A DNA stretch of 64,000 bases from an uncultured Alphaproteobacteria bacterium (lineage in GTDB: Bacteria; Pseudomonadota; Alphaproteobacteria; UBA3830; CAYLKK01). The position numbers were made by a program, and so were the translations under genes. The stretch is taken from contig CAZMHS010000001.1 in assembly GCA_964566185.1 (NCBI GenBank), forward strand, positions 86,159-150,158. Direction: 5' to 3'. Positions 1 through 64,000 of this stretch are shown here, one piece after another. The notes beneath the pieces are model-generated. The model had not been told where the DNA came from, did no database searches, and saw nothing but the letters and a program-made list of their open reading frames with translations. Every line of letters starts with the position of its first letter. Within the stretch, counting starts at the first letter, position 1.

Positions 1-588
1 GCAATACGTGATATTGTCGGATCTTCAATAAATCGGTCTTATTTAACAGCTGCTGTTAATGCTAAGAATTCTCATGGTGATACACCTATGCATATTGCTG
101 TTTCGATGAATAACGTTAACGCTGTTGTCGGGTTACTTTCGTATAATAAAGTTAATTTAGCTATTTTTAACAAATCTGATGTGACACCGTTAATGTTAGG
201 AATAAGAAACTATAAGCAGTATAAGTTTGGTCGGCAAGATGCATATGAAATAATACATATGATGATTTCTTATAAGCAAGATAGGTCGTTTCCTGACCAT
301 TTATTAGTCGCTGATCATTTAGGAAATACCGCATACCACCTCGCATCAATGCAGGTTTCTTTGAAGATTATCGCTGACTTGATCGCTGCTGGCGTTGATG
401 TTCGTCAATTGAATAACAAAAATCAAACTGGTGGGGATAAGCTTGTTATTCGTAACGAAAAAATCAAAAACGATGAAAAGAAGCTTTCCATTATGCGAGC
501 TATCGATATGGCTCAACGTGGACGTCATAACGATGCTATAAATATCTTACATGATAGCATTATAAAATACAACCAAGGCTACTATTAA
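1..588 (+). CDS. ankyrin-repeat protein (5' end cut by window edge)
   Basis: Frame 1 is open from nt 1 (AIRDIVGSS...NAKNSHGDTPMHIAV), so the ORF-track Met at 88 is internal. Repeated ANK-like units are present (GDTPMHIAV..NNVNAVVGLL; SDVTPLMLGI; LGNTAYHLAS..KIIADLIAAGVDV). Confidence 0.75.
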   Translation, partial: AIRDIVGSSINRSYLTAAVNAKNSHGDTPMHIAVSMNNVNAVVGLLSYNKVNLAIFNKSDVTPLMLGIRNYKQYKFGRQDAYEIIHMMISYKQDRSFPDHLLVADHLGNTAYHLASMQVSLKIIADLIAAGVDVRQLNNKNQTGGDKLVIRNEKIKNDEKKLSIMRAIDMAQRGRHNDAINILHDSIIKYNQGYY

Positions 589-641
589 ACTCTAACAAAT
601 CGCAGATTTTATAACATGCTCGAAGATTTTTCTTCAATTAA

Positions 642-670
642 ATACACCGTATAATGGCTATACGGTGTAT
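642..670. terminator. perfect 12-bp stem hairpin between convergent ankyrin gene and clpP (putative bidirectional terminator)
   Basis: ATACACCGTATA (642-653), loop ATGGC, TATACGGTGTAT (659-670), an exact inverted repeat. It lies 5 nt after the clpP stop and 54 nt after the ankyrin stop. Flanks are A/T-rich but there is no clean U-tract. Confidence 0.5.
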
Positions 671-674
671 GTCG

Positions 675-1304
675 CTAGACAATTAGTTCACGTTTTTCGA
701 TGATTTTATCAATTAAGCCAAACTGAAGAGCTTGTTGCGGATCCATGAAATTATCACGTTCCATCGCTGCTTCTATGGTTTCTAGCTTTTGTCCTGTATG
801 CTTTACATACATATTATTCAATCTAGATTTCAACGATAGTATCTCCTTCGCGTGAATTTCAATATCTGTTGCTTGTCCTCTGAAACCTCCCGATGGTTGA
901 TGTATCATAATTCTAGAGTTCGGCAGCGAATATCTTCTGCCTGGTTCTCCTGCCGTTAGTAATAACGATCCCATAGAGGCTGCTTGGCCTAAACACAAAG
1001 TAACGACTTGAGGTGATATATACTGCATCGTATCATATATTGCTAGTCCAGATGTTACTACTCCGCCTGGCGAATTAATATAAAAATAAATATCCTTCTT
1101 TGGGTCTTCTGATTCAAGAAAAAGAAGTTGGGCGCATACCAAACTTGATGTGTAATCATTTACTTGGTCGCATAAAAAAATTATACGCTCTTTTAGTAGC
1201 CTCGAATATATATCGAACATTCGTTCTCCGCGAGAGCTTTGCTCTACTACCATTGGAACATATGTCATAACATCTTCGATTCTATCCATATATCTTCCTC
1301 TCAA
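675..1304 (-). CDS. clpP: ATP-dependent Clp protease proteolytic subunit
   Basis: Translation is ClpP-like throughout ([26 protein letters not shown]; catalytic Ser context [11 protein letters not shown]; IMIHQPSGG). The start may be an internal Met (1289 or 1268). Confidence 0.95.
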
Positions 1305-1307
1305 TGC

Positions 1308-2672
1308 TTACTGATCTTTACTATTTTCTTGAGACGATGGTATGTCCTCTGTTAAATCGTCATCAAAGTCATTAAACTCTGTGACATTTAACTCTTCCAA
1401 TTCCTCCTTTGTTATTTCCTTGACGGTTACATTTTTCATTTTTTCTGTCATGAAATGCACGACCTTTTCTTCCAAGAGTGGGCCTAGAACAGCCGACAAT
1501 AGCACCTTGTCATTGTAATAACGTTTTACTACTTCAAGTTCATTACCTGGGTACAACCTTGCTATCGAGAATACCTCTTTACGTACTTCTTCCGGACTTA
1601 CGCTAATATTATTTTCTGAGGCAATTTTAGCTATAACAAGGCCTAAACGAACCCTACGTACAGCAAGATCGTAGCAATTCTCTTCAGCTTTTTCTCTGCA
1701 AGCTGGGATTATCCTCTTTCCTTGCTTTGCTAGCTCAATTTCTATATTTCGAATTATTTCTTTTCTTTCAAGTTCTATCATGCTAGATGGAACCTCAAAA
1801 GAATATAAATCGGACATAGCATCTAAGAATTGCTTCGTTAAAAGGTCGTTTGCATCATGTTTAAACTCGTTCTGCAATACACCAATAGCCCAATTTTTAA
1901 TCTCATCTTTTGAGTTTAAGCCTATAGACTTGGCAAATTCATCATCGAGCTTACATTCTCTTGGTGAATACGTGTTCTTTATAGTAACGTGGTACAAATT
2001 GCTATCTTTATCTGAATCTACACGAAAATCTTTCTCTTCACCCTTTTTCATTCCTATCAAATTGGTCCAGATGCTTTCAATCATCCCTCCTTCATCTGCA
2101 AGAACTACTTCCACATCTTGCAGCCTTGGCGACTTTTTCTTTTTGAGTTTTTCGTTCTTCATCAGTAAGTCTACTACAGCCTTATCGCCTTTTTCTAAGA
2201 CAGTATCTTCTGGCTTTTCATCCCAAAATTTTTTCTTGCTACAAACTTCATTTAGAAAATTGTCAATTTTATCATCATCGATCTTTACTACATATTTTGT
2301 AATGTTTTGCTCTTCAAAATCGACAAGCTGAACTTCTGGTAACACATCTACAGCAACGTTGATAATTACACCTTCTTCTGTCGTTTCTCCTACTTCTGCT
2401 GACGGCTGCATGGCTACTCTAAGGGACTTTTCCTTTACAAGCTGATCGACTGCTTTTTTGGCTTCTTCTATAATAGTATCTCGTTTGGCCGATTCCCCAT
2501 AATTCTTTATAAGTACTGGAAGCGGTATATGTCCTGATCTGAAGCCTGGGATTTTTGCACGCTTACCAATAGACTTCAACCTGTCTAAAATCGCCGCCTC
2601 TATCGCAGCCTGTTCAATTAACAGCTTATATTTATGAGTTAGTCCACTAATTTCACAACTTAATTCACGCAT
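1308..2672 (-). CDS. tig: trigger factor
   Basis: The N-terminal ribosome-binding motif is present (IPGFRSGHIPLPVLIKNYG), length is about 454 aa, and it sits directly upstream of clpP (conserved tig-clpP order). The ORF-track start at 2732 runs into tRNA-Leu, so I chose ATG at 2672 (MRELSCEISG...). Confidence 0.9.
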   Translation of the reverse strand: MRELSCEISGLTHKYKLLIEQAAIEAAILDRLKSIGKRAKIPGFRSGHIPLPVLIKNYGESAKRDTIIEEAKKAVDQLVKEKSLRVAMQPSAEVGETTEEGVIINVAVDVLPEVQLVDFEEQNITKYVVKIDDDKIDNFLNEVCSKKKFWDEKPEDTVLEKGDKAVVDLLMKNEKLKKKKSPRLQDVEVVLADEGGMIESIWTNLIGMKKGEEKDFRVDSDKDSNLYHVTIKNTYSPRECKLDDEFAKSIGLNSKDEIKNWAIGVLQNEFKHDANDLLTKQFLDAMSDLYSFEVPSSMIELERKEIIRNIEIELAKQGKRIIPACREKAEENCYDLAVRRVRLGLVIAKIASENNISVSPEEVRKEVFSIARLYPGNELEVVKRYYNDKVLLSAVLGPLLEEKVVHFMTEKMKNVTVKEITKEELEELNVTEFNDFDDDLTEDIPSSQENSKDQ

Positions 2673-2691
2673 ACATATTTCCTTAAACATT

Positions 2692-2775
2692 TGGTGCGGG
2701 TGAAGGGACTCGAACCCCCACAGCAAAGCCACAAGAACCTAAATCTTGCGTGTCTACCAGTTCCACCACACCCGC
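2692..2775 (-). tRNA. tRNA-Leu (anticodon TAG), long variable arm, CCA encoded
   Basis: Reverse complement is GCGGGTGTGGTGGAACTGGTAGACACGCAAGATTTAGGTTCTTGTGGCTTTGCTGTGGGGGTTCGAGTCCCTTCACCCGCACCA. It folds as a cloverleaf with anticodon loop TTTAGGT and T-loop GGTTCGAGTCC. Confidence 0.9.
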
Positions 2776-2814
2776 TCTTGCCAATATATTACAACGATCT
2801 TTATTAATTAGATA

Positions 2815-3825
2815 TTAATTATAATAAAAATCTACGGTTTTCTTCACAGCTTCTTCTAAGCCAACGGTTGGTACCCAGTTCAAAGCATTTTTTGCCCGAT
2901 CTATAGAAGGTACACGTACCGACACATCCTGATAACTATTTCCAAAGTACTCATCAGAGGACACAGAAACTATCTTAATCGTCTTAGCCTGTTCGGCTAA
3001 TACCGGATGCTTCATGCAGGTATTTAACACTATTTTAGATAATTTTGCAATAGAAACTAAGTTATTTGGGTTCCCAATGTTAAAAATTTCTTTGTCTGCG
3101 CATCCATTGGTGTTTTCAAGAATCTTTAATAGTGCGTTAATTCCATCTGAAATGTATGTAAAACTTCTTGATTGTGTTCCACCATTTACTAGCGTAATGT
3201 TCTTTCCATGTGCGATGTTGCTTATAAATTGAGTTAATACCCTAGATGTTCCAGCGTTAGGATTTGTGATATCATCTAACCTCGGACCTACCCAATTAAA
3301 TGGTCGAAACAGAGTATAATTGAGATCTCCTCTTTCTCCATATGCGTATATTACTCTATCTAACATTTGTTTCGAACAAGAGTAAATCCATCTCTGCTTG
3401 CATATTGGTCCTGTAACACAATTTGATTCAAATTCTTTGAATCCATCAGTATCAGCACACATTCCATAAACTTCAGACGTCGATGGAAATATGACTCGCT
3501 TTTTATATTTTACGCATGATTTGATAACTCTTAAATTAGATTCAAAATCTAATTCGAAAACTTTCAACGGGTTTGTAACATATATTGCTGGATTTGCGAT
3601 TGCAACTAACGGTAAAACGACGTCACTCCTTTGAATTAGTGAATCAATTGTTTTTGCTTCTTTTAGTACATCAGCTTGAATGTACTGTATTTTATCAAGC
3701 ATACCTGACAATTTTGTCGATGATATATCAACTCCAATAACATTCCACTCGGGTTTTTCTTTTATAATAGCCTCGATTAAATTACTACCGATAAAACCTC
3801 CAGCTCCTAATATCAATATATTCAT
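2815..3825 (-). CDS. arnA: UDP-glucuronate oxidative decarboxylase, stand-alone ArnA C-terminal (dehydrogenase) domain
   Basis: Starts directly at the Rossmann motif (MNILILGAGGFIGSNL). Long stretches match the E. coli ArnA C-domain as I recall it (DVVLPLVAIANPAIYVTNPLKVFELDFESNLRVIKSCVKYKKRVIFPSTSEVYGMC; RWIYSCSKQMLDRVIYAYG; FTLFRPFNWVGPRLD). No N-terminal formyltransferase domain is present. Confidence 0.8.
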   Translation of the reverse strand: MNILILGAGGFIGSNLIEAIIKEKPEWNVIGVDISSTKLSGMLDKIQYIQADVLKEAKTIDSLIQRSDVVLPLVAIANPAIYVTNPLKVFELDFESNLRVIKSCVKYKKRVIFPSTSEVYGMCADTDGFKEFESNCVTGPICKQRWIYSCSKQMLDRVIYAYGERGDLNYTLFRPFNWVGPRLDDITNPNAGTSRVLTQFISNIAHGKNITLVNGGTQSRSFTYISDGINALLKILENTNGCADKEIFNIGNPNNLVSIAKLSKIVLNTCMKHPVLAEQAKTIKIVSVSSDEYFGNSYQDVSVRVPSIDRAKNALNWVPTVGLEEAVKKTVDFYYN

Positions 3826-4763
3826 TTTCGTTCCTTTATACTTCTAATAACAAATTTTGGGTGATTACAAACAGCAAAGTAAGCTCTTCCTAAGTACTCT
3901 CCTAGCAAACCTATCCCAACAATAATCAAACTAAGCAGCAAAAAAACAAATGCAAAGTGTAAACCATAGCCGTGATGTTTACCTATAACTTTTTTGAAAA
4001 GTTCTACAAGGAAATATAGAAAACTAACGCTAGAAATCGCCATACCAAAAAGTGTAAACGTTTGTAACGGTACAATCGAGAAACCTGTCATTAAGTCGAA
4101 TGTTATTCTAATTAATTTTAACAAACTATACTTCGAATCTCCTGCAAGTCTTTCTTCGTGCGTTACTCCGATATCGATCGGATTACCTGCGAATTTTTGT
4201 GCTAGTGCTGTGATAAAAGTTGAGGTTTCTCGCGTTTTTACTACCTGATCTATTATCAGGCGTTTGTATGCGCGAAGCATGCACCCGTGATCTTTCATCT
4301 CGATGCCAGTAATCTTCTTTCTGATTTTATTTATTGTTTTTGATGCGTACGTTCTAAATAGACTATCGTGCCGTTTTTTTCTATAACTACCGACCAAATC
4401 GTAGCCTTCATCGATTTTGTCCAATAACATCGGTATTTCTTCAGGTAAATTTTGAAGATCTGCGTCAAGCGTCACAATAACGTCTCCGTTGACGTGTTCA
4501 AAACCAGCTAAGATAGCAACATATTGGCCGTAATTTCCGTTAAACGTGATGATTTTTACTACGTCTCCACGATTTTCGTGTATCTCGTTTAGTAACTTAG
4601 GTGTGTTATCTGTGCTGCCGTCATCAACAAGTATAAGTTCATACGTCTTTCTTTTTTCTGTCGTATAACGATCCATTGTAGCTGTTACACGACGTACTAA
4701 CGTGTCTATATTTTCCTCTTCATTAAATACAGGTATTACTATGGAAATATCTACGTTACTCAT
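3822..4763 (-). CDS. arnC: undecaprenyl-phosphate aminoarabinose transferase-like GT2 (ArnC family)
   Basis: ISIVIPVFNEEENI, LILVDDGSTDNT, VTLDADLQNLPEEIP, GCMLRAY and DSKYSLLKL plus two C-terminal TM helices follow the ArnC/GtrB pattern. It overlaps arnA by 4 nt (ATGA). Confidence 0.8.
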   Translation of the reverse strand: MSNVDISIVIPVFNEEENIDTLVRRVTATMDRYTTEKRKTYELILVDDGSTDNTPKLLNEIHENRGDVVKIITFNGNYGQYVAILAGFEHVNGDVIVTLDADLQNLPEEIPMLLDKIDEGYDLVGSYRKKRHDSLFRTYASKTINKIRKKITGIEMKDHGCMLRAYKRLIIDQVVKTRETSTFITALAQKFAGNPIDIGVTHEERLAGDSKYSLLKLIRITFDLMTGFSIVPLQTFTLFGMAISSVSFLYFLVELFKKVIGKHHGYGLHFAFVFLLLSLIIVGIGLLGEYLGRAYFAVCNHPKFVIRSIKERK

Positions 4764-5919
4764 TTTCCAAAAATTCCTTGATCTTGTTTATGACGAAAAT
4801 TTGCTGCTTGTCAGTTAATGACGGATACAGAGGAATACACAATACAGAGGTTCCAATCTGTTCAGCTACAGGAAAATCACCAATTTTATATCCGTATTTA
4901 TTCTTGTAGTAAGAAAATAGGTGTACAGGGAAGTAATACGGTGTTGAACCTATACTATGTTCACGTAAAAATGCTGCTAGATTGTCTCTTGTTTCTGGAT
5001 CATTAAGCACAATCGGGAACAAATGGCACGAACTTACATGATCGTACTTCGGAGCAGCTTGAAGCCTGAGTCTTTTCAGTCCTGAAAAATGTTCTCTGTA
5101 TCTAGATACGATTGTTCGTCTTTTTTCGTTCATTGCTTCAACCTCTTGTAGCTGGTGCAAGCCTATGACAGATTGCATGTCTGACATGTTAAATTTTAAA
5201 CCTGGAATAGCAACATCGTATCCTTGATTGCCTTGTTTAGAAAATCGATCCCATATTGATCTGTCAATACCGTGGAAGCGAAACAGTTCTACAAATTTTT
5301 TGAATTCATAATCATCGTTTTTGCACGTGATACATCCACCTTCTCCCGTCGTCATGTTTTTGATAGGGTGAAAGCTGAATACTTGTATGTCTCCAAATGC
5401 ACCTATCTTGCGCCCATTATAGTAACTACCCATAGCATGCGCGGCATCTTCTATTACTCGCCACCCGTTCTTTTTCGCTATCGTTAATAATGGTTCAAGA
5501 TCTACTGGAACGCCTGCATAATGTACTGGTATGACAGCTTTTATCTTTGGATTTGATAATTTCTCTATTTTTCCTACGTCAATATTAAAGGTGTTGCTGT
5601 TTACATCTACAAATAATGGCGTTGCCCCAGCTAATTCTATCGCATTTACTGTCGCTGTAAACGTTAATGGCGTTGTAACAACGTAGTCTCCGCTGCCTAT
5701 TCCTAATGCTTTTAGTGCCGTATATAAACCAACAGTGTTTGATGTCATAGTAAGCGCAGATCGGCCATCAAAATAACTAGATAGCATAGACTCAAATAGC
5801 TGAGTTTTTGGCCCAGTCGCGATCCACCCTGATTTAATTACTTCAACTAAATCGTTAATTGTTACATCGCTAATTTCTGGTTTTGAAACAGGAAGAAAAG
5901 TGTTAGCTTTTTGCGACAC
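4756..5919 (-). CDS. arnB: UDP-4-amino-4-deoxy-L-arabinose aminotransferase-like (DegT/DnrJ/EryC1 family)
   Basis: FLPVSKPEIS...SGWIATGPK, AVIPVHYAGVPVD, VIEDAAHAMGSYYNGRKIG and the PLP-Lys context FSFHPIKNMTTGEGG closely parallel E. coli ArnB. It overlaps arnC by 8 nt. Confidence 0.8.
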   Translation of the reverse strand: MSQKANTFLPVSKPEISDVTINDLVEVIKSGWIATGPKTQLFESMLSSYFDGRSALTMTSNTVGLYTALKALGIGSGDYVVTTPLTFTATVNAIELAGATPLFVDVNSNTFNIDVGKIEKLSNPKIKAVIPVHYAGVPVDLEPLLTIAKKNGWRVIEDAAHAMGSYYNGRKIGAFGDIQVFSFHPIKNMTTGEGGCITCKNDDYEFKKFVELFRFHGIDRSIWDRFSKQGNQGYDVAIPGLKFNMSDMQSVIGLHQLQEVEAMNEKRRTIVSRYREHFSGLKRLRLQAAPKYDHVSSCHLFPIVLNDPETRDNLAAFLREHSIGSTPYYFPVHLFSYYKNKYGYKIGDFPVAEQIGTSVLCIPLYPSLTDKQQIFVINKIKEFLENE

Positions 5920-6256
5920 AGCATACTCCTAAGAAAATTACTATTATTCCAACTAAGCGTAGAGCAGAAACATTTTCTCCAAAGAAACACCAACCTGCTA
6001 ACGCTGCTAATATGTATGATATACTACCAAATGGATACAAGTAACTCAACTCACATCTGGATAACAGATATAACCAAATTAATAGTGATACTACAAATAA
6101 TGATATACCTGATAGTATGTTAATATTGGTTGCTATTGAAAGTGATAAATCAAGTATATGTTGTTCGAACGATATCTTATTTACTCCACTTTTCAGCAAT
6201 ACTTGCGCGAACGTGTTTAGGCACACTTGAAAGAAAATTATAAAAAAAATAGTCAT
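5903..6256 (-). CDS. small 4-TM EamA/SMR-like membrane protein, ArnE/ArnF-like flippase subunit
   Basis: 117 aa with four hydrophobic helices. AQVLLKSG near the N-terminus and YPFGSISYILAALAGWCFFGENVS...GIIVIFLGV resemble ArnE/ArnF. It overlaps arnB by 17 nt as the first gene of the operon. Confidence 0.6.
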   Translation of the reverse strand: MTIFFIIFFQVCLNTFAQVLLKSGVNKISFEQHILDLSLSIATNINILSGISLFVVSLLIWLYLLSRCELSYLYPFGSISYILAALAGWCFFGENVSALRLVGIIVIFLGVCCVAKS

Positions 6257-6349
6257 TAATAACGCTACACTATGTACGAAAACATTATAGGTTATTAAAA
6301 ATCAAAAAGCTATATGTCTTGTTTTGCTGTTGATCATATTGTATAAAAA

Positions 6350-6378
6350 TTGACAAATTCTTTTTATTATTGTATAAT
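6350..6378 (+). promoter_or_regulatory. consensus sigma70-type promoter TTGACA-17 nt-TATAAT
   Basis: TTGACA at 6350-6355, exactly 17 nt of spacer, TATAAT at 6373-6378. GGAG (6398-6401) and ATG 6407 follow. The ORF-track TTG start at 6350 is the -35 box itself. Confidence 0.6.
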
Positions 6379-6406
6379 TATTCGTTGTTTTTATGTTGGA
6401 GAAGTT

Positions 6407-7789
6407 ATGACTAATAGGTTAATGGTTTATGCTGTTTTATTTAATGTTGTTTTGCCTTGTGTCGGAATGGAGAATAAAGAGACGATTGAGAATCATAAAG
6501 ATCTTGTAGCAGCTGTGAAGAAAATCGATTATAGAGTGGGTGAAATATTGTCTGATTCCCATTATAATTTGATAGATGTGGCTGAAGAGTTTCGGAAGTA
6601 TGGAAGTAAGATTCAGTTTGGTACTACTGCTGCACGTAGAAAAATGGTGCTTCCGGAAATAAAGAATTATTTAAGCGATTTTAATGTACTTTGTAAGAGT
6701 GTTGGCGTCTTGGTTGAGCATATAAGAGGAATGGATGGTGTTCCTGCTACTAGTAAGAATGAATGTGTGAAATTTATTAATGATGCTATGACTGCCAGTA
6801 AAGAAAAAGTCTATAGTATCGGCCGTGAGCTTGTTGGTAAATTAATGGTCTGGAATGGTGGAATTAATGTCTGGGATGATGAAATTGATAAACTTTTAAA
6901 AGGCGAGGTAATCGGTAGAGATGAACATGAGAGTTTTTTAAATCTCATTTCAAATATTGAAAGGGTCGATCGTCAGGTAAGTGAAGTATTGCTGTCACAG
7001 GATGAGTATAATGCGTATGGTGCTCTCGATGATTTGAAGGTCGTTCAGAAAGGTGTTAGTGGTTGTTGGAAAGATGTGTATTCTCATTGGAAAGAAAAGG
7101 CAGTTCAGCAGGTTAAAAAACTATATTCGTTTGGTGTGGAACGTAAGCACAATGCTTATGGTTTTTTTAATCTGTTGGAATCGTTGAATGGTTTTGAAGA
7201 GTGTCATGGAATGATTGCTGAGCATTTGAATGCTAAGGATCAGTATCAATATGAGGATCAATATAGGGATTTATGTTCGAAGATTTTGTCGGCTGTTGGT
7301 GTTGAAAAGAATGAGCATAGTAGAATTTTTACAACTGCTGACATCAATGTGTATTCTGGAGTTCGTCCGCATAATGAACTCGTGTCAGTCGTGCGGGAAA
7401 TCAATAATACGATAGGTGAAATGTTGAATGATGACCAATATAATGTGTCTGATGTTGCCCTTGCGTTGGATGGGGGAAAACTCTATTTAAACCTTTCTAA
7501 GGATAGCAGTCCTGAGACAAAAAATAATGTGATGCAGCATTTGAAAGAGGTGCTCGAATTATATAAAGAACGTCGTGCAAATGTTGTTGAGTTACTGCAC
7601 AGAATAATGGGGAGTGGGGATCTTACATTTGCGAGTAAGGTGCGGTGTTGGATAAAGATTCGGGCGGCTTTTGAGAGTTCTGAGGATAAGATTCGTCATA
7701 ATAGTTCTAGTATTTTGGAGCGTTTTATAGATGATTCGAATGTGGTTTGGGATTTTATAAATAACTATTTTCCGCCATTGAATTACTAG
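6407..7789 (+). CDS. hypothetical secreted protein with three ~145-aa internal repeats
   Basis: Has an SD + ATG and an N-terminal hydrophobic signal-like segment (MTNRLMVYAVLFNVVLPCVG). No family recognised. A repeated block starts at nt 6494, 6926 and 7370 (HKDLVAAVKKIDYRVGEILSDSHYNLIDVA / HESFLNLISNIERVDRQVSEVLLSQDEYNAYGAL / HNELVSVVREINNTIGEMLNDDQYNVSDVA). Confidence 0.75.
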   Translation: MTNRLMVYAVLFNVVLPCVGMENKETIENHKDLVAAVKKIDYRVGEILSDSHYNLIDVAEEFRKYGSKIQFGTTAARRKMVLPEIKNYLSDFNVLCKSVGVLVEHIRGMDGVPATSKNECVKFINDAMTASKEKVYSIGRELVGKLMVWNGGINVWDDEIDKLLKGEVIGRDEHESFLNLISNIERVDRQVSEVLLSQDEYNAYGALDDLKVVQKGVSGCWKDVYSHWKEKAVQQVKKLYSFGVERKHNAYGFFNLLESLNGFEECHGMIAEHLNAKDQYQYEDQYRDLCSKILSAVGVEKNEHSRIFTTADINVYSGVRPHNELVSVVREINNTIGEMLNDDQYNVSDVALALDGGKLYLNLSKDSSPETKNNVMQHLKEVLELYKERRANVVELLHRIMGSGDLTFASKVRCWIKIRAAFESSEDKIRHNSSSILERFIDDSNVVWDFINNYFPPLNY

Positions 7790-8060
7790 TAGTTTTTGTT
7801 CATCTTTTGCCTTGCGAGCATGTGCTCGTGGGGCTTTTCGCACCCATGTCGCGTGAATTCTTTTTATTATTTTATACGCAAATTTGTTGATTTAAATCTA
7901 ATTGATAGGTTTTCTGTAAACACAGTGTAGTTAGTCGTACATAGTGTAATATTCGTATTAAATACTGTTATGTTACTAAATTAGCTAGATATGTACTTGA
8001 AATTGTCATAAAAATCCTGATATCCTATCGCATACTTATTTTTATGGGGTACTATTACTT

Positions 8061-9611
8061 ATGAATATAATGAAGGCTGTTGCGACTGTTGGTGGGTGGA
8101 CTCTGGTCTACAGAATTACCAGCATAATTCGTGACGCTATGCAGATGGCTGCTCTTGGAGCTGGACCTTTTGCTGATGCGTTTGCTGTTGCATTTAAACT
8201 GGCGAACATTTTAAGAAAGATGTTTGCTGAGGGTGCGTTTAATGCTTCGTTCTTACCGATATTTTCTTCATGTTTGAAGGCTGAAGGGAAGGAGGAAGCG
8301 TCGAAGTTAGCTAGTCAGATATTGACTTTGCTGACGATCATTGTATCTATTGTTACGTTATTTTGTATGTACAATGTTGACGTAATTATTGGGGCATACG
8401 CTAAAGGTTTTCCTCCAGGGTCTGAGAAAATGACGAACGCTATTTCGTTTGGACGAATTTGCTTTCCGTTCGTTGCAGCTTCGTTTGTTGCTGCATTATT
8501 TGGTGGCGTGTTAAATACTGTAAATAGATTTGCGATGCCTGCTGCTGCACAGCTGTCTCTCAATATCTGTGTTATCGGAGCGGTTTATATAGGAGCTCTT
8601 CACTTTCCAAGCGTTGCATACACAATGTGTTGGGGAACGCTTCTTGCCGGCGTAATACAGGTGGCTCTATTATGGTGGAATGTAAGGAAATTAGGTTTTA
8701 AAATAGGGTTTTCATCGTGCAAGTGGACAAAAGATGTTTCTGCTTTCTTTAAGAAATTATTATCTGGTGCTCTTGGAGCTGGCGTGTGGCAAGTTAATAT
8801 TGTTATCGACATTAGTATGGCGTCACTTTTACCTACAGGTGGGATAACATATTTATATGCAACTGAGCATCTTAATGCTTTTCCTCTTGGAATTTTAGGA
8901 TTAGCTTTCAGTACCGCGTTGTTACCTCCATTAACAAAGGCTGTGAAGGCTGGTAATATTAGTGATGCAAAAGCACAACTGAATCTTGGTTTGTTGTTTG
9001 CTCTTCTCTTAACGATGCCTGCTGTTGTCATTCTGTGTACTATGAATACTCCTATTATCGACGTTTTTTATGGGTACGGAAATTTTGGACAACAGCAAGT
9101 TCTTGCTGCCGCTCCGGCGTTAGCTGCCTTTGCTGCTGGTTTACCTGCTTATATGTTAACAAAAGTGTTTTCTAGCGCATTTTTTGCTCACAAAAATACG
9201 AAAACTCCATTCAGAGGCGGTATAATATCGATTGTTGTTAACGTCATTTTTATTTGGTTGTTGCTGCCGATATTTAAACATAATGGAATTGCTTTAGCAA
9301 CGTCCATTTCAGCTTGGGCTAATGCATTCTATTTGTGGTGGAGTTTGCGGACATTAGATGGAATGACTATTAAGTGGAAAACATGGGGGCAATTTATATT
9401 GCAATGCGGCGTTTCTGCTGTGATGTTAGCTTCTGTCATGTTTATGAATGAATATGCCGCTGCCAATCATTTGTATGCTGGTGGAAAGTTCCAATCAGTT
9501 GTTACGTTAGCTGTTAGTGTTGCTGCTAGTATTTTAGTCTTCATCGCAGTAGGAAAAGTTTTTGGAATCTTTTCATTTATGAAAGACTTTAAGTCTGTTG
9601 CGAAAGATTAA
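8061..9611 (+). CDS. murJ: lipid II flippase MurJ (MviN)
   Basis: 516 aa and polytopic. The N-terminus is typical of MurJ (TLVYRITSIIRDAMQMAALGAGPFADAFAVAFKLANILRKMFAEGAFNASFLPIFS). Confidence 0.9.
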   Translation: MNIMKAVATVGGWTLVYRITSIIRDAMQMAALGAGPFADAFAVAFKLANILRKMFAEGAFNASFLPIFSSCLKAEGKEEASKLASQILTLLTIIVSIVTLFCMYNVDVIIGAYAKGFPPGSEKMTNAISFGRICFPFVAASFVAALFGGVLNTVNRFAMPAAAQLSLNICVIGAVYIGALHFPSVAYTMCWGTLLAGVIQVALLWWNVRKLGFKIGFSSCKWTKDVSAFFKKLLSGALGAGVWQVNIVIDISMASLLPTGGITYLYATEHLNAFPLGILGLAFSTALLPPLTKAVKAGNISDAKAQLNLGLLFALLLTMPAVVILCTMNTPIIDVFYGYGNFGQQQVLAAAPALAAFAAGLPAYMLTKVFSSAFFAHKNTKTPFRGGIISIVVNVIFIWLLLPIFKHNGIALATSISAWANAFYLWWSLRTLDGMTIKWKTWGQFILQCGVSAVMLASVMFMNEYAAANHLYAGGKFQSVVTLAVSVAASILVFIAVGKVFGIFSFMKDFKSVAKD

Positions 9612-9631
9612 GTATATAATCTTTTTCATAA

Positions 9632-9665
9632 ACGCATGAGATAGATTTATCTTGTGCGTTTTTTC
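9632..9665 (+). terminator. rho-independent terminator after murJ
   Basis: ACGCATGAGAT (9632-9642), loop AGATTT, ATCTTGTGCGT (9649-9659) give an 11-bp stem with two G-U pairs, followed by TTTTT (9660-9664). Confidence 0.7.
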
Positions 9666-9731
9666 TTATTTTGTAACGTTACTTTAACGTTTTTACGTCA
9701 TAATACTCTCGATATACTGCCGGAGTTTGTC

Positions 9732-10415
9732 GTGAAATGCGTTGCTGTATTGATACCGTGTTATAACGAAGCAACAACAATTTACAGCGTCGTAAGACGT
9801 TTTCAAAGAGTGCTTCCAAACGCTCTAATATACGTATACGATAATTCATCTAACGACGCAACATGTTATGAAGCTAAAAGGGCAGGGGCCATAGTTCGTT
9901 ATGAATTAAAGCAAGGAAAAGGTAATGTCGTAAAATCAATGTTTAATGACATTAATGCTGATATTTACGTTACTATAGATGGAGATATGACTTACAATAT
10001 CGACGATGCACCCAAAATGATAGAGATGCTAGAAAATGAAAATCTTGATATGGTTGTTGCTGCAAGACAAAAAGTTGATAAAAATTCGTTCCCAAAATAT
10101 CATGAGTTCGGCAATAAAGTGTATAACTGTTTGATGCGATTGATGTTCGGAGGCGAGTTTACAGATATATTTTCTGGTTTTAGAGTATTATCGCGTGATT
10201 TTGTGAAATCTTTTCAGATCTCTTCAGAAGAATTTGAAATAGAGGCTGAAATGACGGTTTATAGTTTAATGACAAAAAAACGTTGTAGAGAGATTTCATC
10301 AAAATATTATAATCGCCCTGTTGGGTCTTATAGTAAACTAAGATCTATTCGCGATGGTATGAAAATTTTATTAAAAATGTGTGTTTTATTTTTTCAATAT
10401 AAACTACAAGTATGA
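9732..10415 (+). CDS. family-2 glycosyltransferase (polyprenyl-phosphate sugar synthase-like, soluble type)
   Basis: VAVLIPCYNEATTI, VYDNSSNDAT, GKGNVV and the DxD context TIDGDMTY are present. The ORF-track start at 9654 lies inside the murJ terminator, so I chose GTG 9732, preceded by GGAG (9722-9725). The stop overlaps the next gene (ATGA). Confidence 0.75.
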   Translation: MKCVAVLIPCYNEATTIYSVVRRFQRVLPNALIYVYDNSSNDATCYEAKRAGAIVRYELKQGKGNVVKSMFNDINADIYVTIDGDMTYNIDDAPKMIEMLENENLDMVVAARQKVDKNSFPKYHEFGNKVYNCLMRLMFGGEFTDIFSGFRVLSRDFVKSFQISSEEFEIEAEMTVYSLMTKKRCREISSKYYNRPVGSYSKLRSIRDGMKILLKMCVLFFQYKLQV

Positions 10416-12190
10416 CAAAAATATTTAAGCAAGAAGAAATCGGACTCTTATTCATTTGGGGTGCTATCGTTTGTACATTATTTGTTTATCAACAAAGTAA
10501 TTTAATACCATTTTCCGATACTGATGATTATATGCGTTTGGTATATGTATTGGAATATTTAAATGGGAAACTAGGATGGTATGATCATGTGATAGATAGA
10601 AGTAATGTTCCTTTCGGTTGTGATATACATTGGACACATTTGTACGATATTATTTTGATAGCAGGTACATATATATTTCGGATATTTTTTGATTCTGTAA
10701 AAGAAGCATTGCTGCATTGGGCAATGTTTGTAACTCCAGTGATATCATGTTTTTCAATTGTAATATTTTACAGAATATGTAGAAAATTTTTCAAAAAAGA
10801 GATGAGTTTTATATGTGGAATGCTATTTATGTTAACTCCATATATATGTGCTCAAATGCGTATTTGTAGGCCAGACCATCATGGCTTTTTGATATTACTT
10901 TCATTATTGACGATAAAATATTTTCTTGATTTTCTGAAGTCTGTAAGATCAGAAAGGTTAGATGTATACATTATCCAGGCTGTTAAATTAGGTTTAGCGT
11001 ACTCTCTTGCACTTACAGCTAGTCCAGAGCTGTTGTTAGTTATTGTGCCACTAGAGCTATTTTTCATTATACATTGGATTATTTTTCAGAAATTCACAAA
11101 AGCATTCATGGTTAAATCTATTTCTTGGCTAGTACAAATAGTAATATGCTATTTAGCATTTTCTAGTGATGGCATATATGGAATATCTCACATTGATTAT
11201 GATAAACTATCTATAGTTCATGTATATCTTGCATTTACGTCATCTGTATTTTGGTTTGTATTATATAAACGTGCCTTAATTACTAGGTATATAGATTGTT
11301 GTAATATTCAAAAACGTTTAACTATTGTCGCTTTGATCTGTGTTCCATTAATACTTAGTATTTTATTATTGTTTCCAAAAATAATATATTTAATGTCGGG
11401 TAACATAGACTCAGAAGTTAGGCGATTATGGTTGCCGAATATAAATGAAATGAAATCTCCGTTGAACAATCAGTCTTCATACGTATTTTGGTCATATATT
11501 TTTTTCATATTAATAACAATTATTGGATACGTTTTTTCTTTGTTAAATCTTCGGCACATTAAAAAGCCAAATAAATTGTTGATAATATTTATGTGTAGTT
11601 CTTCAATATTGTATATAATATTTGGCGCTATCAGCTCAAGAACTTTATATTATACAGCAATTTTTGCAATACCGTTTATTACTAATGGATTGTATTGTTT
11701 ATTTTCATCAAAACTTGATAGGAATCGTGGATATTATACGATTTTAGTATTTATATTTAGTATTTATGTTATTCCATTATCTTTGGCACACGACAATGAT
11801 GATGAATACGACACGAAGGCTGTTTATAAAGGTTTAGTTGATTACTTCCAAAAGGTAAAAGAACCAAGTGTAATTTTAACTACAGGTCGGTATGGTCCGA
11901 TCTTGTTGTTTTATACGAATCATAGTGTGGTGTCAAATCATTACCATAGGCAAACATATGGAATTTTAGCTGATTGTACAGTTTTTTTATCTAGATCTGC
12001 TACGCTCGATGATTTAAAAAAAATATTAAAAAAATCGCATGTTTCATACTTGGTTTTCACTAGATCTAGAAAATGTAGCTCTGGTATTTATAAAGCATTG
12101 TTTCATAAACAAGCACCAAAATATCTTGAAATGCAAAAAGCTAACGTTCGTAATGCTATAATATATAAGGTAATACCTAAATACCTATAG
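10412..12190 (+). CDS. polytopic GT-C-fold membrane glycosyltransferase candidate (ArnT/PMT/STT3-like)
   Basis: 592 aa with more than 10 predicted TM helices. An acidic first-loop motif (FSDTDDYMRLVYVLEYL) is reminiscent of ArnT PDETRYAE and STT3 DxD-Y motifs. It has a soluble C-terminal domain, lacks WWDYG, and is translationally coupled to the GT2. Confidence 0.5.
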   Translation: MTKIFKQEEIGLLFIWGAIVCTLFVYQQSNLIPFSDTDDYMRLVYVLEYLNGKLGWYDHVIDRSNVPFGCDIHWTHLYDIILIAGTYIFRIFFDSVKEALLHWAMFVTPVISCFSIVIFYRICRKFFKKEMSFICGMLFMLTPYICAQMRICRPDHHGFLILLSLLTIKYFLDFLKSVRSERLDVYIIQAVKLGLAYSLALTASPELLLVIVPLELFFIIHWIIFQKFTKAFMVKSISWLVQIVICYLAFSSDGIYGISHIDYDKLSIVHVYLAFTSSVFWFVLYKRALITRYIDCCNIQKRLTIVALICVPLILSILLLFPKIIYLMSGNIDSEVRRLWLPNINEMKSPLNNQSSYVFWSYIFFILITIIGYVFSLLNLRHIKKPNKLLIIFMCSSSILYIIFGAISSRTLYYTAIFAIPFITNGLYCLFSSKLDRNRGYYTILVFIFSIYVIPLSLAHDNDDEYDTKAVYKGLVDYFQKVKEPSVILTTGRYGPILLFYTNHSVVSNHYHRQTYGILADCTVFLSRSATLDDLKKILKKSHVSYLVFTRSRKCSSGIYKALFHKQAPKYLEMQKANVRNAIIYKVIPKYL

Positions 12191-12273
12191 TGTAATGTAA
12201 GTATTATATATACTATAGACTTGTGTGTTCTGTGCAATTTATAAAACATTATGAGAAAAGATTGATGCGTCGT

Positions 12274-14772
12274 TTATAGCGACATAATTTCTTTAACTTT
12301 TGTGGCTAAGTCGTTAAGGCTAAATGGTTTTTGCAGAAAATGTATACTAGTATTATCGTCTGCTAAAGATTGCCTGAAGTTATCCTCCGTATATCCAGAA
12401 ATAAATATTACGCGCATTTTTGGTGCAAAATCACTAACGTACCGTATTAATGTAGGTCCATCCATCTTTGGCATTACAACATCTGTTATCATAAGATCTA
12501 TAGATGTTCCATCACTTTTTATGAATTCTAGTGCTGATTCACCATTTTGTGCTTCAATAACGGAATATCCCTTATCACGTAAGGCTCTTGCACAAAATAC
12601 TCTTACTGCGTCTTCATCTTCAACCAACAGAATCTTTCCGTTTCCTGTTAGATCTGCATGTACTATAGTTTCATGGTAAACTTGGTTTTCTTGTACCTCG
12701 CATCGACATTCACATATAGGGAAATAAAGTGTAAACGTCGTGCCTTCTCCGACAGAACTATTTACATTTATGCATCCACCAGTTTGCTTAACGATTCCGT
12801 ATACTGTTGACAGACCAAGACCTGTTCCATGGCCTTTTTCTTTTGTAGAAAAAAACGGATCAAAAATCCTGTTAATAATATCTTCCGGAATTCCGCTACC
12901 TGTGTCAGATATAGAAATTGCTACATACGCGCCTGCTGGCATTTCATCTCCACGGAAGAATCTTTGTTTTTCATTATAAAAATTTTCTACATTAATTTTT
13001 AACTCTCCTCCATTTGGCATAGAATCTCTAGCATTTACGATAAGATTAATAATAACCTGCTCAAACTGGACCTGGTCCACCTTGATACAGCCTACATCAC
13101 GACTATACGTAATAGCTAGTTCTATTTTTGCACCTAACAGTCTACTTAGTAATGATTCTAGATCTACCAGCATACCTGCTACGTTCATTACTTTTGGCTG
13201 TAAAGATTGCTGTCTTGAAAACGCTAACAGTTGGCGCACTAAATTTGATGCTCTATTCGCATTTTGCTTTATCTGCATAATATCAGAAAAAGGCTGGTCT
13301 GTAGGTTTATATTTTCCCAATAGCAAGTCACAATAGCCGATCATTGCTGTTAATAAGTTATTGAAATCATGTGCTATTCCTCCAGCTAATTGGCCAATAG
13401 CTTGCATTTTTTGTGATTGTACAAATTGGTTTTGTAAGTTTTTTCGTTCTGTTATATCTATAAAGTACAGTACTAAACCGTTTTGTGTATTTTCTCCATC
13501 TGTAGTATCTAGTTTATTTGCATACATAGTGATAGTTTTCACTTTGTCATTATTTTTTATCCTAACTTCTATCGGTTTTTCTGACGAATAAACTGCGTTT
13601 AGTAATTCATATAGCTTTTTCTTTACTTCCTCTTTTGAGTCATCTATAACAAAATCTAAAAATGAAACATCTTTCTCGTGGCTTTCATCATAATATCCAG
13701 TAATATCACGAAACGTTTTATTACAAGCGTCAATTATCTCCGCTCCATTTGTAATAGCTATTCCGACAGGTGCGTTTTCAAAAATTTTCTCAAAATATAC
13801 TTTTGTCGTACCTAATACTTCAACGAGCCTGTCGTCAGATTCTTTTGATTTCGTTGCTGAAAAAGCTCTTGTCGATCCATCTTTGCTCATCCATATTTGT
13901 TTTACGATTAATTTACATGATGTTTTTTCTGATTTAAAAACTATGTTCGATGGAATCGATTGTGTTAGCTTATTGCAACCGTTTACTACTGGGAAATGAG
14001 CACTATCGCGCTGAACTACGAAATCTTTTAGGTTTTTGCCAATAACATCGGATTTGTGCATTCCTAGCGCTCTTGCAAACGAAGTGTTGCAAAATGTGAA
14101 AATTCCTTGTTCGTTAATTGCGAAAATTAACTCATCAGAAGAGTTGATCACATCTATAAGGAATGATGTATTTGCGCTTAGCATGTCTAAGCTTTGAAGC
14201 GTTGGGGTCAAATCTGTAATACTCCATAACGTGTATCTTTTAAAGCCGTGGACTGGTGTTGCAAATATCCGCCAACAAACAGAGTTGGTAGCGTCGAGCA
14301 TAAAAGGTACATCGACATGAGCTATACGGCCATTTTCTACTGCATTCATAACGTTTTTTACTGCTGGCATAATTTTATTGTATTTATAAAATAACTCTAA
14401 AAAATCATCGATGTTTCGTATAGAAGCATTTGGAAATAATTCCGTTGCTAGTTTGCTTATAAATACTAATTTGCCAGTGTCTGAAAATATAAAACATGCG
14501 CTTTGTGATGCATCGTAGCTATTAGATATTAGATTTTTTTGAAATGCTAGTAGAGAAACATCTCTACGAGACTCTTTTACTTCCTTTGATAGAGTAAAAG
14601 CCAGTGTCGCGATTAGAAGTAAAATGATTGTGCTAAAAATAGCTCCTTCTAACATACAAGTGCATATTCCGAGAAGTACAAAGAAAGCGAAAATGGCATA
14701 GAAAACAACAATAGTATGTTGGTTTATATGTTTCGATTCGAGCAGTTTTTCTAGATTAAGAAATAAAGCCAT
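12274..14772 (-). CDS. cckA: hybrid sensor histidine kinase (TM + PAS + HisKA + HATPase + receiver), CckA-like
   Basis: Two N-terminal TM helices and PAS-like segments. H-box GGIAHDFNNLLTAMIGYCDLLL, N-box INLIVNARDSMP, G-boxes SDTGSGI and GTGLGLS. C-terminal receiver domain (ILLVEDEDAVR...LMITDVVMPKMDG...ISGY). This architecture equals alphaproteobacterial CckA. Confidence 0.7.
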   Translation of the reverse strand: MALFLNLEKLLESKHINQHTIVVFYAIFAFFVLLGICTCMLEGAIFSTIILLLIATLAFTLSKEVKESRRDVSLLAFQKNLISNSYDASQSACFIFSDTGKLVFISKLATELFPNASIRNIDDFLELFYKYNKIMPAVKNVMNAVENGRIAHVDVPFMLDATNSVCWRIFATPVHGFKRYTLWSITDLTPTLQSLDMLSANTSFLIDVINSSDELIFAINEQGIFTFCNTSFARALGMHKSDVIGKNLKDFVVQRDSAHFPVVNGCNKLTQSIPSNIVFKSEKTSCKLIVKQIWMSKDGSTRAFSATKSKESDDRLVEVLGTTKVYFEKIFENAPVGIAITNGAEIIDACNKTFRDITGYYDESHEKDVSFLDFVIDDSKEEVKKKLYELLNAVYSSEKPIEVRIKNNDKVKTITMYANKLDTTDGENTQNGLVLYFIDITERKNLQNQFVQSQKMQAIGQLAGGIAHDFNNLLTAMIGYCDLLLGKYKPTDQPFSDIMQIKQNANRASNLVRQLLAFSRQQSLQPKVMNVAGMLVDLESLLSRLLGAKIELAITYSRDVGCIKVDQVQFEQVIINLIVNARDSMPNGGELKINVENFYNEKQRFFRGDEMPAGAYVAISISDTGSGIPEDIINRIFDPFFSTKEKGHGTGLGLSTVYGIVKQTGGCINVNSSVGEGTTFTLYFPICECRCEVQENQVYHETIVHADLTGNGKILLVEDEDAVRVFCARALRDKGYSVIEAQNGESALEFIKSDGTSIDLMITDVVMPKMDGPTLIRYVSDFAPKMRVIFISGYTEDNFRQSLADDNTSIHFLQKPFSLNDLATKVKEIMSL

Positions 14773-14852
14773 ACAGAAATATTAAACACCGCAATAACAG
14801 CTTCATACTAACAAATTATGGATAATAACTCAAAAAGAAAAAGTGACGTTAA

Positions 14853-16763
14853 CTAACTCAAAATATAGCTTCTATTTTCTTCTATGTTTTCTGACGGAAG
14901 TTCTCTTAAAAATCTTGATGGTGGATTCGATTGCCACTGGCCGTGGACATTCCTATTTAGTGCATATGTAATCGATAATACGGATTTGGCTCTCGTAATT
15001 CCGACATAGGCTAATCTTCGTTCTTCTTCAAGTGTTCCATCACGCAAGCTGAGATTGTTCGGAAATACTCCGTCTTCGAATCCGCACAGAAATACGGCGT
15101 CAAATTCTAATCCTTTAGAACTATGGATTGTCATTACGTTGACGAGTTCAGAATTATCCACCATATTATGTGTGGCTAGGCTAACATGTTCTAAAAATTC
15201 TCCTAAGTCATTGTATTCTTCAAGTGCCGCTATTAATTCGTTAATATTTTCCTTGCGAGAATCCGCATTTTTATCTTTTTGAAGCGAGTCTAAATATCCA
15301 GAATCTTCGACTATTATTTTAGCAAGAGTTGCTGGCATATAAGAAGATTTTTTCCAATCGTTTACCATTTTTATAAACGAAGATATTGATGTTTTTGCTG
15401 ATGCCCTAACTAAACTATGAGATATAACGTACTCTGCTGCGTCATAAAGTGAACACGAGTTTAGTAACGCTATTTCACGTAATTTACGCAATATGACGTC
15501 TCCTAAGCCGCGTTTTGGCACATTAATCACTCTTTCAAATGCTATGTTATCATTATTTTGATGTACTAGTCGCATGTAAGCAAGAACATCTTTTATTTCG
15601 GATCTTTCATAAAATTTTGGTCCACCTATAACTCGGTAAGGAATATTTGCCTGCAGAAAGACATCCTCAAACTCTCGTGTTTGATAACCTGCTCTTACTA
15701 ACACAGCGATCGTAGAAACTTTCTGCATCTTCAAAACACTAATTTGTTTTGCAACGTATATGGCTTCTTCAAAGCCGGAGTGTAACCTTGTTATTGTTAC
15801 TTTACTTCCTTCTTCATTCGTTGTCCATAGTTGCTTTCCATGTCGATGGCTGTTATGCGAAATTAAACCGTTAGCTGCAGATAAAATATGTCTACACGAA
15901 CGATAATTCTGTTCGAGCCTTAAAATAGACGAATTATGAAAATCTTTTTTAAATCGTAGTATGTTTGCAATTTCTGCTCCGCGCCAACTGTATATAGATT
16001 GATCATCATCGCCAACGCAGCACAACCCATTTCCTGCAGGACATAATTGGCGTAGTAACGTGTACTGTAATGTATTTGTATCTTGATATTCGTCAACTAA
16101 TATGTGCTTGAATTTATTCCTATATTTTTCTAAAATTTCGGCGTTATCTCTGAAAATTGTGATAACGTCGATAATTAGGTCACTAAAATCTACTGCATTA
16201 TACGACAACATCATTTCTTTGTACTTTTTATAAAAAATGATATCTTCCTCTGTAAATTCTGAACTTTCCGCTATTGGTATACAACGGTCTTTCCAGAGAG
16301 TAATTTTATTGATTATACTTCCAGCTAACTTCCGATCTCTATTTTGATCGACTAAAATTTGTTTTGCCAATTTTGTTTGATCATCTACATCAAGTATTGT
16401 AAAATCATTCGTCAAACCAACGAGTTCTGCATGTTTTCTCAGAATTTTTGCTGATATCGCATGGAACGTTCCGACCCAAATGCCTTCCGCTATTGTTGTT
16501 AAACTTCGTATACGAGTATGCATTTCCATTGCAGCTTTATTGCTAAATGTCATTGCTAATATCTGATCAGCTGTGGCGTAAAAATTATTCAATAAATACG
16601 CTATTTTAGTCGTAATAACTTTTGTCTTGCCTGTTCCAGCTCCAGACAACACAAGCAGTGCTCCTGTGTTGTGCATAACAGCCTGTAACTGCTGCTCATT
16701 AAGATCAGCAAGTATATCATTTGTATTTTGAATCGGAACGTAACTCCTTGCTGTGTTGTTCAT
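14853..16763 (-). CDS. uvrD: UvrD/PcrA-type superfamily-1 DNA helicase
   Basis: LNEQQLQAV, Walker A GAGTGKTKV, ILVDEYQDTN, LEQNYRS, TIHSSKGLEFDAVF and LAYVGITRAK are present. Confidence 0.9.
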   Translation of the reverse strand: MNNTARSYVPIQNTNDILADLNEQQLQAVMHNTGALLVLSGAGTGKTKVITTKIAYLLNNFYATADQILAMTFSNKAAMEMHTRIRSLTTIAEGIWVGTFHAISAKILRKHAELVGLTNDFTILDVDDQTKLAKQILVDQNRDRKLAGSIINKITLWKDRCIPIAESSEFTEEDIIFYKKYKEMMLSYNAVDFSDLIIDVITIFRDNAEILEKYRNKFKHILVDEYQDTNTLQYTLLRQLCPAGNGLCCVGDDDQSIYSWRGAEIANILRFKKDFHNSSILRLEQNYRSCRHILSAANGLISHNSHRHGKQLWTTNEEGSKVTITRLHSGFEEAIYVAKQISVLKMQKVSTIAVLVRAGYQTREFEDVFLQANIPYRVIGGPKFYERSEIKDVLAYMRLVHQNNDNIAFERVINVPKRGLGDVILRKLREIALLNSCSLYDAAEYVISHSLVRASAKTSISSFIKMVNDWKKSSYMPATLAKIIVEDSGYLDSLQKDKNADSRKENINELIAALEEYNDLGEFLEHVSLATHNMVDNSELVNVMTIHSSKGLEFDAVFLCGFEDGVFPNNLSLRDGTLEEERRLAYVGITRAKSVLSITYALNRNVHGQWQSNPPSRFLRELPSENIEENRSYILS

Positions 16764-16767
16764 GCGA

Positions 16768-17331
16768 TTATACAGTTAAATTAGACGGATCAATTGTTTT
16801 ATCACCTCTAATCCAACCACATTGACAAAGTTCTCCTGTTTGTAAGGCGTCAAGTACACGCAGTACTTCCTTTGGGTTTCGACCAATTCCCATATCTGTA
16901 ACCATCGCGAATTTGATAATGTTATTTGGATCGACAATAAACAACGCGCGTTTTGCTGCTCCCGATTCATCGTCTAATATTCCAAGACTTGATGATAATG
17001 TCTTTTTAAAGTCAGACATCAATGGGAAGTTTAAGTTATTTAATGGTGTATAATATTTTTTCCAAGCCCAATGCACAAATTCACTGTCTACACTACAACC
17101 TAATATTTGGGTGTTTCTTTCTTTGAATTCGCTTAATAAATTCGCAAAACCGATAATTTCTGTTGGGCAAACAAATGTAAAATCTTTTGGATAAAAAAAG
17201 ATGACCTTCCATCCATCATACGTCGTATCTGATATACTTTTAAACGCATTATCCATACAAAGCTTATCTGCTGGTAGTTCGTTTAATGAAGTTAACGAAA
17301 ATTCAGGAAATCTATCACCAACTGTTAACAT
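16768..17331 (-). CDS. peroxiredoxin (AhpC/TSA family, 2-Cys type)
   Basis: VIFFYPKDFTFVCPTEI is the peroxidatic Cys motif, with GRNPKEVLRVLDALQ and a C-terminal Cys pair (CQCGW). Confidence 0.9.
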   Translation of the reverse strand: MLTVGDRFPEFSLTSLNELPADKLCMDNAFKSISDTTYDGWKVIFFYPKDFTFVCPTEIIGFANLLSEFKERNTQILGCSVDSEFVHWAWKKYYTPLNNLNFPLMSDFKKTLSSSLGILDDESGAAKRALFIVDPNNIIKFAMVTDMGIGRNPKEVLRVLDALQTGELCQCGWIRGDKTIDPSNLTV

Positions 17332-17453
17332 GATTTTACCTCCATAAATAAACAGTAATATTTTAACAGATTTTTCTACTGTATAAAATAGTCTGGGATA
17401 CAGTTATTTGTTGCAAAAATAATTGATTGCTTATATTATAAGCCTGATTATTA

Positions 17454-20054
17454 GTGATTCATGACATGATAGACAAAGTATTTGATTATAAAAGTCTTAG
17501 AGATTTAGAGACCAGAAGAAATAATGAGGCAGGTGATCCTTTCATGGTGTTATTGCCTCCGCCGAATGTAACAGGATCTCTACACATAGGACATGCGTTA
17601 TGTTATACATTGCAGGATGTTTTAGCGAGATATAAAAGATTACGTGGATATAATGTTTTATTTCAACCAGGTTTGGATCATGCTGGAATAGTAACTCAGC
17701 TACTTGTGGAAAGAAAATTGGCAGAAAATGGTGTTTCGAAAAATGACATAGGTCGTGAACGTTTTATAGATGAAGTTTGGAAATGGAAGGAAGAATCTGG
17801 CGGTAAGATTTTAGAGCAAATGAAAGTTCTTGGTATATCGTGTGATTTTGATAAACTTTGTTTTACAATGGATCCTGATATACAAGCTGCCGTTGCTAAA
17901 ATGTTTGTTAAGTTGTACAACGATGGTTTGATTTTTAAAGACAAGAAGCTCGTTAATTGGGATCCACGACTGCAGTCTGCGATATCAGATTTAGAAGTTG
18001 TGGAAAAGGAAGAAAATGGTTTCCTATGGCATATAAAATATTCCATTGAAGATAGCTCTGAAAGTATAATCGTTGCTACATCGAGGCCAGAAACAATTTT
18101 TGGTGATACAGGGCTCGCGGTTAATCCAAATGATGAGAGATATCGGCATTTGGTTGGTAGGTTTGCTATTGTTCCAATAATTAATCGTCGTGTTCCGATT
18201 GTCGCTGACGAATATGCTGACCCTGAAAAAGGTTCTGGAGCAGTAAAAATCACTCCTGCTCATGATTTTAACGATTTTGAAGTTGGTAAGAGACATAATT
18301 TTGAGATAATCAACATAATGTCTACCGATGCAACATTGAACGAAAACGTTCCTCCAGAGTTCGTTGGGTTAGACCGTTTTGAAGCAAGGGGTAGGGTAGT
18401 CGATCTTCTGACGAAAAGTGGAACTATATTGGAGGTGCAAAAAATAAAGCACAAGCTGCCGTATAGCGATAGGTCTGGTGTTATTGTTGAACCATTTATT
18501 ACGGAACAGTGGTTTGTTGATGCTGAAAAAATAGCTACAAAGGCTGTAGATGTAGTCAAAAACGGGGAGACAAAGTTTGTTCCAACACATTGGGAAAATT
18601 TATATTATGAGTGGCTGAAAAATATAAAGCCATGGTGCATTTCAAGACAAATTTGGTGGGGGCATGTAATTCCAGCTTGGTACGGAGAAGACGGGCATAT
18701 GTTCGTATGTGAAAATGAGGCTCTTGCTGTAGAAGCTGCAAAGAAACATTATGGAACTAGCTGCGTTTCATTAACTCGTGATAGCAATGTGTTAGATACG
18801 TGGTTTTCGTCTGGAATGTGGCCATTTTCGACACTAGGTTGGCCTAATGTTACAGAAGATTTTGAAAGGTTTTATTCTAACGCTGTTGTTATAACAGGTT
18901 TTGATATTATATTTTTCTGGGTTGCCAGGATGATGATGTTAGGTCTGTATGCAACAGGAAAAGCACCGTTTAAAGATATTTATATTCACGGGTTGGTACG
19001 TGATGAGAAGGGTCAAAAAATGTCTAAGTCTAAAGGTAATGTCATTGACCCGTTGGAGTTGTGTAATGAATATGGAGCAGATGCTGTGCGATATACTTTG
19101 GCTTATTTGGCTGCTCCTGGACGTGATATAAAAATCAACAAATCTTTGACGGAAAACGGTAGAAATTTCTTGACGAAACTGTGGAATTCTGTACGTTTTG
19201 CTAAAATGGTGGGTTGTGAAATTTTGAGCGATGAGTTTGATATTTCTGTAGTACAAAATAACATAGCACGTTGGCTTGTAGTCGAGGTCAAAAAGGCAAT
19301 CCATGAAATAGAATTTGCTTTAGATAATTACAGATTTGATGATGCCGCTAGGCATATTTATAAGCTCGTTTGGGGAACGTTTTGTGATTGGTTTTTGGAA
19401 CTAGTCAAACCTATAATCAATTCAGACAGTGATCAAAAATGTGAACTGCTTTGTGTTACTTCATGGGCTCTAGAAAAAATTACGAGTTTACTGTATTGCA
19501 TAGCTCCAGCTATATCGTCTACTTTGCATAAAGAGGTTTCGAGCGAGCCAATTAAATGGCCGTGTATTGAGTATCCTAGCAATTTTGAAAAATCGGCTAA
19601 TGATGTCAATACGTTAGTAAATGTCATCTCTGAGCTGAGGTCAATTCGAGCAGCTTTGTCTATCCCAGCTGGGAGCATTATTGACATTTTTTCTAGTGAA
19701 TCTAAGATTATCGTTTTTTCAGACATAATAGAGAAATTAGCAAGAGTAAAATTTGTTGATACAAAGCTTAATGGGCTTCCTATCCTTGTTGATGGGTGTA
19801 TTCTTACTGTTGCTGTCGATGGGGTTGTTGATCTGTCTGAACAAATTAAAAAGATCGAAAAAAATGTCGATAGTCATTTAAAAGAAAAAGAAAATTTGGA
19901 AAAGCGACTTTCTAATTCTGGATTTTTAGCTCGAGCTTCTCATGACGTCGTTGAGGAACATAAGACGCGTTTGACGTGCGTGTCAGATAAGTTGACAAAG
20001 TGTTCTCAATTGTTGTGTGAGCTACAAAAGATAGTAAAAAATAATGCAAGTTGA
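17454..20054 (+). CDS. valS: valine--tRNA ligase
   Basis: PPPNVTGSLHIGHAL (HIGH), KMSKSKGN (KMSKS), WCISRQIWWGH and a C-terminal coiled coil. GTG 17454 or ATG 17466 are possible starts. Confidence 0.95.
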   Translation: MIHDMIDKVFDYKSLRDLETRRNNEAGDPFMVLLPPPNVTGSLHIGHALCYTLQDVLARYKRLRGYNVLFQPGLDHAGIVTQLLVERKLAENGVSKNDIGRERFIDEVWKWKEESGGKILEQMKVLGISCDFDKLCFTMDPDIQAAVAKMFVKLYNDGLIFKDKKLVNWDPRLQSAISDLEVVEKEENGFLWHIKYSIEDSSESIIVATSRPETIFGDTGLAVNPNDERYRHLVGRFAIVPIINRRVPIVADEYADPEKGSGAVKITPAHDFNDFEVGKRHNFEIINIMSTDATLNENVPPEFVGLDRFEARGRVVDLLTKSGTILEVQKIKHKLPYSDRSGVIVEPFITEQWFVDAEKIATKAVDVVKNGETKFVPTHWENLYYEWLKNIKPWCISRQIWWGHVIPAWYGEDGHMFVCENEALAVEAAKKHYGTSCVSLTRDSNVLDTWFSSGMWPFSTLGWPNVTEDFERFYSNAVVITGFDIIFFWVARMMMLGLYATGKAPFKDIYIHGLVRDEKGQKMSKSKGNVIDPLELCNEYGADAVRYTLAYLAAPGRDIKINKSLTENGRNFLTKLWNSVRFAKMVGCEILSDEFDISVVQNNIARWLVVEVKKAIHEIEFALDNYRFDDAARHIYKLVWGTFCDWFLELVKPIINSDSDQKCELLCVTSWALEKITSLLYCIAPAISSTLHKEVSSEPIKWPCIEYPSNFEKSANDVNTLVNVISELRSIRAALSIPAGSIIDIFSSESKIIVFSDIIEKLARVKFVDTKLNGLPILVDGCILTVAVDGVVDLSEQIKKIEKNVDSHLKEKENLEKRLSNSGFLARASHDVVEEHKTRLTCVSDKLTKCSQLLCELQKIVKNNAS

Positions 20055-21348
20055 AAAGAAAAAGGTCGGCATCGTAAAAAGTACTGCGCTTGTTGCCAGT
20101 AATATGATAGGTTCTGGTGCTTTATTGGCACCAATGGTTTTAGCTCCTTACGGATCATGGGCCTTGGTAGGGTGGGTGATTACAACGTTTGGTGCTTTAG
20201 CTTTAGCATTCTGTTTCTCCAGGCTATCTGAGTGGTTTCCTGGCGCTGGCGGCCCATATATGTACGTCCAACGGATATTTGGAAATTTTGCAGGTTTTCA
20301 AGTTTCTTGGTTCTATTGGTTTAGTACGTGGTGTGGAAGCGCGTCTCTTGTAATTGGTGCTTTGCAGTATTTGTCGATTTTTTGGCCTGATATATTAGCG
20401 TCTGATTGCGTATCTATTTCTATTGGTCTAATAATGATATGGGGATTTACTGCTATAAATATGTTCGGCATTAGCGAATCCATGAGCATAAGTTTTATCG
20501 TATTATTGTTTAAAACATTGCCGCTAATTTTATTCGCATTATTTGGTATATTTAAATTTGATATTGATGCTATATATGATAAATTTGACGTCCAATTTGA
20601 TGAGCATTTGGCGTTAATGTCGATGATGCAACCATTGCTATGGGCATTTATCGGGCTTGAGTCTGCGACTGTACCAAGTGAGCATATAGATAATCCGAAG
20701 AAAGTTATACCCATTGCTACGATTAGCGGTGTTTTAATTACTGCTTCTGTGTATATTCTTGGTGCTCTTGTTATTAATGGCGTACTTACAAGTGAGCAGC
20801 TAGCAGTATCAAAGACTCCTTACGTTGATGCTGGATATGTGGTTTTTGGTGATTTCGGTAAATTTTTTATGATGCTAACAGGTATTGTTGGATTGATCGG
20901 ATCACTTAACGGTTGGATATTAATTCACGGACAAGTTTCATATTCAGCTGCTCAGCATGGTTTGTTTCCAAAATTATTTTCTCGAGTTAATAAAAAAAAC
21001 GCGCCAATAGGTGTGCTTATAGGCAGTATTTTTATGTCTATTCTTTTTGTTTGCTCATATTCTGGAGCGTTGAGTAAGCAGATTGGATTATTAATAGATT
21101 TATCTGTATTAGCTATGGTAATTCCGTATTTCTACTGCGTCTCTGCTGTTATTACTGTATGTTATAAAAAGCTAACGAAATGTTGTTGTTTATCAAAAGG
21201 AGATTTCTGTTTGCTAGCTGTCGCGATTCTTGCTCTCGTGTATGCTTTTTTCGCGATATTTAGTGCAGGAAATCAGCTTATGATATTGGCATTCTTCTCT
21301 ATGTTAGTTGCTGCACCATTATATTGTTTTGTGAAAAATGAAAAATAA
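20044..21348 (+). CDS. APC-superfamily amino acid/polyamine antiporter-like permease
   Basis: 434 aa with about 12 TM helices. The N-terminus (STALVASNMIGSGALLAPMVLAPYGSWALVGW) is typical of the basic amino acid/polyamine antiporter group (AdiC/PotE/CadB-like). It overlaps valS by 11 nt. Confidence 0.8.
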   Translation: MQVEKKKVGIVKSTALVASNMIGSGALLAPMVLAPYGSWALVGWVITTFGALALAFCFSRLSEWFPGAGGPYMYVQRIFGNFAGFQVSWFYWFSTWCGSASLVIGALQYLSIFWPDILASDCVSISIGLIMIWGFTAINMFGISESMSISFIVLLFKTLPLILFALFGIFKFDIDAIYDKFDVQFDEHLALMSMMQPLLWAFIGLESATVPSEHIDNPKKVIPIATISGVLITASVYILGALVINGVLTSEQLAVSKTPYVDAGYVVFGDFGKFFMMLTGIVGLIGSLNGWILIHGQVSYSAAQHGLFPKLFSRVNKKNAPIGVLIGSIFMSILFVCSYSGALSKQIGLLIDLSVLAMVIPYFYCVSAVITVCYKKLTKCCCLSKGDFCLLAVAILALVYAFFAIFSAGNQLMILAFFSMLVAAPLYCFVKNEK

Positions 21349-22198
21349 CGAGATTAATGTATTCTATGCTGCGAATGAGAGATACGCAATTCCTACATGT
21401 GTATCTATCGCATCTATTTTAAAAAATAGTAATGAGAGTGATAAAATACACATTTTTGTATATGACTTTGGTTTATCTGAAAGTAGCAAATGTGCAATCG
21501 AGCATCTGAAAGAACAAGTCCGAGATTTTAAGTTAAATTTTATGCAATTCGATGAAGATATCCTGTGTGCTTTTGATGTCGGACCGAAATGGCACCATAG
21601 TATTAGGTTGAAATTATTTATCGATAAGCTGTTTCCTGATTTAGAGCGTGTTATTTGGATGAATGGAAACACTTTAATAAGAGGGAATATTCGTGATTTT
21701 TATGATATCGATCTTCAAGATAAGTATTTTGGTTTAGTTTCATGGGCTTTGAATGATTCAAAACAGAATGAAACGATATGTGATTGTATGTTGGTTTGTA
21801 ATATTCCAATAGCTATTCGAGATAATATCTTTCAACGTTTGATACATGATGTTAAGATTTTGGAGCATAAGGAAAAGGCTTATGCTGGAGAAATTGCATT
21901 GCGTAATATTTCTGCTGATAAGAAATTTATTTTTCCTGTAGATTTCTTCGCTTCAGTGGATATTTCTAAAAGAGAAAAGCGTTATATTTCTCCAACTGCA
22001 AGCGTTATAAAGTTTTCTGAGAGAAATAATTTCGCTCCATGGTTGGTTAATAAAAGTGATTATCCTAAAGTTGCTATTGATTCATATGATGAATGGCATG
22101 CGTATTGTGCTTTAACAGATTATGGATCTCTCAAAACTACGCTTTGTAATCAGCCATTATCGTTTTTTGAAAAGTTAAGACACAAAATCTTTAGATAG
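21338..22198 (+). CDS. glycosyltransferase family 8-like protein with degenerate DxD motif
   Basis: GT8-like N-terminus (INVFYAANERYAIPTCVSIASILKNS...IHIFVYDFGLS; IRLKLFIDKLFPDLERVIW), but NGN (WMNGNTLI) sits where GT8 has YLDxD. It overlaps the permease by 11 nt. Confidence 0.6.
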   Translation: MKNNEINVFYAANERYAIPTCVSIASILKNSNESDKIHIFVYDFGLSESSKCAIEHLKEQVRDFKLNFMQFDEDILCAFDVGPKWHHSIRLKLFIDKLFPDLERVIWMNGNTLIRGNIRDFYDIDLQDKYFGLVSWALNDSKQNETICDCMLVCNIPIAIRDNIFQRLIHDVKILEHKEKAYAGEIALRNISADKKFIFPVDFFASVDISKREKRYISPTASVIKFSERNNFAPWLVNKSDYPKVAIDSYDEWHAYCALTDYGSLKTTLCNQPLSFFEKLRHKIFR

Positions 22199-22401
22199 CA
22201 TGAATTTATTCTTTTTGTGTACCTTATTGCATGCTTTGTTTAACATAATATATATTATTTGCTCATTCAGATTAATAAGTAATATCAAATTCTTTTCTTC
22301 AATTGCACGCATTAGTATTGTATTGTGAGCTCATATATAAATAAACTTGATTTATATTTAACTAAAAGTTAATCTAACGTAGTGTAATGCTTGGAGTTTG
22401 T

Positions 22402-23673
22402 ATGTGTATAAAAAAATTTTTTCTGGTAACATCATTAGCTGCTTTTAATTTTGATAATTACGCTAATCTGTTAGATGTTGGTGATCAGTACGTTGAAATT
22501 AACGGAAGAGACATAATAAATAATGATATAAATGATAATCCGTATAGGTTGCTTTCGTTTTATTCTGGGTATATGAGCTCGCAATACAATACTTATGATT
22601 TAGCAACTTTTGGACTAGAACTTTTAAATGCTGAATCATATTTACTCGAAAAGCTTGATGATAGTGAACCTTGGAAAAGAAATTTGGCGCTTTTCTTTTC
22701 GTCGTACGTGTATTACATGTATCAATTAGCATATCATGAAATTGGGCATGGTTTACGCGTAAGAGCTCATGGAAAAGATTTTCAGCTAAATACAGAAACG
22801 GATCGACGTGCTTTTTCTAAGGATGAGAATTTTTGGAAATATATTGTTAGGTGTATTTTTCAGTGTAGTCCTAGCGGTTCTACTGTGCATTACGCAGCTA
22901 CAGGAAGTGATAAAGATAAAGCTCGTGAAAATCTGATTATAGCAGCAGGTGGAATGAATCATGAGACATATCTTGCTGAAAGAATTTCTGATGCAATTTG
23001 GCATCAGAAGCTTTATGGTAAACTGCCAATTGCTGCATATCTGTGGGCTAGAGCGAGTACCCTACTCTACACTTTAAGTTCTTCTACTAGTCCTGGGCAT
23101 GATGTAAATAATATGGCAACAGCTGCTAATAATCTCAAGCTTAATGTTTCTAAAGGGGATTTTCAAACAGCGTATACTATTGCGTTAATTGGAGGTACGT
23201 CGTACTCAATGTTAAAAAGCTTAACAAGTCGCAATCCAGATATTGAAACTGTTACGTTTAATGATTTTAGGATTCCTGATATATTTCCATATGTAACGTC
23301 AAATGGTATAAGCTATAAATTCGTCAGCGGATATAGAATTTCAGATGTAGCTACAATAAATTTCGGGTATGAACGTGTTATGCACGGTAATAAAAAAAGT
23401 GAATTTACTGTTGGTGCAAGATATGATACGCATTTGGTGGAATTCGAGGGAAATGTTTCTTTCGGCGCTGGCTGTTTGAGTGGCGATATTTTAGCAAGTA
23501 CGAATGTTGCTGAAAAATTGAAACTAAATGTGCGTTTTTCATCATATGCTCAGAAAAGCTTGATTGGAGAACGACATGCTAGGGATTACTATGATGGCAC
23601 AGGGACGACAAAAAAGTTAAAGTCGCGTACGAATATGGTGTCTGTTGGACTCTCATATGTATACGGACGTTGA
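22402..23673 (+). CDS. hypothetical exported protein with HExxH motif and beta-strand-rich C-terminal half
   Basis: GGAG + ATG at 22402 (ORF-track start is 22387). N-terminal hydrophobic segment (MCIKKFFLVTSLAAF). LAYHEIGHGL is a zincin-type HExxH. The C-terminal ~150 aa have an alternating hydrophobic pattern (YKFVSGYRISDVATINFGYE...MVSVGLSYVYGR). The end overlaps vgrG. Confidence 0.65.
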   Translation: MCIKKFFLVTSLAAFNFDNYANLLDVGDQYVEINGRDIINNDINDNPYRLLSFYSGYMSSQYNTYDLATFGLELLNAESYLLEKLDDSEPWKRNLALFFSSYVYYMYQLAYHEIGHGLRVRAHGKDFQLNTETDRRAFSKDENFWKYIVRCIFQCSPSGSTVHYAATGSDKDKARENLIIAAGGMNHETYLAERISDAIWHQKLYGKLPIAAYLWARASTLLYTLSSSTSPGHDVNNMATAANNLKLNVSKGDFQTAYTIALIGGTSYSMLKSLTSRNPDIETVTFNDFRIPDIFPYVTSNGISYKFVSGYRISDVATINFGYERVMHGNKKSEFTVGARYDTHLVEFEGNVSFGAGCLSGDILASTNVAEKLKLNVRFSSYAQKSLIGERHARDYYDGTGTTKKLKSRTNMVSVGLSYVYGR

Positions 23674-25873
23674 TGCACGTCAAGAAGGCGAATATGATTT
23701 TGGTGATACATTTTTTGCATTTCCAAAAAATTTTGCTGTTTTGCAAGCAAATACGTTATGCAAATTAAAATCACAGATTAAAGATGAATTGATTGTATAT
23801 TCTCTACATGGAGTAGAAGAAATTTCGTCATTATATGAGTTTCAAGTCAATATACTAACCGCTAATAGTAATATTGATGGAGATTCTCTAATAGGCTCTA
23901 ATATAACATTAGAGATAAACTTGGAGAAAGTTCGTTTTATCAATGGAATAGTGTCAAGATTTACGCAGGGCATGACATCTATTGTAGATAATTATTCTTT
24001 AACACATTATGTGTTAGAAATTAAGCCGAAATTATGGTTCTTAAGTTTGGGGCAAAATAGTAAAATTTTTCAAAATAAGTCAGCGATTGATATTGTTAGT
24101 AGTATATTAAAAGATGCTGGACTTGATGTGACAGATAAAACATCTTCTTGTGGAAAAGAGAAACAAGAGTATTGTGTGCAGTATAATGAAAGTGACTTTC
24201 ATTTTGTATCTAGATTGATGGAAGAGTCTGGCATTTGTTATTTTTTTAAACATGAATCAGGTAAGCATACAGTTGTATTGTGTGATTCAGCAAACGGTTA
24301 TTTGGATGAAAAAATTGACGCGCAATTTTCACCTATGAAACAAGATAATACGTTGTTTAATGTAGTGAATAACGTCAAGTTAACGAGTTCTTATTGCCAA
24401 GGACCGTACGCATCAACAGATTATAATTATACGGCTTCACAAACTGATTTGTCTGCAAAATTAAAAGGTAAACAGTCTAAACATGAGATCTTTGAATATC
24501 CTGGGTATTATCAAAAATTAAATGCAGGCAATAATATAGCTAAAGTAAGAATTCAGGAACTTGAATGCAAAACGAAGCTTCTAAACGGATCATCGAAGAT
24601 CGCATGTTTATCTTCTGGTGGAAAATTTACTTTGAGTGGGCATCCTACAAAATCTGTAAACGCTACGTATGTTGTGTGTAGTGTTATACATAGATTGAAC
24701 TTAGAATCTGAATGGATATATTTGAACGAATTTGTTGCAATGGACGCAAAAGTAGATTTTAGACCGCGAAGAGTTACGCAAAGGCCATTGATTACGGGGA
24801 CACAGTCAGCTATCGTAACTGGTCCAAATGGCGAAGAAATCTATACAGATAAATTGCGTAGAATAAAGGTGCAATTTTTCTGGGATCGAGAAGGTAAGAA
24901 AGATGAAAATAGTTCATGTTGGGTGCGTGTTGCTCAACTTTGGAGCGGGAAGACATATGGCGTATTATATACGCCTAGAGTCGGGCAAGAAGTAGTCGTT
25001 TCGTTTGAAAATGGCAATCCAGATCGTCCACTTGTCGTTGGTTGCGTTTATAACGACAAGTTAATGCCCCCCTACTCTGCTTCTGACGCTACAAAAAGTA
25101 CTATAAAAAGTTCTTCATCAAAAGGTGAAGATGGATTTAATGAAATAAGGTTTGAGGATCTTAAGGACTCTGAAGAGATATATGTACATGCACAAAAGGA
25201 CATGAATTTAGATATTGTAAATGCTAGGAGTACTTTGATTGAAAATGCAGACGATACATTAACAATATCAAAAGGGTCTAGAACTGAATTACTTAATGCT
25301 GAAGGTGATAATCCTGCTAATTACACAACTACGCTTGTGAAGGGTGATAAAAATTTAACGATAAAAGAGGGTAATAGTTCTACTATTTTGAATAAGGGAG
25401 AGATGTCGATAACATTAGATGATGGAAATCAAACTATTAAACTGACGAAAGGAAATCTGTCGTTGACGGTATCAGATGGAAATGTCGATATATCCACAAA
25501 AGGAAACTATTCTCTTTCTGTAGATGGCAATTTGAGCATTTCTTCTACTGGAACGATAAAGATTGATGCTCAAAAAGATATTACAATAACATCTAAAGGA
25601 AATATATCAGAGACGGCGACGAAAAATCTTAATATGACGTCAAAAATGAATACTAAAATAGATTCATCAATGGACGTTAATATTGCTGCGAAGATGAATT
25701 TGGCATTTGAAGGCAAAGTAAATGCTGATTTAAAAGCAGGTGTAGCAATGAATATTAAGGGAGTAAGTATAAGTATTAATGGTAGTGCTGCAACGGCAAT
25801 AAAGGGTGGCGCTTCATGCCAGATTTCATCTCCTATGACAAGTATTGGTGGAGGTATGGTTGCTCTTGGATGA
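23657..25873 (+). CDS. vgrG: type VI secretion spike protein VgrG (gp27/gp5-like)
   Basis: LHGVEEISSLYEFQVNIL is the VgrG N-terminal signature. NESDFHFVSRLMEESGICYFF is gp27-like. RVGQEVVVSFENGNPDRPLVVGCVYN is the gp5 OB-fold signature. A C-terminal beta-helix repeat region follows (TIKEGNSSTILNKGEMSITLDDGNQTIKLTKGNLSLTVSDGNVDIS...). Start is ATG 23657 or TTG 23645. Confidence 0.9.
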   Translation: MYTDVDARQEGEYDFGDTFFAFPKNFAVLQANTLCKLKSQIKDELIVYSLHGVEEISSLYEFQVNILTANSNIDGDSLIGSNITLEINLEKVRFINGIVSRFTQGMTSIVDNYSLTHYVLEIKPKLWFLSLGQNSKIFQNKSAIDIVSSILKDAGLDVTDKTSSCGKEKQEYCVQYNESDFHFVSRLMEESGICYFFKHESGKHTVVLCDSANGYLDEKIDAQFSPMKQDNTLFNVVNNVKLTSSYCQGPYASTDYNYTASQTDLSAKLKGKQSKHEIFEYPGYYQKLNAGNNIAKVRIQELECKTKLLNGSSKIACLSSGGKFTLSGHPTKSVNATYVVCSVIHRLNLESEWIYLNEFVAMDAKVDFRPRRVTQRPLITGTQSAIVTGPNGEEIYTDKLRRIKVQFFWDREGKKDENSSCWVRVAQLWSGKTYGVLYTPRVGQEVVVSFENGNPDRPLVVGCVYNDKLMPPYSASDATKSTIKSSSSKGEDGFNEIRFEDLKDSEEIYVHAQKDMNLDIVNARSTLIENADDTLTISKGSRTELLNAEGDNPANYTTTLVKGDKNLTIKEGNSSTILNKGEMSITLDDGNQTIKLTKGNLSLTVSDGNVDISTKGNYSLSVDGNLSISSTGTIKIDAQKDITITSKGNISETATKNLNMTSKMNTKIDSSMDVNIAAKMNLAFEGKVNADLKAGVAMNIKGVSISINGSAATAIKGGASCQISSPMTSIGGGMVALG

Positions 25874-26432
25874 CGAATTAGATATTTTAAATTGCTCTAC
25901 AACGAAAGTAGATAAGTATGACAGGAGTTATAATCATGATACAAGTAGTAGTCAGGAGCATCAATCTGACGCGAATGTTTTCGAAGAGATAAAAAATGAA
26001 TTATCACCTGAAGTTGAAGAAGTCAAATCTGTACGCGATATAGAACTCGATCTTGGCGATGGAACGTTTCTATATGCGTCTGTTGTTGATGGTGAATTAA
26101 CAGGCAAGTGTACATTGATCAAGAATGGTCAAAATATTGCTATATTACAGTATGAACAAGGACAAATTCATGGAGTGTGTACTTTCTATCAAAAAAGTGG
26201 TGTTGTTAGCGCTGAGGTGGAATATAAATATGGGAAAAAAGATGGATCTGCTAATTACTTTAATGAAAATGGAAAATTACTTAAAACAGAGAGCTATGTA
26301 AATGATAAAAAACATGGGATATTTCAAAGCTATTACGAATCGTCAGAACTTTATGAAAAAACGGAATATGACAATGATCAAGTGATTTCATGTGTTAGGT
26401 ATAACAAGGACGGTTCATTAATATCTGATTGA
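25845..26432 (+). CDS. MORN-variant (YwqK-like) repeat protein with acidic N-terminal region
   Basis: About five 23-24-aa repeats of G-x..Y..NG...G type (GKCTLIKNGQNIAILQYEQGQIHG / VCTFYQKSGVVSAEVEYKYGKKDG / SANYFNENGKLLKTESYVNDKKHG / IFQSYYESSELYEKTEYDND). Only TTG/GTG starts are available (25845, 25860, 25866), overlapping or abutting the vgrG stop. Confidence 0.6.
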   Translation: MVEVWLLLDDELDILNCSTTKVDKYDRSYNHDTSSSQEHQSDANVFEEIKNELSPEVEEVKSVRDIELDLGDGTFLYASVVDGELTGKCTLIKNGQNIAILQYEQGQIHGVCTFYQKSGVVSAEVEYKYGKKDGSANYFNENGKLLKTESYVNDKKHGIFQSYYESSELYEKTEYDNDQVISCVRYNKDGSLISD

Positions 26433-26461
26433 GAGTTTATGTTTTTAGCAATAAAAAATAG

Positions 26462-26490
26462 TTGACTTTTATTAATGTACATAATATAAT
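26462..26490 (+). promoter_or_regulatory. near-consensus sigma70-type promoter for tRNA-Gly (and probably rpoZ)
   Basis: TTGACT (26462-26467), 17 nt of spacer, TATAAT (26485-26490). The tRNA starts 12 nt downstream. Confidence 0.6.
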
Positions 26491-26501
26491 GCAGACACAT
26501 T

Positions 26502-26576
26502 GCGGGTATAGCTCAGTGGTAGAGCACAACCTTGCCAAGGTTGGGGTCGAGGGTTCAAGTCCCTTTGCCCGCTCCA
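26502..26576 (+). tRNA. tRNA-Gly (anticodon GCC), CCA encoded
   Basis: GCGGGTATAGCTCAGTGGTAGAGCACAACCTTGCCAAGGTTGGGGTCGAGGGTTCAAGTCCCTTTGCCCGCTCCA folds as a canonical cloverleaf with anticodon loop TTGCCAA. Confidence 0.95.
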
Positions 26577-26596
26577 TGGTTTTTATCGGAAAAAAG

Positions 26597-26980
26597 ATGG
26601 CTCGTGTTACTGTAGAAGATTGTGAAGTTTTGGTTCCTAACAGGTTCCAGTTGGTTGTTCTGGCTAGTCAAAGGGTTAAGCAGATTCAAAACGGTGCTCC
26701 GTTGACCATCGCTCGCGATGAGGATAAAGATACGGTTGTTTCTTTACGAGAAATAGCTTATAAAACAGTTTCTTTAGATGCTTTAAAGGATGCTGTTGTT
26801 GATTCTTTCAGACAAACTGCTTTTATGGAAGATGATGACGACGACGAGGATGATGATAATTATGACCCGGCTGCTTTTAATCTAGAGGTCGGAAAAAGTC
26901 AGAACGACAATTTTGTCGAGCCTGACGCTGCTGTAGATTTTAGCTGTATCATTCAAGAGGCTGAAGATAGCGACGAATAA
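26597..26980 (+). CDS. rpoZ: DNA-directed RNA polymerase subunit omega
   Basis: [30 protein letters not shown] is the RpoZ signature, followed by an acidic C-terminal tail ([13 protein letters not shown]). The ORF-track start at 26462 runs through the promoter and tRNA-Gly. Confidence 0.9.
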
Positions 26981-27938
26981 GCGCGTAATTCTGCCTGTTG
27001 GTATCGAACGGCGTCTCGATGTATTTATTTCTTTAAATTGCGAAGATATTTCTCGTTCTAAAGCTCAAAGGTTGATTTCTGCTGGTAGCGTGCTAGTTGA
27101 TGGTTGTGTTTGTTCTGATCAGTCTCGTAAAACTAGAATTGGGCAGGTCGTGGAATTTGAGGATGAATGCATTCCATCCGTTTTGCAGGCTGAATGTGTA
27201 GATTTTAAAATTTTGTACGAGGACAGTGACATAATTGTCGTAGACAAACCTGCTGGGGTTGTCGTACATCCTGGCGCTGGAAATAAGTCTGGGACTCTAG
27301 TAAATGGATTATTATTTCATTCTAATGAGTTATCTTCTTATGGTGAGGCAGAGTTGCGTCCAGGAATTGTTCACAGAATTGACAAGGATACGAGTGGTGT
27401 TTTAGTCGTTGCAAAAACTGATTGCGCTCACGCTCATCTTGCTCAGCAATTTGCAGAGCATAGCATTACGAGGATATACGAGTGTTTTGTTTATGGGGTA
27501 CCAAACACTTCAAGAGATGTTGTTCGAGTTAACGGCGTTTATATGCTTCAAACACAGATAGGACGTGACGTAGTTAATAGAAAAAGGATGAAGGTAATAA
27601 AAGAAGGAGGAAAGCTCGCAATAACTATGTTTAAAATTCTTGATGTATTTAAAAATTCTGTGGCATCAAGAGTTGAGTGTGAGCTAAAAACTGGGCGTAC
27701 GCATCAAATTAGAGTGCATATGAGCTATTTGAAGGCTCCGTTAATTGGTGATCAGGTTTATGGAAAAAAAAGAAAAGTAAATGGAGACAATAACGATATA
27801 GTATACAACTTTAATCGGCAAGCTTTACATGCTAAATATTTAAAGTTCAAACATCCTATTACATTACAAGAAATGGAATTTTCATCTGAAATTCCGCACG
27901 ATATGTGTAACCTTAACACAATATTATCAAATTTATAG
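26961..27938 (+). CDS. rluD: 23S rRNA pseudouridine synthase RluD-like (S4 + RluA-family catalytic domain); start codon unresolved
   Basis: Catalytic motif [16 protein letters not shown], plus [11 protein letters not shown]4-domain sequence ([32 protein letters not shown]) is encoded from about 27009. This lies upstream of the first canonical start (TTG 27072). CTG 26961 is given as a provisional start. Confidence 0.8.
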
Positions 27939-27977
27939 TATAGTATACTGTTGATACATTACTATGCTGTGTTGTAT

Positions 27978-28490
27978 ATGCATTTTTTTAAAAATAAGAA
28001 TAATGGTACTACGTTAGTAGAGTTTGCTTTTATCCTTCCTATGCTTGTGACAATTATTTTCGGTATATTAGAGGCGTATAGGCTAAAAGTCGCAGAGAAG
28101 TTAACTGAAAATGTAGCAATGCATGTTGCAACAGAGTTTGCTTTTTCCGAGACTATATCTGCGAATAGGATAAGACAGATAATAAAAAACTGTCACGATG
28201 AAGGAGATATGCTATTATTTGATAATAACGCCATTGATGATAATTTGTTGTGTAGTATAAGTGTTTATTCTAAGCATGATGATGCTAAAAATTCTAACAT
28301 TACGACATGGCCAAATGAGCAAGGTGTGATTACTCTTTCCATACAAGATAAAAATCTTAAAGGGTGTACAGTTGTCGCATACGCTTTTTTGAAGTATAAA
28401 TTTCTAACAACGCTTACAAAAGCCGTATTTACAGGAAGCTCCAATGGAGACTTTATAATCAGGAAAAAGAAATTCACTAAGTGCAACTAA
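27978..28490 (+). CDS. TadE-like (Flp pilus pseudopilin-type) protein
   Basis: The N-terminus (MHFFKNKNNGTTLVEFAFILPMLVTIIFGILEAYRL) matches the TadE/TadF signature (G-x-x-x-VEFA-hydrophobic helix-E). The rest is unrecognised. Confidence 0.6.
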   Translation: MHFFKNKNNGTTLVEFAFILPMLVTIIFGILEAYRLKVAEKLTENVAMHVATEFAFSETISANRIRQIIKNCHDEGDMLLFDNNAIDDNLLCSISVYSKHDDAKNSNITTWPNEQGVITLSIQDKNLKGCTVVAYAFLKYKFLTTLTKAVFTGSSNGDFIIRKKKFTKCN

Positions 28491-28495
28491 AAAAA

Positions 28496-30217
28496 CTAGT
28501 ATTGAATTGATCTTACCGTACTATCAGTTTCTAGCAATAATTCTCGATTATTATTAATGCCGAGGTAGTGAACAATATTAATGCAAATACTTTTTAATTT
28601 AGATTTTATTATAGATAATATAGAAAGTTCATTTTGTATAACATGAATACGAACTGTATCTGATTTCACGTTTTTTTTGATGTCTTCTATGACGTCTAAA
28701 AAACCACCAATCTGATCTATTAGCTTTAGTTGCAATGCTTCACTTCCAAGCCATACCCTACCCTTTGCTGCATGTTTAACATCTTCAACAGCTAGCTTTC
28801 GTCCATTCGATACTCGCTCGATAAATAAGTCGTACAACTCATCAACTATTCTTGCATATTTTGATTGATCTAGCGGTGATAGATCGTGCATAATATTTCC
28901 AAACGAGGAACTCGTATTCGATACTATTTTCTCTACATTTATTCCAAGTTTATTTGTTAATTTTGTAATAACTGGTACAACGCTTACTACGCCGACAGAG
29001 CCAGTAAATGTATACGGTGTTGCAAATATATTACTGTTACTCAAACCACATGCAATCCAATAACCACCTGATGCCGCATAGCTTCCCATCGATACATATA
29101 CTGGAACGTTTTCATTTTTCAAGTATGAATTTAATTCACACAATACATCTTCTGACGCAACAGCTGATCCACCTGGAGAATTAATCCTTACTATATAAGC
29201 TGCATATTTTTCACCACTTTTTTTCATTTTCGAAATTAATTTTTGTATATCACGCCTGGTAATAGATTCTTGCGAAAATGTACTTTCCGAAGACTTTGAT
29301 GAATCGTCTACAATAGTACCTTGTAAGCAGATCACTGCAACACGTGGGGCTGAGTTCTTTTCTAGATTTTCATATGCATAGTCTGATAGCTTAATAAAAC
29401 GCTTTGTCCATTTCAGATCTTTTAGCGCGTCTGGGTATGAAGATATTTTATCTACAAGTTTATTGCGTATAGCGTTACTAGACGAAAACGGGCCGCTATT
29501 GATGATATCGTCATATCCAGTTACACCGCGTTTTGAGAGTTGTTCGTAAAAAAGCTTTCTAATATTCGAAATAATAGACTGCAAGTTTTCTTTTTGAAAC
29601 CGCGACATATTGTACTCTGAATACATATCCGCGTATGTTTTATATGCTTCTCTCTTTTCTACATAAAATGAAACGCCTATTTTTTCACATAATTTTTTCA
29701 TGAACGGAACTGAAGCGCATACGCCTATTAAGTTTAATAGGCCACAAGGATGCATATAAATAACGTTAGAATTACACGCTAGTAAGTACGCTGAATTTGA
29801 GATATTCGCTCCGTATGAGTAAATAGGTTTATTAAATCGCTTCAGAACTTTAGACATCTCATATATGTTCGAAAACGATATATTTGCATCATCGAGTTTT
29901 ATAAAAATACCCTTTACTCTATCATCATTAGTGGCTCGTTCAAGTGCTGTGAGATAGCGGACGAAGGAAACCTCGTCAGTGATGCTATCATCAGATAAAT
30001 CAATCGATATAAAAAATTCCGTTTCTTTTATCTTTGTTACTCCTGTTCCTAGAGAAAAAAGGTTAGCCGTAATTTCTTCGCAAAACGGATCGCATTCCTC
30101 AAAATCAGTTTTTTGTCTAAATTGCGAGCAAGTAACTACCGCACAAACGAGTAACGCTACAGTACAAACGCCAATAAAACAGAAAAAATTTTTTAAGTAC
30201 CGCATACTAAGTATCAA
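28496..30217 (-). CDS. sppA: signal peptide peptidase SppA (protease IV, 67K type)
   Basis: N-terminal TM segment and two tandem ClpP/crotonase-like halves. INSPGGSAVASE, GSYAASGGYWIA and a KGRVWLGSEAL-type motif are present. Confidence 0.85.
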   Translation of the reverse strand: MILSMRYLKNFFCFIGVCTVALLVCAVVTCSQFRQKTDFEECDPFCEEITANLFSLGTGVTKIKETEFFISIDLSDDSITDEVSFVRYLTALERATNDDRVKGIFIKLDDANISFSNIYEMSKVLKRFNKPIYSYGANISNSAYLLACNSNVIYMHPCGLLNLIGVCASVPFMKKLCEKIGVSFYVEKREAYKTYADMYSEYNMSRFQKENLQSIISNIRKLFYEQLSKRGVTGYDDIINSGPFSSSNAIRNKLVDKISSYPDALKDLKWTKRFIKLSDYAYENLEKNSAPRVAVICLQGTIVDDSSKSSESTFSQESITRRDIQKLISKMKKSGEKYAAYIVRINSPGGSAVASEDVLCELNSYLKNENVPVYVSMGSYAASGGYWIACGLSNSNIFATPYTFTGSVGVVSVVPVITKLTNKLGINVEKIVSNTSSSFGNIMHDLSPLDQSKYARIVDELYDLFIERVSNGRKLAVEDVKHAAKGRVWLGSEALQLKLIDQIGGFLDVIEDIKKNVKSDTVRIHVIQNELSILSIIKSKLKSICINIVHYLGINNNRELLLETDSTVRSIQY

Positions 30218-30227
30218 AAGTGGATTT

Positions 30228-31040
30228 TTACATAACTGAAGCTATGTCTGGAGCATCAATTGCTTTCATTCCAACTACGTGATAACCTGAGTCTACGTGA
30301 ATCACCTCTCCGGTTACGCCACTTCCTAGATCGCTTAGCAAAAACATTGCTGCTCCCCCGACATCTTCTAACGTCGTATTTCTTTTCAGTGGTGCATTGT
30401 ACTGGTTCCACTTTAATATATACTTAAAGTCACCGATTGCTGATGCAGCTAAGGTTCTGATCGGACCAGCAGAAATCGCATTAACTCTGATATTCGAACG
30501 TCCAAAATCTACGGCTAAATACTTCACGCTAGCTTCTAAGGCTGCTTTCGCTACTCCCATCACGTTGTAATTAGGCATTACTCGTTCAGCACCAAGATAA
30601 CTAAGTGAAATAATACTACTACCTTCGTTCATATATTGCTCTGCGTAGCGACACATAGATGTAAACGAGTAACACGATACATTCATAGTATTTAGAAAAT
30701 TTGCTTGACTTGTTTCAACGTAACGTCCTGATAGCTCATTTTTATCTGAAAATGCTACTGCATGTACGATAAAGTCAATTTTTCCGTATACCTTACCAAT
30801 ATCTTTGAAAAGAGTTTCTAACGACTGCTCATCTGATGCGTCACATTGAAGTATATGTTTTACGCCTATCGATTCTGCCAATGGGGTTATCCGTTTTAAA
30901 ACAGCATCAGACAAGTAACTGAACGCCATCTCAGCTCCATGTCCTGCTAGCGTTTTCGCTATCCCCCAAGAAATAGAACGCTCATTCGCAATTCCAAGAA
31001 TTAATCCTCGTTTACCTTTCATCATATTGATATCTTCCAC
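30228..31040 (-). CDS. fabI: enoyl-[acyl-carrier-protein] reductase (NADH) FabI
   Basis: GKRGLILGIANERSISWGIAK, VHAVAFSD, YNVMGVAKAALEASVKYLA and NAISAGPIRTLAAS are present. The likely start is an internal Met (31025 or 31022). Confidence 0.9.
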   Translation of the reverse strand: MEDINMMKGKRGLILGIANERSISWGIAKTLAGHGAEMAFSYLSDAVLKRITPLAESIGVKHILQCDASDEQSLETLFKDIGKVYGKIDFIVHAVAFSDKNELSGRYVETSQANFLNTMNVSCYSFTSMCRYAEQYMNEGSSIISLSYLGAERVMPNYNVMGVAKAALEASVKYLAVDFGRSNIRVNAISAGPIRTLAASAIGDFKYILKWNQYNAPLKRNTTLEDVGGAAMFLLSDLGSGVTGEVIHVDSGYHVVGMKAIDAPDIASVM

Positions 31041-31052
31041 AAAAAGTCGACG

Positions 31053-31271
31053 TTACTTCGCTCTAAATGTTACACGTCCCTTGGTAAAGTCATACGGAGT
31101 CATTTCTACGTTGACTTTATCTCCGACCAGAACTCTTATTCTATTCTTCCGCATTTTTCCTGACGTATGAGCCAGGATAACATGATCATTCTCAAGCTTT
31201 ACTCTAAACGTTGCATTTGGCAAAACTTCAATTACTTCTCCAGTAAACTCTATCAAGTCTTCTTTCGACAT
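31053..31271 (-). CDS. infA: translation initiation factor IF-1
   Basis: 72 aa. [61 protein letters not shown] is canonical IF-1. Confidence 0.95.
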
Positions 31272-31330
31272 TAATTCTCCAATATTCTTTTGGCCGAATT
31301 ATAAACACATCATGAGATAAAATCAATATG

Positions 31331-32137
31331 TTAAGTTTCTGATAACGTGAACATTATATCGAGCCTATCATTCTTTTGTCTGTAATACTTTGATGATAGC
31401 AAAAATTCTTCTCCATCATTCGATGCAATTTGAATGCTAATATCTCCGTCTGTTATGACATTTGATAACGACTTTTGCTTGTGGCATAATGGAGGCGCTA
31501 GTATCTTCGTCAGCGCTTTTTCTGACACTGTTCCACCGATAAATGGATCAATTGCTTTATTTCGCCAAAAAGTTTCATCTGATATGATAATTCCAATATG
31601 TTCTGATGTATTTCTTGTATGGAAAAATGCTTGCTGCAGTGTGCAGATATCGTGATCATTAGCAAGTTTTCCTCCGAACGGTAATAATTGTACTTTTCCT
31701 TGCGGAGTATTGTACGTATAGTCAGAACATTGGTGGAAAAACTCTTGTTTATACAGCGTTTGAGGAATGTTAAGTGAGTATTGCTTGCATTTTTGTCCGA
31801 AAAAATTATTCACGGTGCCATTTGAAAAAATTAGCTTTCCGAAGTCTGTATATACAATACTAGCGCTTTTATATGCAGTTAGTTGACCTGCGTACACGCT
31901 TATGTTTTCCTTTTTATCTGAGGAATATAGTTTGGCGTTTGATACGATAGGTTCTAATTGCAACTGGCAAGATAACATAACTCTATTTGGCTCATTATAT
32001 AACTCAATATCATTTTGAGTTATGGAGCCATCAATGCTCAATACAATCTCGGTATTGTAGATCTCATCAGTGTCAGCGATGTAATATTCTCTGCTATTAG
32101 GACGTACGATTGTCCTTATACTATTCTCAAAAGACAT
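31331..32137 (-). CDS. hypothetical protein (no recognisable family)
   Basis: Long ORF with codon usage like its neighbours. ATG 32137 (MSFENS...) was chosen because the ORF-track start (32182) approaches tRNA-Arg. No motifs recognised. Confidence 0.55.
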   Translation of the reverse strand: MSFENSIRTIVRPNSREYYIADTDEIYNTEIVLSIDGSITQNDIELYNEPNRVMLSCQLQLEPIVSNAKLYSSDKKENISVYAGQLTAYKSASIVYTDFGKLIFSNGTVNNFFGQKCKQYSLNIPQTLYKQEFFHQCSDYTYNTPQGKVQLLPFGGKLANDHDICTLQQAFFHTRNTSEHIGIIISDETFWRNKAIDPFIGGTVSEKALTKILAPPLCHKQKSLSNVITDGDISIQIASNDGEEFLLSSKYYRQKNDRLDIMFTLSET

Positions 32138-32204
32138 AAAATCTCCTATTGCTTTTTTAGATAAAAGTGCCGCAGCACACAAAATATAAATTGATTAAAA
32201 AAAA

Positions 32205-32281
32205 TGGTGCACTCTGTAGGATTCGAACCTACGACCTGCGGCTTAGAAGGCCGACGCTCTATCCAGCTGAGCTAAGAGTGC
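32205..32281 (-). tRNA. tRNA-Arg (anticodon TCT), CCA encoded
   Basis: Reverse complement is GCACTCTTAGCTCAGCTGGATAGAGCGTCGGCCTTCTAAGCCGCAGGTCGTAGGTTCGAATCCTACAGAGTGCACCA, with anticodon loop CTTCTAA. Confidence 0.9.
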
Positions 32282-32378
32282 TAACAGGCGAAGTATACAT
32301 TGTTTTAAATCGTAAGTCAAGACATTATTCTTGTATGCTTCTTATGTCTCTAGTGACATATAAGATGGTAAAGCAATT

Positions 32379-33527
32379 TTATAAAATATCATCTTTAATC
32401 TGTTTCAGAAGTTCTGTTTTGCTTATCGTTCCGTAATTTGATGCCCAAATATATTTTAAAGTCTTCAAAATTTGCGAAATCATGCGGACGTCAGTGCAAT
32501 GTATATCTTTTGCAGTTATATCAAACTCATATTGAACATTATTTACGGTGTATTGTATATTTGAATATGCCTGTTTATCGGTTATGATAAAACTTAAATT
32601 CCGTAGCATTTGTTTTCTGGTGTCTTTATTTAATAATAATAAATCTTTCGCAAAATTATCGCTAATCGACAATTCTAAGAGAGTATTTACGATTCTTCTA
32701 AATGCTTTTGGCGGTTTTAGACGTGATAATGCATAATCTGTAGCTTCATCGCCGTTAAAAGCTAGCAATGTAGCTAATCTGTGTTCAGCTGAAATATCAT
32801 GAAAGTCGCATAGCCTATCTTCGGTAAAACAATTTTTCTTTATTGCTAACACATCTTCAAGTAGCCACATAAACTTATTTATTGTGTATATTAGATTGTT
32901 AGATTTAAATATTATCATTAGTTCGTTATATAACCGTTCAGACGATACATTGCATAGACCGCTTATGTTATTACGAAGTATATTAACAACTTCTTGGTCG
33001 AAATATGTCGGAGTGTAGTAAGTTAAAAATCTAAAATATCTTAAAATACGTAAATAATCTTCCTGAATTCTATCTTGAGGAGCGCCGATGAACCTAATGA
33101 TTCCACGATTGAGATCTTTTATTCCACCATGAAAGTCGTACACCTCCCCTCTTACGTCCATATACATTGCGTTAAACGTAAAATCTCGCCTTAGAGAATC
33201 TTCAAACCATGAGGTAGTATACTCAATTTCGGCATGACGTCCATCTGTTTTTACATCTTTTCTTAGCGTTGTTATCTCGATAGGCGTATTTTCAATAAGA
33301 AGCGTGACAGTTCCATACTTTATGCCTGTTTTTATACACTTTATTCCATTACTGTTCGCGTGCATTATTAGCTGATTAACGGGCATGTCTGTCGCCATAT
33401 CTATATCTGTTTCATTCAATTTTCCGATGATATGATTTCGAACGTAGCCACCGACTAGGCGCGCTTCATATCCAGCATTGCTGATGAAATTCATAACGTA
33501 CAATGCGGACTTAGGTATGCTTTTCAT
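32379..33527 (-). CDS. cca: tRNA nucleotidyltransferase (CCA-adding) / poly(A) polymerase family protein
   Basis: The Pol-beta-type head domain is present (LVGGYVRNHIIGKLNETDIDMAT; RKDVKTDGRHAEIEY; RRDFTFNAMY). Length is 382 aa. Confidence 0.8.
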   Translation of the reverse strand: MKSIPKSALYVMNFISNAGYEARLVGGYVRNHIIGKLNETDIDMATDMPVNQLIMHANSNGIKCIKTGIKYGTVTLLIENTPIEITTLRKDVKTDGRHAEIEYTTSWFEDSLRRDFTFNAMYMDVRGEVYDFHGGIKDLNRGIIRFIGAPQDRIQEDYLRILRYFRFLTYYTPTYFDQEVVNILRNNISGLCNVSSERLYNELMIIFKSNNLIYTINKFMWLLEDVLAIKKNCFTEDRLCDFHDISAEHRLATLLAFNGDEATDYALSRLKPPKAFRRIVNTLLELSISDNFAKDLLLLNKDTRKQMLRNLSFIITDKQAYSNIQYTVNNVQYEFDITAKDIHCTDVRMISQILKTLKYIWASNYGTISKTELLKQIKDDIL

Positions 33528-33591
33528 AGGTTGTATCCAAATGTTTTTTATCGTATTATATTATTTATTTTATGGTCTTCAAAGAGGTTGT

Positions 33592-33819
33592 ATGGATAAT
33601 AGTGATATAGCCAAGATGGAGTTTGAGTGCGCGATGGAGGAATTAGAGCGTATCGTCGCAAGATTAGAAAGCGGTGAGGTCACCCTCAAGGACTCTATTC
33701 ACATGTATGAAAGAGGCGTAAGTTTAAAGAAACACTGCGAGGAGTTATTGAATCAAGCAAGGCTAACAGTGCAGAAAGTTAATACCGATAATGATACTAC
33801 TCTTGGGGAAAGCGAATGA
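33592..33819 (+). CDS. xseB: exodeoxyribonuclease VII small subunit
   Basis: FECAMEELERIVARLESGEVTLKDSIHMYERGVSLKKHCEELL is the XseB signature. ATG 33592 was chosen; the ORF-track start at 33478 overlaps cca. Confidence 0.85.
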   Translation: MDNSDIAKMEFECAMEELERIVARLESGEVTLKDSIHMYERGVSLKKHCEELLNQARLTVQKVNTDNDTTLGESE

Positions 33820-34112
33820 GTGTCCTAATTACACCATTTTTAGTCGTAATTCGTGCTGTGCTGGATTTAGCGTATTTTACAGTGATATTGTATGCTATCG
33901 TCGAAACTCTATTCGCTTTTGGTGTGTTAAATGTGACGCATCAGCGGTTATGTATGCTGCATAACCTATTGTGTGATATTATAGAACCTTTTCTTGCACC
34001 AATAAGAAAACGTATTCCGTTTTTTTACAGGTTAGATTTATCAACGCTGATACTTATGTTGATAATTTTATTCTTTCGTGTTATGGTTTCTGAGATTTTG
34101 ATGAAGTTTTGA
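33816..34112 (+). CDS. YggT-family small membrane protein
   Basis: 98 aa with 2-3 TM helices. The central motif (IIEPFLAPIRKRIPFFYRLDLSTLILML) resembles YggT (P-x-L-x-P-x-R-x-x-IP...DLSP). It overlaps xseB by 4 nt. Confidence 0.55.
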   Translation: MSVLITPFLVVIRAVLDLAYFTVILYAIVETLFAFGVLNVTHQRLCMLHNLLCDIIEPFLAPIRKRIPFFYRLDLSTLILMLIILFFRVMVSEILMKF

Positions 34113-34137
34113 AAATTGTGAAATTATAAGGTAGTAA

Positions 34138-34434
34138 ATGACAAAGCTTGAGTTATCTAAAAGATTGTTATCGGTTGATGCATCTGTCGATGGCAAGACT
34201 GCTCTTGAGGTTGTTAATGTCGTGTTGGATACGATTAAAAAGTACGTAAAGCATGGGCATCGAGCAGAGTTTCGTAAATTCGGTTCGTTCATTCCGGTAA
34301 CTCGTTCTGGGTATGAAACGACAAATCCTGCAACAGGAAAGCGAATTATGTTAAAACCACGCGCATTGATGAGGTTTAGAGCCAGTCAATCTTTAAATGA
34401 AAATATGAACAATTACGAAAAGGTTGTCAAATGA
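34138..34434 (+). CDS. HU/IHF-family DNA-binding protein (IHF beta-like N-terminus)
   Basis: MTKLELSKRL...ALEVVNVVLDTIKKYVKHGHRAEFRKFGSF...NPATGKRIMLKPRALMRFRAS shows the HU/IHF fold pattern, including the beta-arm xNPxTG motif. Confidence 0.8.
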   Translation: MTKLELSKRLLSVDASVDGKTALEVVNVVLDTIKKYVKHGHRAEFRKFGSFIPVTRSGYETTNPATGKRIMLKPRALMRFRASQSLNENMNNYEKVVK

Positions 34435-35282
34435 GTTGGTTAACAAATTTTGTACGTCCGAAAATACGAGTGCTAGTTGCAGGGAATGATGTTCCTGATA
34501 ATTTGTGGGATAAGTGCACGTCTTGCGGTCATATGTTGTTTAGAAAGGCGTTAGCAGATAACATGTATGTCTGTCCGCATTGTGATTGTCATATCAAGCT
34601 TCCTGTAATAGATAGAATTCATAGCATATTGGATGATGATTCTTTTGTCGAATTAAAAATTAAAAATGTTGCAATCGATCCGCTAAAGTTTAAGGATACG
34701 AAGAAGTATGTCGACCGTATTAAAGAGTATAAGGCTAAAACAAACTCTGTTGATGCAATCAAAGTAGGCTACGGTAAAATTTTTAATGATGAAGTTACGA
34801 TAGCTTGTTTTAATTTTGATTTTATGGGCGGCTCCATGGGAATGTACGTTGGTGAGGGATTAATAAAGGCTGTGGAGCATTCTTTAGCTAAAAAAGTTCC
34901 TTTGATAATAGTTCCTTGTTCTGGCGGTGCTAGAATGCAAGAGGGTATGTTTTCGCTAATGCAAATGCCGCGTACTGTCGCTGCAATTAATATGTTAAAA
35001 TCTGCCAAAATTCCTTATTTGTCTGTGCTGACGAATCCGACTACAGGCGGCGTCTCCGCGTCTTTTGCTTTGCTTGGTGATATAAATATTGCTGAACCTG
35101 GAGCTTTGATTGCGTTTACCGGTCCTAGGGTAATAGAAGGTACGATAAAAGAAAAACTGCCTGAAGGTTTCCAAAAGTCTGAGTATTTACTCGATCATGG
35201 GATGGTTGATTTGGTCGTACATAGAAAAGAAATGAAAAATACATTATCAAAAATAATCAAAACCCTGTACTATAAAAAATAA
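34431..35282 (+). CDS. accD: acetyl-CoA carboxylase carboxyltransferase subunit beta
   Basis: Zn-ribbon CTSCGHMLFRKALADNMYVCPHCDCH, with DFMGGSMGMYVGE and SGGARMQEG. Confidence 0.95.
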   Translation: MSWLTNFVRPKIRVLVAGNDVPDNLWDKCTSCGHMLFRKALADNMYVCPHCDCHIKLPVIDRIHSILDDDSFVELKIKNVAIDPLKFKDTKKYVDRIKEYKAKTNSVDAIKVGYGKIFNDEVTIACFNFDFMGGSMGMYVGEGLIKAVEHSLAKKVPLIIVPCSGGARMQEGMFSLMQMPRTVAAINMLKSAKIPYLSVLTNPTTGGVSASFALLGDINIAEPGALIAFTGPRVIEGTIKEKLPEGFQKSEYLLDHGMVDLVVHRKEMKNTLSKIIKTLYYKK

Positions 35283-36016
35283 TGCGTTATAAAGCTGTTA
35301 TTGAGTACGACGGGACTGCATTCTATGGTTGGCAGCGACAGAATGATTTGTTGACTGTGCAGCAACGAGTCGAGGAGTCTTTGCTAGCTTTATCTAAAGA
35401 GATAGTTACCGTATACGGTGCAGGTCGTACAGATACCGGCGTTCATGCTTATGGCCAAGTTGCGCATTTCGATTTGCAAACATCGTGTAGCGCATTTCGA
35501 GTTATGGAATGTATGAATCATTTTTTAAAAGATGTACCTATTAGTGTGTTATCATTGGAAGAAGCTGATAGCGATTTTCACGCTAGGTTTAGCGCGAAAG
35601 AGCGTGAGTATGTATATAGAATTGTAAACAGAAGGTCAAAGCCAGCACTGCAAGCAAATAGAGCATGGTGGGTTATTAAAAGTTTAAATGCCGAGTTAAT
35701 GAATGATGCTGCATCTTGTTTACTCGGAGAACATGATTTTTCAGCTTTTAGGGCTCAAGGTTGTCAATCTAAAACGCCAATAAAAACTATTTCTTATATA
35801 CATGTAAAGAGATTTGGAGAGATGATAGAACTTAAAGTAAGAGCAAACGCATTTTTGTACCATCAAGTGAGGAATATCGTTGGCTCATTGTATGATGTAG
35901 GATGTGGGAAGTTATCAAAAACGGAATTCAGTGATATTTTTTACAAGAAAGATCGCTCGATCGCTGGAGTAACTGCCCCAGCATGTGGGCTATATTTTAA
36001 CAAAGTTTACTATTGA
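35282..36016 (+). CDS. truA: tRNA pseudouridine(38-40) synthase TruA
   Basis: MRYKAVIEYDGTAFYGWQRQ, catalytic GAGRTDTGVHAYGQVAHFD, and FLYHQVRNIVG. Confidence 0.95.
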   Translation: MRYKAVIEYDGTAFYGWQRQNDLLTVQQRVEESLLALSKEIVTVYGAGRTDTGVHAYGQVAHFDLQTSCSAFRVMECMNHFLKDVPISVLSLEEADSDFHARFSAKEREYVYRIVNRRSKPALQANRAWWVIKSLNAELMNDAASCLLGEHDFSAFRAQGCQSKTPIKTISYIHVKRFGEMIELKVRANAFLYHQVRNIVGSLYDVGCGKLSKTEFSDIFYKKDRSIAGVTAPACGLYFNKVYY

Positions 36017-36020
36017 GCTT

Positions 36021-36791
36021 ATGCATATCAATATTGATCCAGTTGCGTTTTATATATTTAGTTTGCCAATCAGGTGGTATGCCCTGTCATACGTATTTGG
36101 AATTATTATTGGCAGTTATATTGCTAAAAAGGTTGTAGTTTTTCGTAATTCTTTTGACGCTTCGTTTATTGATCAATTTATAAATTGGATTATTATCGGA
36201 ATAATAGTTGGTGGACGTATCGGTCATATTCTGTTTTTTGATTTAGAATTTTTTGTGCTGAATCCACTCGAAATTTTTAAGGTGTGGAATGGCGGAATGT
36301 CTTTCCACGGAGGTGTGATTGGTGTTGCGTTGGCAGGCATGCTGTTTTGTAAAAAATATAGTATTTCTGTGATTGATTTGTTTGACGCCATCGCTGTTGC
36401 TGCTCCAATTGGTTTATTTTTTGGGCGAATTGCGAACTTTATTAATGGAGAGCTGTACGGGAGGTTTTGGTTGTCGGAGTATGCTGTATATTTCGCTGAT
36501 AATGTTCCGAGACATCCTAGCCAATTGTATGAAGCTTTTTCAGAGGGCGTTGTTTTATTTATATGTGAATGGCTTCTATTAAAGCATAATCCTAAAAAAG
36601 GAATTTTAGCTGGAGTGTTTTGTATTATGTATTCTGTCGCACGGATTGTGTGTGAGCATTTTCGCGCTCCCGATACTGAATTAAATTATATGTTGTTTAA
36701 TAGCATAGGTTGTTCTATCGGTCAACTGTTATCTCTTCCATTGATATTAATTGGTATGTGGATGATAAGATGTTCACACGACAAAAGTTGA
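36021..36791 (+). CDS. lgt: prolipoprotein diacylglyceryl transferase
   Basis: IRWYALSYVFGIIIG, GGRIGHILFF, WNGGMSFHGGVIG, GRIANFINGELYG and HPSQLYEAF are present. ATG 36021 was chosen. Confidence 0.9.
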   Translation: MHINIDPVAFYIFSLPIRWYALSYVFGIIIGSYIAKKVVVFRNSFDASFIDQFINWIIIGIIVGGRIGHILFFDLEFFVLNPLEIFKVWNGGMSFHGGVIGVALAGMLFCKKYSISVIDLFDAIAVAAPIGLFFGRIANFINGELYGRFWLSEYAVYFADNVPRHPSQLYEAFSEGVVLFICEWLLLKHNPKKGILAGVFCIMYSVARIVCEHFRAPDTELNYMLFNSIGCSIGQLLSLPLILIGMWMIRCSHDKS

Positions 36792-36818
36792 GTTAGAACA
36801 CTTTTGACGTTAGCGATG

Positions 36819-37739
36819 TTAAGCTTGGTTGCGAACGTCATGCATGTTCTTTATTTCTTGTTCAAAATACGTTGGTATGCACGATTCTACAGCTATTTTT
36901 AGTTCATCAATTTTTATTGACGCTGCATGCAGGTACATAAACTTCATTTTTTTTGCCATTTTATTGTACTTTTTGTCGCCTAGTATTGGAGTCTTTATAA
37001 TTTCTGCACAGTGAACTCTTAGTTGATGTGTTCGTCCTGTTACTGGATATAGTTCAACTAACGCCATTTCTTTTGAGCATTTAATTACGTTATAACTTGT
37101 TTCTGAATATAATCCATCTTTATCATTCTTGTTTACAACTACTACCTTTTCTTCCTTAGATATTAGTGTTTTTTTTATATATGCTCTTATTATTCCAGAT
37201 TTTTGTTTCGGTACTCCTAATGTAATTGCAATATATTTTTTTCGTACATTATTATTTTTAAATGCAGAAGTTAATTTACGCGCAGCTTCTGTACTTTTAG
37301 CTATAATGAGAAGCCCAGATGTGTTTTTATCCAATCTGTGTACTAATTTAAAATCTTTGTTCGCATAAGCTTTCAATAAATCTTCTACACAAAGTGAAAT
37401 TTTAGAACCACCTTGTACAGCTAATCCACATGGCTTGTTTATTATAAAACAATTGTGATCTTCATATATGCATAAATTCTTGAATTGTTGACGTAAAGAT
37501 TCACTTTCATTTTCTGATAGTGTTTCATTCTTTCGTTGCCTTACTTGAAGATTAGCGTGTATTATGATGATATCTTCTTCGCTGGCAATATCTTGTGCAT
37601 TAGCTTTCTGGTTATTTTTTTCGATTTTCTTTAAACGAAATAGCTTTTGTAAGAGGCTATATTTTATGTCTATACGTTGACTAACGATTCTATCGATACG
37701 TTTTCCTGCATCACAGTTGAGTACTTTTAATTCAATCAT
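36819..37739 (-). CDS. rluC: RluA-family pseudouridine synthase with S4-like N-terminus (RluC-like)
   Basis: KRIDRIVSQ..., catalytic HRLDKNTSGLLIIAKS, and TGRTHQLRVH. Confidence 0.8.
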   Translation of the reverse strand: MIELKVLNCDAGKRIDRIVSQRIDIKYSLLQKLFRLKKIEKNNQKANAQDIASEEDIIIIHANLQVRQRKNETLSENESESLRQQFKNLCIYEDHNCFIINKPCGLAVQGGSKISLCVEDLLKAYANKDFKLVHRLDKNTSGLLIIAKSTEAARKLTSAFKNNNVRKKYIAITLGVPKQKSGIIRAYIKKTLISKEEKVVVVNKNDKDGLYSETSYNVIKCSKEMALVELYPVTGRTHQLRVHCAEIIKTPILGDKKYNKMAKKMKFMYLHAASIKIDELKIAVESCIPTYFEQEIKNMHDVRNQA

Positions 37740-38931
37740 TTCTTGCTTCCGATATAAAGGTAGCTATTCCAGCTAACAGCGTGACTATCAGTAACGGAAT
37801 TATAAACATGCGAAATGAATATGACGTTATTTTAGTTAAAATAATTGGTATCATACTTCCGAATACAGCTTGGCTTGTACTCATAGATAAAGATACTGCT
37901 GTGCATCTAACTTCTTTTGGAAACAAGTGAGTTATAAATGGTCCAGATACTCCATAATACAGCGCTAACGAAATCCCTATGATCGGAATCAATACTTGTA
38001 TTGCCGTGTGCGTATTGCAGCACAGAGCTAATAATATCGATAATAACGATACTGAAAGGGACGCGAAAAGAATTGGTTTTAAACCAAACTTATCAGATAT
38101 ATGTCCTCCTATAAATATAGATATGATAAGAAACATGTTTGTTATAGTTACTATGTTTATATTTTGATCAGCGTAGTGAGACATCATATAATTTGGAAGA
38201 AAAGCAAATACAGAGTAATAACTTGTGGCGCTGAATGCTGTAAGGAGGAAAGCACATAACATAGCAGATTTATGCTGTTTTAAGAGGCTGAATGGTTGGT
38301 CTTTTCCTTTTGTAACGCTACACTTTCTTGACCGGAAATAAAATGCTGCTATTGGCAATAGTGCTACAGATAATAAAAATGGTATCCTCCATATATGTGT
38401 TTGTACAGTTAATGGAAATAAGTAATACAACATTGAAAATATTACGTTGCTAATTAGAAGGCCAATTAAATTTGATGCATTCGGTATACAACCGATAATG
38501 CCTTTCTTATTTTGTGGTGCGGTTTCTACTAGCTGAACTATTGAGATATTTGCTGCTCCGCCCATTGCTATACCTTGTAGTGCTCTAAATACTGTTAAAA
38601 ATAACGTTGATATGATACCGCAGAATTCATAGCTCGGTAATAAGCCAATTGCTATAGTCGAAATCGACAATACTAGTAGTGATATTCCTATAGCTTTTTC
38701 TCTACAAATTAAGTCTCCAATCTTTCCGAATAAATATGAACCTATTGGGCGTGTTAATAATCCAAGCCCAAACACAACAAAGCATAAAATCATATTTACA
38801 ATCTTATCCATTTTTGGGAAACACGTAGATGATATTATCAGAAAAAACGGAATGAACAGTGTGTAACTATACCACATAAGTATATTTCCGATTACGTAAA
38901 TACTAAGCTTTGTATTAGACGTTTCTTTCAT
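37732..38931 (-). CDS. MFS transporter, ProP (proline/betaine)-like paralog 2
   Basis: 399 aa and about 12 TM helices, with LTRPIGSYLFGKIGDLICREK as the MFS loop 2-3 motif. It is a paralog of the adjacent gene. The N-terminal region is shortened relative to the neighbour. Confidence 0.75.
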   Translation of the reverse strand: MKETSNTKLSIYVIGNILMWYSYTLFIPFFLIISSTCFPKMDKIVNMILCFVVFGLGLLTRPIGSYLFGKIGDLICREKAIGISLLVLSISTIAIGLLPSYEFCGIISTLFLTVFRALQGIAMGGAANISIVQLVETAPQNKKGIIGCIPNASNLIGLLISNVIFSMLYYLFPLTVQTHIWRIPFLLSVALLPIAAFYFRSRKCSVTKGKDQPFSLLKQHKSAMLCAFLLTAFSATSYYSVFAFLPNYMMSHYADQNINIVTITNMFLIISIFIGGHISDKFGLKPILFASLSVSLLSILLALCCNTHTAIQVLIPIIGISLALYYGVSGPFITHLFPKEVRCTAVSLSMSTSQAVFGSMIPIILTKITSYSFRMFIIPLLIVTLLAGIATFISEARND

Positions 38932-40203
38932 CTATAATAGCTCTTTCCCTGTTCTATCTTCTAAGAAGCTCATTGATATCAACGCTGCAAACGCAAATAC
39001 TAGCATCATACACGATAATGCATAATATGACCCTGTCATAGCCATTAGAAACTCTGCAACAAGTGGCGTAGTTCCAGCAAATAATGGGTGACTGATCCCA
39101 AATGCGAGTGACACCGCTGTACAGCGCAAATGTGATGGAAACGTTTCAGAGTAAAACGCGGCTCTTCCTCCGAAAAAAATACCAAGGCATGTTCCGATAA
39201 CTATTTCAAATATTAAGTGATAATACTTTAGTTCTTGAGTCAACGTTGCAAACATTGGTAATGTGCTTAACGTAGCAATGGTGATGCTAAAGATTATTAC
39301 CTTTTTGCGGCCAATTTTATCAGACAAAACGCCTCCAAATGGAATTGCTATAGTCATAAATATATTCACAACTGTAGTAAATAATGAGGCTTCTTGCGGC
39401 ATCGTTAAACCTGACACCTTAAGGTAGTTATGCAAATAAGTTAATAGCATATAAAACGTTACGCCACCATATGCACATACTGAAATAGCACATAATACTG
39501 TTTTTTTGTGATTTTTTATTGTTTCGACAATCGGTGTTTGTTTTACACACGTGCTCTCATTCGTTTTCTTAAACGAACTACTTTCTTCTATACCGTATCG
39601 GAGATATGTTCCAAATACAGCTATGACGATGCTTAGTAGAAATGGCAGGCGCCATCCATATGACTCAAATTCTTGCTGATTGAACATCGTCATAAGGATA
39701 TACGATACAAACAGACCTAAAAGAACACCTAGCGGTGATCCAAAATCCGACCATGAACCAAAAAACCCCCGTTTGTCGTTTGGAGCTTGTTCCACTAGGT
39801 ATACCATTGATCCTGTAAACTCGCCCCCTATGGCTATGCCTTGCACAAGGCGGATGCATGTTAATGCTATTGGAGCTAAGATTCCAATTTGTTCATATGT
39901 GGGTAATAATCCAATTAGGAATGTTGGTACAGACATCGTAATGAGCGATGCAATGAGCGTTGGTTTTCTTCCTAGTCTATCTCCGATATATCCAAATACT
40001 AATCCACCTAATGGCCTTGAAAAAAATCCTATTGCAAAAACTAAATAAATAAACATTCTGGACAGAGAATCATTATCGCTTGGAAAAAATAGCTTCGATA
40101 GTATTGTTGCAAAAGTTCCGTATAACGTATAATCAAACCACTCTAATGTGCTACCTACAGCACACGCCAATACGATCTTCCACTCTTTTTTCAGATTTAT
40201 CAT
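38932..40203 (-). CDS. MFS transporter, ProP (proline/betaine)-like paralog 1
   Basis: GSTLEWFDYTLYGTFATILSKLFFP, FSRPLGGLVFGYIGDRLGRKPTL and RLVQGIAIGGEFTGSMVYLVEQAP are ProP/metabolite:H+ symporter family signatures. Confidence 0.85.
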   Translation of the reverse strand: MINLKKEWKIVLACAVGSTLEWFDYTLYGTFATILSKLFFPSDNDSLSRMFIYLVFAIGFFSRPLGGLVFGYIGDRLGRKPTLIASLITMSVPTFLIGLLPTYEQIGILAPIALTCIRLVQGIAIGGEFTGSMVYLVEQAPNDKRGFFGSWSDFGSPLGVLLGLFVSYILMTMFNQQEFESYGWRLPFLLSIVIAVFGTYLRYGIEESSSFKKTNESTCVKQTPIVETIKNHKKTVLCAISVCAYGGVTFYMLLTYLHNYLKVSGLTMPQEASLFTTVVNIFMTIAIPFGGVLSDKIGRKKVIIFSITIATLSTLPMFATLTQELKYYHLIFEIVIGTCLGIFFGGRAAFYSETFPSHLRCTAVSLAFGISHPLFAGTTPLVAEFLMAMTGSYYALSCMMLVFAFAALISMSFLEDRTGKELL

Positions 40204-40228
40204 CCTGTTATCCGCATTAATAAAAACA

Positions 40229-40303
<75 letters not shown>

Positions 40304-40586
40304 TAAAAGAACACGGAGATGGTATCATATCTGATATGAAAAATCAACGTTCAAAGATAACTAATGTTTTAAATGAACATTTTAAAGTTGAATATTTGTC
40401 TTACGGACGATTATATCGTCGTACTTTACTTGGTGCATAGTACAACTTTGTACTCAACAAAAACATTGTAATAATTGATTAACAGAAGTGCCTTAATTTA
40501 CGTAGTTTTGATTAAAAAGCAGTAAAATGTCTTTTTTTTTGTGCGGATATACTCTATTCTATACATCTGATTGGAGAATTGTGTGA

Positions 40587-41147
40587 ATGGGACTTATACC
40601 GAATATATTGACTCTATCTAGGATTTTTGTAATACCAGCAATAGTATCTTGTTTCTTTATCTGTGATAGTTTTGTTAGATATATTGGCGCGTCGCTTTAC
40701 CTTTGCGCGTGTTTTACCGATTTTTTGGATGGATATTTGGCTAGACAGTGGGAGCAAGTTTCGAGTTTCGGAAAGTTTTGCGATCCTGTAGCGGATAAGA
40801 TTTTGGTTTCTATAATACTGTTAATGCTCGCTGGCTATGGCGTATTAAGCGGTGTGCATTTGATAGCTGCTGCTACAATTCTTGCAAGAGAAGTTATGGT
40901 TTCTGGACTTCGATCTTACTTAGGACAAATTCAGAAGGTTTTACCTGTTACAAAGTTCTCAAAATGGAAGACAGCTATTCAAATGGCAGCTATTGCTGTA
41001 TTGATGTTTTACTTCGCTTCGAACAACGGTACGTTGTACGGCTGTGGACTTACGTTGTTGTGGATAGCATCATTTCTTACTGTAGTTACAGGTTATAGGT
41101 ATATGAAGCGTGGGTTTAAATATATAGAATTTTCTGCTAAAAAATAA
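40587..41147 (+). CDS. pgsA: CDP-diacylglycerol--glycerol-3-phosphate 3-phosphatidyltransferase
   Basis: PNILTLSRI plus the CDP-alcohol phosphatidyltransferase motif DFLDGYLARQW...GKFCDPVADK. 186 aa with 4-5 TM helices. Confidence 0.9.
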   Translation: MGLIPNILTLSRIFVIPAIVSCFFICDSFVRYIGASLYLCACFTDFLDGYLARQWEQVSSFGKFCDPVADKILVSIILLMLAGYGVLSGVHLIAAATILAREVMVSGLRSYLGQIQKVLPVTKFSKWKTAIQMAAIAVLMFYFASNNGTLYGCGLTLLWIASFLTVVTGYRYMKRGFKYIEFSAKK

Positions 41148-41249
41148 TGATGTATGTAAATTAGAATTAGTTGTATATTATAAATCAAAATATGATTGAT
41201 TAAATGATTAACAGATTGTAGACTTTATCGGTAAAAATTACGTTATTTT

Positions 41250-41966
41250 ATGGAAAATGAAAGAATTCATACGTACGGAAGAAAAAGAGCTAGAGGCTTG
41301 AGCAACACGCAGGCGTGTGCTTTAACTAATTGGCTTTCTAGTTATAGTGTTTCGCTTTCAGATGACAAAGTCGATTTGAGAAAGTCTTTTCGACGAGACT
41401 CTAGCGGGCGGTTAGTTATTGAGATAGGTTTTGGGCATGGCGAACATTTAACGCAAATGGCTCTTGAAAATCGTTCGGATATGTTCATAGGTTGTGAAAC
41501 TTTTGAGAATGGTGTCGCTAAAGCTATAACGAAGATACGAAAATATGAGCTAGAGAATGTATTGATATACATGGGGGACGCTAGGGATGTTCTAGACTGC
41601 GCGCTTTCACAATCTGTTTCGGCTGTTTATATATTATTTCCAGATCCGTGGCCAAAAAAACGACATATCAAACGACGCATTGTATCTGAAGAATTGCTTT
41701 GTGCGTTAAATCGAGTGTTAGCTGATGATGGTAGTATTATGATTGCTAGTGATTGTGTGCACTACGTAGAACACGTAATAAACGTTGTTGAGGCTTATAA
41801 TAATAAGTATGGCGAAACGTTCATGCTTTCATCGTGTGAACTTGAAAAATTGAAAGTGAAACCTGATGTATTTGGTGCTACTCGTTATGAGCGAAAGGCT
41901 ATCGCCGCAGGAAAACAGTGTTACTATATGGTGATATCGAGGAGAATTGAGAATGGATCTAGCTAA
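41250..41966 (+). CDS. trmB: tRNA (guanine-N7)-methyltransferase
   Basis: VIEIGFGHGEHL (SAM motif), ILFPDPWPKKRHIKRR and TRYERKA are present. Confidence 0.85.
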   Translation: MENERIHTYGRKRARGLSNTQACALTNWLSSYSVSLSDDKVDLRKSFRRDSSGRLVIEIGFGHGEHLTQMALENRSDMFIGCETFENGVAKAITKIRKYELENVLIYMGDARDVLDCALSQSVSAVYILFPDPWPKKRHIKRRIVSEELLCALNRVLADDGSIMIASDCVHYVEHVINVVEAYNNKYGETFMLSSCELEKLKVKPDVFGATRYERKAIAAGKQCYYMVISRRIENGSS

Positions 41967-42447
41967 ACATGTGGAAGATTTATTAAGTGCTTCGTTTCAA
42001 AAGCATGGGATAAATATAGTCGCTGTTAACGTATTTAGATTGAATACAGGAACGAATCTGCAAGTGTTAATTGAAAAAGTTGATGGTTCTGCTGTGAATT
42101 TGGATGAGTGTGTGTTTTGTAATAAAACAGCTTCTGTCTTATTAGATGTTGAAAATTTAATAAAAACAAGGTATACTCTAGAAGTTAGTTCCCCCGGAGA
42201 ATATAGACCGTTGACGAAGCCTCGAGATTACGAGATGTTCGCTGGGAAGTGTGTAAAGGTAGAGCTTCATACGCAAATAATGGGAATTAGAAAGTTTAAG
42301 GGTGTGATTAAAAATATTGAAAAAATTGTAGATGATTTTTTGATTACTTTTTCTGACGTCGTTTGTGAGAACGGTGTAACGGATTTTTCTGTGAAATTCG
42401 GAGATATCAAAAAAGCAACATTGAAAAGGGTTTTTGAGATTTGTTAG
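41953..42447 (+). CDS. rimP: ribosome maturation factor RimP
   Basis: LEVSSPGEYRPLTKPRDYEMFAGKCVKVEL is the RimP core motif. It sits immediately upstream of nusA (conserved rimP-nusA-infB order). ATG 41953 is preceded by GAGGAG. Confidence 0.8.
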   Translation: MDLAKHVEDLLSASFQKHGINIVAVNVFRLNTGTNLQVLIEKVDGSAVNLDECVFCNKTASVLLDVENLIKTRYTLEVSSPGEYRPLTKPRDYEMFAGKCVKVELHTQIMGIRKFKGVIKNIEKIVDDFLITFSDVVCENGVTDFSVKFGDIKKATLKRVFEIC

Positions 42448-42457
42448 AGGAAACGTG

Positions 42458-43981
42458 ATGAGTACAGCTTTGTGGAGTAATTTTAAGTTTTACGGCTCAG
42501 AATTGTTAAGGATAGCAGAGTCTGTCGCATTGGATAAAGGAATTGAAGCGGACTTAGTTTTGGAGACTATGGAAGATGCAATGAAACGTGCGGCAAAAGC
42601 AAAGTATGGTCCTGAATACGATATTAGGGCTACGATTAATCGAAAAACTGGCGAAGTTTCAATAAAAAAGTACATTACTGTCGTAGAGTCAGTGTCTAAT
42701 GAATTTACAGAAATCAGTCTTTCTGCTGCACAGCATGATAATCCTGATGTTAAACTCGGCGATGAGATCGTTAGTGAACTTCCTCCTATAGAGTTCGGAC
42801 GCGGATCTGCTCAAGTTGGAAGACAAGTCGTTGTACAAAAATTTAGAGAAGCTGAACGTGAGCGTCAATATAATGAATTTAAGGATAGAGTTGGTACGAT
42901 AGTAAGTGGCGTCGTTAAACGTGCTGAGTATAACTCTGTGACGATAGATGTTGGAAGGACTGAGGCTACTATTAGACGCGATCAGCTTATCGGAAAAGAA
43001 AGTTTTAGGGCAGGTGATCGTATCCGCGCGTATATTGTAAGTGTTTCTAGAGAGGCGAAAGGTCCTCAAGTGATTTTGTCTAGAACTCATCCTGAGTTCC
43101 TAAAACAGTTGTTCATACAGGAAGTACCTGAAGTGTATGATGGAATTATCGAGATAAAATCTGTTGCTAGAGATCCTGGTAGTAGAGCTAAAATCGCGGT
43201 TTTTTCAAAAGATTCAACGATAGATCCTATCGGCGCGTGTATAGGGGTTAGGGGAAATCGTGTACAGGCTGTGGTCCATGAGCTACAAGGAGAGAAAGTG
43301 GATATCGTTCTTTGGTCTGAAGATCTTGCCACATTTGCTGTGAATGCTTTGGCTCCGGCTGAAATTTCAAAAGTTGTACTTGATGAGGATAGTAAAAAGT
43401 TCGAGGTTTTGGTCGCTGATGATCAATTGAGTTTGGCTATTGGTCGTAGAGGACAAAATGTCAGGTTGGCTGCTCAGCTTATAAATTTTGGACTAGACGT
43501 TATTTCTGAGAGTGAGGATAATGAGCGCAAGAATAGACAGTATCAAGAAAAGTCTAAGATGTTTATGGATGCTATAGATTGCGATGAGATGATGGCTAGG
43601 TTGTTAGTGAGTGAAGGTTTTTCTCAAATCGAAGAGCTCGCGTACACAGATTTAAGTGAATTGCTTGATATTGAAGGTCTTGATGAACAAACTGCGTCTG
43701 AGCTGCAAAATAGGGCTATAGAGTATTTAAGAATACAAGATCAAGAGATAGAAAATGAGCTAAGGACAAAGAATGTTTCGGATGATTTACTTGATTTCGA
43801 GTTATTATCTAAAAAGAACATTTTGGCTTTAGTTGAGAATAATATATTCGATGTAAATGCATTAGCTGATTTGGATTCTGATGAGTTAATGGATATATTA
43901 CCAGAATTGTCTCGAGATGAGGCTGATGCTATAATTATGCGCGCCAGAGAATGTTGGGGTAGCGAAGAAGGAAATTCCTAA
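42458..43981 (+). CDS. nusA: transcription termination/antitermination factor NusA
   Basis: ELLRIAESVALDKGI, an S1 domain (GTIVSGVVKR...), KH domains (RDPGSRAKIAV; GACIGVRGNRVQAV; AIGRRGQNVRLA) and C-terminal acidic repeats. ATG 42458 follows GAGGA. Confidence 0.95.
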   Translation: MSTALWSNFKFYGSELLRIAESVALDKGIEADLVLETMEDAMKRAAKAKYGPEYDIRATINRKTGEVSIKKYITVVESVSNEFTEISLSAAQHDNPDVKLGDEIVSELPPIEFGRGSAQVGRQVVVQKFREAERERQYNEFKDRVGTIVSGVVKRAEYNSVTIDVGRTEATIRRDQLIGKESFRAGDRIRAYIVSVSREAKGPQVILSRTHPEFLKQLFIQEVPEVYDGIIEIKSVARDPGSRAKIAVFSKDSTIDPIGACIGVRGNRVQAVVHELQGEKVDIVLWSEDLATFAVNALAPAEISKVVLDEDSKKFEVLVADDQLSLAIGRRGQNVRLAAQLINFGLDVISESEDNERKNRQYQEKSKMFMDAIDCDEMMARLLVSEGFSQIEELAYTDLSELLDIEGLDEQTASELQNRAIEYLRIQDQEIENELRTKNVSDDLLDFELLSKKNILALVENNIFDVNALADLDSDELMDILPELSRDEADAIIMRARECWGSEEGNS

Positions 43982-46677
43982 TGAGTGATTTAACGAAAAA
44001 GAAACTTAGTATCTCTACAAATGGTAATAACCTAAAGAGCGATTCTGAAGGGCAGATTCGTCAAAGTTTTTCTCACGGTCGGTCAAGAGTCGTGGCTGTC
44101 GAGGTTAAGAAAAAACGAGCTTTTGTTAATAAAAACGTGCGTGTTAATGGACCGCGAAATGAATTGGATAAAGCAACATCGTCTTTAGTTAGGAAAACAG
44201 GACTTACTAGTATCGAATTGGATAATAGAATAAAAGCTGTGCAGGAATTGGCTGGTATCCATGTTGCTGAAGCTAAAAGAAGAGCTGAAAGTGCTAAAGA
44301 GTCCATTTCATCTAGAATAACTGAAAATGAAAAGGCTGTTTCAGAGAAGCAGATTAGTAACAAAGTCGTTCATAAGCAAGATAATGTTCGGCGATCTAAA
44401 ATTGAAAACGCAAATAAGGAAGATAAAAAAGCTGGTTCGTCGAACGGAGCGTTACAGAAGAAAAGTAAGTTCGTTGCAGAAAAGCAACGATCGATGACCG
44501 TAAAACAAAAAAGTGATCAGCCTTATGTGCGTGGTTCTGGCACAAAAAGTACATATGAGAAGAATAGTTTTTCGCATAATAGGTCTGTACTTAGCGTGTC
44601 TAGAATCGGGCGTGACGACGGAACTGTTTTTGAACAAAGTTTCAATTGCTCGCAGGATAAGCGTTCAACTCAGAGGAGTGAAAAGAATCATAGTCGAGAT
44701 GATAGGTACTTCGGTGATGATGAATCAAGACAGCAAAAATATGGCATGCAGATAAAACGTGATAAAGATGAGCTGTTGAATCGCTCTATGTCGAAGACAA
44801 AGATTTCAATATATAACGCACTTGATGATGAAAATGATTCTCTTGTTGCTTCAACTAGGCGAGTGAAGTCGAAAGCAAAGAAGATTAGTAACGTAGAAGA
44901 ATCTCAAAAAATTGTGAGAGAGGTTTTAATTCCTGATACTATTACAGTTCAAGAATTGGCTAATAGAATGGCAATTCGAGTATCTGATTTAATAAAATCG
45001 CTAATGAAGGTTGGTATAATGGCAACGATTAATCAAGTGATTGATGCGGATACAGCTGAGCTTGTAGTGTTAGAATTAGGTCATAAACCAAAGAGGGTCG
45101 GAGATGAGGATATTGTTAGTGACCTAATCTCGAAAACAGTTGATGATGAGCGTGAATTAGTACCAAGACCTCCGATCGTTACGGTTATGGGACATGTGGA
45201 TCATGGAAAAACATCACTATTGGATGCAATACGGCGTACTGATGTTGCGTTAAATGAGGCTGGTGGTATAACACAGCATATCGGAGCGTATCAAATTACG
45301 ACAAAATCGATGAGACGTATCACTTTTATTGATACTCCTGGACATGCTGCATTTACTGAAATGCGTGCTAGAGGAGCAAATATAACAGATGTCGTTGTTT
45401 TAGTCGTAGCAGCTGATGACGGCGTAAAAGAGCAGACTATTGAAGCATTGAATCATGCAAAAGCCGCAAATGTGCAGATAATTGTTGCGATAAATAAAAT
45501 TGATAAACCTGGTGCTGATCCGAATAAAGTAAGAAACGATTTGCTGAGCCATGGGATTTTTGTCGAATCTCTTGGTGGGGATGTAATTGATGTCGAAGTT
45601 TCAGCTAAGACTGGGTATAATCTGGACTTGCTTGAGGAATCAATATTATTACAGGCGGATGTACTGGAATTGAAAGCAAATCCTGCTCGGATGGCTGAGG
45701 CTGTCGTACTTGAGGCTAAGATAGAAAAAGGTCTTGGCCCTGTTGCTACGATTCTTGTAAAAAATGGCACTTTGCATGTTGGAGATATTTTCGTTTCAGG
45801 AACTGTAAACGGAAAGGTTCGAGCAATTCGCAATGACTTGAAGCAAAATTTGAGCGATTTATTACCAGGTTCTCCTGGCGAAATCATCGGCTTTAATACT
45901 GCTCCGATACCTGGAGATGATTTCATTGTTGTTTCTGACGATGCTAAAGCAAAAGAAATTGCTGATATACGTCAGAGAAAAAAGAAAGAAAAAGAGTGGC
46001 TTATAAAGCGTAATTCTTCTTCTGATGTGTTGTCCGTGCTATCGTCTTACGGAAATGTGAAAAAGCTTGATTTGATAATAAAGGCTGATACTCACGGTTC
46101 TATTGAGGCAATAGCTGATAGTTTAGGAAAATTATCAAATGATGAGGTTGTCGTCAATGTATTACATTCAGGCGTCGGCGGTATTACGGAAAATGACGTT
46201 ATTTTAGCAAATGCATCAAATGCTATGATCGTTGGATTTAATGTAAGGGCAAATGCGCTAGCAAAAGATCAGGGTATACGAGATGGCGTTAATATAAAAT
46301 ATTATTCTATAATATATGATTTAATTGACGATGTTACATCTATTCTTTCTGGTATGTTGTCCCCAACCCTTTCAGAAAAGGTTATAGGTTCAGCTGAGGT
46401 ACGTCAAATATTTGAAATCTCAAAAGTTGGGAAAATTGCTGGATGTATGGTCGTTGATGGTGTCATAAAGCGAACGGCTAAGGTTCGTATTTTGAGGGAT
46501 AACGTCGTCATTCATACTGGAGATGTAAAATCAATACAACGCAAAAAAGACTCTGTAAAAGAAGTAAAAGAAGGATTCGAATGCGGTATTTCTTTGGAAT
46601 CATATAACGATATACATGTAAAAGATGTATTAGAATTCTTCGAAATTGAAGAAATTGCTAGGACTTTGGACGTGTGA
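43981..46677 (+). CDS. infB: translation initiation factor IF-2
   Basis: [28 protein letters not shown] and NKID form the GTPase core, with a long basic low-complexity N-terminal region. 898 aa. Confidence 0.95.
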
Positions 46678-46683
46678 TGTTTT

Positions 46684-47070
46684 ATGGCTGATAAGTTATG
46701 GAGTAAAAAAAAATCTACACCAGTGAGGCCTCTACGTGTGGCTCGTGAGATAATGGAGGTAATGTCTCAAATATTGCTTAGAGATGAGCGTTACGATACA
46801 AGCGAACGTCGAATTGAGGTTACAATTACTGATGTAAAGGTTAGTTCTAGTTTACAAGATGCATTGATATTCTTTGTTCCTCTATATAATGCAAGTACTG
46901 AGGAAACATTGGAGTATCTAAATTTGAAAGCTCCACGGTTTCGAGCTGCTCTTGGACAAAAGTTGCGTTTGAAATATACACCGAACATAAGATTCGTGCT
47001 AGATACTTCTTTTGACTATGCCGATCGTGTTGAAAAAATATTGAACAGAATAAGCTCGAGTGCTAAATAA
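46684..47070 (+). CDS. rbfA: ribosome-binding factor A
   Basis: RPLRVAREIMEVMSQILL..., VTITDVKVSSSLQDALIFF and LRLKYTPNIRFVLD are present. Confidence 0.9.
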   Translation: MADKLWSKKKSTPVRPLRVAREIMEVMSQILLRDERYDTSERRIEVTITDVKVSSSLQDALIFFVPLYNASTEETLEYLNLKAPRFRAALGQKLRLKYTPNIRFVLDTSFDYADRVEKILNRISSSAK

Positions 47071-47172
47071 ACTTACTTTTTTTATGATACGCTAGTTTTT
47101 GCGAGCGTCTCCAGCTGCACCGTTATCAGACAATCGTAAAGCGTACTCAAAGCAATAAAGCAGACGTTTTAG

Positions 47173-48357
47173 CTAACATATGCTTTCATGGATTCTTATT
47201 AATCTATTGTATTTACTTATTCTATCTCCGCGGCGAGGTCCACCAATCTTGATGTATTCTGCTCCAACTCCTACAGCAAGGTCGCACATGGCTGTATCAT
47301 CAGTTTCAATAGAACGATGTGATACACACAATGTAAAACCGTACGACCGAGCCTTTTTTGCTGCTTGCAACGTTCCACTAATTGTTCCTATTTGGTTCAT
47401 CTTTAACAAAATGCCATTTGCAATGTCTGGAGATATATTATCTGCATTTGTTGCGAAAAGGTCATCACCGACAATTAATGCAGAATCAAAACATTTCATT
47501 AACTGTTTCCATGTAGTCGTATCACCTGGATCAAAAGGATCTTCTACATAAAACACGTGTCTACCATATATCAATTGCTTAATTTCTTCTAACAGCTCTC
47601 GTGACGTCAATTTAACCTTTTCATACATATAATACCCATTATCGAGCATTAAGTGTTCTGCTGCAACATCTACACCATATTTGATACATTGCGAACAACA
47701 TAAAATATTGTTCTTTGCTTTATCTAACAAATTAAATACTTCATCAATAGAAATATCATTGACGATCATGCCACTAGATGATGAATACCCTAATAAACGT
47801 CCTGCGTCTTTCATTTGAGATTCAATACTAGAGTATATACTAATTACTGTCTCGAAATTAGAGATCAAATTTTCAGATGTAGGGATCAACATCACCTGTT
47901 GAAACGGTATACCCTGTCCTTTTGCGTGTATTCCACCGCTAAAAACATTTACCATAGGAAATGGGATCTTTGGGGAACTGTTTGCTAACGCTGAAATATA
48001 TTGATACAGTTCAATTCCTATCTTACTCGCGCATGCTCTGCAAAATGCAATAGACATAGACAACATTAAATCACTACCTAAGTGATACTCATCGTTTAAC
48101 TTACTTAATGCATCATCAAATTCATATTGGCCGTCGAAAACAACATTCTTAATGGCACATTTCAACTGATTTTCTAAATCAGTGAAGGATGAGCTTGCAT
48201 CTGACGCCGGTTTCTCTAGCCTACCCGGTTTCAACGCTGATGGTGCTGAACCAACACCATGCCAACCATCATCAACAGAAATAATAACTTCAAATGTCCA
48301 TTCACCACCTGAATTAAATATACGACGAATTTTCAAATTTGAGATTCTATATTTCAT
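47173..48357 (-). CDS. enolase-family protein, divergent (acid-pair residues replaced)
   Basis: Collinear with enolase: PMVNVFSGGIHA, VDVAAE, YVEDPF, IVGDDLFATN, LLKMNQIGT, VSHRSIETDDTAMCDLAVG and IKIGGPRRGDRISKYNRLIRIHE. However, FQQVML replaces IQEFMI and LGYSSSSG replaces VGDEGGYAP. Confidence 0.85.
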   Translation of the reverse strand: MKYRISNLKIRRIFNSGGEWTFEVIISVDDGWHGVGSAPSALKPGRLEKPASDASSSFTDLENQLKCAIKNVVFDGQYEFDDALSKLNDEYHLGSDLMLSMSIAFCRACASKIGIELYQYISALANSSPKIPFPMVNVFSGGIHAKGQGIPFQQVMLIPTSENLISNFETVISIYSSIESQMKDAGRLLGYSSSSGMIVNDISIDEVFNLLDKAKNNILCCSQCIKYGVDVAAEHLMLDNGYYMYEKVKLTSRELLEEIKQLIYGRHVFYVEDPFDPGDTTTWKQLMKCFDSALIVGDDLFATNADNISPDIANGILLKMNQIGTISGTLQAAKKARSYGFTLCVSHRSIETDDTAMCDLAVGVGAEYIKIGGPRRGDRISKYNRLIRIHESIC

Positions 48358-48374
48358 ATTTTCCCCTCACGATA

Positions 48375-50234
48375 CTAATTTTCGCATTCGAATAAATACC
48401 CTAAAAGGTCAATTGCGTATTTTACCTCTAAAGATCCTTCATTTTTTGCGTAGCTTTCACCGAACACACAACTATTATCAGGTGCAATGTTGTTACCATA
48501 CACGAGAACAGGTACTTTATCAGATGAATGTATACCAAGTTCACACGGCGTACAATGATCACACGTAACAATAAGTGAGTCTTTTATACCCATTCTAGAC
48601 ATTAGCGTACCAATAAAATGCTTATCAAAGCGTTCAATAGATTCTGCTTTTGCTACAGGATTTCCGCCATGACCAGCTTCATCTGCACTTTTCAATATAT
48701 GTATACAGATAACATCGGCATCATCATTAGCTATAAGCTCTGCCGACTCTTTCAACAGTCGAATTTCATCATTATGTTCCGGCATCTCTATATAATTAAA
48801 CTTTCCTCCCAGTAACAAAGCTAATCCTCTTTCAGCTGGAATCTGTCCATACATAGATAACGTCCTACCAAATTTTTCTTTAAACGTACATAATTTAATA
48901 GGCATTTCCCCGGCATCTCTCATTAACAACATATTAGCCGTCTGCTGTCCTCTCGCTAAACGTGCTTTATTTGTAGCGCTTTCTGATAGTACTTTTGCAA
49001 CTTTTGAGACAAATTCATTAACTATCTTCGCAGAAAAAGCTGCCTCTTCAGAGTCGTCTAACGGGACACATTTCAATGGTTCTGGAATAACAGTCTCATT
49101 TGGTATACCAAACGCTCCTTGCTTCTTAAAACCAGGATCTGTATTCGATATATTTCCAGATAGCTTACGATTTTTGCATGTTAAACTTACAATTCCTCTA
49201 TGATGCCCAAACACAACAATTTTGAACGTAACATCATACTCCTCTAAAGATACGTGGCTACGCAGCTCTTCGGCTAAACTTTGTAGCTCAGGATTAGATA
49301 GATCTCTTGAGGTTCTTCTATCCAACTTTTTGTTAGCCGGATCATAACTTGCTAAATTCACTCTAAAACATATTGTATTAGAATTATCTCGCTCTAATAA
49401 AACAAAATTAGCGCCAAGCCCTTCTAATGGTCCTCTTCCAGTGTAATACTTTAAAGGGTCATAAGAAAGAATAGCCATCGTGCCATTATCTGATTCAGGC
49501 GGAATAGAATCGTTTAAAATTGTAATCATTCCTTGACATCCATAAAGAGCTAATCTGTCCAGATTAGGTGTATAAGCTTGTTCAAATGGTGTCTTGCCAC
49601 CAAATTGAGCTATTGGACGATCTGCGCCGCCATCAACGATTACAATATACGTCTTTCCTTCTTCAGCGAACACAACTTGAAGCCGATGTTTATCGGCGGA
49701 CATTATTGAATCAATTACACGCTTAGTTCCAGACGGAGCTAAATGCCACCACTGTTTTCCTTTTAAAATACCATCCCGAATTTTTGTCGCAGTAATATTC
49801 TTCTCTTCTTTTGATTTGTACCACAACACTTCAGTTCTAAATCCATGTTTTGCCAGCTCAGCCTGCTTTTTTTCTCCCCACTCATCATATATTGTTAAGA
49901 AATACACAGCATCAGCAGGTGTATAATACTTTAATAACCAAGGAACATTGATTGGAAATGGAACAATCCTCACTCTAGACACATCATCGCCTACTGCGTC
50001 TACTAAAGACTCTCTAATCATCTCCATACGTTCACAAAACGTAAATGGATTCGATATATCAGTTGATCTATTCGGATCAGATGCATCAAATCTTATAGAT
50101 GATGGATCAGGATTGGTTATTCCAATAAACAAAGTTTCCGACCTTTCTAAAGCTGTAAGAACATATTTTAAATGATCATTGTGAAACGGCTGAAACCTAC
50201 CATGTACTACGCCATAACGATACCTATTCATCAT
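48375..50234 (-). CDS. fusion protein: NMNAT/NadM-like nucleotidyltransferase (N) + archaeal-type cofactor-independent phosphoglycerate mutase-like domain (C)
   Basis: N-terminal ~175 aa: GVVHGRFQPFHNDHLKYVL...LFIGITNP (HxGH-class NTase) and a late ITATKIRDGI (ISSTxxR-like) motif. From about aa 195: YIVIVDGGADRPIAQFGGKTPFEQAYTPNLDRLA, PPESDNGTMAILSYDPLKYYTGRGPLEGLG, DRRTSR, DEAGHGG and TCDHCTP (ApgM pattern). Confidence 0.8.
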   Translation of the reverse strand: MMNRYRYGVVHGRFQPFHNDHLKYVLTALERSETLFIGITNPDPSSIRFDASDPNRSTDISNPFTFCERMEMIRESLVDAVGDDVSRVRIVPFPINVPWLLKYYTPADAVYFLTIYDEWGEKKQAELAKHGFRTEVLWYKSKEEKNITATKIRDGILKGKQWWHLAPSGTKRVIDSIMSADKHRLQVVFAEEGKTYIVIVDGGADRPIAQFGGKTPFEQAYTPNLDRLALYGCQGMITILNDSIPPESDNGTMAILSYDPLKYYTGRGPLEGLGANFVLLERDNSNTICFRVNLASYDPANKKLDRRTSRDLSNPELQSLAEELRSHVSLEEYDVTFKIVVFGHHRGIVSLTCKNRKLSGNISNTDPGFKKQGAFGIPNETVIPEPLKCVPLDDSEEAAFSAKIVNEFVSKVAKVLSESATNKARLARGQQTANMLLMRDAGEMPIKLCTFKEKFGRTLSMYGQIPAERGLALLLGGKFNYIEMPEHNDEIRLLKESAELIANDDADVICIHILKSADEAGHGGNPVAKAESIERFDKHFIGTLMSRMGIKDSLIVTCDHCTPCELGIHSSDKVPVLVYGNNIAPDNSCVFGESYAKNEGSLEVKYAIDLLGYLFECEN

Positions 50235-50236
50235 AA

Positions 50237-51217
50237 TTACCTCACTCCCAATATTTTTAAAATCTCTTTACGCAAAAACAATTTACCGGTACTTCCTACA
50301 TCACCATCCCAAGTAACGCCAAGATGTGAGTTTGCAAAAATATGCTTTATTTCATCCGAATGAGAAATAAGATAATTTTTGCCTTCACTAATTGATGGCA
50401 TGGTCAGAACCCAATCTCTATATTCAGAAGTACATTTTTCTAAAGCTTCGATAAATTCTGAATTTTTAATCATCGAAGAAGCATCATACAGTTCAATTTG
50501 TGCAATAGCCCAACCGTTGTCACTTAGAACTTTTATATCATTAGTTAACGCATATTCTAAGTTAGAAAGCATAACTCTCTCTACTTCAACGTAATATTCT
50601 TTTATCCAGTCTTTCGGTAAACATACATATTTTTCTAATGCTTTAAACGCCTTTATATCACGATCTTTCGTGATGCTTGCATTAAAATTTAGAGTATTAG
50701 CGAATATTGCCGTATATAGCAAATTGGCCGATAGTTCACTAGGTTTTTTTTGCGCGGCTTCAAATTCTTCAAAAATTAACGTTGCGCAAGCGCCTAGAAA
50801 TTCTATATTCCCCCTCTCTTTCCAATATTGTTCAAAACCAAAATGATGATCAAAAACAATTTCAATTTCATCTTCATTTACGAACTTTGGAAAGTAATGA
50901 GGATCACTGACATCAACTATAACGAAAGAATTATACTCTTGTGCTGCTTCATTTAAAAAATGTCCAGAACACATTTTTCGGATGCTCTCAGGAACAGTAC
51001 CATTTAATTTTCCTGGAAGTACGACATCACATTTTTTTAACTCACCATACGCGATTGCACAAGCTAATGTATCTATGTCCGTATATGCACTACCACTCGT
51101 TACACACGTTTTCCTACAATCAGTCATCAAAGCTCCTTCGCAATTACAAGCAGGAACATTACTGCAAAAAACACACATAATCAACAGCAAAAAAAATACT
51201 TTCATAAAATACTCCAT
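50237..51217 (-). CDS. DHH/DHHA2 phosphoesterase, family II inorganic pyrophosphatase-like, with N-terminal signal/Cys-rich extension
   Basis: Collinear with PpaC as recalled: SGSAYTDIDTLACAIAYGELK, FVIVDVSD, VFDHHFG, GACATLIFEEF, LLYTAIFANTLNF, WAIAQIELYD and GKLFLRKEILKIL. It is preceded by MKVFFLLLIMCVFCSNVPACNCEGALMTDCRKTC. An alternative start lies at 51205. Confidence 0.7.
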   Translation of the reverse strand: MEYFMKVFFLLLIMCVFCSNVPACNCEGALMTDCRKTCVTSGSAYTDIDTLACAIAYGELKKCDVVLPGKLNGTVPESIRKMCSGHFLNEAAQEYNSFVIVDVSDPHYFPKFVNEDEIEIVFDHHFGFEQYWKERGNIEFLGACATLIFEEFEAAQKKPSELSANLLYTAIFANTLNFNASITKDRDIKAFKALEKYVCLPKDWIKEYYVEVERVMLSNLEYALTNDIKVLSDNGWAIAQIELYDASSMIKNSEFIEALEKCTSEYRDWVLTMPSISEGKNYLISHSDEIKHIFANSHLGVTWDGDVGSTGKLFLRKEILKILGVR

Positions 51218-51226
51218 AAATTTTTT

Positions 51227-52045
51227 CTATATACACAACTTTCTTAGATAGTCAGCATCTTTCAACCACGGTTCGATTTCTGCTGACGGTGGATTAAATG
51301 TTTCAAGAACAATCATAGCGTCATTATCTGAGAATTCACTCAAAAAACGTTTGATATCATAATTTCCAATACCTAAATGTAGATGAGCGTCAAAACTGAC
51401 GGACATATCTCCATCGGATAAGTGGTATAAAACAGGATTCAGAGCTTTATACTTACTAAACGAATCATATACATCAATATTTAACGAAATAGCCGCGCAC
51501 ACAGCATGTGCAAAATCAAAGCAAAATTTACAACCTGTTTCATTGACTATTCTAGAGATATTTTCAAATCTTCCTCCATGCATAAAACATCCGAAGACTT
51601 CATATGGAAGATTTTCTACAGTAATACGACTATCATTTATTAATCTCACTTGCCTGATTGTTTCATCTACACACTTATCGGAATCTCCGATCCCAGGATG
51701 CAATATGATGATCTCAGATTGCAACAAATCTGCGCATTTTTGGGAAAATTCCAAAGCCTGAATATTTCGAGTTAACCACGACTCATCGCTAGTATTCACA
51801 CCATTATACTTCGAAGGAATATAAAACGGAGCATGGACAACGACTTTAATTCCTGTCATCTTTTGCTCAATTTTACATAAAATACCATCGTAGTACTCTG
51901 GAGTGTATCTTGCATGTAGCTGAACGAAATTATACACATTGTCTCGGACCGCTTTTAAAATATGATCAGCAAGGTCTGGTTGGCTTAACAAATCTATAGA
52001 ATTCAAATTAATACCAAAATGTCTCATCAGTGCGCTACCCTTCAT
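51227..52045 (-). CDS. xylose isomerase-like TIM-barrel protein (AP endonuclease 2 / sugar-phosphate isomerase-epimerase superfamily)
   Basis: The spaced metal-ligand pattern typical of this fold is present (VVVHAPFYI; IIILHPG; TVENLP; FCFDFAHA; YHLSDGD; DAHLHLGIGNYD; IVLETF). Confidence 0.65.
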   Translation of the reverse strand: MKGSALMRHFGINLNSIDLLSQPDLADHILKAVRDNVYNFVQLHARYTPEYYDGILCKIEQKMTGIKVVVHAPFYIPSKYNGVNTSDESWLTRNIQALEFSQKCADLLQSEIIILHPGIGDSDKCVDETIRQVRLINDSRITVENLPYEVFGCFMHGGRFENISRIVNETGCKFCFDFAHAVCAAISLNIDVYDSFSKYKALNPVLYHLSDGDMSVSFDAHLHLGIGNYDIKRFLSEFSDNDAMIVLETFNPPSAEIEPWLKDADYLRKLCI

Positions 52046-53606
52046 AACTTAAAATGAATTCTGCAATCGTTACGCCTAACTTCTTGGCTTCATTTTTTAT
52101 CCACAAATTTGCGTCTAACTGTTTTTCAAATCGTTGTACAATCTTTTTATAATTCTCGTGATGAATCGCGTAAGCATATTCTTTCGCTGTCATCAAACAC
52201 AACATGATGCTACGTCCTGATGGTAATTTTCTACTTCTACGATTTCTAAACTTAAAACCCTGAAATGATGACAAACCTGCTTCCTGTTTTATAAAAATAG
52301 ATGAACCAAGCTCTGCGTCTATATCAAAAACAGATTCGCTAAAATCTCTGCAAACCATAGATGCGAAATACGCTGGAACTTTGATGCCTTGTAACATCTC
52401 ATACGATCTAGAGCCTTTTACAAGAATGGCTGAAGCATCAAGCACCAAGTCAACTACTTCCTCAGATAATTGTAAACCATGTACAGCTCCCCAACACGGT
52501 CCGCATTCAGAATATCCATATTGACCACTATCAAATTGTGTGCTTAATTTCGAAAAAACAGGTAATGATAAATATCGCTTTATATCAATAGACGACGCAT
52601 CATTCCCATATCTAATACCGTGTTTTCCACTACGTGGAACTGAAATGATCTTCAAATTTTCGTTTGCAGACAGTAATTGCTGTATAAAGTATAAATCAAA
52701 CACCGTTTCAGCTACATCATCATGAAACCAAAGTAATGTTTTCGGTGATTTTGTTAAGACAAATTCCGTTTCAAACTCTTTCCAAAAGTCTATAACAAAA
52801 TCTTCTTTTACTTTGTTGTCTAGAGAATTTTTAATGCGTATGACTTTCTCCTGAAAAGTTTCATTTTCAAGTAAATTGTAGAATATAATGTTGTTAATGC
52901 TTTTATGAATCGGTGATGCAGCTGATGCTGACGATTTCATATCGACGCCAAGCGAACCAGCGGCAATGGAGTACTTCAGTAAGTTTAGTAATGAAACATT
53001 AGAGAAACGTTCTATAATTGCGAGACTCACTGCTTCAACTTTTTCATTATATGAACGTTCAACATACGGATATTTATTCACATCGTCATACAAAAAGAAT
53101 GCAATCAACTTTGTAAACACATCTTGATACAACTGATTTGGAACTAACTCTATCAGCATCTTGTTGAGTTTATTATGTTTTAGAAACATAGATAAATAAA
53201 CAAACTCTTCAACCTTAATACCAAGTTCTTGCTCTTTATTCCTAAGCAACAACGACGCATTTTCCTCAGCTTGGCATAATCTACATATTTCATTATGAAC
53301 GCACTGAAAGACCCAGTCCTTAAAAGGTAAGTTATCCGCAGAAGCGATGAAATCTGGCTGTTTCAAGCGTTCAGACAGAAAAAACGTTCCTGTTTCGAAA
53401 TCGTCGTCGAATAACCCTGCTAGCTTATCTTTCTCGGCTGGTGAAATAGATGACCCTAATACCGTGTCTATAAAACGGTATGGACATTTAACCATCAATG
53501 CTTGCGCCACATCATTACTCACGCGCGCATACTCCGTAATACTATCGCAGGCTTCGATGTCTTTTATCAACTTTTCTAATGCTAAACCCATATTGCATTT
53601 CTCCAC
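52035..53606 (-). CDS. protein with C-terminal DUF89 (ARMT1-like metal-dependent phosphatase)-like domain and unrecognised N-terminal ~290 aa
   Basis: C-terminal half: LLWFHDDVAETVFDLYFIQQL (compare DNxGxExxxD), RYGNDASSIDI and ILVKGSRSYEMLQG (compare KGxxNYE). GTG 53606 or ATG 53591 (after GGAG) are possible starts. It overlaps the next gene by 11 nt. Confidence 0.55.
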   Translation of the reverse strand: MEKCNMGLALEKLIKDIEACDSITEYARVSNDVAQALMVKCPYRFIDTVLGSSISPAEKDKLAGLFDDDFETGTFFLSERLKQPDFIASADNLPFKDWVFQCVHNEICRLCQAEENASLLLRNKEQELGIKVEEFVYLSMFLKHNKLNKMLIELVPNQLYQDVFTKLIAFFLYDDVNKYPYVERSYNEKVEAVSLAIIERFSNVSLLNLLKYSIAAGSLGVDMKSSASAASPIHKSINNIIFYNLLENETFQEKVIRIKNSLDNKVKEDFVIDFWKEFETEFVLTKSPKTLLWFHDDVAETVFDLYFIQQLLSANENLKIISVPRSGKHGIRYGNDASSIDIKRYLSLPVFSKLSTQFDSGQYGYSECGPCWGAVHGLQLSEEVVDLVLDASAILVKGSRSYEMLQGIKVPAYFASMVCRDFSESVFDIDAELGSSIFIKQEAGLSSFQGFKFRNRRSRKLPSGRSIMLCLMTAKEYAYAIHHENYKKIVQRFEKQLDANLWIKNEAKKLGVTIAEFILSYEG

Positions 53607-54114
53607 TCTTTAGAAATAGAAGAACAAAATACACTCGTTAACGATGTTAACACATTTGTGGAAAAAATACATTAAATATAATTAAAATTATTACAAAAAT
53701 TGCGTGTATCATGTAAATCAGTACGGTGTTGTGTATACAAAATTATTGGCATTGTAAAATTGATTTTTGTGTATTTGACACTACGTGAGAGATGCTGTAA
53801 ACATACAACAACGTATGTGTGCTATTATCGATTTGATGACTGTAACAGAGATTTGAGGTTAGGTGCTCTTTTTAGCTATTTGAGTTAATCATTGTTTTAC
53901 ATCATCTTGTTAAGCGTTAGATGTTTGATTGTTTGCATGATTGTGGCTGTTGTGTTTTGTATGTGGCAAGATAATATGAGTATCACATATGCATGACGGT
54001 CTTTTTCTGTCGTTCTCTGGGTATACGCTAACCTTATTTTACGTAAACACTAGATTTTTGGATTGATATAGTTTAGAATTAAACAGATGTTTTCTCTGTA
54101 TTAATGGGTGTGTT

Positions 54115-54486
54115 ATGTTATCATCAATTCTGTTGGCGCTTCACTTCGTCGTAACTATCATAATGATTGGTTTGATACTGATCCAAAAGCATGAAGGTGG
54201 TGGTTTGGCCGGTGGCTTGTCTTCTGCCGCAAATAATTTTGTTTCATCTCGTGGGCAGGCGAATATTTTAACTAGGGCTACTGCTGTTCTTATGACGATT
54301 TTTGTTGTAAACTGCTTAGTTATGGCGAAGCTAGCAAAAGGAAGTCCAAAGCCTGCATCATTTATCGATGCTGCTGCTAGTGAAATTAATGTTGGGGATA
54401 AGACGAATTTTGATCAGACTGATGCGAAAACGACAGTTGATTCTAAAAAGGTAAATACGGCTGCTGCAAAAGGTAATTCAAAGTAG
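54115..54486 (+). CDS. secG: preprotein translocase subunit SecG
   Basis: LLALHFVVTIIMIGLILIQKHEGGGLAGGLSS plus a second TM helix (TRATAVLMTIFVVNCLVM) give the SecG topology and glycine-rich loop. Confidence 0.85.
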   Translation: MLSSILLALHFVVTIIMIGLILIQKHEGGGLAGGLSSAANNFVSSRGQANILTRATAVLMTIFVVNCLVMAKLAKGSPKPASFIDAAASEINVGDKTNFDQTDAKTTVDSKKVNTAAAKGNSK

Positions 54487-54494
54487 GTGGTATT

Positions 54495-55364
54495 GTGGAA
54501 AAAAATCATATTGTTAACGTTGGGGACATAAAGATTTCTAATGAAATGCCGTTCACGTTGATAGCTGGACCGTGTTCGTTAGAAAGTCGGGATTTGGCGT
54601 TACGAATGGTAGAAAAGATTTCTATCGTGTCTGAAAAAGTAGGACGGCCGTTCATATTTAAGACATCGTTTGATAAAGCTAATAGGACTAGCGGTTCATC
54701 AAAACGTGGCGTTGGATTTGCTGAGTCAATTGGAATATTTCGTGAAATTCGTGGCACATTTAATTGTCCGATAGTAACAGACATACATGAGCAATATCAG
54801 TGTTCTGAACTTGTCGACGTTGTCGATGTTTTGCAAATTCCTGCCTTTCTTTGCCGTCAAACTGATTTGTTGGTCGCTGCGGCGAAAACGAAAAAAGCTA
54901 TTAATGTTAAAAAAGGACAATTTCTTGCTCCATGGGATATGAAAAATATTTGCGAAAAAATAGAACAAGCAGGAAATCGCAATATTTTATTATGCGAGAG
55001 AGGCGTTTGTTTCGGCTATAACAGGTTGGTAAATGACTTTCGTTCATTGCCAATAATGGCTAAGACAGGGTATCCAGTTATTTTTGATGCTACGCATTCT
55101 GTTCAAGAACCTGGTGGGTTAGGAAATAAAAGTGGCGGTCGAAGAGAATTTGTTGAAGTACTAGCTCGTGCTGCCATTGCTGTAGGGTGTGCTGGGCTAT
55201 TCATTGAGACTCATGATGACCCTGATAATGCTTTTAGTGACGGGCCGAATATGTTGCCAGTTCAAGCTTTGTATGATTTTTGGATGCGAATGATAGAGTT
55301 CGATGAACTTGCGAAATCTCGAGCATATGTAGACGTATTTAGCAATGTCGTTGCTAAAGAATAA
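54495..55364 (+). CDS. kdsA: 3-deoxy-8-phosphooctulonate (KDO8P) synthase
   Basis: FTLIAGPCSLES, FKTSFDKANRTS, LQIPAFLCRQTDL, NVKKGQF, FDATHSVQ and ETHDDPDNAFSDGPN are present. Confidence 0.95.
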   Translation: MEKNHIVNVGDIKISNEMPFTLIAGPCSLESRDLALRMVEKISIVSEKVGRPFIFKTSFDKANRTSGSSKRGVGFAESIGIFREIRGTFNCPIVTDIHEQYQCSELVDVVDVLQIPAFLCRQTDLLVAAAKTKKAINVKKGQFLAPWDMKNICEKIEQAGNRNILLCERGVCFGYNRLVNDFRSLPIMAKTGYPVIFDATHSVQEPGGLGNKSGGRREFVEVLARAAIAVGCAGLFIETHDDPDNAFSDGPNMLPVQALYDFWMRMIEFDELAKSRAYVDVFSNVVAKE

Positions 55365-55650
55365 AGTAGTTCGGTTCGCTCCGCAGATTTTCGGTGGATT
55401 TGCGCTTTTTTACTTCTTCTTTCATATGATTAGTGGCGATCGTGGTCTGATCGCCTATATGCGGTTAAAAAAAGAGGCTGCTATTCTTCGAACAGAGCGT
55501 GCTTTGTGGGAAGCCAAGAGCGCTGCTTTAGAAAATAAAGTTAGCTTACTAAGCGATGAGCACATAGATCACGATATGTTAGAGGAATGTGCTATGAAAA
55601 CTTTGGGTATAGCAAAAAAAGGCGATATTGTAATTCTTATAAATCCTTAA
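55345..55650 (+). CDS. ftsB: septum formation initiator (FtsB/DivIC family)
   Basis: 101 aa with a single N-terminal TM helix, then a coiled coil (GLIAYMRLKKEAAILRTERALWEAKSAALENKVSLL) and a ...LGIAKKGDIVI tail. Confidence 0.7.
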   Translation: MSLLKNKVVRFAPQIFGGFALFYFFFHMISGDRGLIAYMRLKKEAAILRTERALWEAKSAALENKVSLLSDEHIDHDMLEECAMKTLGIAKKGDIVILINP

Positions 55651-56017
55651 TTGCTATTGAATTAGATATTTCTATTAACTTTTGTAATGCATTTTTTAGT
55701 TCTTCGTTTGTATTTATTTCTTTATTAAAAGACTCTATTAAGTTTAATATAGGAGCGTGTATATCTTTTATATTAAGATAACTTAACGGCATGTTAGTCG
55801 TATTGTTAGTTATCAAATTTTCCCATACACTGTAAATTGTATTACTATGTAAGTGTATTTTATAGTAATCTTTATTTTGTATGCTTTCTCTTATTTCTGA
55901 ACATAACATATCTCGAAATATTAATGAACTACATCTGTCTATATCTTGGTATAAGTTTAAACTATAACTGTTAGCATATAACGATATAGATAATAAAAAA
56001 GATAATTTACGTCTCAA
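55637..56017 (-). CDS. hypothetical small exported protein
   Basis: 126 aa with an N-terminal signal-like segment (MRRKLSFLLSISLYANS). No family recognised. The 3' end overlaps the ftsB 3' end by 14 nt (convergent). Confidence 0.4.
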   Translation of the reverse strand: MRRKLSFLLSISLYANSYSLNLYQDIDRCSSLIFRDMLCSEIRESIQNKDYYKIHLHSNTIYSVWENLITNNTTNMPLSYLNIKDIHAPILNLIESFNKEINTNEELKNALQKLIEISNSIAIKDL

Positions 56018-56151
56018 TGATTATTTCCCTTTCTCTTTCAATGATCATATAATACATACATTGATAAATCGTTAAAATATGAATACATATTGTAATAACG
56101 TCTTCTTTGAGCGTATTAGTCTTAATGTTTTGAAAAAGCCTAAATGGCTCG

Positions 56152-57264
56152 TTATTTTCGTTTCTTACTAAAGCAAAGAATCAGGCCCGCTGTAAAACCT
56201 GCTGCTAGCATTGATGATCCTCCATAACTAACAAATGGTAAAGTCATCCCTTTTGTCGGTATCATGTGTAGCGAAGAAGCCATGTTTATAATTGCTTGCA
56301 ATGATAATTGCATTATCAAGCCAAAAAGTGCAAGACATGAAAAAGCATCTCGTTTATGTATGGAGTTTATAGTTCCTCTAATGAAAATTAGCGTGAATAT
56401 ACAGACTAACACAACACATGATATCACACCAAACTCTTCTCCAAGGACTGAAAATACAAAGTCAGCGTGGGCATCAGGTAAGTGTCTTTTTACTATTCCT
56501 TCTCCTGGGCCAATTCCAAACATACCACCATTTGCAAAAGCTTCTAGTGATTTTGTTATTTGATAATTATCACCAGACGTCGGGTCTAAGAATTTATCAA
56601 CTCTAGCAGTTACATGCGGCAGAAACAAATATGCTGAAATAAATGATATTATAGCAAGAATTACTCCTCCAAATACGAAACGTAACGGGAGTCCATTAAG
56701 AAAAACTTGCCCGCATAATGCTGATGTAATGACCACAGTCATTCCAATATCTGGTTGTAAAATAATTGGAGAAATTACAAGCAAATATAAACATATAATC
56801 AAACAATTTTCTGAAATTTTATTTTGTTGATTTGAAAGCGAGAGAACCCAAGCGGAAATTACTGCAAATGTTGGTTTAACAAATTCTGACGGTTGAATAG
56901 AGAGTCCAACAATAGTTAGCCATCTCTTTGCACCTTTTATTTGCGTTCCAAAGACTAGTGTGCAAAGCACCATTATAAACATTATACATAGTATAAATAA
57001 TGAAAGATATTTAGCTTGCTCATTATTAAGTATAGATATAAGAAACATGATACCACAAGTTGGTACAATATATGCAAAATGCCGTTTTACAAAATACAGT
57101 TTATCTAAATTAATCCTTTCTGCGACGACTGGTGTAGCTGCCATTGCCATTATAAAACCAAATAGAATCAACAGAAGAAAACACAGTAATAATGATCTAT
57201 CTATACTCCACCACCAACGTCCTAGTACTGTACTATCTGATCTTGAAAAATTGAAAATAGCCAT
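56152..57264 (-). CDS. ftsW: SEDS-family cell division protein FtsW
   Basis: 370 aa and about 10 TM helices. GAKRWL, QPSEFVKP, LQPDIGM, PDAHADFVFSVLGEEFG and GMTLPFVSYGGSS are present, in dcw context. Confidence 0.9.
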   Translation of the reverse strand: MAIFNFSRSDSTVLGRWWWSIDRSLLLCFLLLILFGFIMAMAATPVVAERINLDKLYFVKRHFAYIVPTCGIMFLISILNNEQAKYLSLFILCIMFIMVLCTLVFGTQIKGAKRWLTIVGLSIQPSEFVKPTFAVISAWVLSLSNQQNKISENCLIICLYLLVISPIILQPDIGMTVVITSALCGQVFLNGLPLRFVFGGVILAIISFISAYLFLPHVTARVDKFLDPTSGDNYQITKSLEAFANGGMFGIGPGEGIVKRHLPDAHADFVFSVLGEEFGVISCVVLVCIFTLIFIRGTINSIHKRDAFSCLALFGLIMQLSLQAIINMASSLHMIPTKGMTLPFVSYGGSSMLAAGFTAGLILCFSKKRK

Positions 57265-57266
57265 TA

Positions 57267-58586
57267 CTAATGTTCCTCTAGATGTTGTACAAAATTTTTA
57301 AATTTATTTCCTCTATCTTCAAAATCTTTAAATTGATCAAAACTAGCACAGGCTGGAGAAAATAGCACAACAGGGTTTTTGTATTTCTTTGATGCAACAT
57401 ATGCTTGCTTTATTGCTACATCTAACGTACCTGAGTGTACGTGATATACATTATTACATAGCTCATCTGAAAAATCTGTAGCTGCATGACCTATCAAAAA
57501 TGCTTCTTTTATTTTGCTAAAGTAAGGTTTTAAAATACTAATACCTCCTTCTTTAGCGATCCCTCCCGCGATCCATAAAATATCTGAATCAATAAAACGT
57601 TTTATTGCATGTTCTGTTGCTTCAGCATTTGTGGCTTTACTGTCATTTACAAAAGTAGTACCATGCCGTTTGATTACCTCTTGTCGATGCTCTAATCCAC
57701 TGAATGAAGTCAGAGTTTCGCTAAACTGTTCATCAGTTACGCCAACGTTTTTTACCAATGCATATGTCGCTGCTATGTTTTGTCTATTATGTTCGCCATC
57801 TAACAAGCTAAAAGCATCACATATTTTTACTTTACCATTGAACAAAGAATTATTCAGCCAGCCTATACCATCTGTATGATATCTTTTGCCTGAAATCGGT
57901 ACGACATTCCTGCCAAACGATGACAATGTATCAAATGTCATTGCAGATAGCTTATCGTCTGTTCCTACTACACAGTAAGTATCAGGATTTGCAAAAACTT
58001 TTTGTTTCGCATACACATACCCATATATACCGCCGTGTCTTTTTAAGTGATCTGGGGTAATATTTAATAGTGCTGCTGAATGAAACCTAAAATTCGTGCT
58101 AGCTTCAATTTGATACGAAGAAATTTCTAGTACGTAAATATCTGCATCATTTGGGAGCTCTAAAAGAGGAATCCCAATATTGCCTCCAATTGCTACTTTA
58201 TAGTTTAGCGTTTCTAATATATGATACGTTAGTGCTGTCGTTGTTGACTTGCCATTAGTTCCTGTTATCGCTATTACTTTTTGATGATTTTGAAGAAAAG
58301 ATGTAAATATATCTAAATCATTTATTATCGGAACGAAACATTTTCTAGCCATGGTTACCAACTTGTGCGCTGTTGGCCATAGAAATGGAATTCCTGGACT
58401 AATACACACAAAATCGAAGCATTGTAATTTGCTTTCATCTATATGATTAATAACTTCTGCTCCTGAATTTTTAGGATCATCGTCATAATAAACGACGAAA
58501 GCTCCGAGAGTTTTAAGTTTATGCGCTGTCGCTCGTCCTGTACGACCTACCCCAACAATTAGAATGTGCTTATTACAAAAATCCAT
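57267..58586 (-). CDS. murD: UDP-N-acetylmuramoylalanine--D-glutamate ligase
   Basis: ILIVGVGRTGRA, ITGTNGKSTT, LEISSYQ, NITPDHLKRHG, GLEHRQE and NDSKATN are present. Confidence 0.95.
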   Translation of the reverse strand: MDFCNKHILIVGVGRTGRATAHKLKTLGAFVVYYDDDPKNSGAEVINHIDESKLQCFDFVCISPGIPFLWPTAHKLVTMARKCFVPIINDLDIFTSFLQNHQKVIAITGTNGKSTTTALTYHILETLNYKVAIGGNIGIPLLELPNDADIYVLEISSYQIEASTNFRFHSAALLNITPDHLKRHGGIYGYVYAKQKVFANPDTYCVVGTDDKLSAMTFDTLSSFGRNVVPISGKRYHTDGIGWLNNSLFNGKVKICDAFSLLDGEHNRQNIAATYALVKNVGVTDEQFSETLTSFSGLEHRQEVIKRHGTTFVNDSKATNAEATEHAIKRFIDSDILWIAGGIAKEGGISILKPYFSKIKEAFLIGHAATDFSDELCNNVYHVHSGTLDVAIKQAYVASKKYKNPVVLFSPACASFDQFKDFEDRGNKFKNFVQHLEEH

Positions 58587-58589
58587 TTA

Positions 58590-59675
58590 TCACCTGATTT
58601 TTAATGTTGCTAATCCGAACAGAGCGAGCAAAAATGATATAATCCAAAATCTCACTACAACGGTTGTTTCACTCCACCCTTTTTCTTCAAAATGGTGATG
58701 TATCGGTGCCATTAGGAATACACGAGTTCCCGTTCTTTTAAAAAAAATAACTTGAATGATAACAGATAATGCTTCAAGTACGAATATCCCCCCTATAATG
58801 ACTAAAATAAACTCATGTTTTGCGATAACAGCTAATGCGCCGATAATACAGCCTATATACATAGACCCAGTATCTCCCATAAATATTGCAGCTGGTGGCG
58901 CATTAAACCACAAAAAACCTAAGCAAGCGCCAACCAATGCTCCACAAATGATACATAATTCACTTGCGCTTGCAATGTAATGTATGTTTAAATAATTCGC
59001 AAAAACGACATGTCCAACTAAATAACAAATGACGCCAAGACATGATGTACAAAATATGACTGGGAATGTTACTAAGCCATCTAGTCCATCTGTTAGATTA
59101 ACTGCATTAGACGAGCCGACTATAACAAATGTGAAAAATAGTGGTAAAAATGCGCCAAGGTGAATTATCAGATTTTTAAAAAATGGAAAAGTTAATGCGC
59201 CGTATACTTCGGTACTACGAAGCGATTCTATGTAATAAGAGAATATGATCGAGACGACGATTTGAAGTAAGAGCTTCTGCTTAGCACTTATTCCATCGCT
59301 GTTATTTTTTCGCAATTTTTTATAATCATCGATAAGACCTATTAACATGAATGCAATACTGAGTAGCGTAACAGATATAACATACTTATTCGACATATCG
59401 CTCAATAACAATGTAGATGTAATTGTTGAAATAGAAATCAGTAGGCCTCCCATAGTTGGTGTACCCTTCTTTTTTATGTGTGTATCAGGGCCGCAATCGC
59501 GTATAGGCTGACCATTCTTTTGGATCTTTTTGAAATAATTAATAACATATGGAAACATCATCACATTTATGAAGAAAGAGATAAATAATGCACAAAATGT
59601 ACGAAACGTTACGTACTTCATAAGCGTTATGCCAGGAATGACTTGAGAAAAAGATTGTGATAAGCTATATAGCAT
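58590..59675 (-). CDS. mraY: phospho-N-acetylmuramoyl-pentapeptide transferase
   Basis: KKGTPTMGG, DDYKKL, NAVNLTDGLDGL, FMGDTGSMYIG and APIHHHFE are present. Confidence 0.95.
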   Translation of the reverse strand: MLYSLSQSFSQVIPGITLMKYVTFRTFCALFISFFINVMMFPYVINYFKKIQKNGQPIRDCGPDTHIKKKGTPTMGGLLISISTITSTLLLSDMSNKYVISVTLLSIAFMLIGLIDDYKKLRKNNSDGISAKQKLLLQIVVSIIFSYYIESLRSTEVYGALTFPFFKNLIIHLGAFLPLFFTFVIVGSSNAVNLTDGLDGLVTFPVIFCTSCLGVICYLVGHVVFANYLNIHYIASASELCIICGALVGACLGFLWFNAPPAAIFMGDTGSMYIGCIIGALAVIAKHEFILVIIGGIFVLEALSVIIQVIFFKRTGTRVFLMAPIHHHFEEKGWSETTVVVRFWIISFLLALFGLATLKIR

Positions 59676-62460
59676 TTTCTACTCCAATATTATTTTTTAA
59701 ATAATCAACTATTTTATCAAACCTCATGTAACGTGAAGCTTTCACTAAAACTACGCTATTAGCGTGTATGTCAATACTTTTTAACATAGATTCAACATCA
59801 TTAAACCAATTCGATCTATGTAATTTTTTATGTAAGGCTAACATATGTTCTCCACATAAGTAAATATCATTTATTTTGTCAAAGTAAACGTGTAAATCTG
59901 AGTGCTTTTTTGATGTTGCTTGTCCAAGCTCACCCATATCACCTAATATAGCGACTCGTTTTGCTGCATTGTAGGTTTTTAAAGATTTAATCGCAGCTAT
60001 CATTGAAGATGGGCATGCATTATACGTATCGTCTATCATAATAGAACCGTTCCGTAATTTATAAACCTCTCCCCTACCGCTTAGCGGCGTAAACTTTTCT
60101 GATAAGATATCTGCTGCGCTGTTTACACAATGTCCCATTATAGCAGAATACAATAGAGGTATCACGCTATCGACAATTATACCTTCGTTCTTTGTGCGCA
60201 AAGAATATGACACGTTATTTCCAAGTACATTCGCATGAACTATAGATCTATCTTTTTCAAAGCTTACATTTAATATTTTAGCATCAGCTTGGCTATTATT
60301 ACCGAAGGTGTATATTTGTTTAATATTATTCTGTATAGCATTATTCCTTAGTAAGTCTGAATATGCTTTATCTCCAGGAATAATTGTGAAATCCTGCTTA
60401 ATGCCATTAGAAAAAATTTCTGATTTAGCATGAACTATTTCAGAAAGATCTTTGAAAAATTCTAGATGACATTCTGACACGTTTGTGATTATAGATACGT
60501 TTTGATCGACAAGTTCTGTTAGTTTAGATAAATCACCGGTATTACTCATTCCCATTTCTATAACGGCATTTTTAGCATCTCGTGGTATCATGCTTAAACA
60601 AATTGGAACACCTATTTGACTGTTATAATTTTTGATCGAAGAAAATGTATTTTCGAAGTGTCCTAAAACTAAGCCAAGCATGCCTCTCGTAGTGCTTTTT
60701 CCCACACTTCCAGTTACTCCAATTATCTTTGCTTGTCGTCTTTGTCTTGCGTAATGGCCGAGCATTTGTAACGCAGATAAAGTATCGTTTACCATAATGA
60801 TATTATTGTTAATGATATCAGTATGGTTACAAATGACGACACTAGCACCTTTTTCTATTGCTTCGTTAATGTAGTCATCGCCGTCAAAATGCTCACCTTT
60901 TAATGCGACGAATAGATCGTTATCTTGTATATCACGAGAATTAAAAGATATTCGATGAACATTTCGTGTTACATTACAGTGAAATATCGTATTTATTTCA
61001 TCTGCAGTAAATACAGAAATGTTTTTACTAACCTCATAAGCATCGCTAAAATATACACTTTTATTTCCAATTAATTGATAATTTTCGTGTCCTTTTCCTG
61101 CAATCAACAAGATATCGCCGTTGTGCAAGCCATTAATCGCTTCGGATATAGCAACATGCCTGTCTGGAATTTCTATTGCGTTCTTGCATCCTGACATGAT
61201 TGCCGAACGTATTGCCGCAGGATCTTCGTTTCTTGGATTATCATCCGTGACTATGACAAGATCAGCTATAGACTCGGCAACACTTCCCATTAATTTTCTT
61301 TTCTGTACATCTCTTTCACCTCCACAGCCAAAGACAACAATGAGTTTTCCTGTGGCGTTGTTTTTTACATCTTCTAATGCTGTCCGTAATCCATCTGGTG
61401 TATGTGCATAATCAACGTATATGCTTCCACCGTTGTAATTACCAACGTACTGCATTCTTCCTACTACATCATGTAGCATAGACATACTATGTAGAACTTT
61501 TTCAATCGGTGTGCCACTAGAACAAGCCATAGCAGCTGCGCATAACATGTTCGATAATTGAAAATTAGACGAAATGCGAATGGATGTTTCGTATTTTTTC
61601 CCAAAACACTGCAAAACTACGTTATATCCGGTTGTATCTCGCTTTTTTAGGCTAATTAAGTGAATATCGCCACACGTCCGTCCGTAAGTAACTACATCGC
61701 CTACGCAAACGTGGCGAAGTTCATGAAATCGCTCTGAATCTGTGTTTAAAACACATTTCGTCTCACGTGATATATACTGCGAGAACAAACGCGATTTTAC
61801 ATTAAAATACTCTTCCATTGAAGAATGATAATCTAAATGATCTTGCGAAAAGTTTGTGAAAGCAACGACATCAAAATTAATGCCAAACATACGGTATTGG
61901 TCAAGTCCATGACTAGAGGCTTCTAATGCGACATTACACACTCCTCGATTACTCAGTTCTTGTAAATTTCTGTTTAATGATATTGGATCTGGTGATGTAA
62001 GAGATTTTTGTATTTGTGAATAATCTTCTGATGATATAACGCCTAAAGTACCAATACTCGCTGATTTTTCTCCACTTAAAGCCCAAATTTGACGTAAAAA
62101 ATCTACAGTTGATGTCTTTCCATTTGTCCCTGTTACAGCAGCGATTCGTCGTAATTTATTGGGATAAAATTTGCAACATATTAAAGCTAACAATTTTCGT
62201 GGTTCTCTATCTTCTATAATTATGCATTTGTCATTTTTATAAACTTTGTAGCTTTCTCCTTTCCTTAATATAAATTTAGCTCCAGCATTAATTGCTGCAT
62301 CGATGTACTTTTCTCCATCATCGTGCGTTCCGGATAAAGCTGCAAATAAGAAGCCGTCTTTTACTGTCCTAGAGTCGAGAGATATGCCAAAAACTATATC
62401 ATCATAATTACACTTTATTAATTCGCATAACCTATATCTTATTTCAACAACATTTTCCAA
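59665..62460 (-). CDS. fused MurE (meso-DAP-adding ligase) - MurF (D-Ala-D-Ala-adding ligase), single 931-aa ORF
   Basis: N-half: SLDSRTVKDGFLFAAL, VTGTNGKTST, TNFSQDHLDYH, DYAHTPD, DDNPRNED and AGKGHENYQ. C-half: FNSRDIQDNDLFVALKGEHFDGDDY, GVTGSVGKSTT, IDDTYNACP and GDMGELG. There is no stop or frame change at the junction (about nt 61000-61050). Confidence 0.9.
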   Translation of the reverse strand: MENVVEIRYRLCELIKCNYDDIVFGISLDSRTVKDGFLFAALSGTHDDGEKYIDAAINAGAKFILRKGESYKVYKNDKCIIIEDREPRKLLALICCKFYPNKLRRIAAVTGTNGKTSTVDFLRQIWALSGEKSASIGTLGVISSEDYSQIQKSLTSPDPISLNRNLQELSNRGVCNVALEASSHGLDQYRMFGINFDVVAFTNFSQDHLDYHSSMEEYFNVKSRLFSQYISRETKCVLNTDSERFHELRHVCVGDVVTYGRTCGDIHLISLKKRDTTGYNVVLQCFGKKYETSIRISSNFQLSNMLCAAAMACSSGTPIEKVLHSMSMLHDVVGRMQYVGNYNGGSIYVDYAHTPDGLRTALEDVKNNATGKLIVVFGCGGERDVQKRKLMGSVAESIADLVIVTDDNPRNEDPAAIRSAIMSGCKNAIEIPDRHVAISEAINGLHNGDILLIAGKGHENYQLIGNKSVYFSDAYEVSKNISVFTADEINTIFHCNVTRNVHRISFNSRDIQDNDLFVALKGEHFDGDDYINEAIEKGASVVICNHTDIINNNIIMVNDTLSALQMLGHYARQRRQAKIIGVTGSVGKSTTRGMLGLVLGHFENTFSSIKNYNSQIGVPICLSMIPRDAKNAVIEMGMSNTGDLSKLTELVDQNVSIITNVSECHLEFFKDLSEIVHAKSEIFSNGIKQDFTIIPGDKAYSDLLRNNAIQNNIKQIYTFGNNSQADAKILNVSFEKDRSIVHANVLGNNVSYSLRTKNEGIIVDSVIPLLYSAIMGHCVNSAADILSEKFTPLSGRGEVYKLRNGSIMIDDTYNACPSSMIAAIKSLKTYNAAKRVAILGDMGELGQATSKKHSDLHVYFDKINDIYLCGEHMLALHKKLHRSNWFNDVESMLKSIDIHANSVVLVKASRYMRFDKIVDYLKNNIGVENAI

Positions 62461-64000
62461 TTTATTTCTTCTCCATCATATTGTGGTACATTTAATAAGT
62501 TCGCAATTTTTTTTGTTATATTGCCGAATGTTGGAGCTGCATTCCAGCCTGCTGTTGCAAATTTAAATGTTTCCTGTATGCCCTTTGCTTCATCTAATAC
62601 TACGTAAATAAGGTACTTCGGGTCAGTCATTGGAAATGCTCCTACAAAACACGTATAATTAGCATTTTTTAAATATCTACCATTTTTTGTTTTTTCAGCT
62701 GTTCCTGTCTTGCCTCCGACTAAATAACCTCGAGCTTCAGCTTTTTTGTTTCCTCCTTCTAACACGTCTATTCTTAACAGACAACATAGCTGTTTTGAAA
62801 CTTTTGACGATATAACTCTTTTTCTTATACATAAATCACCAGGTTTTCTCTGTAACAACGTTGGGCTAATTAGGACACCGTCATTCAATAACCCAGCGAT
62901 AGATACAGCGTATTGTAGAGGATTAAACGCAATACCATGGCCGAATGAAATTGTCATAGCTGATATTTCACTCCATTTCTTTTGGTATATAGGTTTTTGT
63001 AACCCTCCAAGCTCAAGATTCATATGATCAAGCAGTCCCAAATTTTTAAAAAATAATTTTTGTTTTTCAGGACCTACATCTAAAACCATTTTAACTGAAC
63101 CTATGTTAGATGAATATTTGAGAATTTCTTCAACAGATAGATATGTGTATTTTCCATGATAGTCGTCGATAAAACTGCGCCCAACTTTTATTGGGTGTCT
63201 GGCATCAAACTTTGTTTGCGTATTTATATTTCCATACTGTAAAGCTAGAGCTGTATTTATAATCTTTGCACTAGAACCAGGTTCAATTGCGGAATTAGTC
63301 ATAATGTTAAAATTTTCTGGACTATAAGGATTAGATACAGAATTTGGATCAAAATCAGGCAACGAAACTAGAGACAAAATTTCTCCTGTCTTTATATCTA
63401 GTACAACTCCACCTCCACCTTTAGCGTGGAATTTTTTGATTGATTTTGCTAGTTCATCTTTTACTGCATGTTGAATTCTAACATCCAAAGAAAGTCTTAA
63501 CGGCGTAGAGTTATTTTTACATAATCTATTATCAAGACTTTTTTCTAAACCAGAAATGCCATTATTATCGATATCTGTAAAACCTACGACATGAGAGCAT
63601 AGATCTTTGCATGGATAAACTCGCCTATTTGTTTTTATGAGGTAAATTCCTGGAATTCCGAGTCCTAGTAATGTTTGCTCTTGAGCGGGAGACATGTGGC
63701 GCTTGACCCAAACGAACTTCTTTGAACGCTTAATTCGCTTTATAAGAAGTTCTTTGTCGATATCTTTAAATGTTGAACATAATTTGTTAACGGCATCGTT
63801 GATATCGATCATATCATTTGGAACAGCGTATGCTGACATTGTTGGTATACTTGTTGCTAAGATACATCCGTTGCGATCTAAAATATCTGCCCTTAAGCTT
63901 TCTGCTGGAGAATAATATTTTGATAAATGGTAATACTCATCTCTATCAATAACTGAAATGTAGATTAAACGTACCAAAATTCCGATAAATGAAACTACAA
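62439..64000 (-). CDS. ftsI: penicillin-binding protein 3 / FtsI transpeptidase (5' end beyond window)
   Basis: The frame stays open to nt 64000 (...VVSFIGILVRLIY is the TM tail). The dimerisation domain is followed by the transpeptidase motifs SSAKI (SxxK), the SSN context (YSSNIG) and KTGTA. Confidence 0.9.
   Translation of the reverse strand, partial: VVSFIGILVRLIYISVIDRDEYYHLSKYYSPAESLRADILDRNGCILATSIPTMSAYAVPNDMIDINDAVNKLCSTFKDIDKELLIKRIKRSKKFVWVKRHMSPAQEQTLLGLGIPGIYLIKTNRRVYPCKDLCSHVVGFTDIDNNGISGLEKSLDNRLCKNNSTPLRLSLDVRIQHAVKDELAKSIKKFHAKGGGGVVLDIKTGEILSLVSLPDFDPNSVSNPYSPENFNIMTNSAIEPGSSAKIINTALALQYGNINTQTKFDARHPIKVGRSFIDDYHGKYTYLSVEEILKYSSNIGSVKMVLDVGPEKQKLFFKNLGLLDHMNLELGGLQKPIYQKKWSEISAMTISFGHGIAFNPLQYAVSIAGLLNDGVLISPTLLQRKPGDLCIRKRVISSKVSKQLCCLLRIDVLEGGNKKAEARGYLVGGKTGTAEKTKNGRYLKNANYTCFVGAFPMTDPKYLIYVVLDEAKGIQETFKFATAGWNAAPTFGNITKKIANLLNVPQYDGEEINWKMLLK

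What the first reader, a model, noticed from the sequence alone, without database searches (positions are those of the whole stretch)
47173..48357. Enolase paralog retains metal ligands and Lys base but has lost the Glu/Glu acid pair
Seen in sequence: the protein is collinear with enolase end to end. Retained are the metal-ligand equivalents (D230 in VDVAAE, E272 in VEDPF, D298 in VGDDLF). Also retained are the base Lys (K319 in LLKMNQIG), the HRS phosphate/carboxylate triad (VSHRS) and the second Lys (K370 in YIKIGG). The enolase IQEFMI motif reads FQQVML (Glu to Gln), and the VGDEGGYAP motif reads LGYSSSSGM, so the Glu is absent. The PSGASTG loop is PSALKPG.
Established knowledge (recalled from yeast/E. 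coli enolase mechanism): Lys345 abstracts the C2 proton, while Glu211 with Glu168 protonates the leaving hydroxyl.
Inference: the protein could still enolise a 2-substituted carboxylate but should be poor at dehydrating 2-PG. That implies a different leaving group or substrate, or a non-catalytic role.
Basis: partly seen in the sequence, partly recalled or inferred. Interest (0 to 1): 0.65.

Follow-up and report, generated by a model that had tools for sequence, protein, structure and literature searches.

The report
PhpH-type enolase homologue in a phosphoryl-transfer operon
This gene is not a decaying enolase: it belongs to a conserved enolase-derived family, whose known member helps make the herbicide phosphinothricin, and here it sits in a symbiont operon with no phosphonate genes, so its product is probably an undescribed phosphoenolpyruvate analogue.

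Summary
The 394-aa ORF at 47173-48357 (-) has an enolase fold. It keeps the metal ligands, the Lys base, His-Arg-Ser and the second Lys. It has Gln for Glu168, Ser for Glu211, Ser for Asp210 and Lys for Ser39.

These changes are not decay. All 120 closest homologues carry Gln/Asn168, and 119 carry Ser211 (one Ala). The changes co-vary with loss of Ser39 and a gained Arg at position 401. dN/dS against a 93%-identical relative is 0.20.

The enolase homologue in the phosphinothricin-type cluster of Kitasatospora phosalacinea (PhpH, carboxyphosphonoenolpyruvate synthase) has the same motifs.

In the window the gene ends a five-gene operon: ARMT1-like, endonuclease IV-like TIM barrel, family II pyrophosphatase-like DHH protein, a PhpF-PhpG fusion, then the enolase-like gene. 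No PEP mutase lies within 64 kb, and the protein branches outside the PEP-mutase-linked enzymes, next to relatives encoded beside SelD-like genes.

Best reading: it converts the PhpF-PhpG product, a 2-(X-phosphoryl)glycerate, into an X-phospho-enolpyruvate. X is unknown. I infer that the leaving group may be a 3-phosphate rather than hydroxide; this is untested.

Verdict: a new variant of a known kind, of moderate to high interest.

The parts
47173..48357 (-). Enolase-fold protein of the PhpH (carboxyphosphonoenolpyruvate synthase)-like clade, 394 aa. Q154, S193, S194, S195, K43 and R375 stand at yeast enolase positions E168, D210, E211, G212, S39 and A401.
48363..48368 (-). Shine-Dalgarno GAGGGG, 5 nt (48362-48358) upstream of the ATG. 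The stop codon of the upstream gene is at 48377-48375.
   Evidence: read directly from the sequence
48375..50234 (-). Fusion protein of 619 aa. Residues 1-190 are an NMN-adenylyltransferase-like nucleotidyltransferase (PhpF-like, GRFQPFHNDH motif). Residues 194-615 are a PhpG-like phosphoglycerate-mutase-fold transferase.
   Evidence: CTP_transf_like, Metalloenzyme, PhosphMutase. (NF038358 PhpG 535.3 bits, cut-off 545, full length). (42-51% identity to PhpF and PhpG of other loci).
50237..51217 (-). DHH family protein resembling family II (Mn-dependent) inorganic pyrophosphatase. It is the fourth conserved member of the module. The N-terminal 40 residues are hydrophobic and the start codon is uncertain.
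   Evidence: Co-occurrence with the module.
51227..52045 (-). AP_endonuc_2 (xylose-isomerase-like) TIM barrel. The closest solved relative is endonuclease IV. Its role is unknown; it may be a phosphodiesterase or an isomerase.
   Evidence: Conserved in L001 and L002.
52035..53606 (-). ARMT1-like (DUF89) domain protein, 523 aa, first gene of the operon. The family is rare and some members are fused to an MFS transporter.
   Evidence: Conserved in L001.

Best explanation
The gene encodes a catalytically active, enolase-derived lyase of the PhpH type. It works as the last step of a three-activity module encoded with it.

Step 1. The PhpF-like domain of the upstream fusion protein couples an NTP to a small phosphoryl-type anion X-PO3. 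This gives NMP-P-X plus pyrophosphate. The DHH pyrophosphatase-like protein probably removes the pyrophosphate.

Step 2. The PhpG-like domain transfers the X-phosphoryl group onto (phospho)glycerate.

Step 3. The enolase-like protein uses the retained enolase machinery (Lys319 as base, the Mg ligands, Gln153 and Lys370 on the carboxylate, His144, Arg348 and Ser349 on the phosphoryl group). It removes the C2 proton and eliminates the C3 substituent. The product is an X-phospho-enolpyruvate, the analogue of carboxyphosphonoenolpyruvate in phosphinothricin biosynthesis.

The signature is an adaptation of the pocket around C3 and the X group, not a loss of function. It removes three acidic residues (Glu168 to Gln, Asp210 to Ser, Glu211 to Ser). 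It adds Ser at position 212 and Arg at 401. Ser39 becomes Lys.

My inference, not shown: the C3 leaving group is a 3-phosphate, which needs no general acid, rather than hydroxide.

X is not phosphonoformate here, because the phosphonate-forming genes are absent. It is unknown. The nearest relatives point to a selenophosphate- or thiophosphate-like anion.

Shown: fold, residue pattern, clade-wide conservation, purifying selection, operon structure and its conservation, and the position of the protein in the family. Inferred: the reaction, the leaving group and the identity of X.
For: Upstream gene:
- It is a full-length match to the NCBIfam equivalog for PhpG, 'CMP-5'-phosphonoformate--3-phosphoglycerate phosphonoformyl transferase' (535 bits against a cut-off of 545). 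It is fused to an NMNAT-like nucleotidyltransferase, the family of PhpF (PMC4748306 and PMC6697681 name PhpF and PhpH this way).

Co-occurrence:
- In 70 of 86 loci holding this enolase type, a PhpG homologue was detected in the flanking DNA held (up to 10 kb each side).
- 37 of those loci are phosphinothricin-like clusters with PEP mutase, phosphonopyruvate decarboxylase, a second PEP-mutase-family gene and an aldehyde dehydrogenase. They include Kitasatospora phosalacinea (L052). Its enolase homologue has the same FQQVML, SASSG, DVAAEH and GGPRRGDR motifs.

Signature:
- It is coordinated. Among 155 representatives, 54 have Q/N168 plus S211; 46 of the 48 scorable at position 39 lack Ser39, and 49 of 54 have Arg401. 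Of 84 with E168 plus E211, 81 keep Ser39 and 79 lack Arg401.
- K345, K396, Q167, H159, R374, S375, D246, E295 and D320 are invariant in the clade.

Selection and operon:
- dN/dS is 0.195 against L087.
- The five-gene operon is conserved at 49-66% identity in another alphaproteobacterial MAG.
- The DHH partner recurs with the module in Clostridia, Streptomyces and L090. In vitro, PhpF product formation needed added pyrophosphatase (10.1101/2025.05.01.651723).

Position in the family:
- No PEP mutase, SelD or NifS homologue lies in the window.
- The NJ tree puts the query in the branch without PEP mutase, next to P0005, whose contig carries AIRS (SelD-like) and Aminotran_5 genes.
- Position 39 is Lys in the SelD-linked proteins (5 of 5) and the alpha-type proteins (4 of 4), but Ala in the phosphinothricin-type proteins (35 of 36).
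Against: - No member of this clade, PhpH included, has a solved structure. I could not retrieve any paper that demonstrates its reaction in vitro. The PhpH reaction itself rests on genetics and homology (my recollection of Blodgett et al. 2007, which is not held in the library).
- The substrate X is not identified, and nothing in the window makes an obvious X-PO3.
- The roles of the ARMT1-like and TIM-barrel genes are unexplained.
- The 3-phosphate leaving-group idea has no direct support. I could not measure distances in the model because coordinates are not exposed.
- A clade-invariant His (H235) or Tyr191 could instead act as the acid for a hydroxide leaving group.
- One sub-clade (Chromatiales, next to P-type ATPases) has the same signature without PhpF or PhpG nearby. 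The enolase-like enzyme therefore does not always depend on that pair.
Confidence: 0.62

Rival explanations
1. It is a true PhpH (carboxyphosphonoenolpyruvate synthase) of a phosphinate pathway. The PEP mutase, the phosphonoformate-forming genes and the CPEP mutase would lie elsewhere in the genome.
For: It shares the active-site signature with the phosphinothricin-type enzymes. It is 38-44% identical to them. The adjacent PhpG-like domain scores within 10 bits of the PhpG equivalog cut-off.
Against: In all 37 phosphinothricin-like loci, one or both PEP-mutase-family genes lie within about 9 kb of the enolase gene, usually within about 5 kb. Here none lies within 64 kb, and none in the syntenic contigs L001 and L087. 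The tree places the query outside the PEP-mutase-linked branch. Position 39 is Lys, not the Ala of that branch. The operon partners (DHH, TIM, ARMT1-like) were not found by the seed searches in the flanks of the phosphinothricin-type loci.
Confidence: 0.1
2. It is the organism's working glycolytic or gluconeogenic enolase, merely divergent. Other residues would take over the acid role for 2-phosphoglycerate dehydration.
For: It has the full enolase fold and retains the base, the metal ligands and the phosphate and carboxylate binders. Whether a canonical eno exists elsewhere in the genome could not be checked.
Against: It scores below the TIGR01060 cut-off (216 against 300 bits). It lacks Glu211, the general acid (PMC4450660), as well as Glu168 and Ser39. 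From my recollection of Poyner et al. 1996, cited in PMC4450660, the E168Q and E211Q variants are essentially inactive overall. The same signature occurs in Streptomyces and Clostridia, inside specialised gene clusters. The gene is translationally coupled to PhpF-PhpG.
Confidence: 0.03
3. It is a non-catalytic enolase-like protein: a scaffold, binding protein, moonlighting factor or decaying pseudo-enzyme.
For: Two residues essential for the canonical reaction are gone.
Against: 48 positions are invariant among 62 clade members, including every remaining catalytic and ligand-binding residue. The substituted positions are themselves conserved (Ser211 in 119 of 120). dN/dS is 0.195. The gene is conserved in an operon with enzymes.
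Confidence: 0.04
4. It catalyses a direct exchange on PEP, as in the older 'CPEP synthase' formulation (PEP + X-PO3 gives X-P-enolpyruvate + Pi). It would hydrate and re-eliminate at the enolase site, and PhpG would do something else.
For: The historical name of PhpH is carboxyphosphonoenolpyruvate synthase (PMC4748306). The Chromatiales sub-clade lacks PhpF and PhpG.
Against: Tight co-occurrence and fusion or coupling with PhpF and PhpG in 70 of 86 loci argue that the enzyme acts on their product. Such an exchange would still need acid-base chemistry at C3.
Confidence: 0.08

Closest known systems
PhpH, carboxyphosphonoenolpyruvate synthase (the enolase homologue of phosphinothricin-tripeptide, bialaphos and phosalacine clusters)
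   Same: Enolase fold. Identical signature motifs (FQQ(V/I)M, S-A/S-S-S-G, DVAAEH, K(I/V)GGPRRGDR). 38-44% identity. Encoded immediately downstream of PhpF- and PhpG-type genes.
   Different: There are no PEP mutase, phosphonopyruvate decarboxylase, CPEP mutase or aldehyde dehydrogenase genes nearby. It branches outside the PEP-mutase-linked clade. It has Lys, not Ala, at enolase position 39. PhpF and PhpG are fused. The operon partners are DHH, an EndoIV-like TIM barrel and an ARMT1-like protein. The host is a Holosporales-like alphaproteobacterium rather than an actinomycete.
Canonical enolase (Eno, phosphopyruvate hydratase, TIGR01060)
   Same: Collinear two-domain fold (TM about 0.9). Same Mg(I) ligands, Lys345 base, Lys396, Gln167, His159, and His373-Arg374-Ser375.
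   Different: Glu168 to Gln, Asp210 to Ser, Glu211 to Ser, Gly212 to Ser, Ser39 to Lys, Ala401 to Arg. Scores 216 bits against a 300-bit cut-off. Identity is 26-31% to the top structural matches shown. It sits in a specialised operon rather than a glycolytic context.
SelD-linked PhpF/PhpG/enolase-like/DHH operons (uncharacterised; L090, L006, L010, L032, L040, L051, L081 and the P0005 contig)
   Same: Same four-gene core: nucleotidyltransferase, PhpG-like, enolase-like and DHH-like. Same Lys at position 39. These are the nearest branch in the tree.
   Different: Those operons add a SelD-like AIRS protein with the GGCGCK or GGCAAK motif. Two of them (the P0005 contig and L090) also carry a NifS-like Aminotran_5 gene, and L090 has an MFS exporter. 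The window has ARMT1-like and TIM-barrel genes instead, and no SelD within 64 kb.

Membership tests
Canonical enolase (phosphopyruvate hydratase, TIGR01060) | Score at or above the curated equivalog cut-off | tested here: not met
   216.1 bits against a cut-off of 300
Canonical enolase (phosphopyruvate hydratase, TIGR01060) | General-acid pair Glu168 and Glu211, and Ser39 as ligand of the second Mg | tested here: not met
   Gln154, Ser194 and Lys43 stand at these positions in phmmer and MAFFT alignments
Canonical enolase (phosphopyruvate hydratase, TIGR01060) | Enolase N- and C-terminal domains with Mg(I) ligands, Lys345 and Lys396 | tested here: met
   Pfam Enolase_N and Enolase_C. D230, E272, D298, K319 and K370. 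Foldseek TM 0.88-0.92.
Canonical enolase (phosphopyruvate hydratase, TIGR01060) | 2-phosphoglycerate dehydration activity | not testable with these tools
   Requires an enzyme assay
PhpH-like clade (carboxyphosphonoenolpyruvate synthase-type enolase homologues) | Shared sequence signature with the enolase homologue of bona fide phosphinothricin-type clusters (Q/N168, S211, S212, R401, DVAAEH, GGPRRGDR) | tested here: met
   Identical motifs in the query and in L052 (Kitasatospora phosalacinea), L005 and L070.
PhpH-like clade (carboxyphosphonoenolpyruvate synthase-type enolase homologues) | Encoded next to PhpF-type nucleotidyltransferase and PhpG-type transferase genes | tested here: met
   The PhpF-PhpG fusion ends 17 nt upstream. 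The same adjacency holds in 70 of 86 loci.
PhpH sensu stricto (phosphinate biosynthesis) | Clustered with PEP mutase, phosphonopyruvate decarboxylase, the phosphonoformate-forming enzymes and CPEP mutase | tested here: not met
   tblastn with PEP-mutase, Ppd and aldehyde dehydrogenase seeds finds nothing in the 64-kb window. They are also absent from L001 and L087.
PhpH sensu stricto (phosphinate biosynthesis) | Groups phylogenetically with the PEP-mutase-linked enzymes | tested here: not met
   The NJ tree places the query in the sister branch, with SelD-, DHH- and ATPase-linked members. This is a distance tree without support values.
PhpH sensu stricto (phosphinate biosynthesis) | Forms carboxyphosphonoenolpyruvate | not testable with these tools
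   Requires reconstitution with phosphonoformate, CTP and phosphoglycerate

The most novel reading that the evidence does not exclude
The core of DHH, PhpF, PhpG and enolase-like genes is a general, previously unrecognised route to P-substituted phosphoenolpyruvate analogues that has nothing to do with C-P bond formation. In the SelD/NifS-linked operons it would make seleno- or thio-phosphoenolpyruvate. In this Holosporales-like symbiont and in gut Clostridia it would make a related compound. The Glu-to-Gln/Ser signature would mark a switch of the enolase scaffold from hydroxide elimination to phosphate elimination from a 2-(X-phosphoryl)-3-phosphoglycerate.
Probability: 0.25. Interest if true: 0.85.

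Novelty: new variant of a known kind. Interest (0 to 1): 0.58.

Why it matters
An enolase homologue in phosphinothricin biosynthesis has long been known. Its chemistry has never been explained at residue level, and the family has been viewed as a phosphinate-pathway curiosity.

Three points follow from this analysis.
- The 'missing' acid pair is a defining, coordinated signature of the family.
- That gives a concrete mechanistic hypothesis to test: a leaving group that needs no acid.
- The family appears much broader than phosphinates. In this survey a little over half of the loci recovered lack PEP mutase. They sit in gut Clostridia, Chromatiales, Ktedonobacteria, Streptomyces (beside SelD-like genes) and an intracellular-type alphaproteobacterium.

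If the products are PEP analogues, they could be antimetabolites of MurA, EPSP synthase, KDO8P synthase or enolase itself. Alternatively they could be carriers of selenium or sulfur. Either would be new biochemistry. Cultured strains are available for testing: Petralouisia muris NM01_1-7b and several Streptomyces NPDC strains.

Tried and rejected
- Exact-sequence look-up of the window protein found no record. The GTDB scan did not return the source genome. I therefore could not check for a canonical eno, selD or PEP mutase elsewhere in the genome.
- The primary phosphinothricin papers and reviews are not held: Blodgett 2007, Metcalf and van der Donk 2009, Blodgett 2016, Ju 2014. The exact PhpG and PhpH reactions rest on the NCBIfam name and my memory.
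- Literature searches linking selD or selenophosphate with enolase or phosphoglycerate-mutase homologues found nothing relevant.
- The arseno-organic cluster paper (PMC4943196) does not mention enolase and was dropped as a lead.
- The ARMT1-like protein has only 11 detectable relatives, in varied contexts. One sits beside a phosphohexomutase, a HIT protein and an MFS transporter; two are fused to MFS. No function could be deduced.
- PDB searches for the ARMT1-like protein found nothing.
- The promoter and terminator scan was no better than shuffles.
- Model coordinates are not exposed, so I could not measure whether Arg375, His235, Ser194 and Ser195 line the C3 pocket.
- A self-resistance enolase, as might accompany an enolase inhibitor such as SF2312, was considered and rejected. 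The protein lacks the acid pair and so cannot replace enolase.
Full report
**Observation**

The region 47173-48357 holds one intact ORF on the minus strand, 394 aa. It has a GAGGGG ribosome-binding site and starts 17 nt after the stop of the upstream gene.

It matches Pfam Enolase_N and Enolase_C over its whole length. phmmer against PDB hits only enolases, the best at E = 7e-48 over residues 5-391. An AlphaFold2 model built on 62 homologues has mean pLDDT 94.6. It superposes on E. coli, Legionella and M. tuberculosis enolases with TM 0.88-0.92 at 26-31% identity.

They behaved correctly at every landmark. The alignment places:
- D230, E272 and D298 on the Mg ligands D246, E295 and D320;
- K319 on K345, and K370 on K396;
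- H347-R348-S349 on H373-R374-S375;
- Q153 on Q167, and H144 on H159.

Q154 stands at E168, S193 at D210, S194 at E211, S195 at G212 and K43 at S39. The HMMER pairwise alignments give the same register: 'fqqvml' against 'iqefmi', and 'ssgm' against 'eggf'.

**Not decay but a family signature**

All 120 best database homologues (38-93% identical) have Gln (88) or Asn (32) at position 168. At position 211, 119 have Ser and one has Ala. K345, K396, R374, S375, H159, Q167 and the three Mg ligands are invariant.

I ran an exhaustive HMMER search of 1.84 billion cluster representatives and aligned its best 150 hits together with a few earlier hits, 155 in all.
- 54 carry Q/N168 plus S211. Of these, 46 of the 48 scorable at position 39 lack Ser39, and 49 of 54 have Arg at position 401.
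- 84 carry E168 plus E211. Of these, 81 keep Ser39 and 79 lack Arg401.
- Only a handful are intermediate.

The change is therefore a coordinated set: S39x, E168Q/N, D210A/S, E211S, G212S and A401R. It comes with clade-specific DVAAEH and K(I/V)GGPRRGDR motifs. It removes three acidic side chains, and it adds one Arg and two Ser around the part of the site that handles C3 and the second metal.

Against a 93%-identical relative (L087), dN/dS is 0.195. Glu211 is the accepted general acid for hydroxide departure (PMC4450660). From memory of Poyner et al. 1996, cited there, E168Q and E211Q yeast enolases lose overall activity but still exchange the C2 proton.

**The neighbours**

The gene is the last of five tightly spaced minus-strand genes.
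- 52035-53606: ARMT1-like (DUF89) protein, 523 aa.
- 51227-52045: AP_endonuc_2 TIM barrel. Its closest solved relative is endonuclease IV, E = 1e-9.
- 50237-51217: DHH protein. Its closest relatives are family II Mn-dependent pyrophosphatases. It keeps the DxD, Asp75, DHH and Arg-Lys motifs but has Ser for His9 and Asn for Asp149.
- 48375-50234: a 619-aa fusion.
- 47173-48357: the enolase-like gene.

The C-terminal 420 residues of the fusion match the NCBIfam equivalog for PhpG, 'CMP-5'-phosphonoformate--3-phosphoglycerate phosphonoformyl transferase'. The match is full length at 535 bits, against a cut-off of 545. The N-terminal 190 residues are an NMN-adenylyltransferase-like nucleotidyltransferase.

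In phosphinothricin biosynthesis:
- PhpF is the NMNAT-like CTP:phosphonoformate cytidylyltransferase.
- PhpG is the phosphoglycerate-mutase homologue.
- PhpH is the enolase homologue, called carboxyphosphonoenolpyruvate synthase (PMC4748306; PMC6697681; 10.1101/2025.05.01.651723).

The window thus encodes a complete PhpF-PhpG-PhpH-type module.

**Comparative genomics**

I scanned one genome per GTDB species with two clade-specific peptide patterns. This returned 80 loci, the cap, from 286 pattern matches. I annotated their flanks by BLAST with seed proteins and with Pfam-annotated contigs. Five contexts emerge.

(A) 37 loci from actinomycetes, Solirubrobacterales, Pyrinomonadaceae and Isosphaeraceae. 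They include Kitasatospora phosalacinea NRRL B-16230 (L052). The typical gene order is PEP mutase, phosphonopyruvate decarboxylase, PhpF, PhpG, enolase-like, a second PEP-mutase-family gene, then aldehyde dehydrogenase. This is the phosphinothricin-type arrangement.

(B) SelD-like operons in Ktedonobacter (L006, L010), Streptomyces (L032, L051), other actinobacteria (L040), Caldilineaceae (L081), L090 and the contig of P0005. These hold an AIRS-domain protein carrying the SelD-like GGCGCK or GGCAAK motif, together with PhpF, PhpG and the enolase-like gene. A NifS-like aminotransferase is present on the P0005 contig and L090. A DHH-like gene is present in L032, L040, L051 and L090. An MFS exporter is present in L090.

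(C) 18 gut Clostridia loci with PhpF, PhpG, the enolase-like gene and DHH. A LysR regulator lies just upstream in about a dozen Clostridia loci.

(D) Five Chromatiales-type gammaproteobacterial loci in which the enolase-like gene sits beside P-type ATPases, with no PhpF or PhpG.

(E) The alpha type of this window. The same five genes occur in an alphaproteobacterial MAG at 49-66% identity (L001; L002 holds four of them), and the same synteny with rbfA-infB-nusA occurs in L087.

A PhpG homologue was detected in the flanking DNA held (up to 10 kb each side) in 70 of 86 loci.

**Where the window protein sits**

I built a neighbour-joining tree rooted on canonical enolases. The signature-bearing proteins are monophyletic. 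The PEP-mutase-linked enzymes form one large branch, and the query falls in the other. Its nearest relatives are P0002, L001-L003, then P0004, P0005 and P0006. P0005 comes from a contig with SelD-like and NifS-like genes. The other SelD-, ATPase- and DHH-linked groups follow. This is a distance tree without support values, so I treat it as indicative.

Position 39 separates the groups independently:
- Ala in 35 of 36 phosphinothricin-type proteins;
- Lys in 5 of 5 SelD-linked proteins and 4 of 4 alpha-type proteins;
- Ile, Val or Gln in most Clostridia and Chromatiales proteins.

tblastn with PEP mutase, decarboxylase, aldehyde dehydrogenase, SelD-like and NifS-like seeds finds nothing in the 64-kb window. 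Pfam annotation of 40 window ORFs shows housekeeping and symbiont-style genes only. ValRS homologues put the organism near uncultured Holosporaceae or Holosporales alphaproteobacteria, with 50-55% identity to named MAGs.

**Mechanism (best explanation)**

Shown: the fold, the signature, its conservation and selection, the operon and its recurrence.

Inferred, by analogy with the phosphinothricin steps:
1. The PhpF-like domain makes NMP-P-X from an NTP and a small phosphoryl-type anion.
2. The DHH protein pulls the reaction by hydrolysing pyrophosphate. In vitro, PhpF product was seen only with added pyrophosphatase.
3. The PhpG-like domain transfers the X-phosphoryl group to (phospho)glycerate.
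4. The enolase-like protein abstracts the C2 proton with Lys319 and eliminates the C3 substituent, giving an X-phospho-enolpyruvate.

The NCBIfam name gives 3-phosphoglycerate as the acceptor. The clade has removed the general acid and two further carboxylates, and it has added two Ser and an Arg. From these two facts I propose that the intermediate keeps its 3-phosphate and that phosphate, not hydroxide, is the leaving group. That would need no acid and would favour a less negative pocket.

This is my inference, at roughly 40% confidence on its own. The alternative is hydroxide loss assisted by another residue, such as the clade-invariant His235 or Tyr191.

X is not identified. It is unlikely to be phosphonoformate, given the missing phosphonate genes. 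The kinship with SelD-linked operons and the shared Lys39 make a selenophosphate- or thiophosphate-like anion a lead, but no SelD is present here. The ARMT1-like and TIM-barrel proteins are unexplained. The ARMT1-like family is rare, with 11 hits, and is twice fused to an MFS transporter. That hints at handling of an imported or exported phospho-compound.

**Comparison with known systems, and novelty**

The protein works like PhpH and belongs to the same signature-defined clade. It fails the tests for PhpH in the strict sense: clustering with PEP mutase, and the phylogenetic branch. It also fails the tests for canonical enolase: the score cut-off, the acid pair and Ser39. No structure of any clade member is in the PDB.

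I found no paper describing the residue signature, or the versions of the module that lack PEP mutase. The library lacks the key subscription papers, so absence of evidence is weak. I rate it a new variant of a known kind.

**Limits**

- Whether the genome has a canonical enolase could not be tested.
- The reaction, the leaving group and X are all inferred.
- The tree is a simple NJ tree.
- The yeast, E. coli and B. subtilis reference sequences were entered from memory. They were validated only by their perfect agreement with the conserved motifs in the HMMER alignments to PDB enolases and pyrophosphatases.

Noticed in passing
L090:326-7930; also L006:8676-13072, L010, L032, L040, L051, L081 and the contig of P0005: An operon of a SelD-like AIRS protein (GGCGCK or GGCAAK motif), a NifS-like aminotransferase, PhpF, PhpG, the enolase-like gene, an MFS transporter and a DHH protein. 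It occurs in Ktedonobacter, Streptomyces and other bacteria, with no PEP mutase. It looks like an undescribed selenium or sulfur small-molecule pathway. Two literature searches found nothing on it.
   Followed up: partly
L004:7868-13670; L012-L015: A Chromatiales-type gammaproteobacterial sub-clade has the same signature-bearing enolase homologue. It sits beside several P-type ATPases, plus in L004 a sodium:dicarboxylate symporter gene and in L004 and L015 a conserved 277-aa protein. No PhpF or PhpG lies within 10 kb.
   Followed up: no
L053 and L071 (Amycolatopsis); P0130, P0149: An intermediate state inside the clade. Glu168 is retained, position 211 is Ala, 212 is Gly and Arg401 is missing. 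These proteins still sit in PEP-mutase clusters, but with a different gene order.
   Followed up: no
window 50237-51217 (-): The DHH, pyrophosphatase-like ORF has about 40 extra N-terminal residues with a hydrophobic, signal- or lipobox-like stretch (…LLIMCVFCSNVPAC). A similar extension is in L001, but it is absent from the Clostridia, L089 and L090 homologues. An internal Met43 would give the short form. The true start and the location of the protein are unresolved.
   Followed up: partly
window 52035-53606 (-); P0387, P0388: The ARMT1-like protein belongs to a very small family (11 database relatives). Two members are fused to an MFS transporter. One (L091) sits beside a phosphohexomutase, a HIT protein and an MFS gene.
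   Followed up: partly
window 59665-62460 (-): MurE and MurF are fused into one 931-aa protein (766 bits to the bifunctional model NF008896, below its cut-off of 1023). The gene lies within a conserved dcw cluster: ftsI, murEF, mraY, murD, ftsW.
   Followed up: no
window 88-588, 23645-25873, 25845-26432: An ankyrin-repeat protein, a VgrG-like spike (Phage_GPD, Gp5_C) and a MORN-repeat protein. They suggest a host-associated lifestyle with a type VI or contractile injection system, which fits the Holosporales-like placement from ValRS.
   Followed up: no
window 54495-55364 (+): KDO8P synthase (kdsA), a PEP-consuming enzyme, lies about 0.9 kb from the start of the operon, in a secG-kdsA unit transcribed divergently from it. 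This may be coincidental, but it is worth noting if the operon's product is a PEP analogue.
   Followed up: no
L055 (Petralouisia muris NM01_1-7b), L021 (Thiohalocapsa halophila DSM 6210), L032 and L051 (Streptomyces NPDC strains): Cultured strains carry different versions of the module. They could serve as experimental systems.
   Followed up: no

What the first reader, a model, noticed from the sequence alone, without database searches (positions are those of the whole stretch)
48375..50234. Single-ORF fusion of an NMNAT/NadM-like nucleotidyltransferase to an archaeal-type iPGM domain
Seen in sequence: residues 1 to about 175 carry GRFQPFHNDH (an HxGH variant with Asp in place of Gly) and a distal ITATKIR motif. 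Residues from about 195 to 619 carry the ApgM pattern, including the putative phospho-Ser context PPESD and the DHCTP metal site. No stop or frameshift separates the two parts.
Established knowledge: both domains are common individually. I do not know of a described fusion of the two.
Inference: the fusion implies substrate channelling between a nucleotidyl transfer and a phosphomutase or phosphotransfer step. The alkaline-phosphatase-superfamily domain might also act on a nucleotide-linked phosphate rather than as a true PGM.
Basis: partly seen in the sequence, partly recalled or inferred. Interest (0 to 1): 0.6.

Follow-up and report, generated by a model that had tools for sequence, protein, structure and literature searches.

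The report
Fused PhpF–PhpG-like enzyme outside phosphonate clusters
The single 619-residue protein is real, but it is not an NAD-synthesis enzyme joined to a glycolytic mutase: it fuses the two enzymes that, in phosphinothricin biosynthesis, activate a small phosphorus anion with CTP and hand it to phosphoglycerate, here in a bacterium with no phosphonate genes nearby and with closest relatives that sit beside the selenophosphate synthetase gene.

Summary
ORF 48375..50234 (-) is an uninterrupted 619-aa protein with all four cited motifs. Orthologues at 53-64% identity from independent assemblies are also fused.

The interpretation needs correcting.
- The N-domain is 45% identical to PhpF (CTP:phosphonoformate nucleotidyltransferase).
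- The C-domain is 46% identical to PhpG: 535 bits on NCBIfam phophono_PhpG against 285 on apgM.
- The downstream "enolase" is 39% identical to PhpH and shares its altered active site.

So the pairing of the two domains is a known module from phosphinothricin biosynthesis. Only the covalent fusion is rare.

The context is new. The 64-kb window has no PEP mutase, CPEP mutase or phosphonopyruvate decarboxylase. The gene sits in a conserved 5-gene operon: DUF89, Endo-IV-like TIM barrel, DHH pyrophosphatase-like, the fusion, PhpH-like.

It also differs from every PEP-mutase-linked PhpF and PhpG at active-site positions (HNDH instead of HxGH; Asp201 instead of Cys). Its nearest relatives, and more distant NT plus ApgM-like pairs in Rhodococcus plasmids and a deltaproteobacterial MAG, lie directly beside selD.

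Best reading: a CTP-dependent module that activates a small phosphorus oxyanion and transfers it to phosphoglycerate. The anion is probably not phosphonoformate, and selenophosphate is the leading candidate.

The parts
48375..50234 (-). Fusion ORF, 619 aa: PhpF-like nucleotidyltransferase joined to a PhpG-like alkaline-phosphatase-superfamily transferase.
   Evidence: The ORF is, Pfam and NCBIfam. BLAST gives 45% and 46% identity to PhpF and PhpG of a Streptomyces phosphinothricin cluster.
49680..50234 (-). N-terminal nucleotidyltransferase domain (residues 1 to about 185). The HxGH motif reads H-N-D-H (residues 18-21, with Asp20 at nt 50175-50177). ITATKIR is at 147-153 and the 'PFPIN' motif is near residue 95.
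   Evidence: PF01467 scores 29.8 bits. The alignment with 18 PepM/Ppd-linked PhpF, which all have HxGH and 'PFPH[SG]', is. Foldseek matches archaeal NMNAT.
49656..49679 (-). Inter-domain linker (residues about 186-193).
   Evidence: Residues 187-190 have low pLDDT. In L076 this stretch corresponds to the overlapping stop and start codons of the separate genes.
48378..49655 (-). C-terminal PhpG-like domain (residues 194-619). It has the DGGADRP metal motif (Asp201 at nt 49632-49634), the putative nucleophile Ser248 in PPESD (nt 49491-49493), ADEAGH at 517-522 and DHCTP at 559-563.
Evidence: NF038358 phophono_PhpG scores 535.3 bits (cutoff 545) and apgM scores 284.9. Foldseek matches 2zkt ApgM with TM 0.85.
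47173..48357 (-). PhpH-like enolase homologue, 394 aa, starting 17 nt downstream of the fusion.
   Evidence: Enolase_C and Enolase_N are found, but the eno model scores 216 bits against a cutoff of 300. It is 39% identical to PhpH. The Mg ligands, the Lys base and SHRS are kept, while 'QEFM' becomes QQVM and 'GDEGG' becomes SSSSG, as in all PhpH.
50237..51217 (-). DHH/DHHA2 phosphoesterase resembling family II inorganic pyrophosphatase. It ends 2 nt before the fusion start.
   Evidence: DHH scores 22.8 bits and NF003877 scores 51 bits. The best PDB match is B. subtilis pyrophosphatase 1k23. Homologues lie next to the NT or PhpG-like genes in L040/L041, L061 and a Halorussus plasmid.
51227..52045 (-). 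Xylose-isomerase-like / endonuclease-IV-like TIM-barrel protein, 272 aa.
   Evidence: PF01261 scores 56.1 bits. The best PDB match is Endo IV 3aam. The gene is conserved in L015, L016 and L021 at 65-66% identity.
52035..53606 (-). ARMT1-like / DUF89 protein, 523 aa. The real start is probably the ATG at 53591, which is preceded by GGAG.
   Evidence: PF01937 scores 34.3 bits. The family has only 11 clusters, and two of them are fused to MFS transporters.
53607..54114 (.). Intergenic region of 508 bp between the operon and the divergent secG. It presumably holds the operon promoter.
   Evidence: The gene map is. The promoter scan was not above the shuffled expectation.

Best explanation
The ORF encodes a bifunctional enzyme. 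It is the core of a five-gene operon that processes a small phosphorus-centred anion, by the same logic as the PhpF-PhpG-PhpH steps of phosphinothricin biosynthesis.

**Proposed steps**
1. The N-domain uses an NTP (CTP in PhpF) to convert the anion R-PO3 into a nucleoside-monophosphate anhydride (CMP-P(R)) plus pyrophosphate.
2. The neighbouring DHH/DHHA2 protein hydrolyses the pyrophosphate and so pulls the reaction forward.
3. In the C-domain, Ser248 and the two-metal site take the R-phosphoryl group from CMP. They pass it to a hydroxyl of phosphoglycerate.
4. The downstream PhpH-like enolase removes the C2 proton. It eliminates the C3 leaving group to give an enolpyruvyl ester, that is, a PEP analogue.
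5. The DUF89 and Endo-IV-like proteins act before or after these steps in ways not resolved here.

Fusion puts steps 1 and 3 on one polypeptide. This would keep a labile CMP-anhydride from escaping.

**Shown**
- Homology of all three proteins to PhpF, PhpG and PhpH.
- Retention of the catalytic residues.
- Conservation of the operon.
- Absence of phosphonate genes in the window.
- Active-site differences from all PEP-mutase-linked enzymes.
- Adjacency of selD to the nearest relatives.

**Inferred**
- The chemistry of each step.
- That the anion is not phosphonoformate.
- That the anion may be selenophosphate.
For: **Homology to the characterised module**
- The N-domain is 45% identical to PhpF and the C-domain 46% to PhpG. 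The neighbour is 39% identical to PhpH. All three references come from a canonical Streptomyces cluster that also carries PepM, Ppd, CPEP mutase, a radical-SAM methyltransferase and NRPS genes. Gene order there equals domain order here.
- The C-domain scores 535 bits on phophono_PhpG, against 285 on apgM.
- PhpF has been shown in vitro to make phosphonoformyl-CMP from CTP, and the assay is run with added pyrophosphatase (bioRxiv 10.1101/2025.05.01.651723).

**Catalytic competence**
- The Ser nucleophile and the metal ligands are invariant in the PhpG-like domain.
- The enolase homologue keeps the metal ligands and the Lys base. It has lost the two Glu residues that handle the hydroxyl leaving group, exactly as PhpH has.

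**Coupling of the steps**
- An independent PhpG-enolase fusion (P0107) and a second NT-ApgM-like fusion (P0147) exist.
- The same five genes occur in another alphaproteobacterial MAG with different flanks.
- DHH/DHHA2 homologues recur next to this NT family in unrelated lineages.

**Not the phosphonoformate pathway**
- tblastn with PepM, CPEP mutase and Ppd finds nothing in the 64 kb, even at E <= 1. The flanks are rimP-nusA-infB-rbfA and secG-kdsA.
- All 18 PepM/Ppd-linked NTs have HxGH and 'PFPH[SG]'. The window clade has HNDH and 'PFPIN'.
- All 17 PepM/Ppd-linked PhpG in which the region is present have Cys at the first metal-ligand position. The window clade keeps Asp.
- In NJ trees the NT and the PhpG-like domain of the window's subclade group apart from the PepM-linked ones. 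In the enolase tree all the non-PepM clusters do so.

**Selenium link**
- L020 reads SelD-NT-PhpG-like-enolase. Its SelD scores 349 bits against a cutoff of 299 and has the GGCSCK motif.
- The fused P0003 and P0004 lie next to AIRS/AIRS_C genes of 360 and 340 aa. P0003 also has a class-V aminotransferase (NifS-like) gene.
- Rhodococcus plasmids carry an operon annotated acyl-CoA dehydrogenase, selD, NT, ApgM-like protein.
- Deltaproteobacterial L008 reads TIM barrel, SelD, ApgM-like, NT.
Against: - There is no biochemical evidence for this protein. The PhpG and PhpH steps are known to me only as proposals from genetics and from the NCBIfam name, which I did not verify in a paper here.
- The window and the orthologous locus L015 contain no selD. 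Whether the genome has selD or pepM elsewhere could not be tested.
- The AIRS genes beside P0003 and P0004 could not be retrieved. They are not confirmed as SelD.
- In L008 the SelD is a selenocysteine-containing housekeeping type, and 13 other delta loci have no adjacent selD.
- The trees are neighbour-joining without support values.
- Some NCBI-named Streptomyces and Nonomuraea 'PhpG' (P0047, P0033) also have Asp at position 201, and their context is unknown.
- The PhpG model score is only 10 bits below its cutoff.
- The roles of DUF89 and the TIM barrel are unexplained.
Confidence: 0.7

Rival explanations
1. It is an ordinary, merely fused PhpF-PhpG. It makes carboxyphosphonoenolpyruvate from phosphonoformate, and the PEP mutase, decarboxylase and CPEP mutase genes lie elsewhere in the genome.
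For: All three proteins are 39-46% identical to PhpF, PhpG and PhpH. The PhpG model score of 535.3 is just under its cutoff of 545. Only 64 kb of the genome was visible.
Against: - In about 20 PepM-linked loci, the mutases sit within a few genes of phpFGH. Here the operon is a closed five-gene unit between housekeeping genes, and the same unit recurs with other flanks.
- The window protein lacks the Cys201 and HxGH signatures that every PepM/Ppd-linked enzyme examined has.
- It groups with the selD-linked clusters rather than the PepM-linked ones.
Confidence: 0.12
2. One reading: an NMN adenylyltransferase (NAD synthesis) is fused to a true cofactor-independent phosphoglycerate mutase, next to the glycolytic enolase.
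For: The folds match archaeal NMNAT and ApgM, and an enolase homologue follows.
Against: - The scores are far below the family cutoffs: NMNAT 49.8 against 181, apgM 284.9 against 320, eno 216 against 300.
- The C-domain scores nearly twice as high on the PhpG model.
- The enolase homologue has lost the Glu168 and Glu211 equivalents needed to eliminate hydroxide.
- Genuine ApgM-enolase pairs, such as L051 with RuBisCO III and AMP phosphorylase, are only 30-38% identical to the window proteins. They fall outside the PhpG/PhpH-like clades.
Confidence: 0.03
3. The module acts on another small anion unrelated to selenium, for example phosphite, thiophosphate or an unknown phosphate ester made or trimmed by the DUF89 and TIM-barrel enzymes. 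The selD adjacency in relatives would then reflect a different specialisation of sister clusters.
For: - The window-type operon carries no selD. Instead it has three extra phosphoesterase-like genes.
- Sister clusters carry histidine phosphatase or DHH genes instead of selD (L056, L077, L040, L061).
- The DUF89 family also occurs with a phosphohexomutase, a HIT protein and MFS transporters.
Against: The fused selD/AIRS-linked proteins P0003 and P0004 are 60% and 53% identical to the window protein. They share every subfamily signature in both domains. No gene in the operon obviously makes a novel anion.
Confidence: 0.3
4. The fusion is an assembly or sequencing artefact, or a pseudogene, that joins two separate genes.
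For: Most relatives have separate genes, often overlapping by a few bases.
Against: Identical or 90%-identical fused proteins occur on 8 contigs from independent assemblies. Three further fused orthologues at 53-64% identity have conserved linkers. Both domains keep all catalytic residues.
Confidence: 0.02

Closest known systems
PhpF / PhpG / PhpH of phosphinothricin tripeptide biosynthesis (Streptomyces viridochromogenes, S. hygroscopicus; Blodgett et al. 2007, cited from my own knowledge and from reference 13; NCBIfam NF038358)
   Same: All three proteins are homologous at 39-46% identity, with the same gene and domain order. The Ser and metal site in the PhpG-like domain is the same. The altered enolase active site (Gln for Glu, SSSG for DEGG) is the same. 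The inferred logic is also the same: NTP activation, transfer to phosphoglycerate, then elimination.
   Different: - Here the first two enzymes are one polypeptide.
- No PEP mutase, Ppd or CPEP mutase lies nearby.
- HxGH reads HNDH, and 'PFPH[SG]' reads 'PFPIN'.
- The first metal ligand is Asp rather than the Cys seen in all PepM-linked PhpG examined.
- The partner genes are DUF89, an Endo-IV-like TIM barrel and DHH.
- The host is a low-GC, probably alphaproteobacterial organism rather than an actinomycete.
Archaeal-type cofactor-independent phosphoglycerate mutase ApgM (PDB 2zkt, 3kd8; TIGR00306)
   Same: The fold is shared (TM 0.85), as are the DGxxD, PESD and DH..H metal and nucleophile motifs.
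   Different: Identity is about 26% and the score is below the family cutoff. Genuine ApgM pair with canonical enolases. Here the partner enolase cannot eliminate hydroxide in the canonical way.
Archaeal NMN adenylyltransferase (NadM type; PDB 1f9a, 1m8f)
   Same: Both have the Rossmann-like nucleotidyltransferase fold, the GRFQPxHxxH motif and an ISxTxxR-like motif.
   Different: It scores 49.8 bits against a cutoff of 181, and Asp replaces the Gly of HxGH. It is much closer to PhpF (45%) than to any NMNAT (about 25%).
Fom1 of fosfomycin biosynthesis (cytidylyltransferase domain fused to PEP mutase) and the nucleotidyltransferase fusions to PEP mutase (Ppm) surveyed by Rice et al. 2019 (PMC6697681)
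   Same: A PF01467 cytidylyltransferase domain is fused to another enzyme of the same pathway that handles a phosphorus-containing acid.
   Different: The fusion partner there is PEP mutase, and the substrate is a phosphonate. Here the partner is the alkaline-phosphatase-superfamily transferase, and no mutase is present.
Selenophosphate-dependent small-molecule pathways (SenC/SenB of selenoneine; ovoselenol)
   Same: selD is clustered with biosynthetic enzymes outside the selenocysteine and selenouridine machinery.
   Different: The enzyme families are entirely different: glycosyltransferase and sulfoxide-synthase types there, nucleotidyltransferase plus alkaline-phosphatase-superfamily transferase here. 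A May 2026 review lists no such trait.

Membership tests
PhpG (NCBIfam NF038358, CMP-5'-phosphonoformate--3-phosphoglycerate phosphonoformyl transferase) | The score reaches the curated equivalog cutoff of 545 bits. | tested here: not met
   It scores 535.3 bits over residues 194-615. A genuine PhpG from a phosphinothricin cluster scores 692.3, and the selD-linked L020 protein scores 493.3.
PhpG (NCBIfam NF038358, CMP-5'-phosphonoformate--3-phosphoglycerate phosphonoformyl transferase) | The alkaline-phosphatase-superfamily Ser nucleophile and metal ligands are retained. | tested here: met
   S248, D205, D518, H522, D559, H560 and H569 are invariant in 21 relatives.
PhpG (NCBIfam NF038358, CMP-5'-phosphonoformate--3-phosphoglycerate phosphonoformyl transferase) | Cys at the first metal-ligand position ('LCGxxDRP'). 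This is an empirical signature derived here from PepM/Ppd-linked members. | tested here: not met
   The window has Asp201 ('VDGGADRP'). All 17 PepM/Ppd-linked sequences in which the region is present have Cys.
PhpG (NCBIfam NF038358, CMP-5'-phosphonoformate--3-phosphoglycerate phosphonoformyl transferase) | The gene lies in a cluster with PEP mutase and CPEP mutase. | tested here: not met
   tblastn of PepM, CPEP mutase and Ppd against the 64-kb window at E <= 1 gave no hit. The rest of the genome was not visible.
PhpF (CTP:phosphonoformate nucleotidyltransferase) | Close homology to PhpF within the PF01467 fold. | tested here: met
   It is 45% identical over 167 residues to the PhpF of L017. 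PF01467 scores 29.8 bits against a cutoff of 21.
PhpF (CTP:phosphonoformate nucleotidyltransferase) | Canonical H-x-G-H and 'PFPH[SG]' motifs, as found in all PepM/Ppd-linked PhpF. | tested here: not met
   The window has H-N-D-H and 'PFPIN'. All 18 PepM/Ppd-linked sequences have HxGH.
PhpF (CTP:phosphonoformate nucleotidyltransferase) | Cytidylyl transfer to phosphonoformate. | not testable with these tools
   This needs an enzyme assay. The reference activity is described.
PhpH (enolase homologue of phosphinothricin clusters) | Enolase fold with Mg ligands and Lys base retained, but with Gln and Ser in place of the Glu168 and Glu211 equivalents. | tested here: met
   EDPF, GDDL, KMNQ and SHRS are kept. 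'QQVM' and 'SSSSG' replace 'QEFM' and 'GDEGG', identically to 15 PhpH sequences.
ApgM (TIGR00306) | The score reaches the cutoff of 320 bits. | tested here: not met
   It scores 284.9 bits.
Archaeal NMN adenylyltransferase (TIGR01527 / NF002243) | The score reaches the cutoffs of 181.2 and 127 bits. | tested here: not met
   It scores 49.8 and 56.5 bits.
Enolase (TIGR01060), tested on the neighbouring gene | The score reaches the cutoff of 300 bits, and the catalytic Glu residues are present. | tested here: not met
   It scores 216.1 bits, and both Glu residues are replaced.
Family II inorganic pyrophosphatase (NF003877), tested on the neighbouring gene | The score reaches the cutoff of 283 bits, and the His-Asp-Asp and DHH metal ligands are present. 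| tested here: inconclusive
   It scores 51.1 bits. The DHH motif and the two Asp are present, but the His9 equivalent is Ser. The best PDB matches are family II pyrophosphatases.

The most novel reading that the evidence does not exclude
The HxDH-type nucleotidyltransferase plus ApgM/PhpG-like transferase pair, fused in this window, is the core of an undescribed selenium-utilisation pathway.

Selenophosphate made by SelD would be cytidylylated. Its selenophosphoryl group would then be transferred through a Ser-enzyme intermediate to phosphoglycerate. In the PhpH-containing clusters the product would be converted to a selenophospho-enolpyruvate-type metabolite. That would be a sixth selenium trait beside selenocysteine, selenouridine, the Se-molybdenum cofactor, selenoneine and ovoselenol.

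The window's operon would be the version that draws on a selD encoded elsewhere.
Probability: 0.25. Interest if true: 0.85.

Novelty: new variant of a known kind. Interest (0 to 1): 0.62.

Why it matters
PhpF, PhpG and PhpH have been regarded as a peculiarity of phosphinothricin-type phosphinate biosynthesis. This locus shows the same three-enzyme logic outside any phosphonate cluster. Here it is a self-contained operon in a low-GC Gram-negative bacterium. Its active-site changes separate it cleanly from the phosphonate enzymes.

Its relatives sit beside selD in at least three unrelated lineages. This gives a concrete, testable candidate for a new route by which cells use selenophosphate. More generally it points to a family of enzymes that nucleotide-activate small inorganic-like phosphorus anions.

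It also corrects database names. JGI labels the fused relatives P0003 and P0004, and many unfused PhpG-like relatives, "2,3-bisphosphoglycerate-independent phosphoglycerate mutase". NCBI labels some Asp-type relatives PhpG.

Tried and rejected
- **PEP mutase, CPEP mutase, Ppd, SelD and histidine phosphatase in the window.** tblastn at E <= 1 found nothing.
- **tRNA-Sec.** The window has only four ordinary tRNAs.
- **Is the 527-aa gene beside P0003 a DUF89 homologue?** I searched with the window's DUF89 protein. No hit came from that contig. DNA for the P0003 and P0004 contigs was not retrievable.
- **Are the AIRS genes beside P0003 and P0004 SelD?** I searched with the L020 SelD. Neither was among the 120 hits listed, so this stays unverified.
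- **Window TIM barrel against the TIM barrel beside SelD in L008.** They share the Pfam family but have no BLAST similarity, so this is not evidence of a shared component.
- **Promoter and terminator scan of the operon.** Counts were not above the shuffled expectation.
- **Literature.** Searches for a described SelD-nucleotidyltransferase-mutase cluster found nothing. The original Blodgett 2007 paper is not held in the library.
- **More distant PhpG-like hits (36-38% identity).** Where their context was checked (L051), they are genuine ApgM-enolase pairs in an AMP-salvage context, so they are not part of this system.
- **Inter-domain interface.** It was not analysed. The pTM of 0.71 and the low-confidence linker make the relative domain orientation unreliable.
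Full report
**1. The observation**

ORF 48375..50234 on the minus strand is a 619-aa reading frame with no interruption. Pfam places a cytidylyltransferase-like domain at 10-153. It places the PhosphMutase and Metalloenzyme domains at 194-592.

An AlphaFold model built on 21 relatives has a mean pLDDT of 89. The only weak stretch between the domains is residues 187-190. Foldseek matches the C-domain to archaeal ApgM 2zkt and the N-domain to archaeal NMN adenylyltransferases.

The fusion is not an assembly accident.
- The same protein is found on an NCBI contig and on seven Logan contigs.
- Three orthologues of 64, 60 and 53% identity from other samples are also fused.
- In the nearest unfused relative (L076) the transferase gene's stop codon overlaps the next gene's ATG by 8 nt. 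The linker of fused P0003 still contains the C-terminal residues of that separate transferase.

**2. What the two halves are**

NCBIfam scores the C-domain at 535.3 bits on NF038358, [quoted passage not shown] (PhpG). It scores 284.9 on apgM, below that model's cutoff. The N-domain reaches only 50-57 bits on NMNAT models whose cutoffs are 127-181.

I retrieved a canonical phosphinothricin cluster from Streptomyces (L017/L018). It carries PEP mutase, phosphonopyruvate decarboxylase, a 184-aa cytidylyltransferase-like gene, PhpG, an enolase homologue, a second PEP-mutase-family gene, a radical-SAM enzyme and NRPS genes.
- The window's N-domain is 45% identical to that transferase (PhpF).
- The C-domain is 46% identical to PhpG.
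- The gene 17 nt downstream (47173..48357) is 39% identical to the enolase homologue PhpH.

Gene order phpF-phpG-phpH equals the domain order here. PhpF has been shown in vitro to make phosphonoformyl-CMP from CTP and phosphonoformate in assays supplied with pyrophosphatase. It is cited as a PF01467 member in the phosphonate literature. The pairing of these two domains is therefore a known functional module.

**3. The enolase partner**

Aligned to solved enolases, the neighbour keeps the metal ligands (DVAAEH, EDPF, GDDL), the Lys of KxNQ and the SHRS motif. It replaces 'QEFM' with QQVM, 'GDEGG' with SSSSG and 'PSGASTG' with PSALKPG. Every PhpH in my set shows the same replacements.

The two lost Glu residues are those that, in canonical enolase, act on the C3 hydroxyl leaving group (established enolase mechanism, from my own knowledge). 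This fits elimination of a better leaving group from a 3-phosphoglycerate-derived intermediate, which is an inference. The eno model scores 216 bits against a cutoff of 300.

**4. How rare the fusion is**

A word-indexed search of 5.8 billion proteins returned 94 relatives. Only four of them carry both domains. An exhaustive HMMER search of 1.84 billion representatives gave 3,835 hits. Among the best 150:
- only the window's own 50% cluster and one unrelated protein have the NT plus ApgM-like architecture. That protein is P0147: 618 aa, 30% identity, an HRAH motif, and a position next to TauD and sulfate-activation genes;
- P0107 is a PhpG-enolase fusion.

The steps are therefore repeatedly welded together in different combinations, which supports a direct hand-over of intermediates.

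**5. Context in the window**

The fusion sits in a tightly packed minus-strand operon, with intergenic gaps of 2 to 17 nt and an 11-nt overlap between the DUF89 and TIM-barrel genes:
- ARMT1/DUF89-like (52035..53606)
- xylose-isomerase/Endo-IV-like TIM barrel (51227..52045)
- DHH/DHHA2 phosphoesterase (50237..51217)
- the fusion
- the PhpH-like gene

The flanks are rimP-nusA-infB-rbfA on one side and secG-kdsA, then ftsW and murD, on the other. tblastn with PEP mutase, CPEP mutase, phosphonopyruvate decarboxylase, SelD and a histidine phosphatase finds nothing anywhere in the 64 kb at E <= 1.

The same five genes, at 50-66% identity, occur in an Alphaproteobacteria MAG. There they lie between a transposase and a LuxR-type gene. 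They therefore behave as a self-contained unit.

The partner proteins look like this.
- The DHH protein's best solved relatives are family II pyrophosphatases.
- Homologous DHH/DHHA2 genes lie next to the transferase or PhpG-like genes in L040/L041, L061 and a Halorussus plasmid. This fits the need to remove pyrophosphate from the nucleotidyl-transfer step.
- The TIM barrel resembles endonuclease IV.
- The DUF89 family is tiny, with 11 clusters, and two of these are fused to MFS transporters.

**6. It is not the phosphonate version**

I sorted 50 metagenomic loci and the other retrieved loci by context. About twenty carry PepM and a CPEP-mutase homologue around NT-PhpG-enolase.

The remaining loci fall into these types:
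- the window type;
- selD-linked clusters;
- DHH-linked clusters (L040/41, L061);
- histidine-phosphatase-linked clusters (L056, L077).

In neighbour-joining trees of the transferase and the PhpG-like protein, the window's subclade (window, L015, P0003, P0004, P0005, L020) groups apart from the PepM-linked ones. In the enolase tree all the non-PepM clusters group apart. No support values were computed.

The motif differences are more telling.
- All 18 PepM/Ppd-linked transferases have H-x-G-H and 'PFPH[SG]'. The window clade has H-N-D-H and 'PFPIN'.
- All 17 PepM/Ppd-linked PhpG in which the region is present have Cys in place of the first Asp of the DGxxD metal motif. The window clade, like true ApgM, keeps Asp201.

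It sits in the motif that grips the NTP phosphates, and with the change at the metal site it points to a different transferred group. The enolase partner shows almost no clade-specific change. This suggests that the glycerate half of the chemistry is the same and the anion half differs.

**7. The selenium lead**

- The closest unfused cluster, L020, reads SelD-NT-PhpG-like-enolase. The NT is 50% identical, the PhpG-like protein 54% and the enolase 41%. Its SelD passes both equivalog cutoffs and has the Cys/Lys motif GGCSCK.
- The fused orthologues P0003 and P0004 are followed by AIRS/AIRS_C genes of SelD size. In P0003 a class-V aminotransferase of the cysteine-desulfurase/selenocysteine-lyase type also follows. 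I could not retrieve those sequences to confirm that they are SelD.
- More distantly, five Rhodococcus plasmids carry the NT next to an ApgM-like ("alkaline phosphatase family") protein. In the two I opened, the translationally coupled operon is annotated acyl-CoA dehydrogenase, selD, transferase, ApgM-like protein.
- A deltaproteobacterial MAG has TIM barrel, SelD, ApgM-like, NT.
- Related transferases in Treponema sit beside a PPDK-type dikinase homologue, a cysteine desulfurase and a viperin-like radical-SAM enzyme. The E. gilvus plasmid has only the transferase and the dikinase homologue.

selD is a single-copy gene that many genomes lack. Repeated immediate adjacency in unrelated lineages is therefore unlikely to be chance. 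None of the roughly twenty PepM-linked clusters has it.

Selenophosphate, like phosphonoformate, is a small R-PO3 anion. A May 2026 review lists only five selenium traits: selenocysteine, selenouridine, the Se cofactor, selenoneine and ovoselenol. My searches found no description of this cluster.

Against the idea:
- the window operon and its orthologue carry no selD;
- 13 of 14 delta loci lack an adjacent selD;
- the L008 SelD is a selenocysteine-containing housekeeping form.

**8. Verdict**

I put 0.7 on the mechanism [quoted passage not shown]. I put about 0.12 on it being the ordinary phosphonoformate pathway, and about 0.25 on selenophosphate being the substrate.

It is best filed as a new variant of a known kind. 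The fusion itself is a modest novelty. The phosphonate-free, selD-associated clade with its own active-site signature is the part worth an experiment.

Noticed in passing
P0145 (1024 aa) and P0164 (1001 aa): Nucleotidyltransferase domains 36-39% identical to the window's N-domain, with a canonical HNGH motif and duplicated in tandem in both proteins (seen in the sequences). They are fused to NB-ARC/NACHT STAND NTPase modules. P0164 also has a TIR domain, and P0145 has TPR repeats. These look like conflict or defence-type proteins that use this transferase family as an N-terminal module.
   Followed up: partly
L080 (Treponema saccharophilum plasmid pTS2) 7992-12355; L079 (Enterococcus gilvus pCR1A) 7992-10502: A transferase 43-44% identical to the window's N-domain is followed by a PPDK_N/PEP-utilizer dikinase homologue. 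In Treponema a cysteine desulfurase and a viperin-family radical-SAM enzyme follow as well. This may be a parallel 'dikinase plus sulfur/selenium donor plus CTP-using' cluster.
   Followed up: partly
L078 (Rhodococcus pyridinivorans plasmid pA) 5672-9868; L082 (R. aetherivorans pN1) 2672-6868: A plasmid-borne, translationally coupled operon encodes an acyl-CoA dehydrogenase family protein, selD, a nucleotidyltransferase (HNQH motif) and an ApgM-like 'alkaline phosphatase family protein'. No function is annotated for the last two.
   Followed up: partly
L081 (Halobaculum limi plasmid) 5745-10277; L083 (Halorussus salilacus plasmid) 4656-7751: Haloarchaeal versions of the pairing. Halobaculum has acyl-CoA dehydrogenase, ApgM-like protein, a 472-aa protein with no Pfam match, then the NT. 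Halorussus has a homologous 445-aa unknown protein, then the NT, then a DHH/DHHA2 protein. The two unknown proteins are 35% identical to each other.
   Followed up: partly
L073 1425-6847 (P0147): An independent NT-ApgM-like fusion (618 aa, 30% identity, HRAH motif) lies next to a TauD dioxygenase and the sulfate-activation genes cysC, cysN and cysD.
   Followed up: no
P0099 and P0100; L071 340-5769: The window's DUF89 family has only 11 clusters in the database. Two are fused to MFS transporters. One (L071) sits in the gene order DUF89, alpha-phosphohexomutase, HIT protein, MFS transporter.
   Followed up: partly
window 50237..51217 (-), first 30 codons or so: The DHH ORF begins with a hydrophobic, Cys-rich stretch (MEYFMKVFFLLLIMCVFCSNVPACNCEG...). 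Homology to other DHH proteins starts near residue 38. The stretch could be a signal or lipoprotein-like extension, or the true start could be Met31. The L015 orthologue aligns from residue 8.
   Followed up: no
L008 about 8950-10001: The SelD gene of this deltaproteobacterial MAG has an in-frame TGA in the motif 'AAG*AAK'. It is therefore a selenocysteine-containing SelD whose ORF is truncated by ordinary ORF calling.
   Followed up: partly
P0088 (468 aa): A protein combines Radical_SAM/Fer4_12 domains with a CTP_transf_like domain 46% identical to the window's N-domain. This is another fusion partner for this transferase family.
   Followed up: no
P0047 and P0033: Streptomyces and Nonomuraea proteins named PhpG by NCBI carry Asp, not Cys, at the first metal-ligand position. 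Either the Cys signature is not universal, or these are non-phosphonate paralogues named by over-extension. Their contexts were not examined.
   Followed up: no
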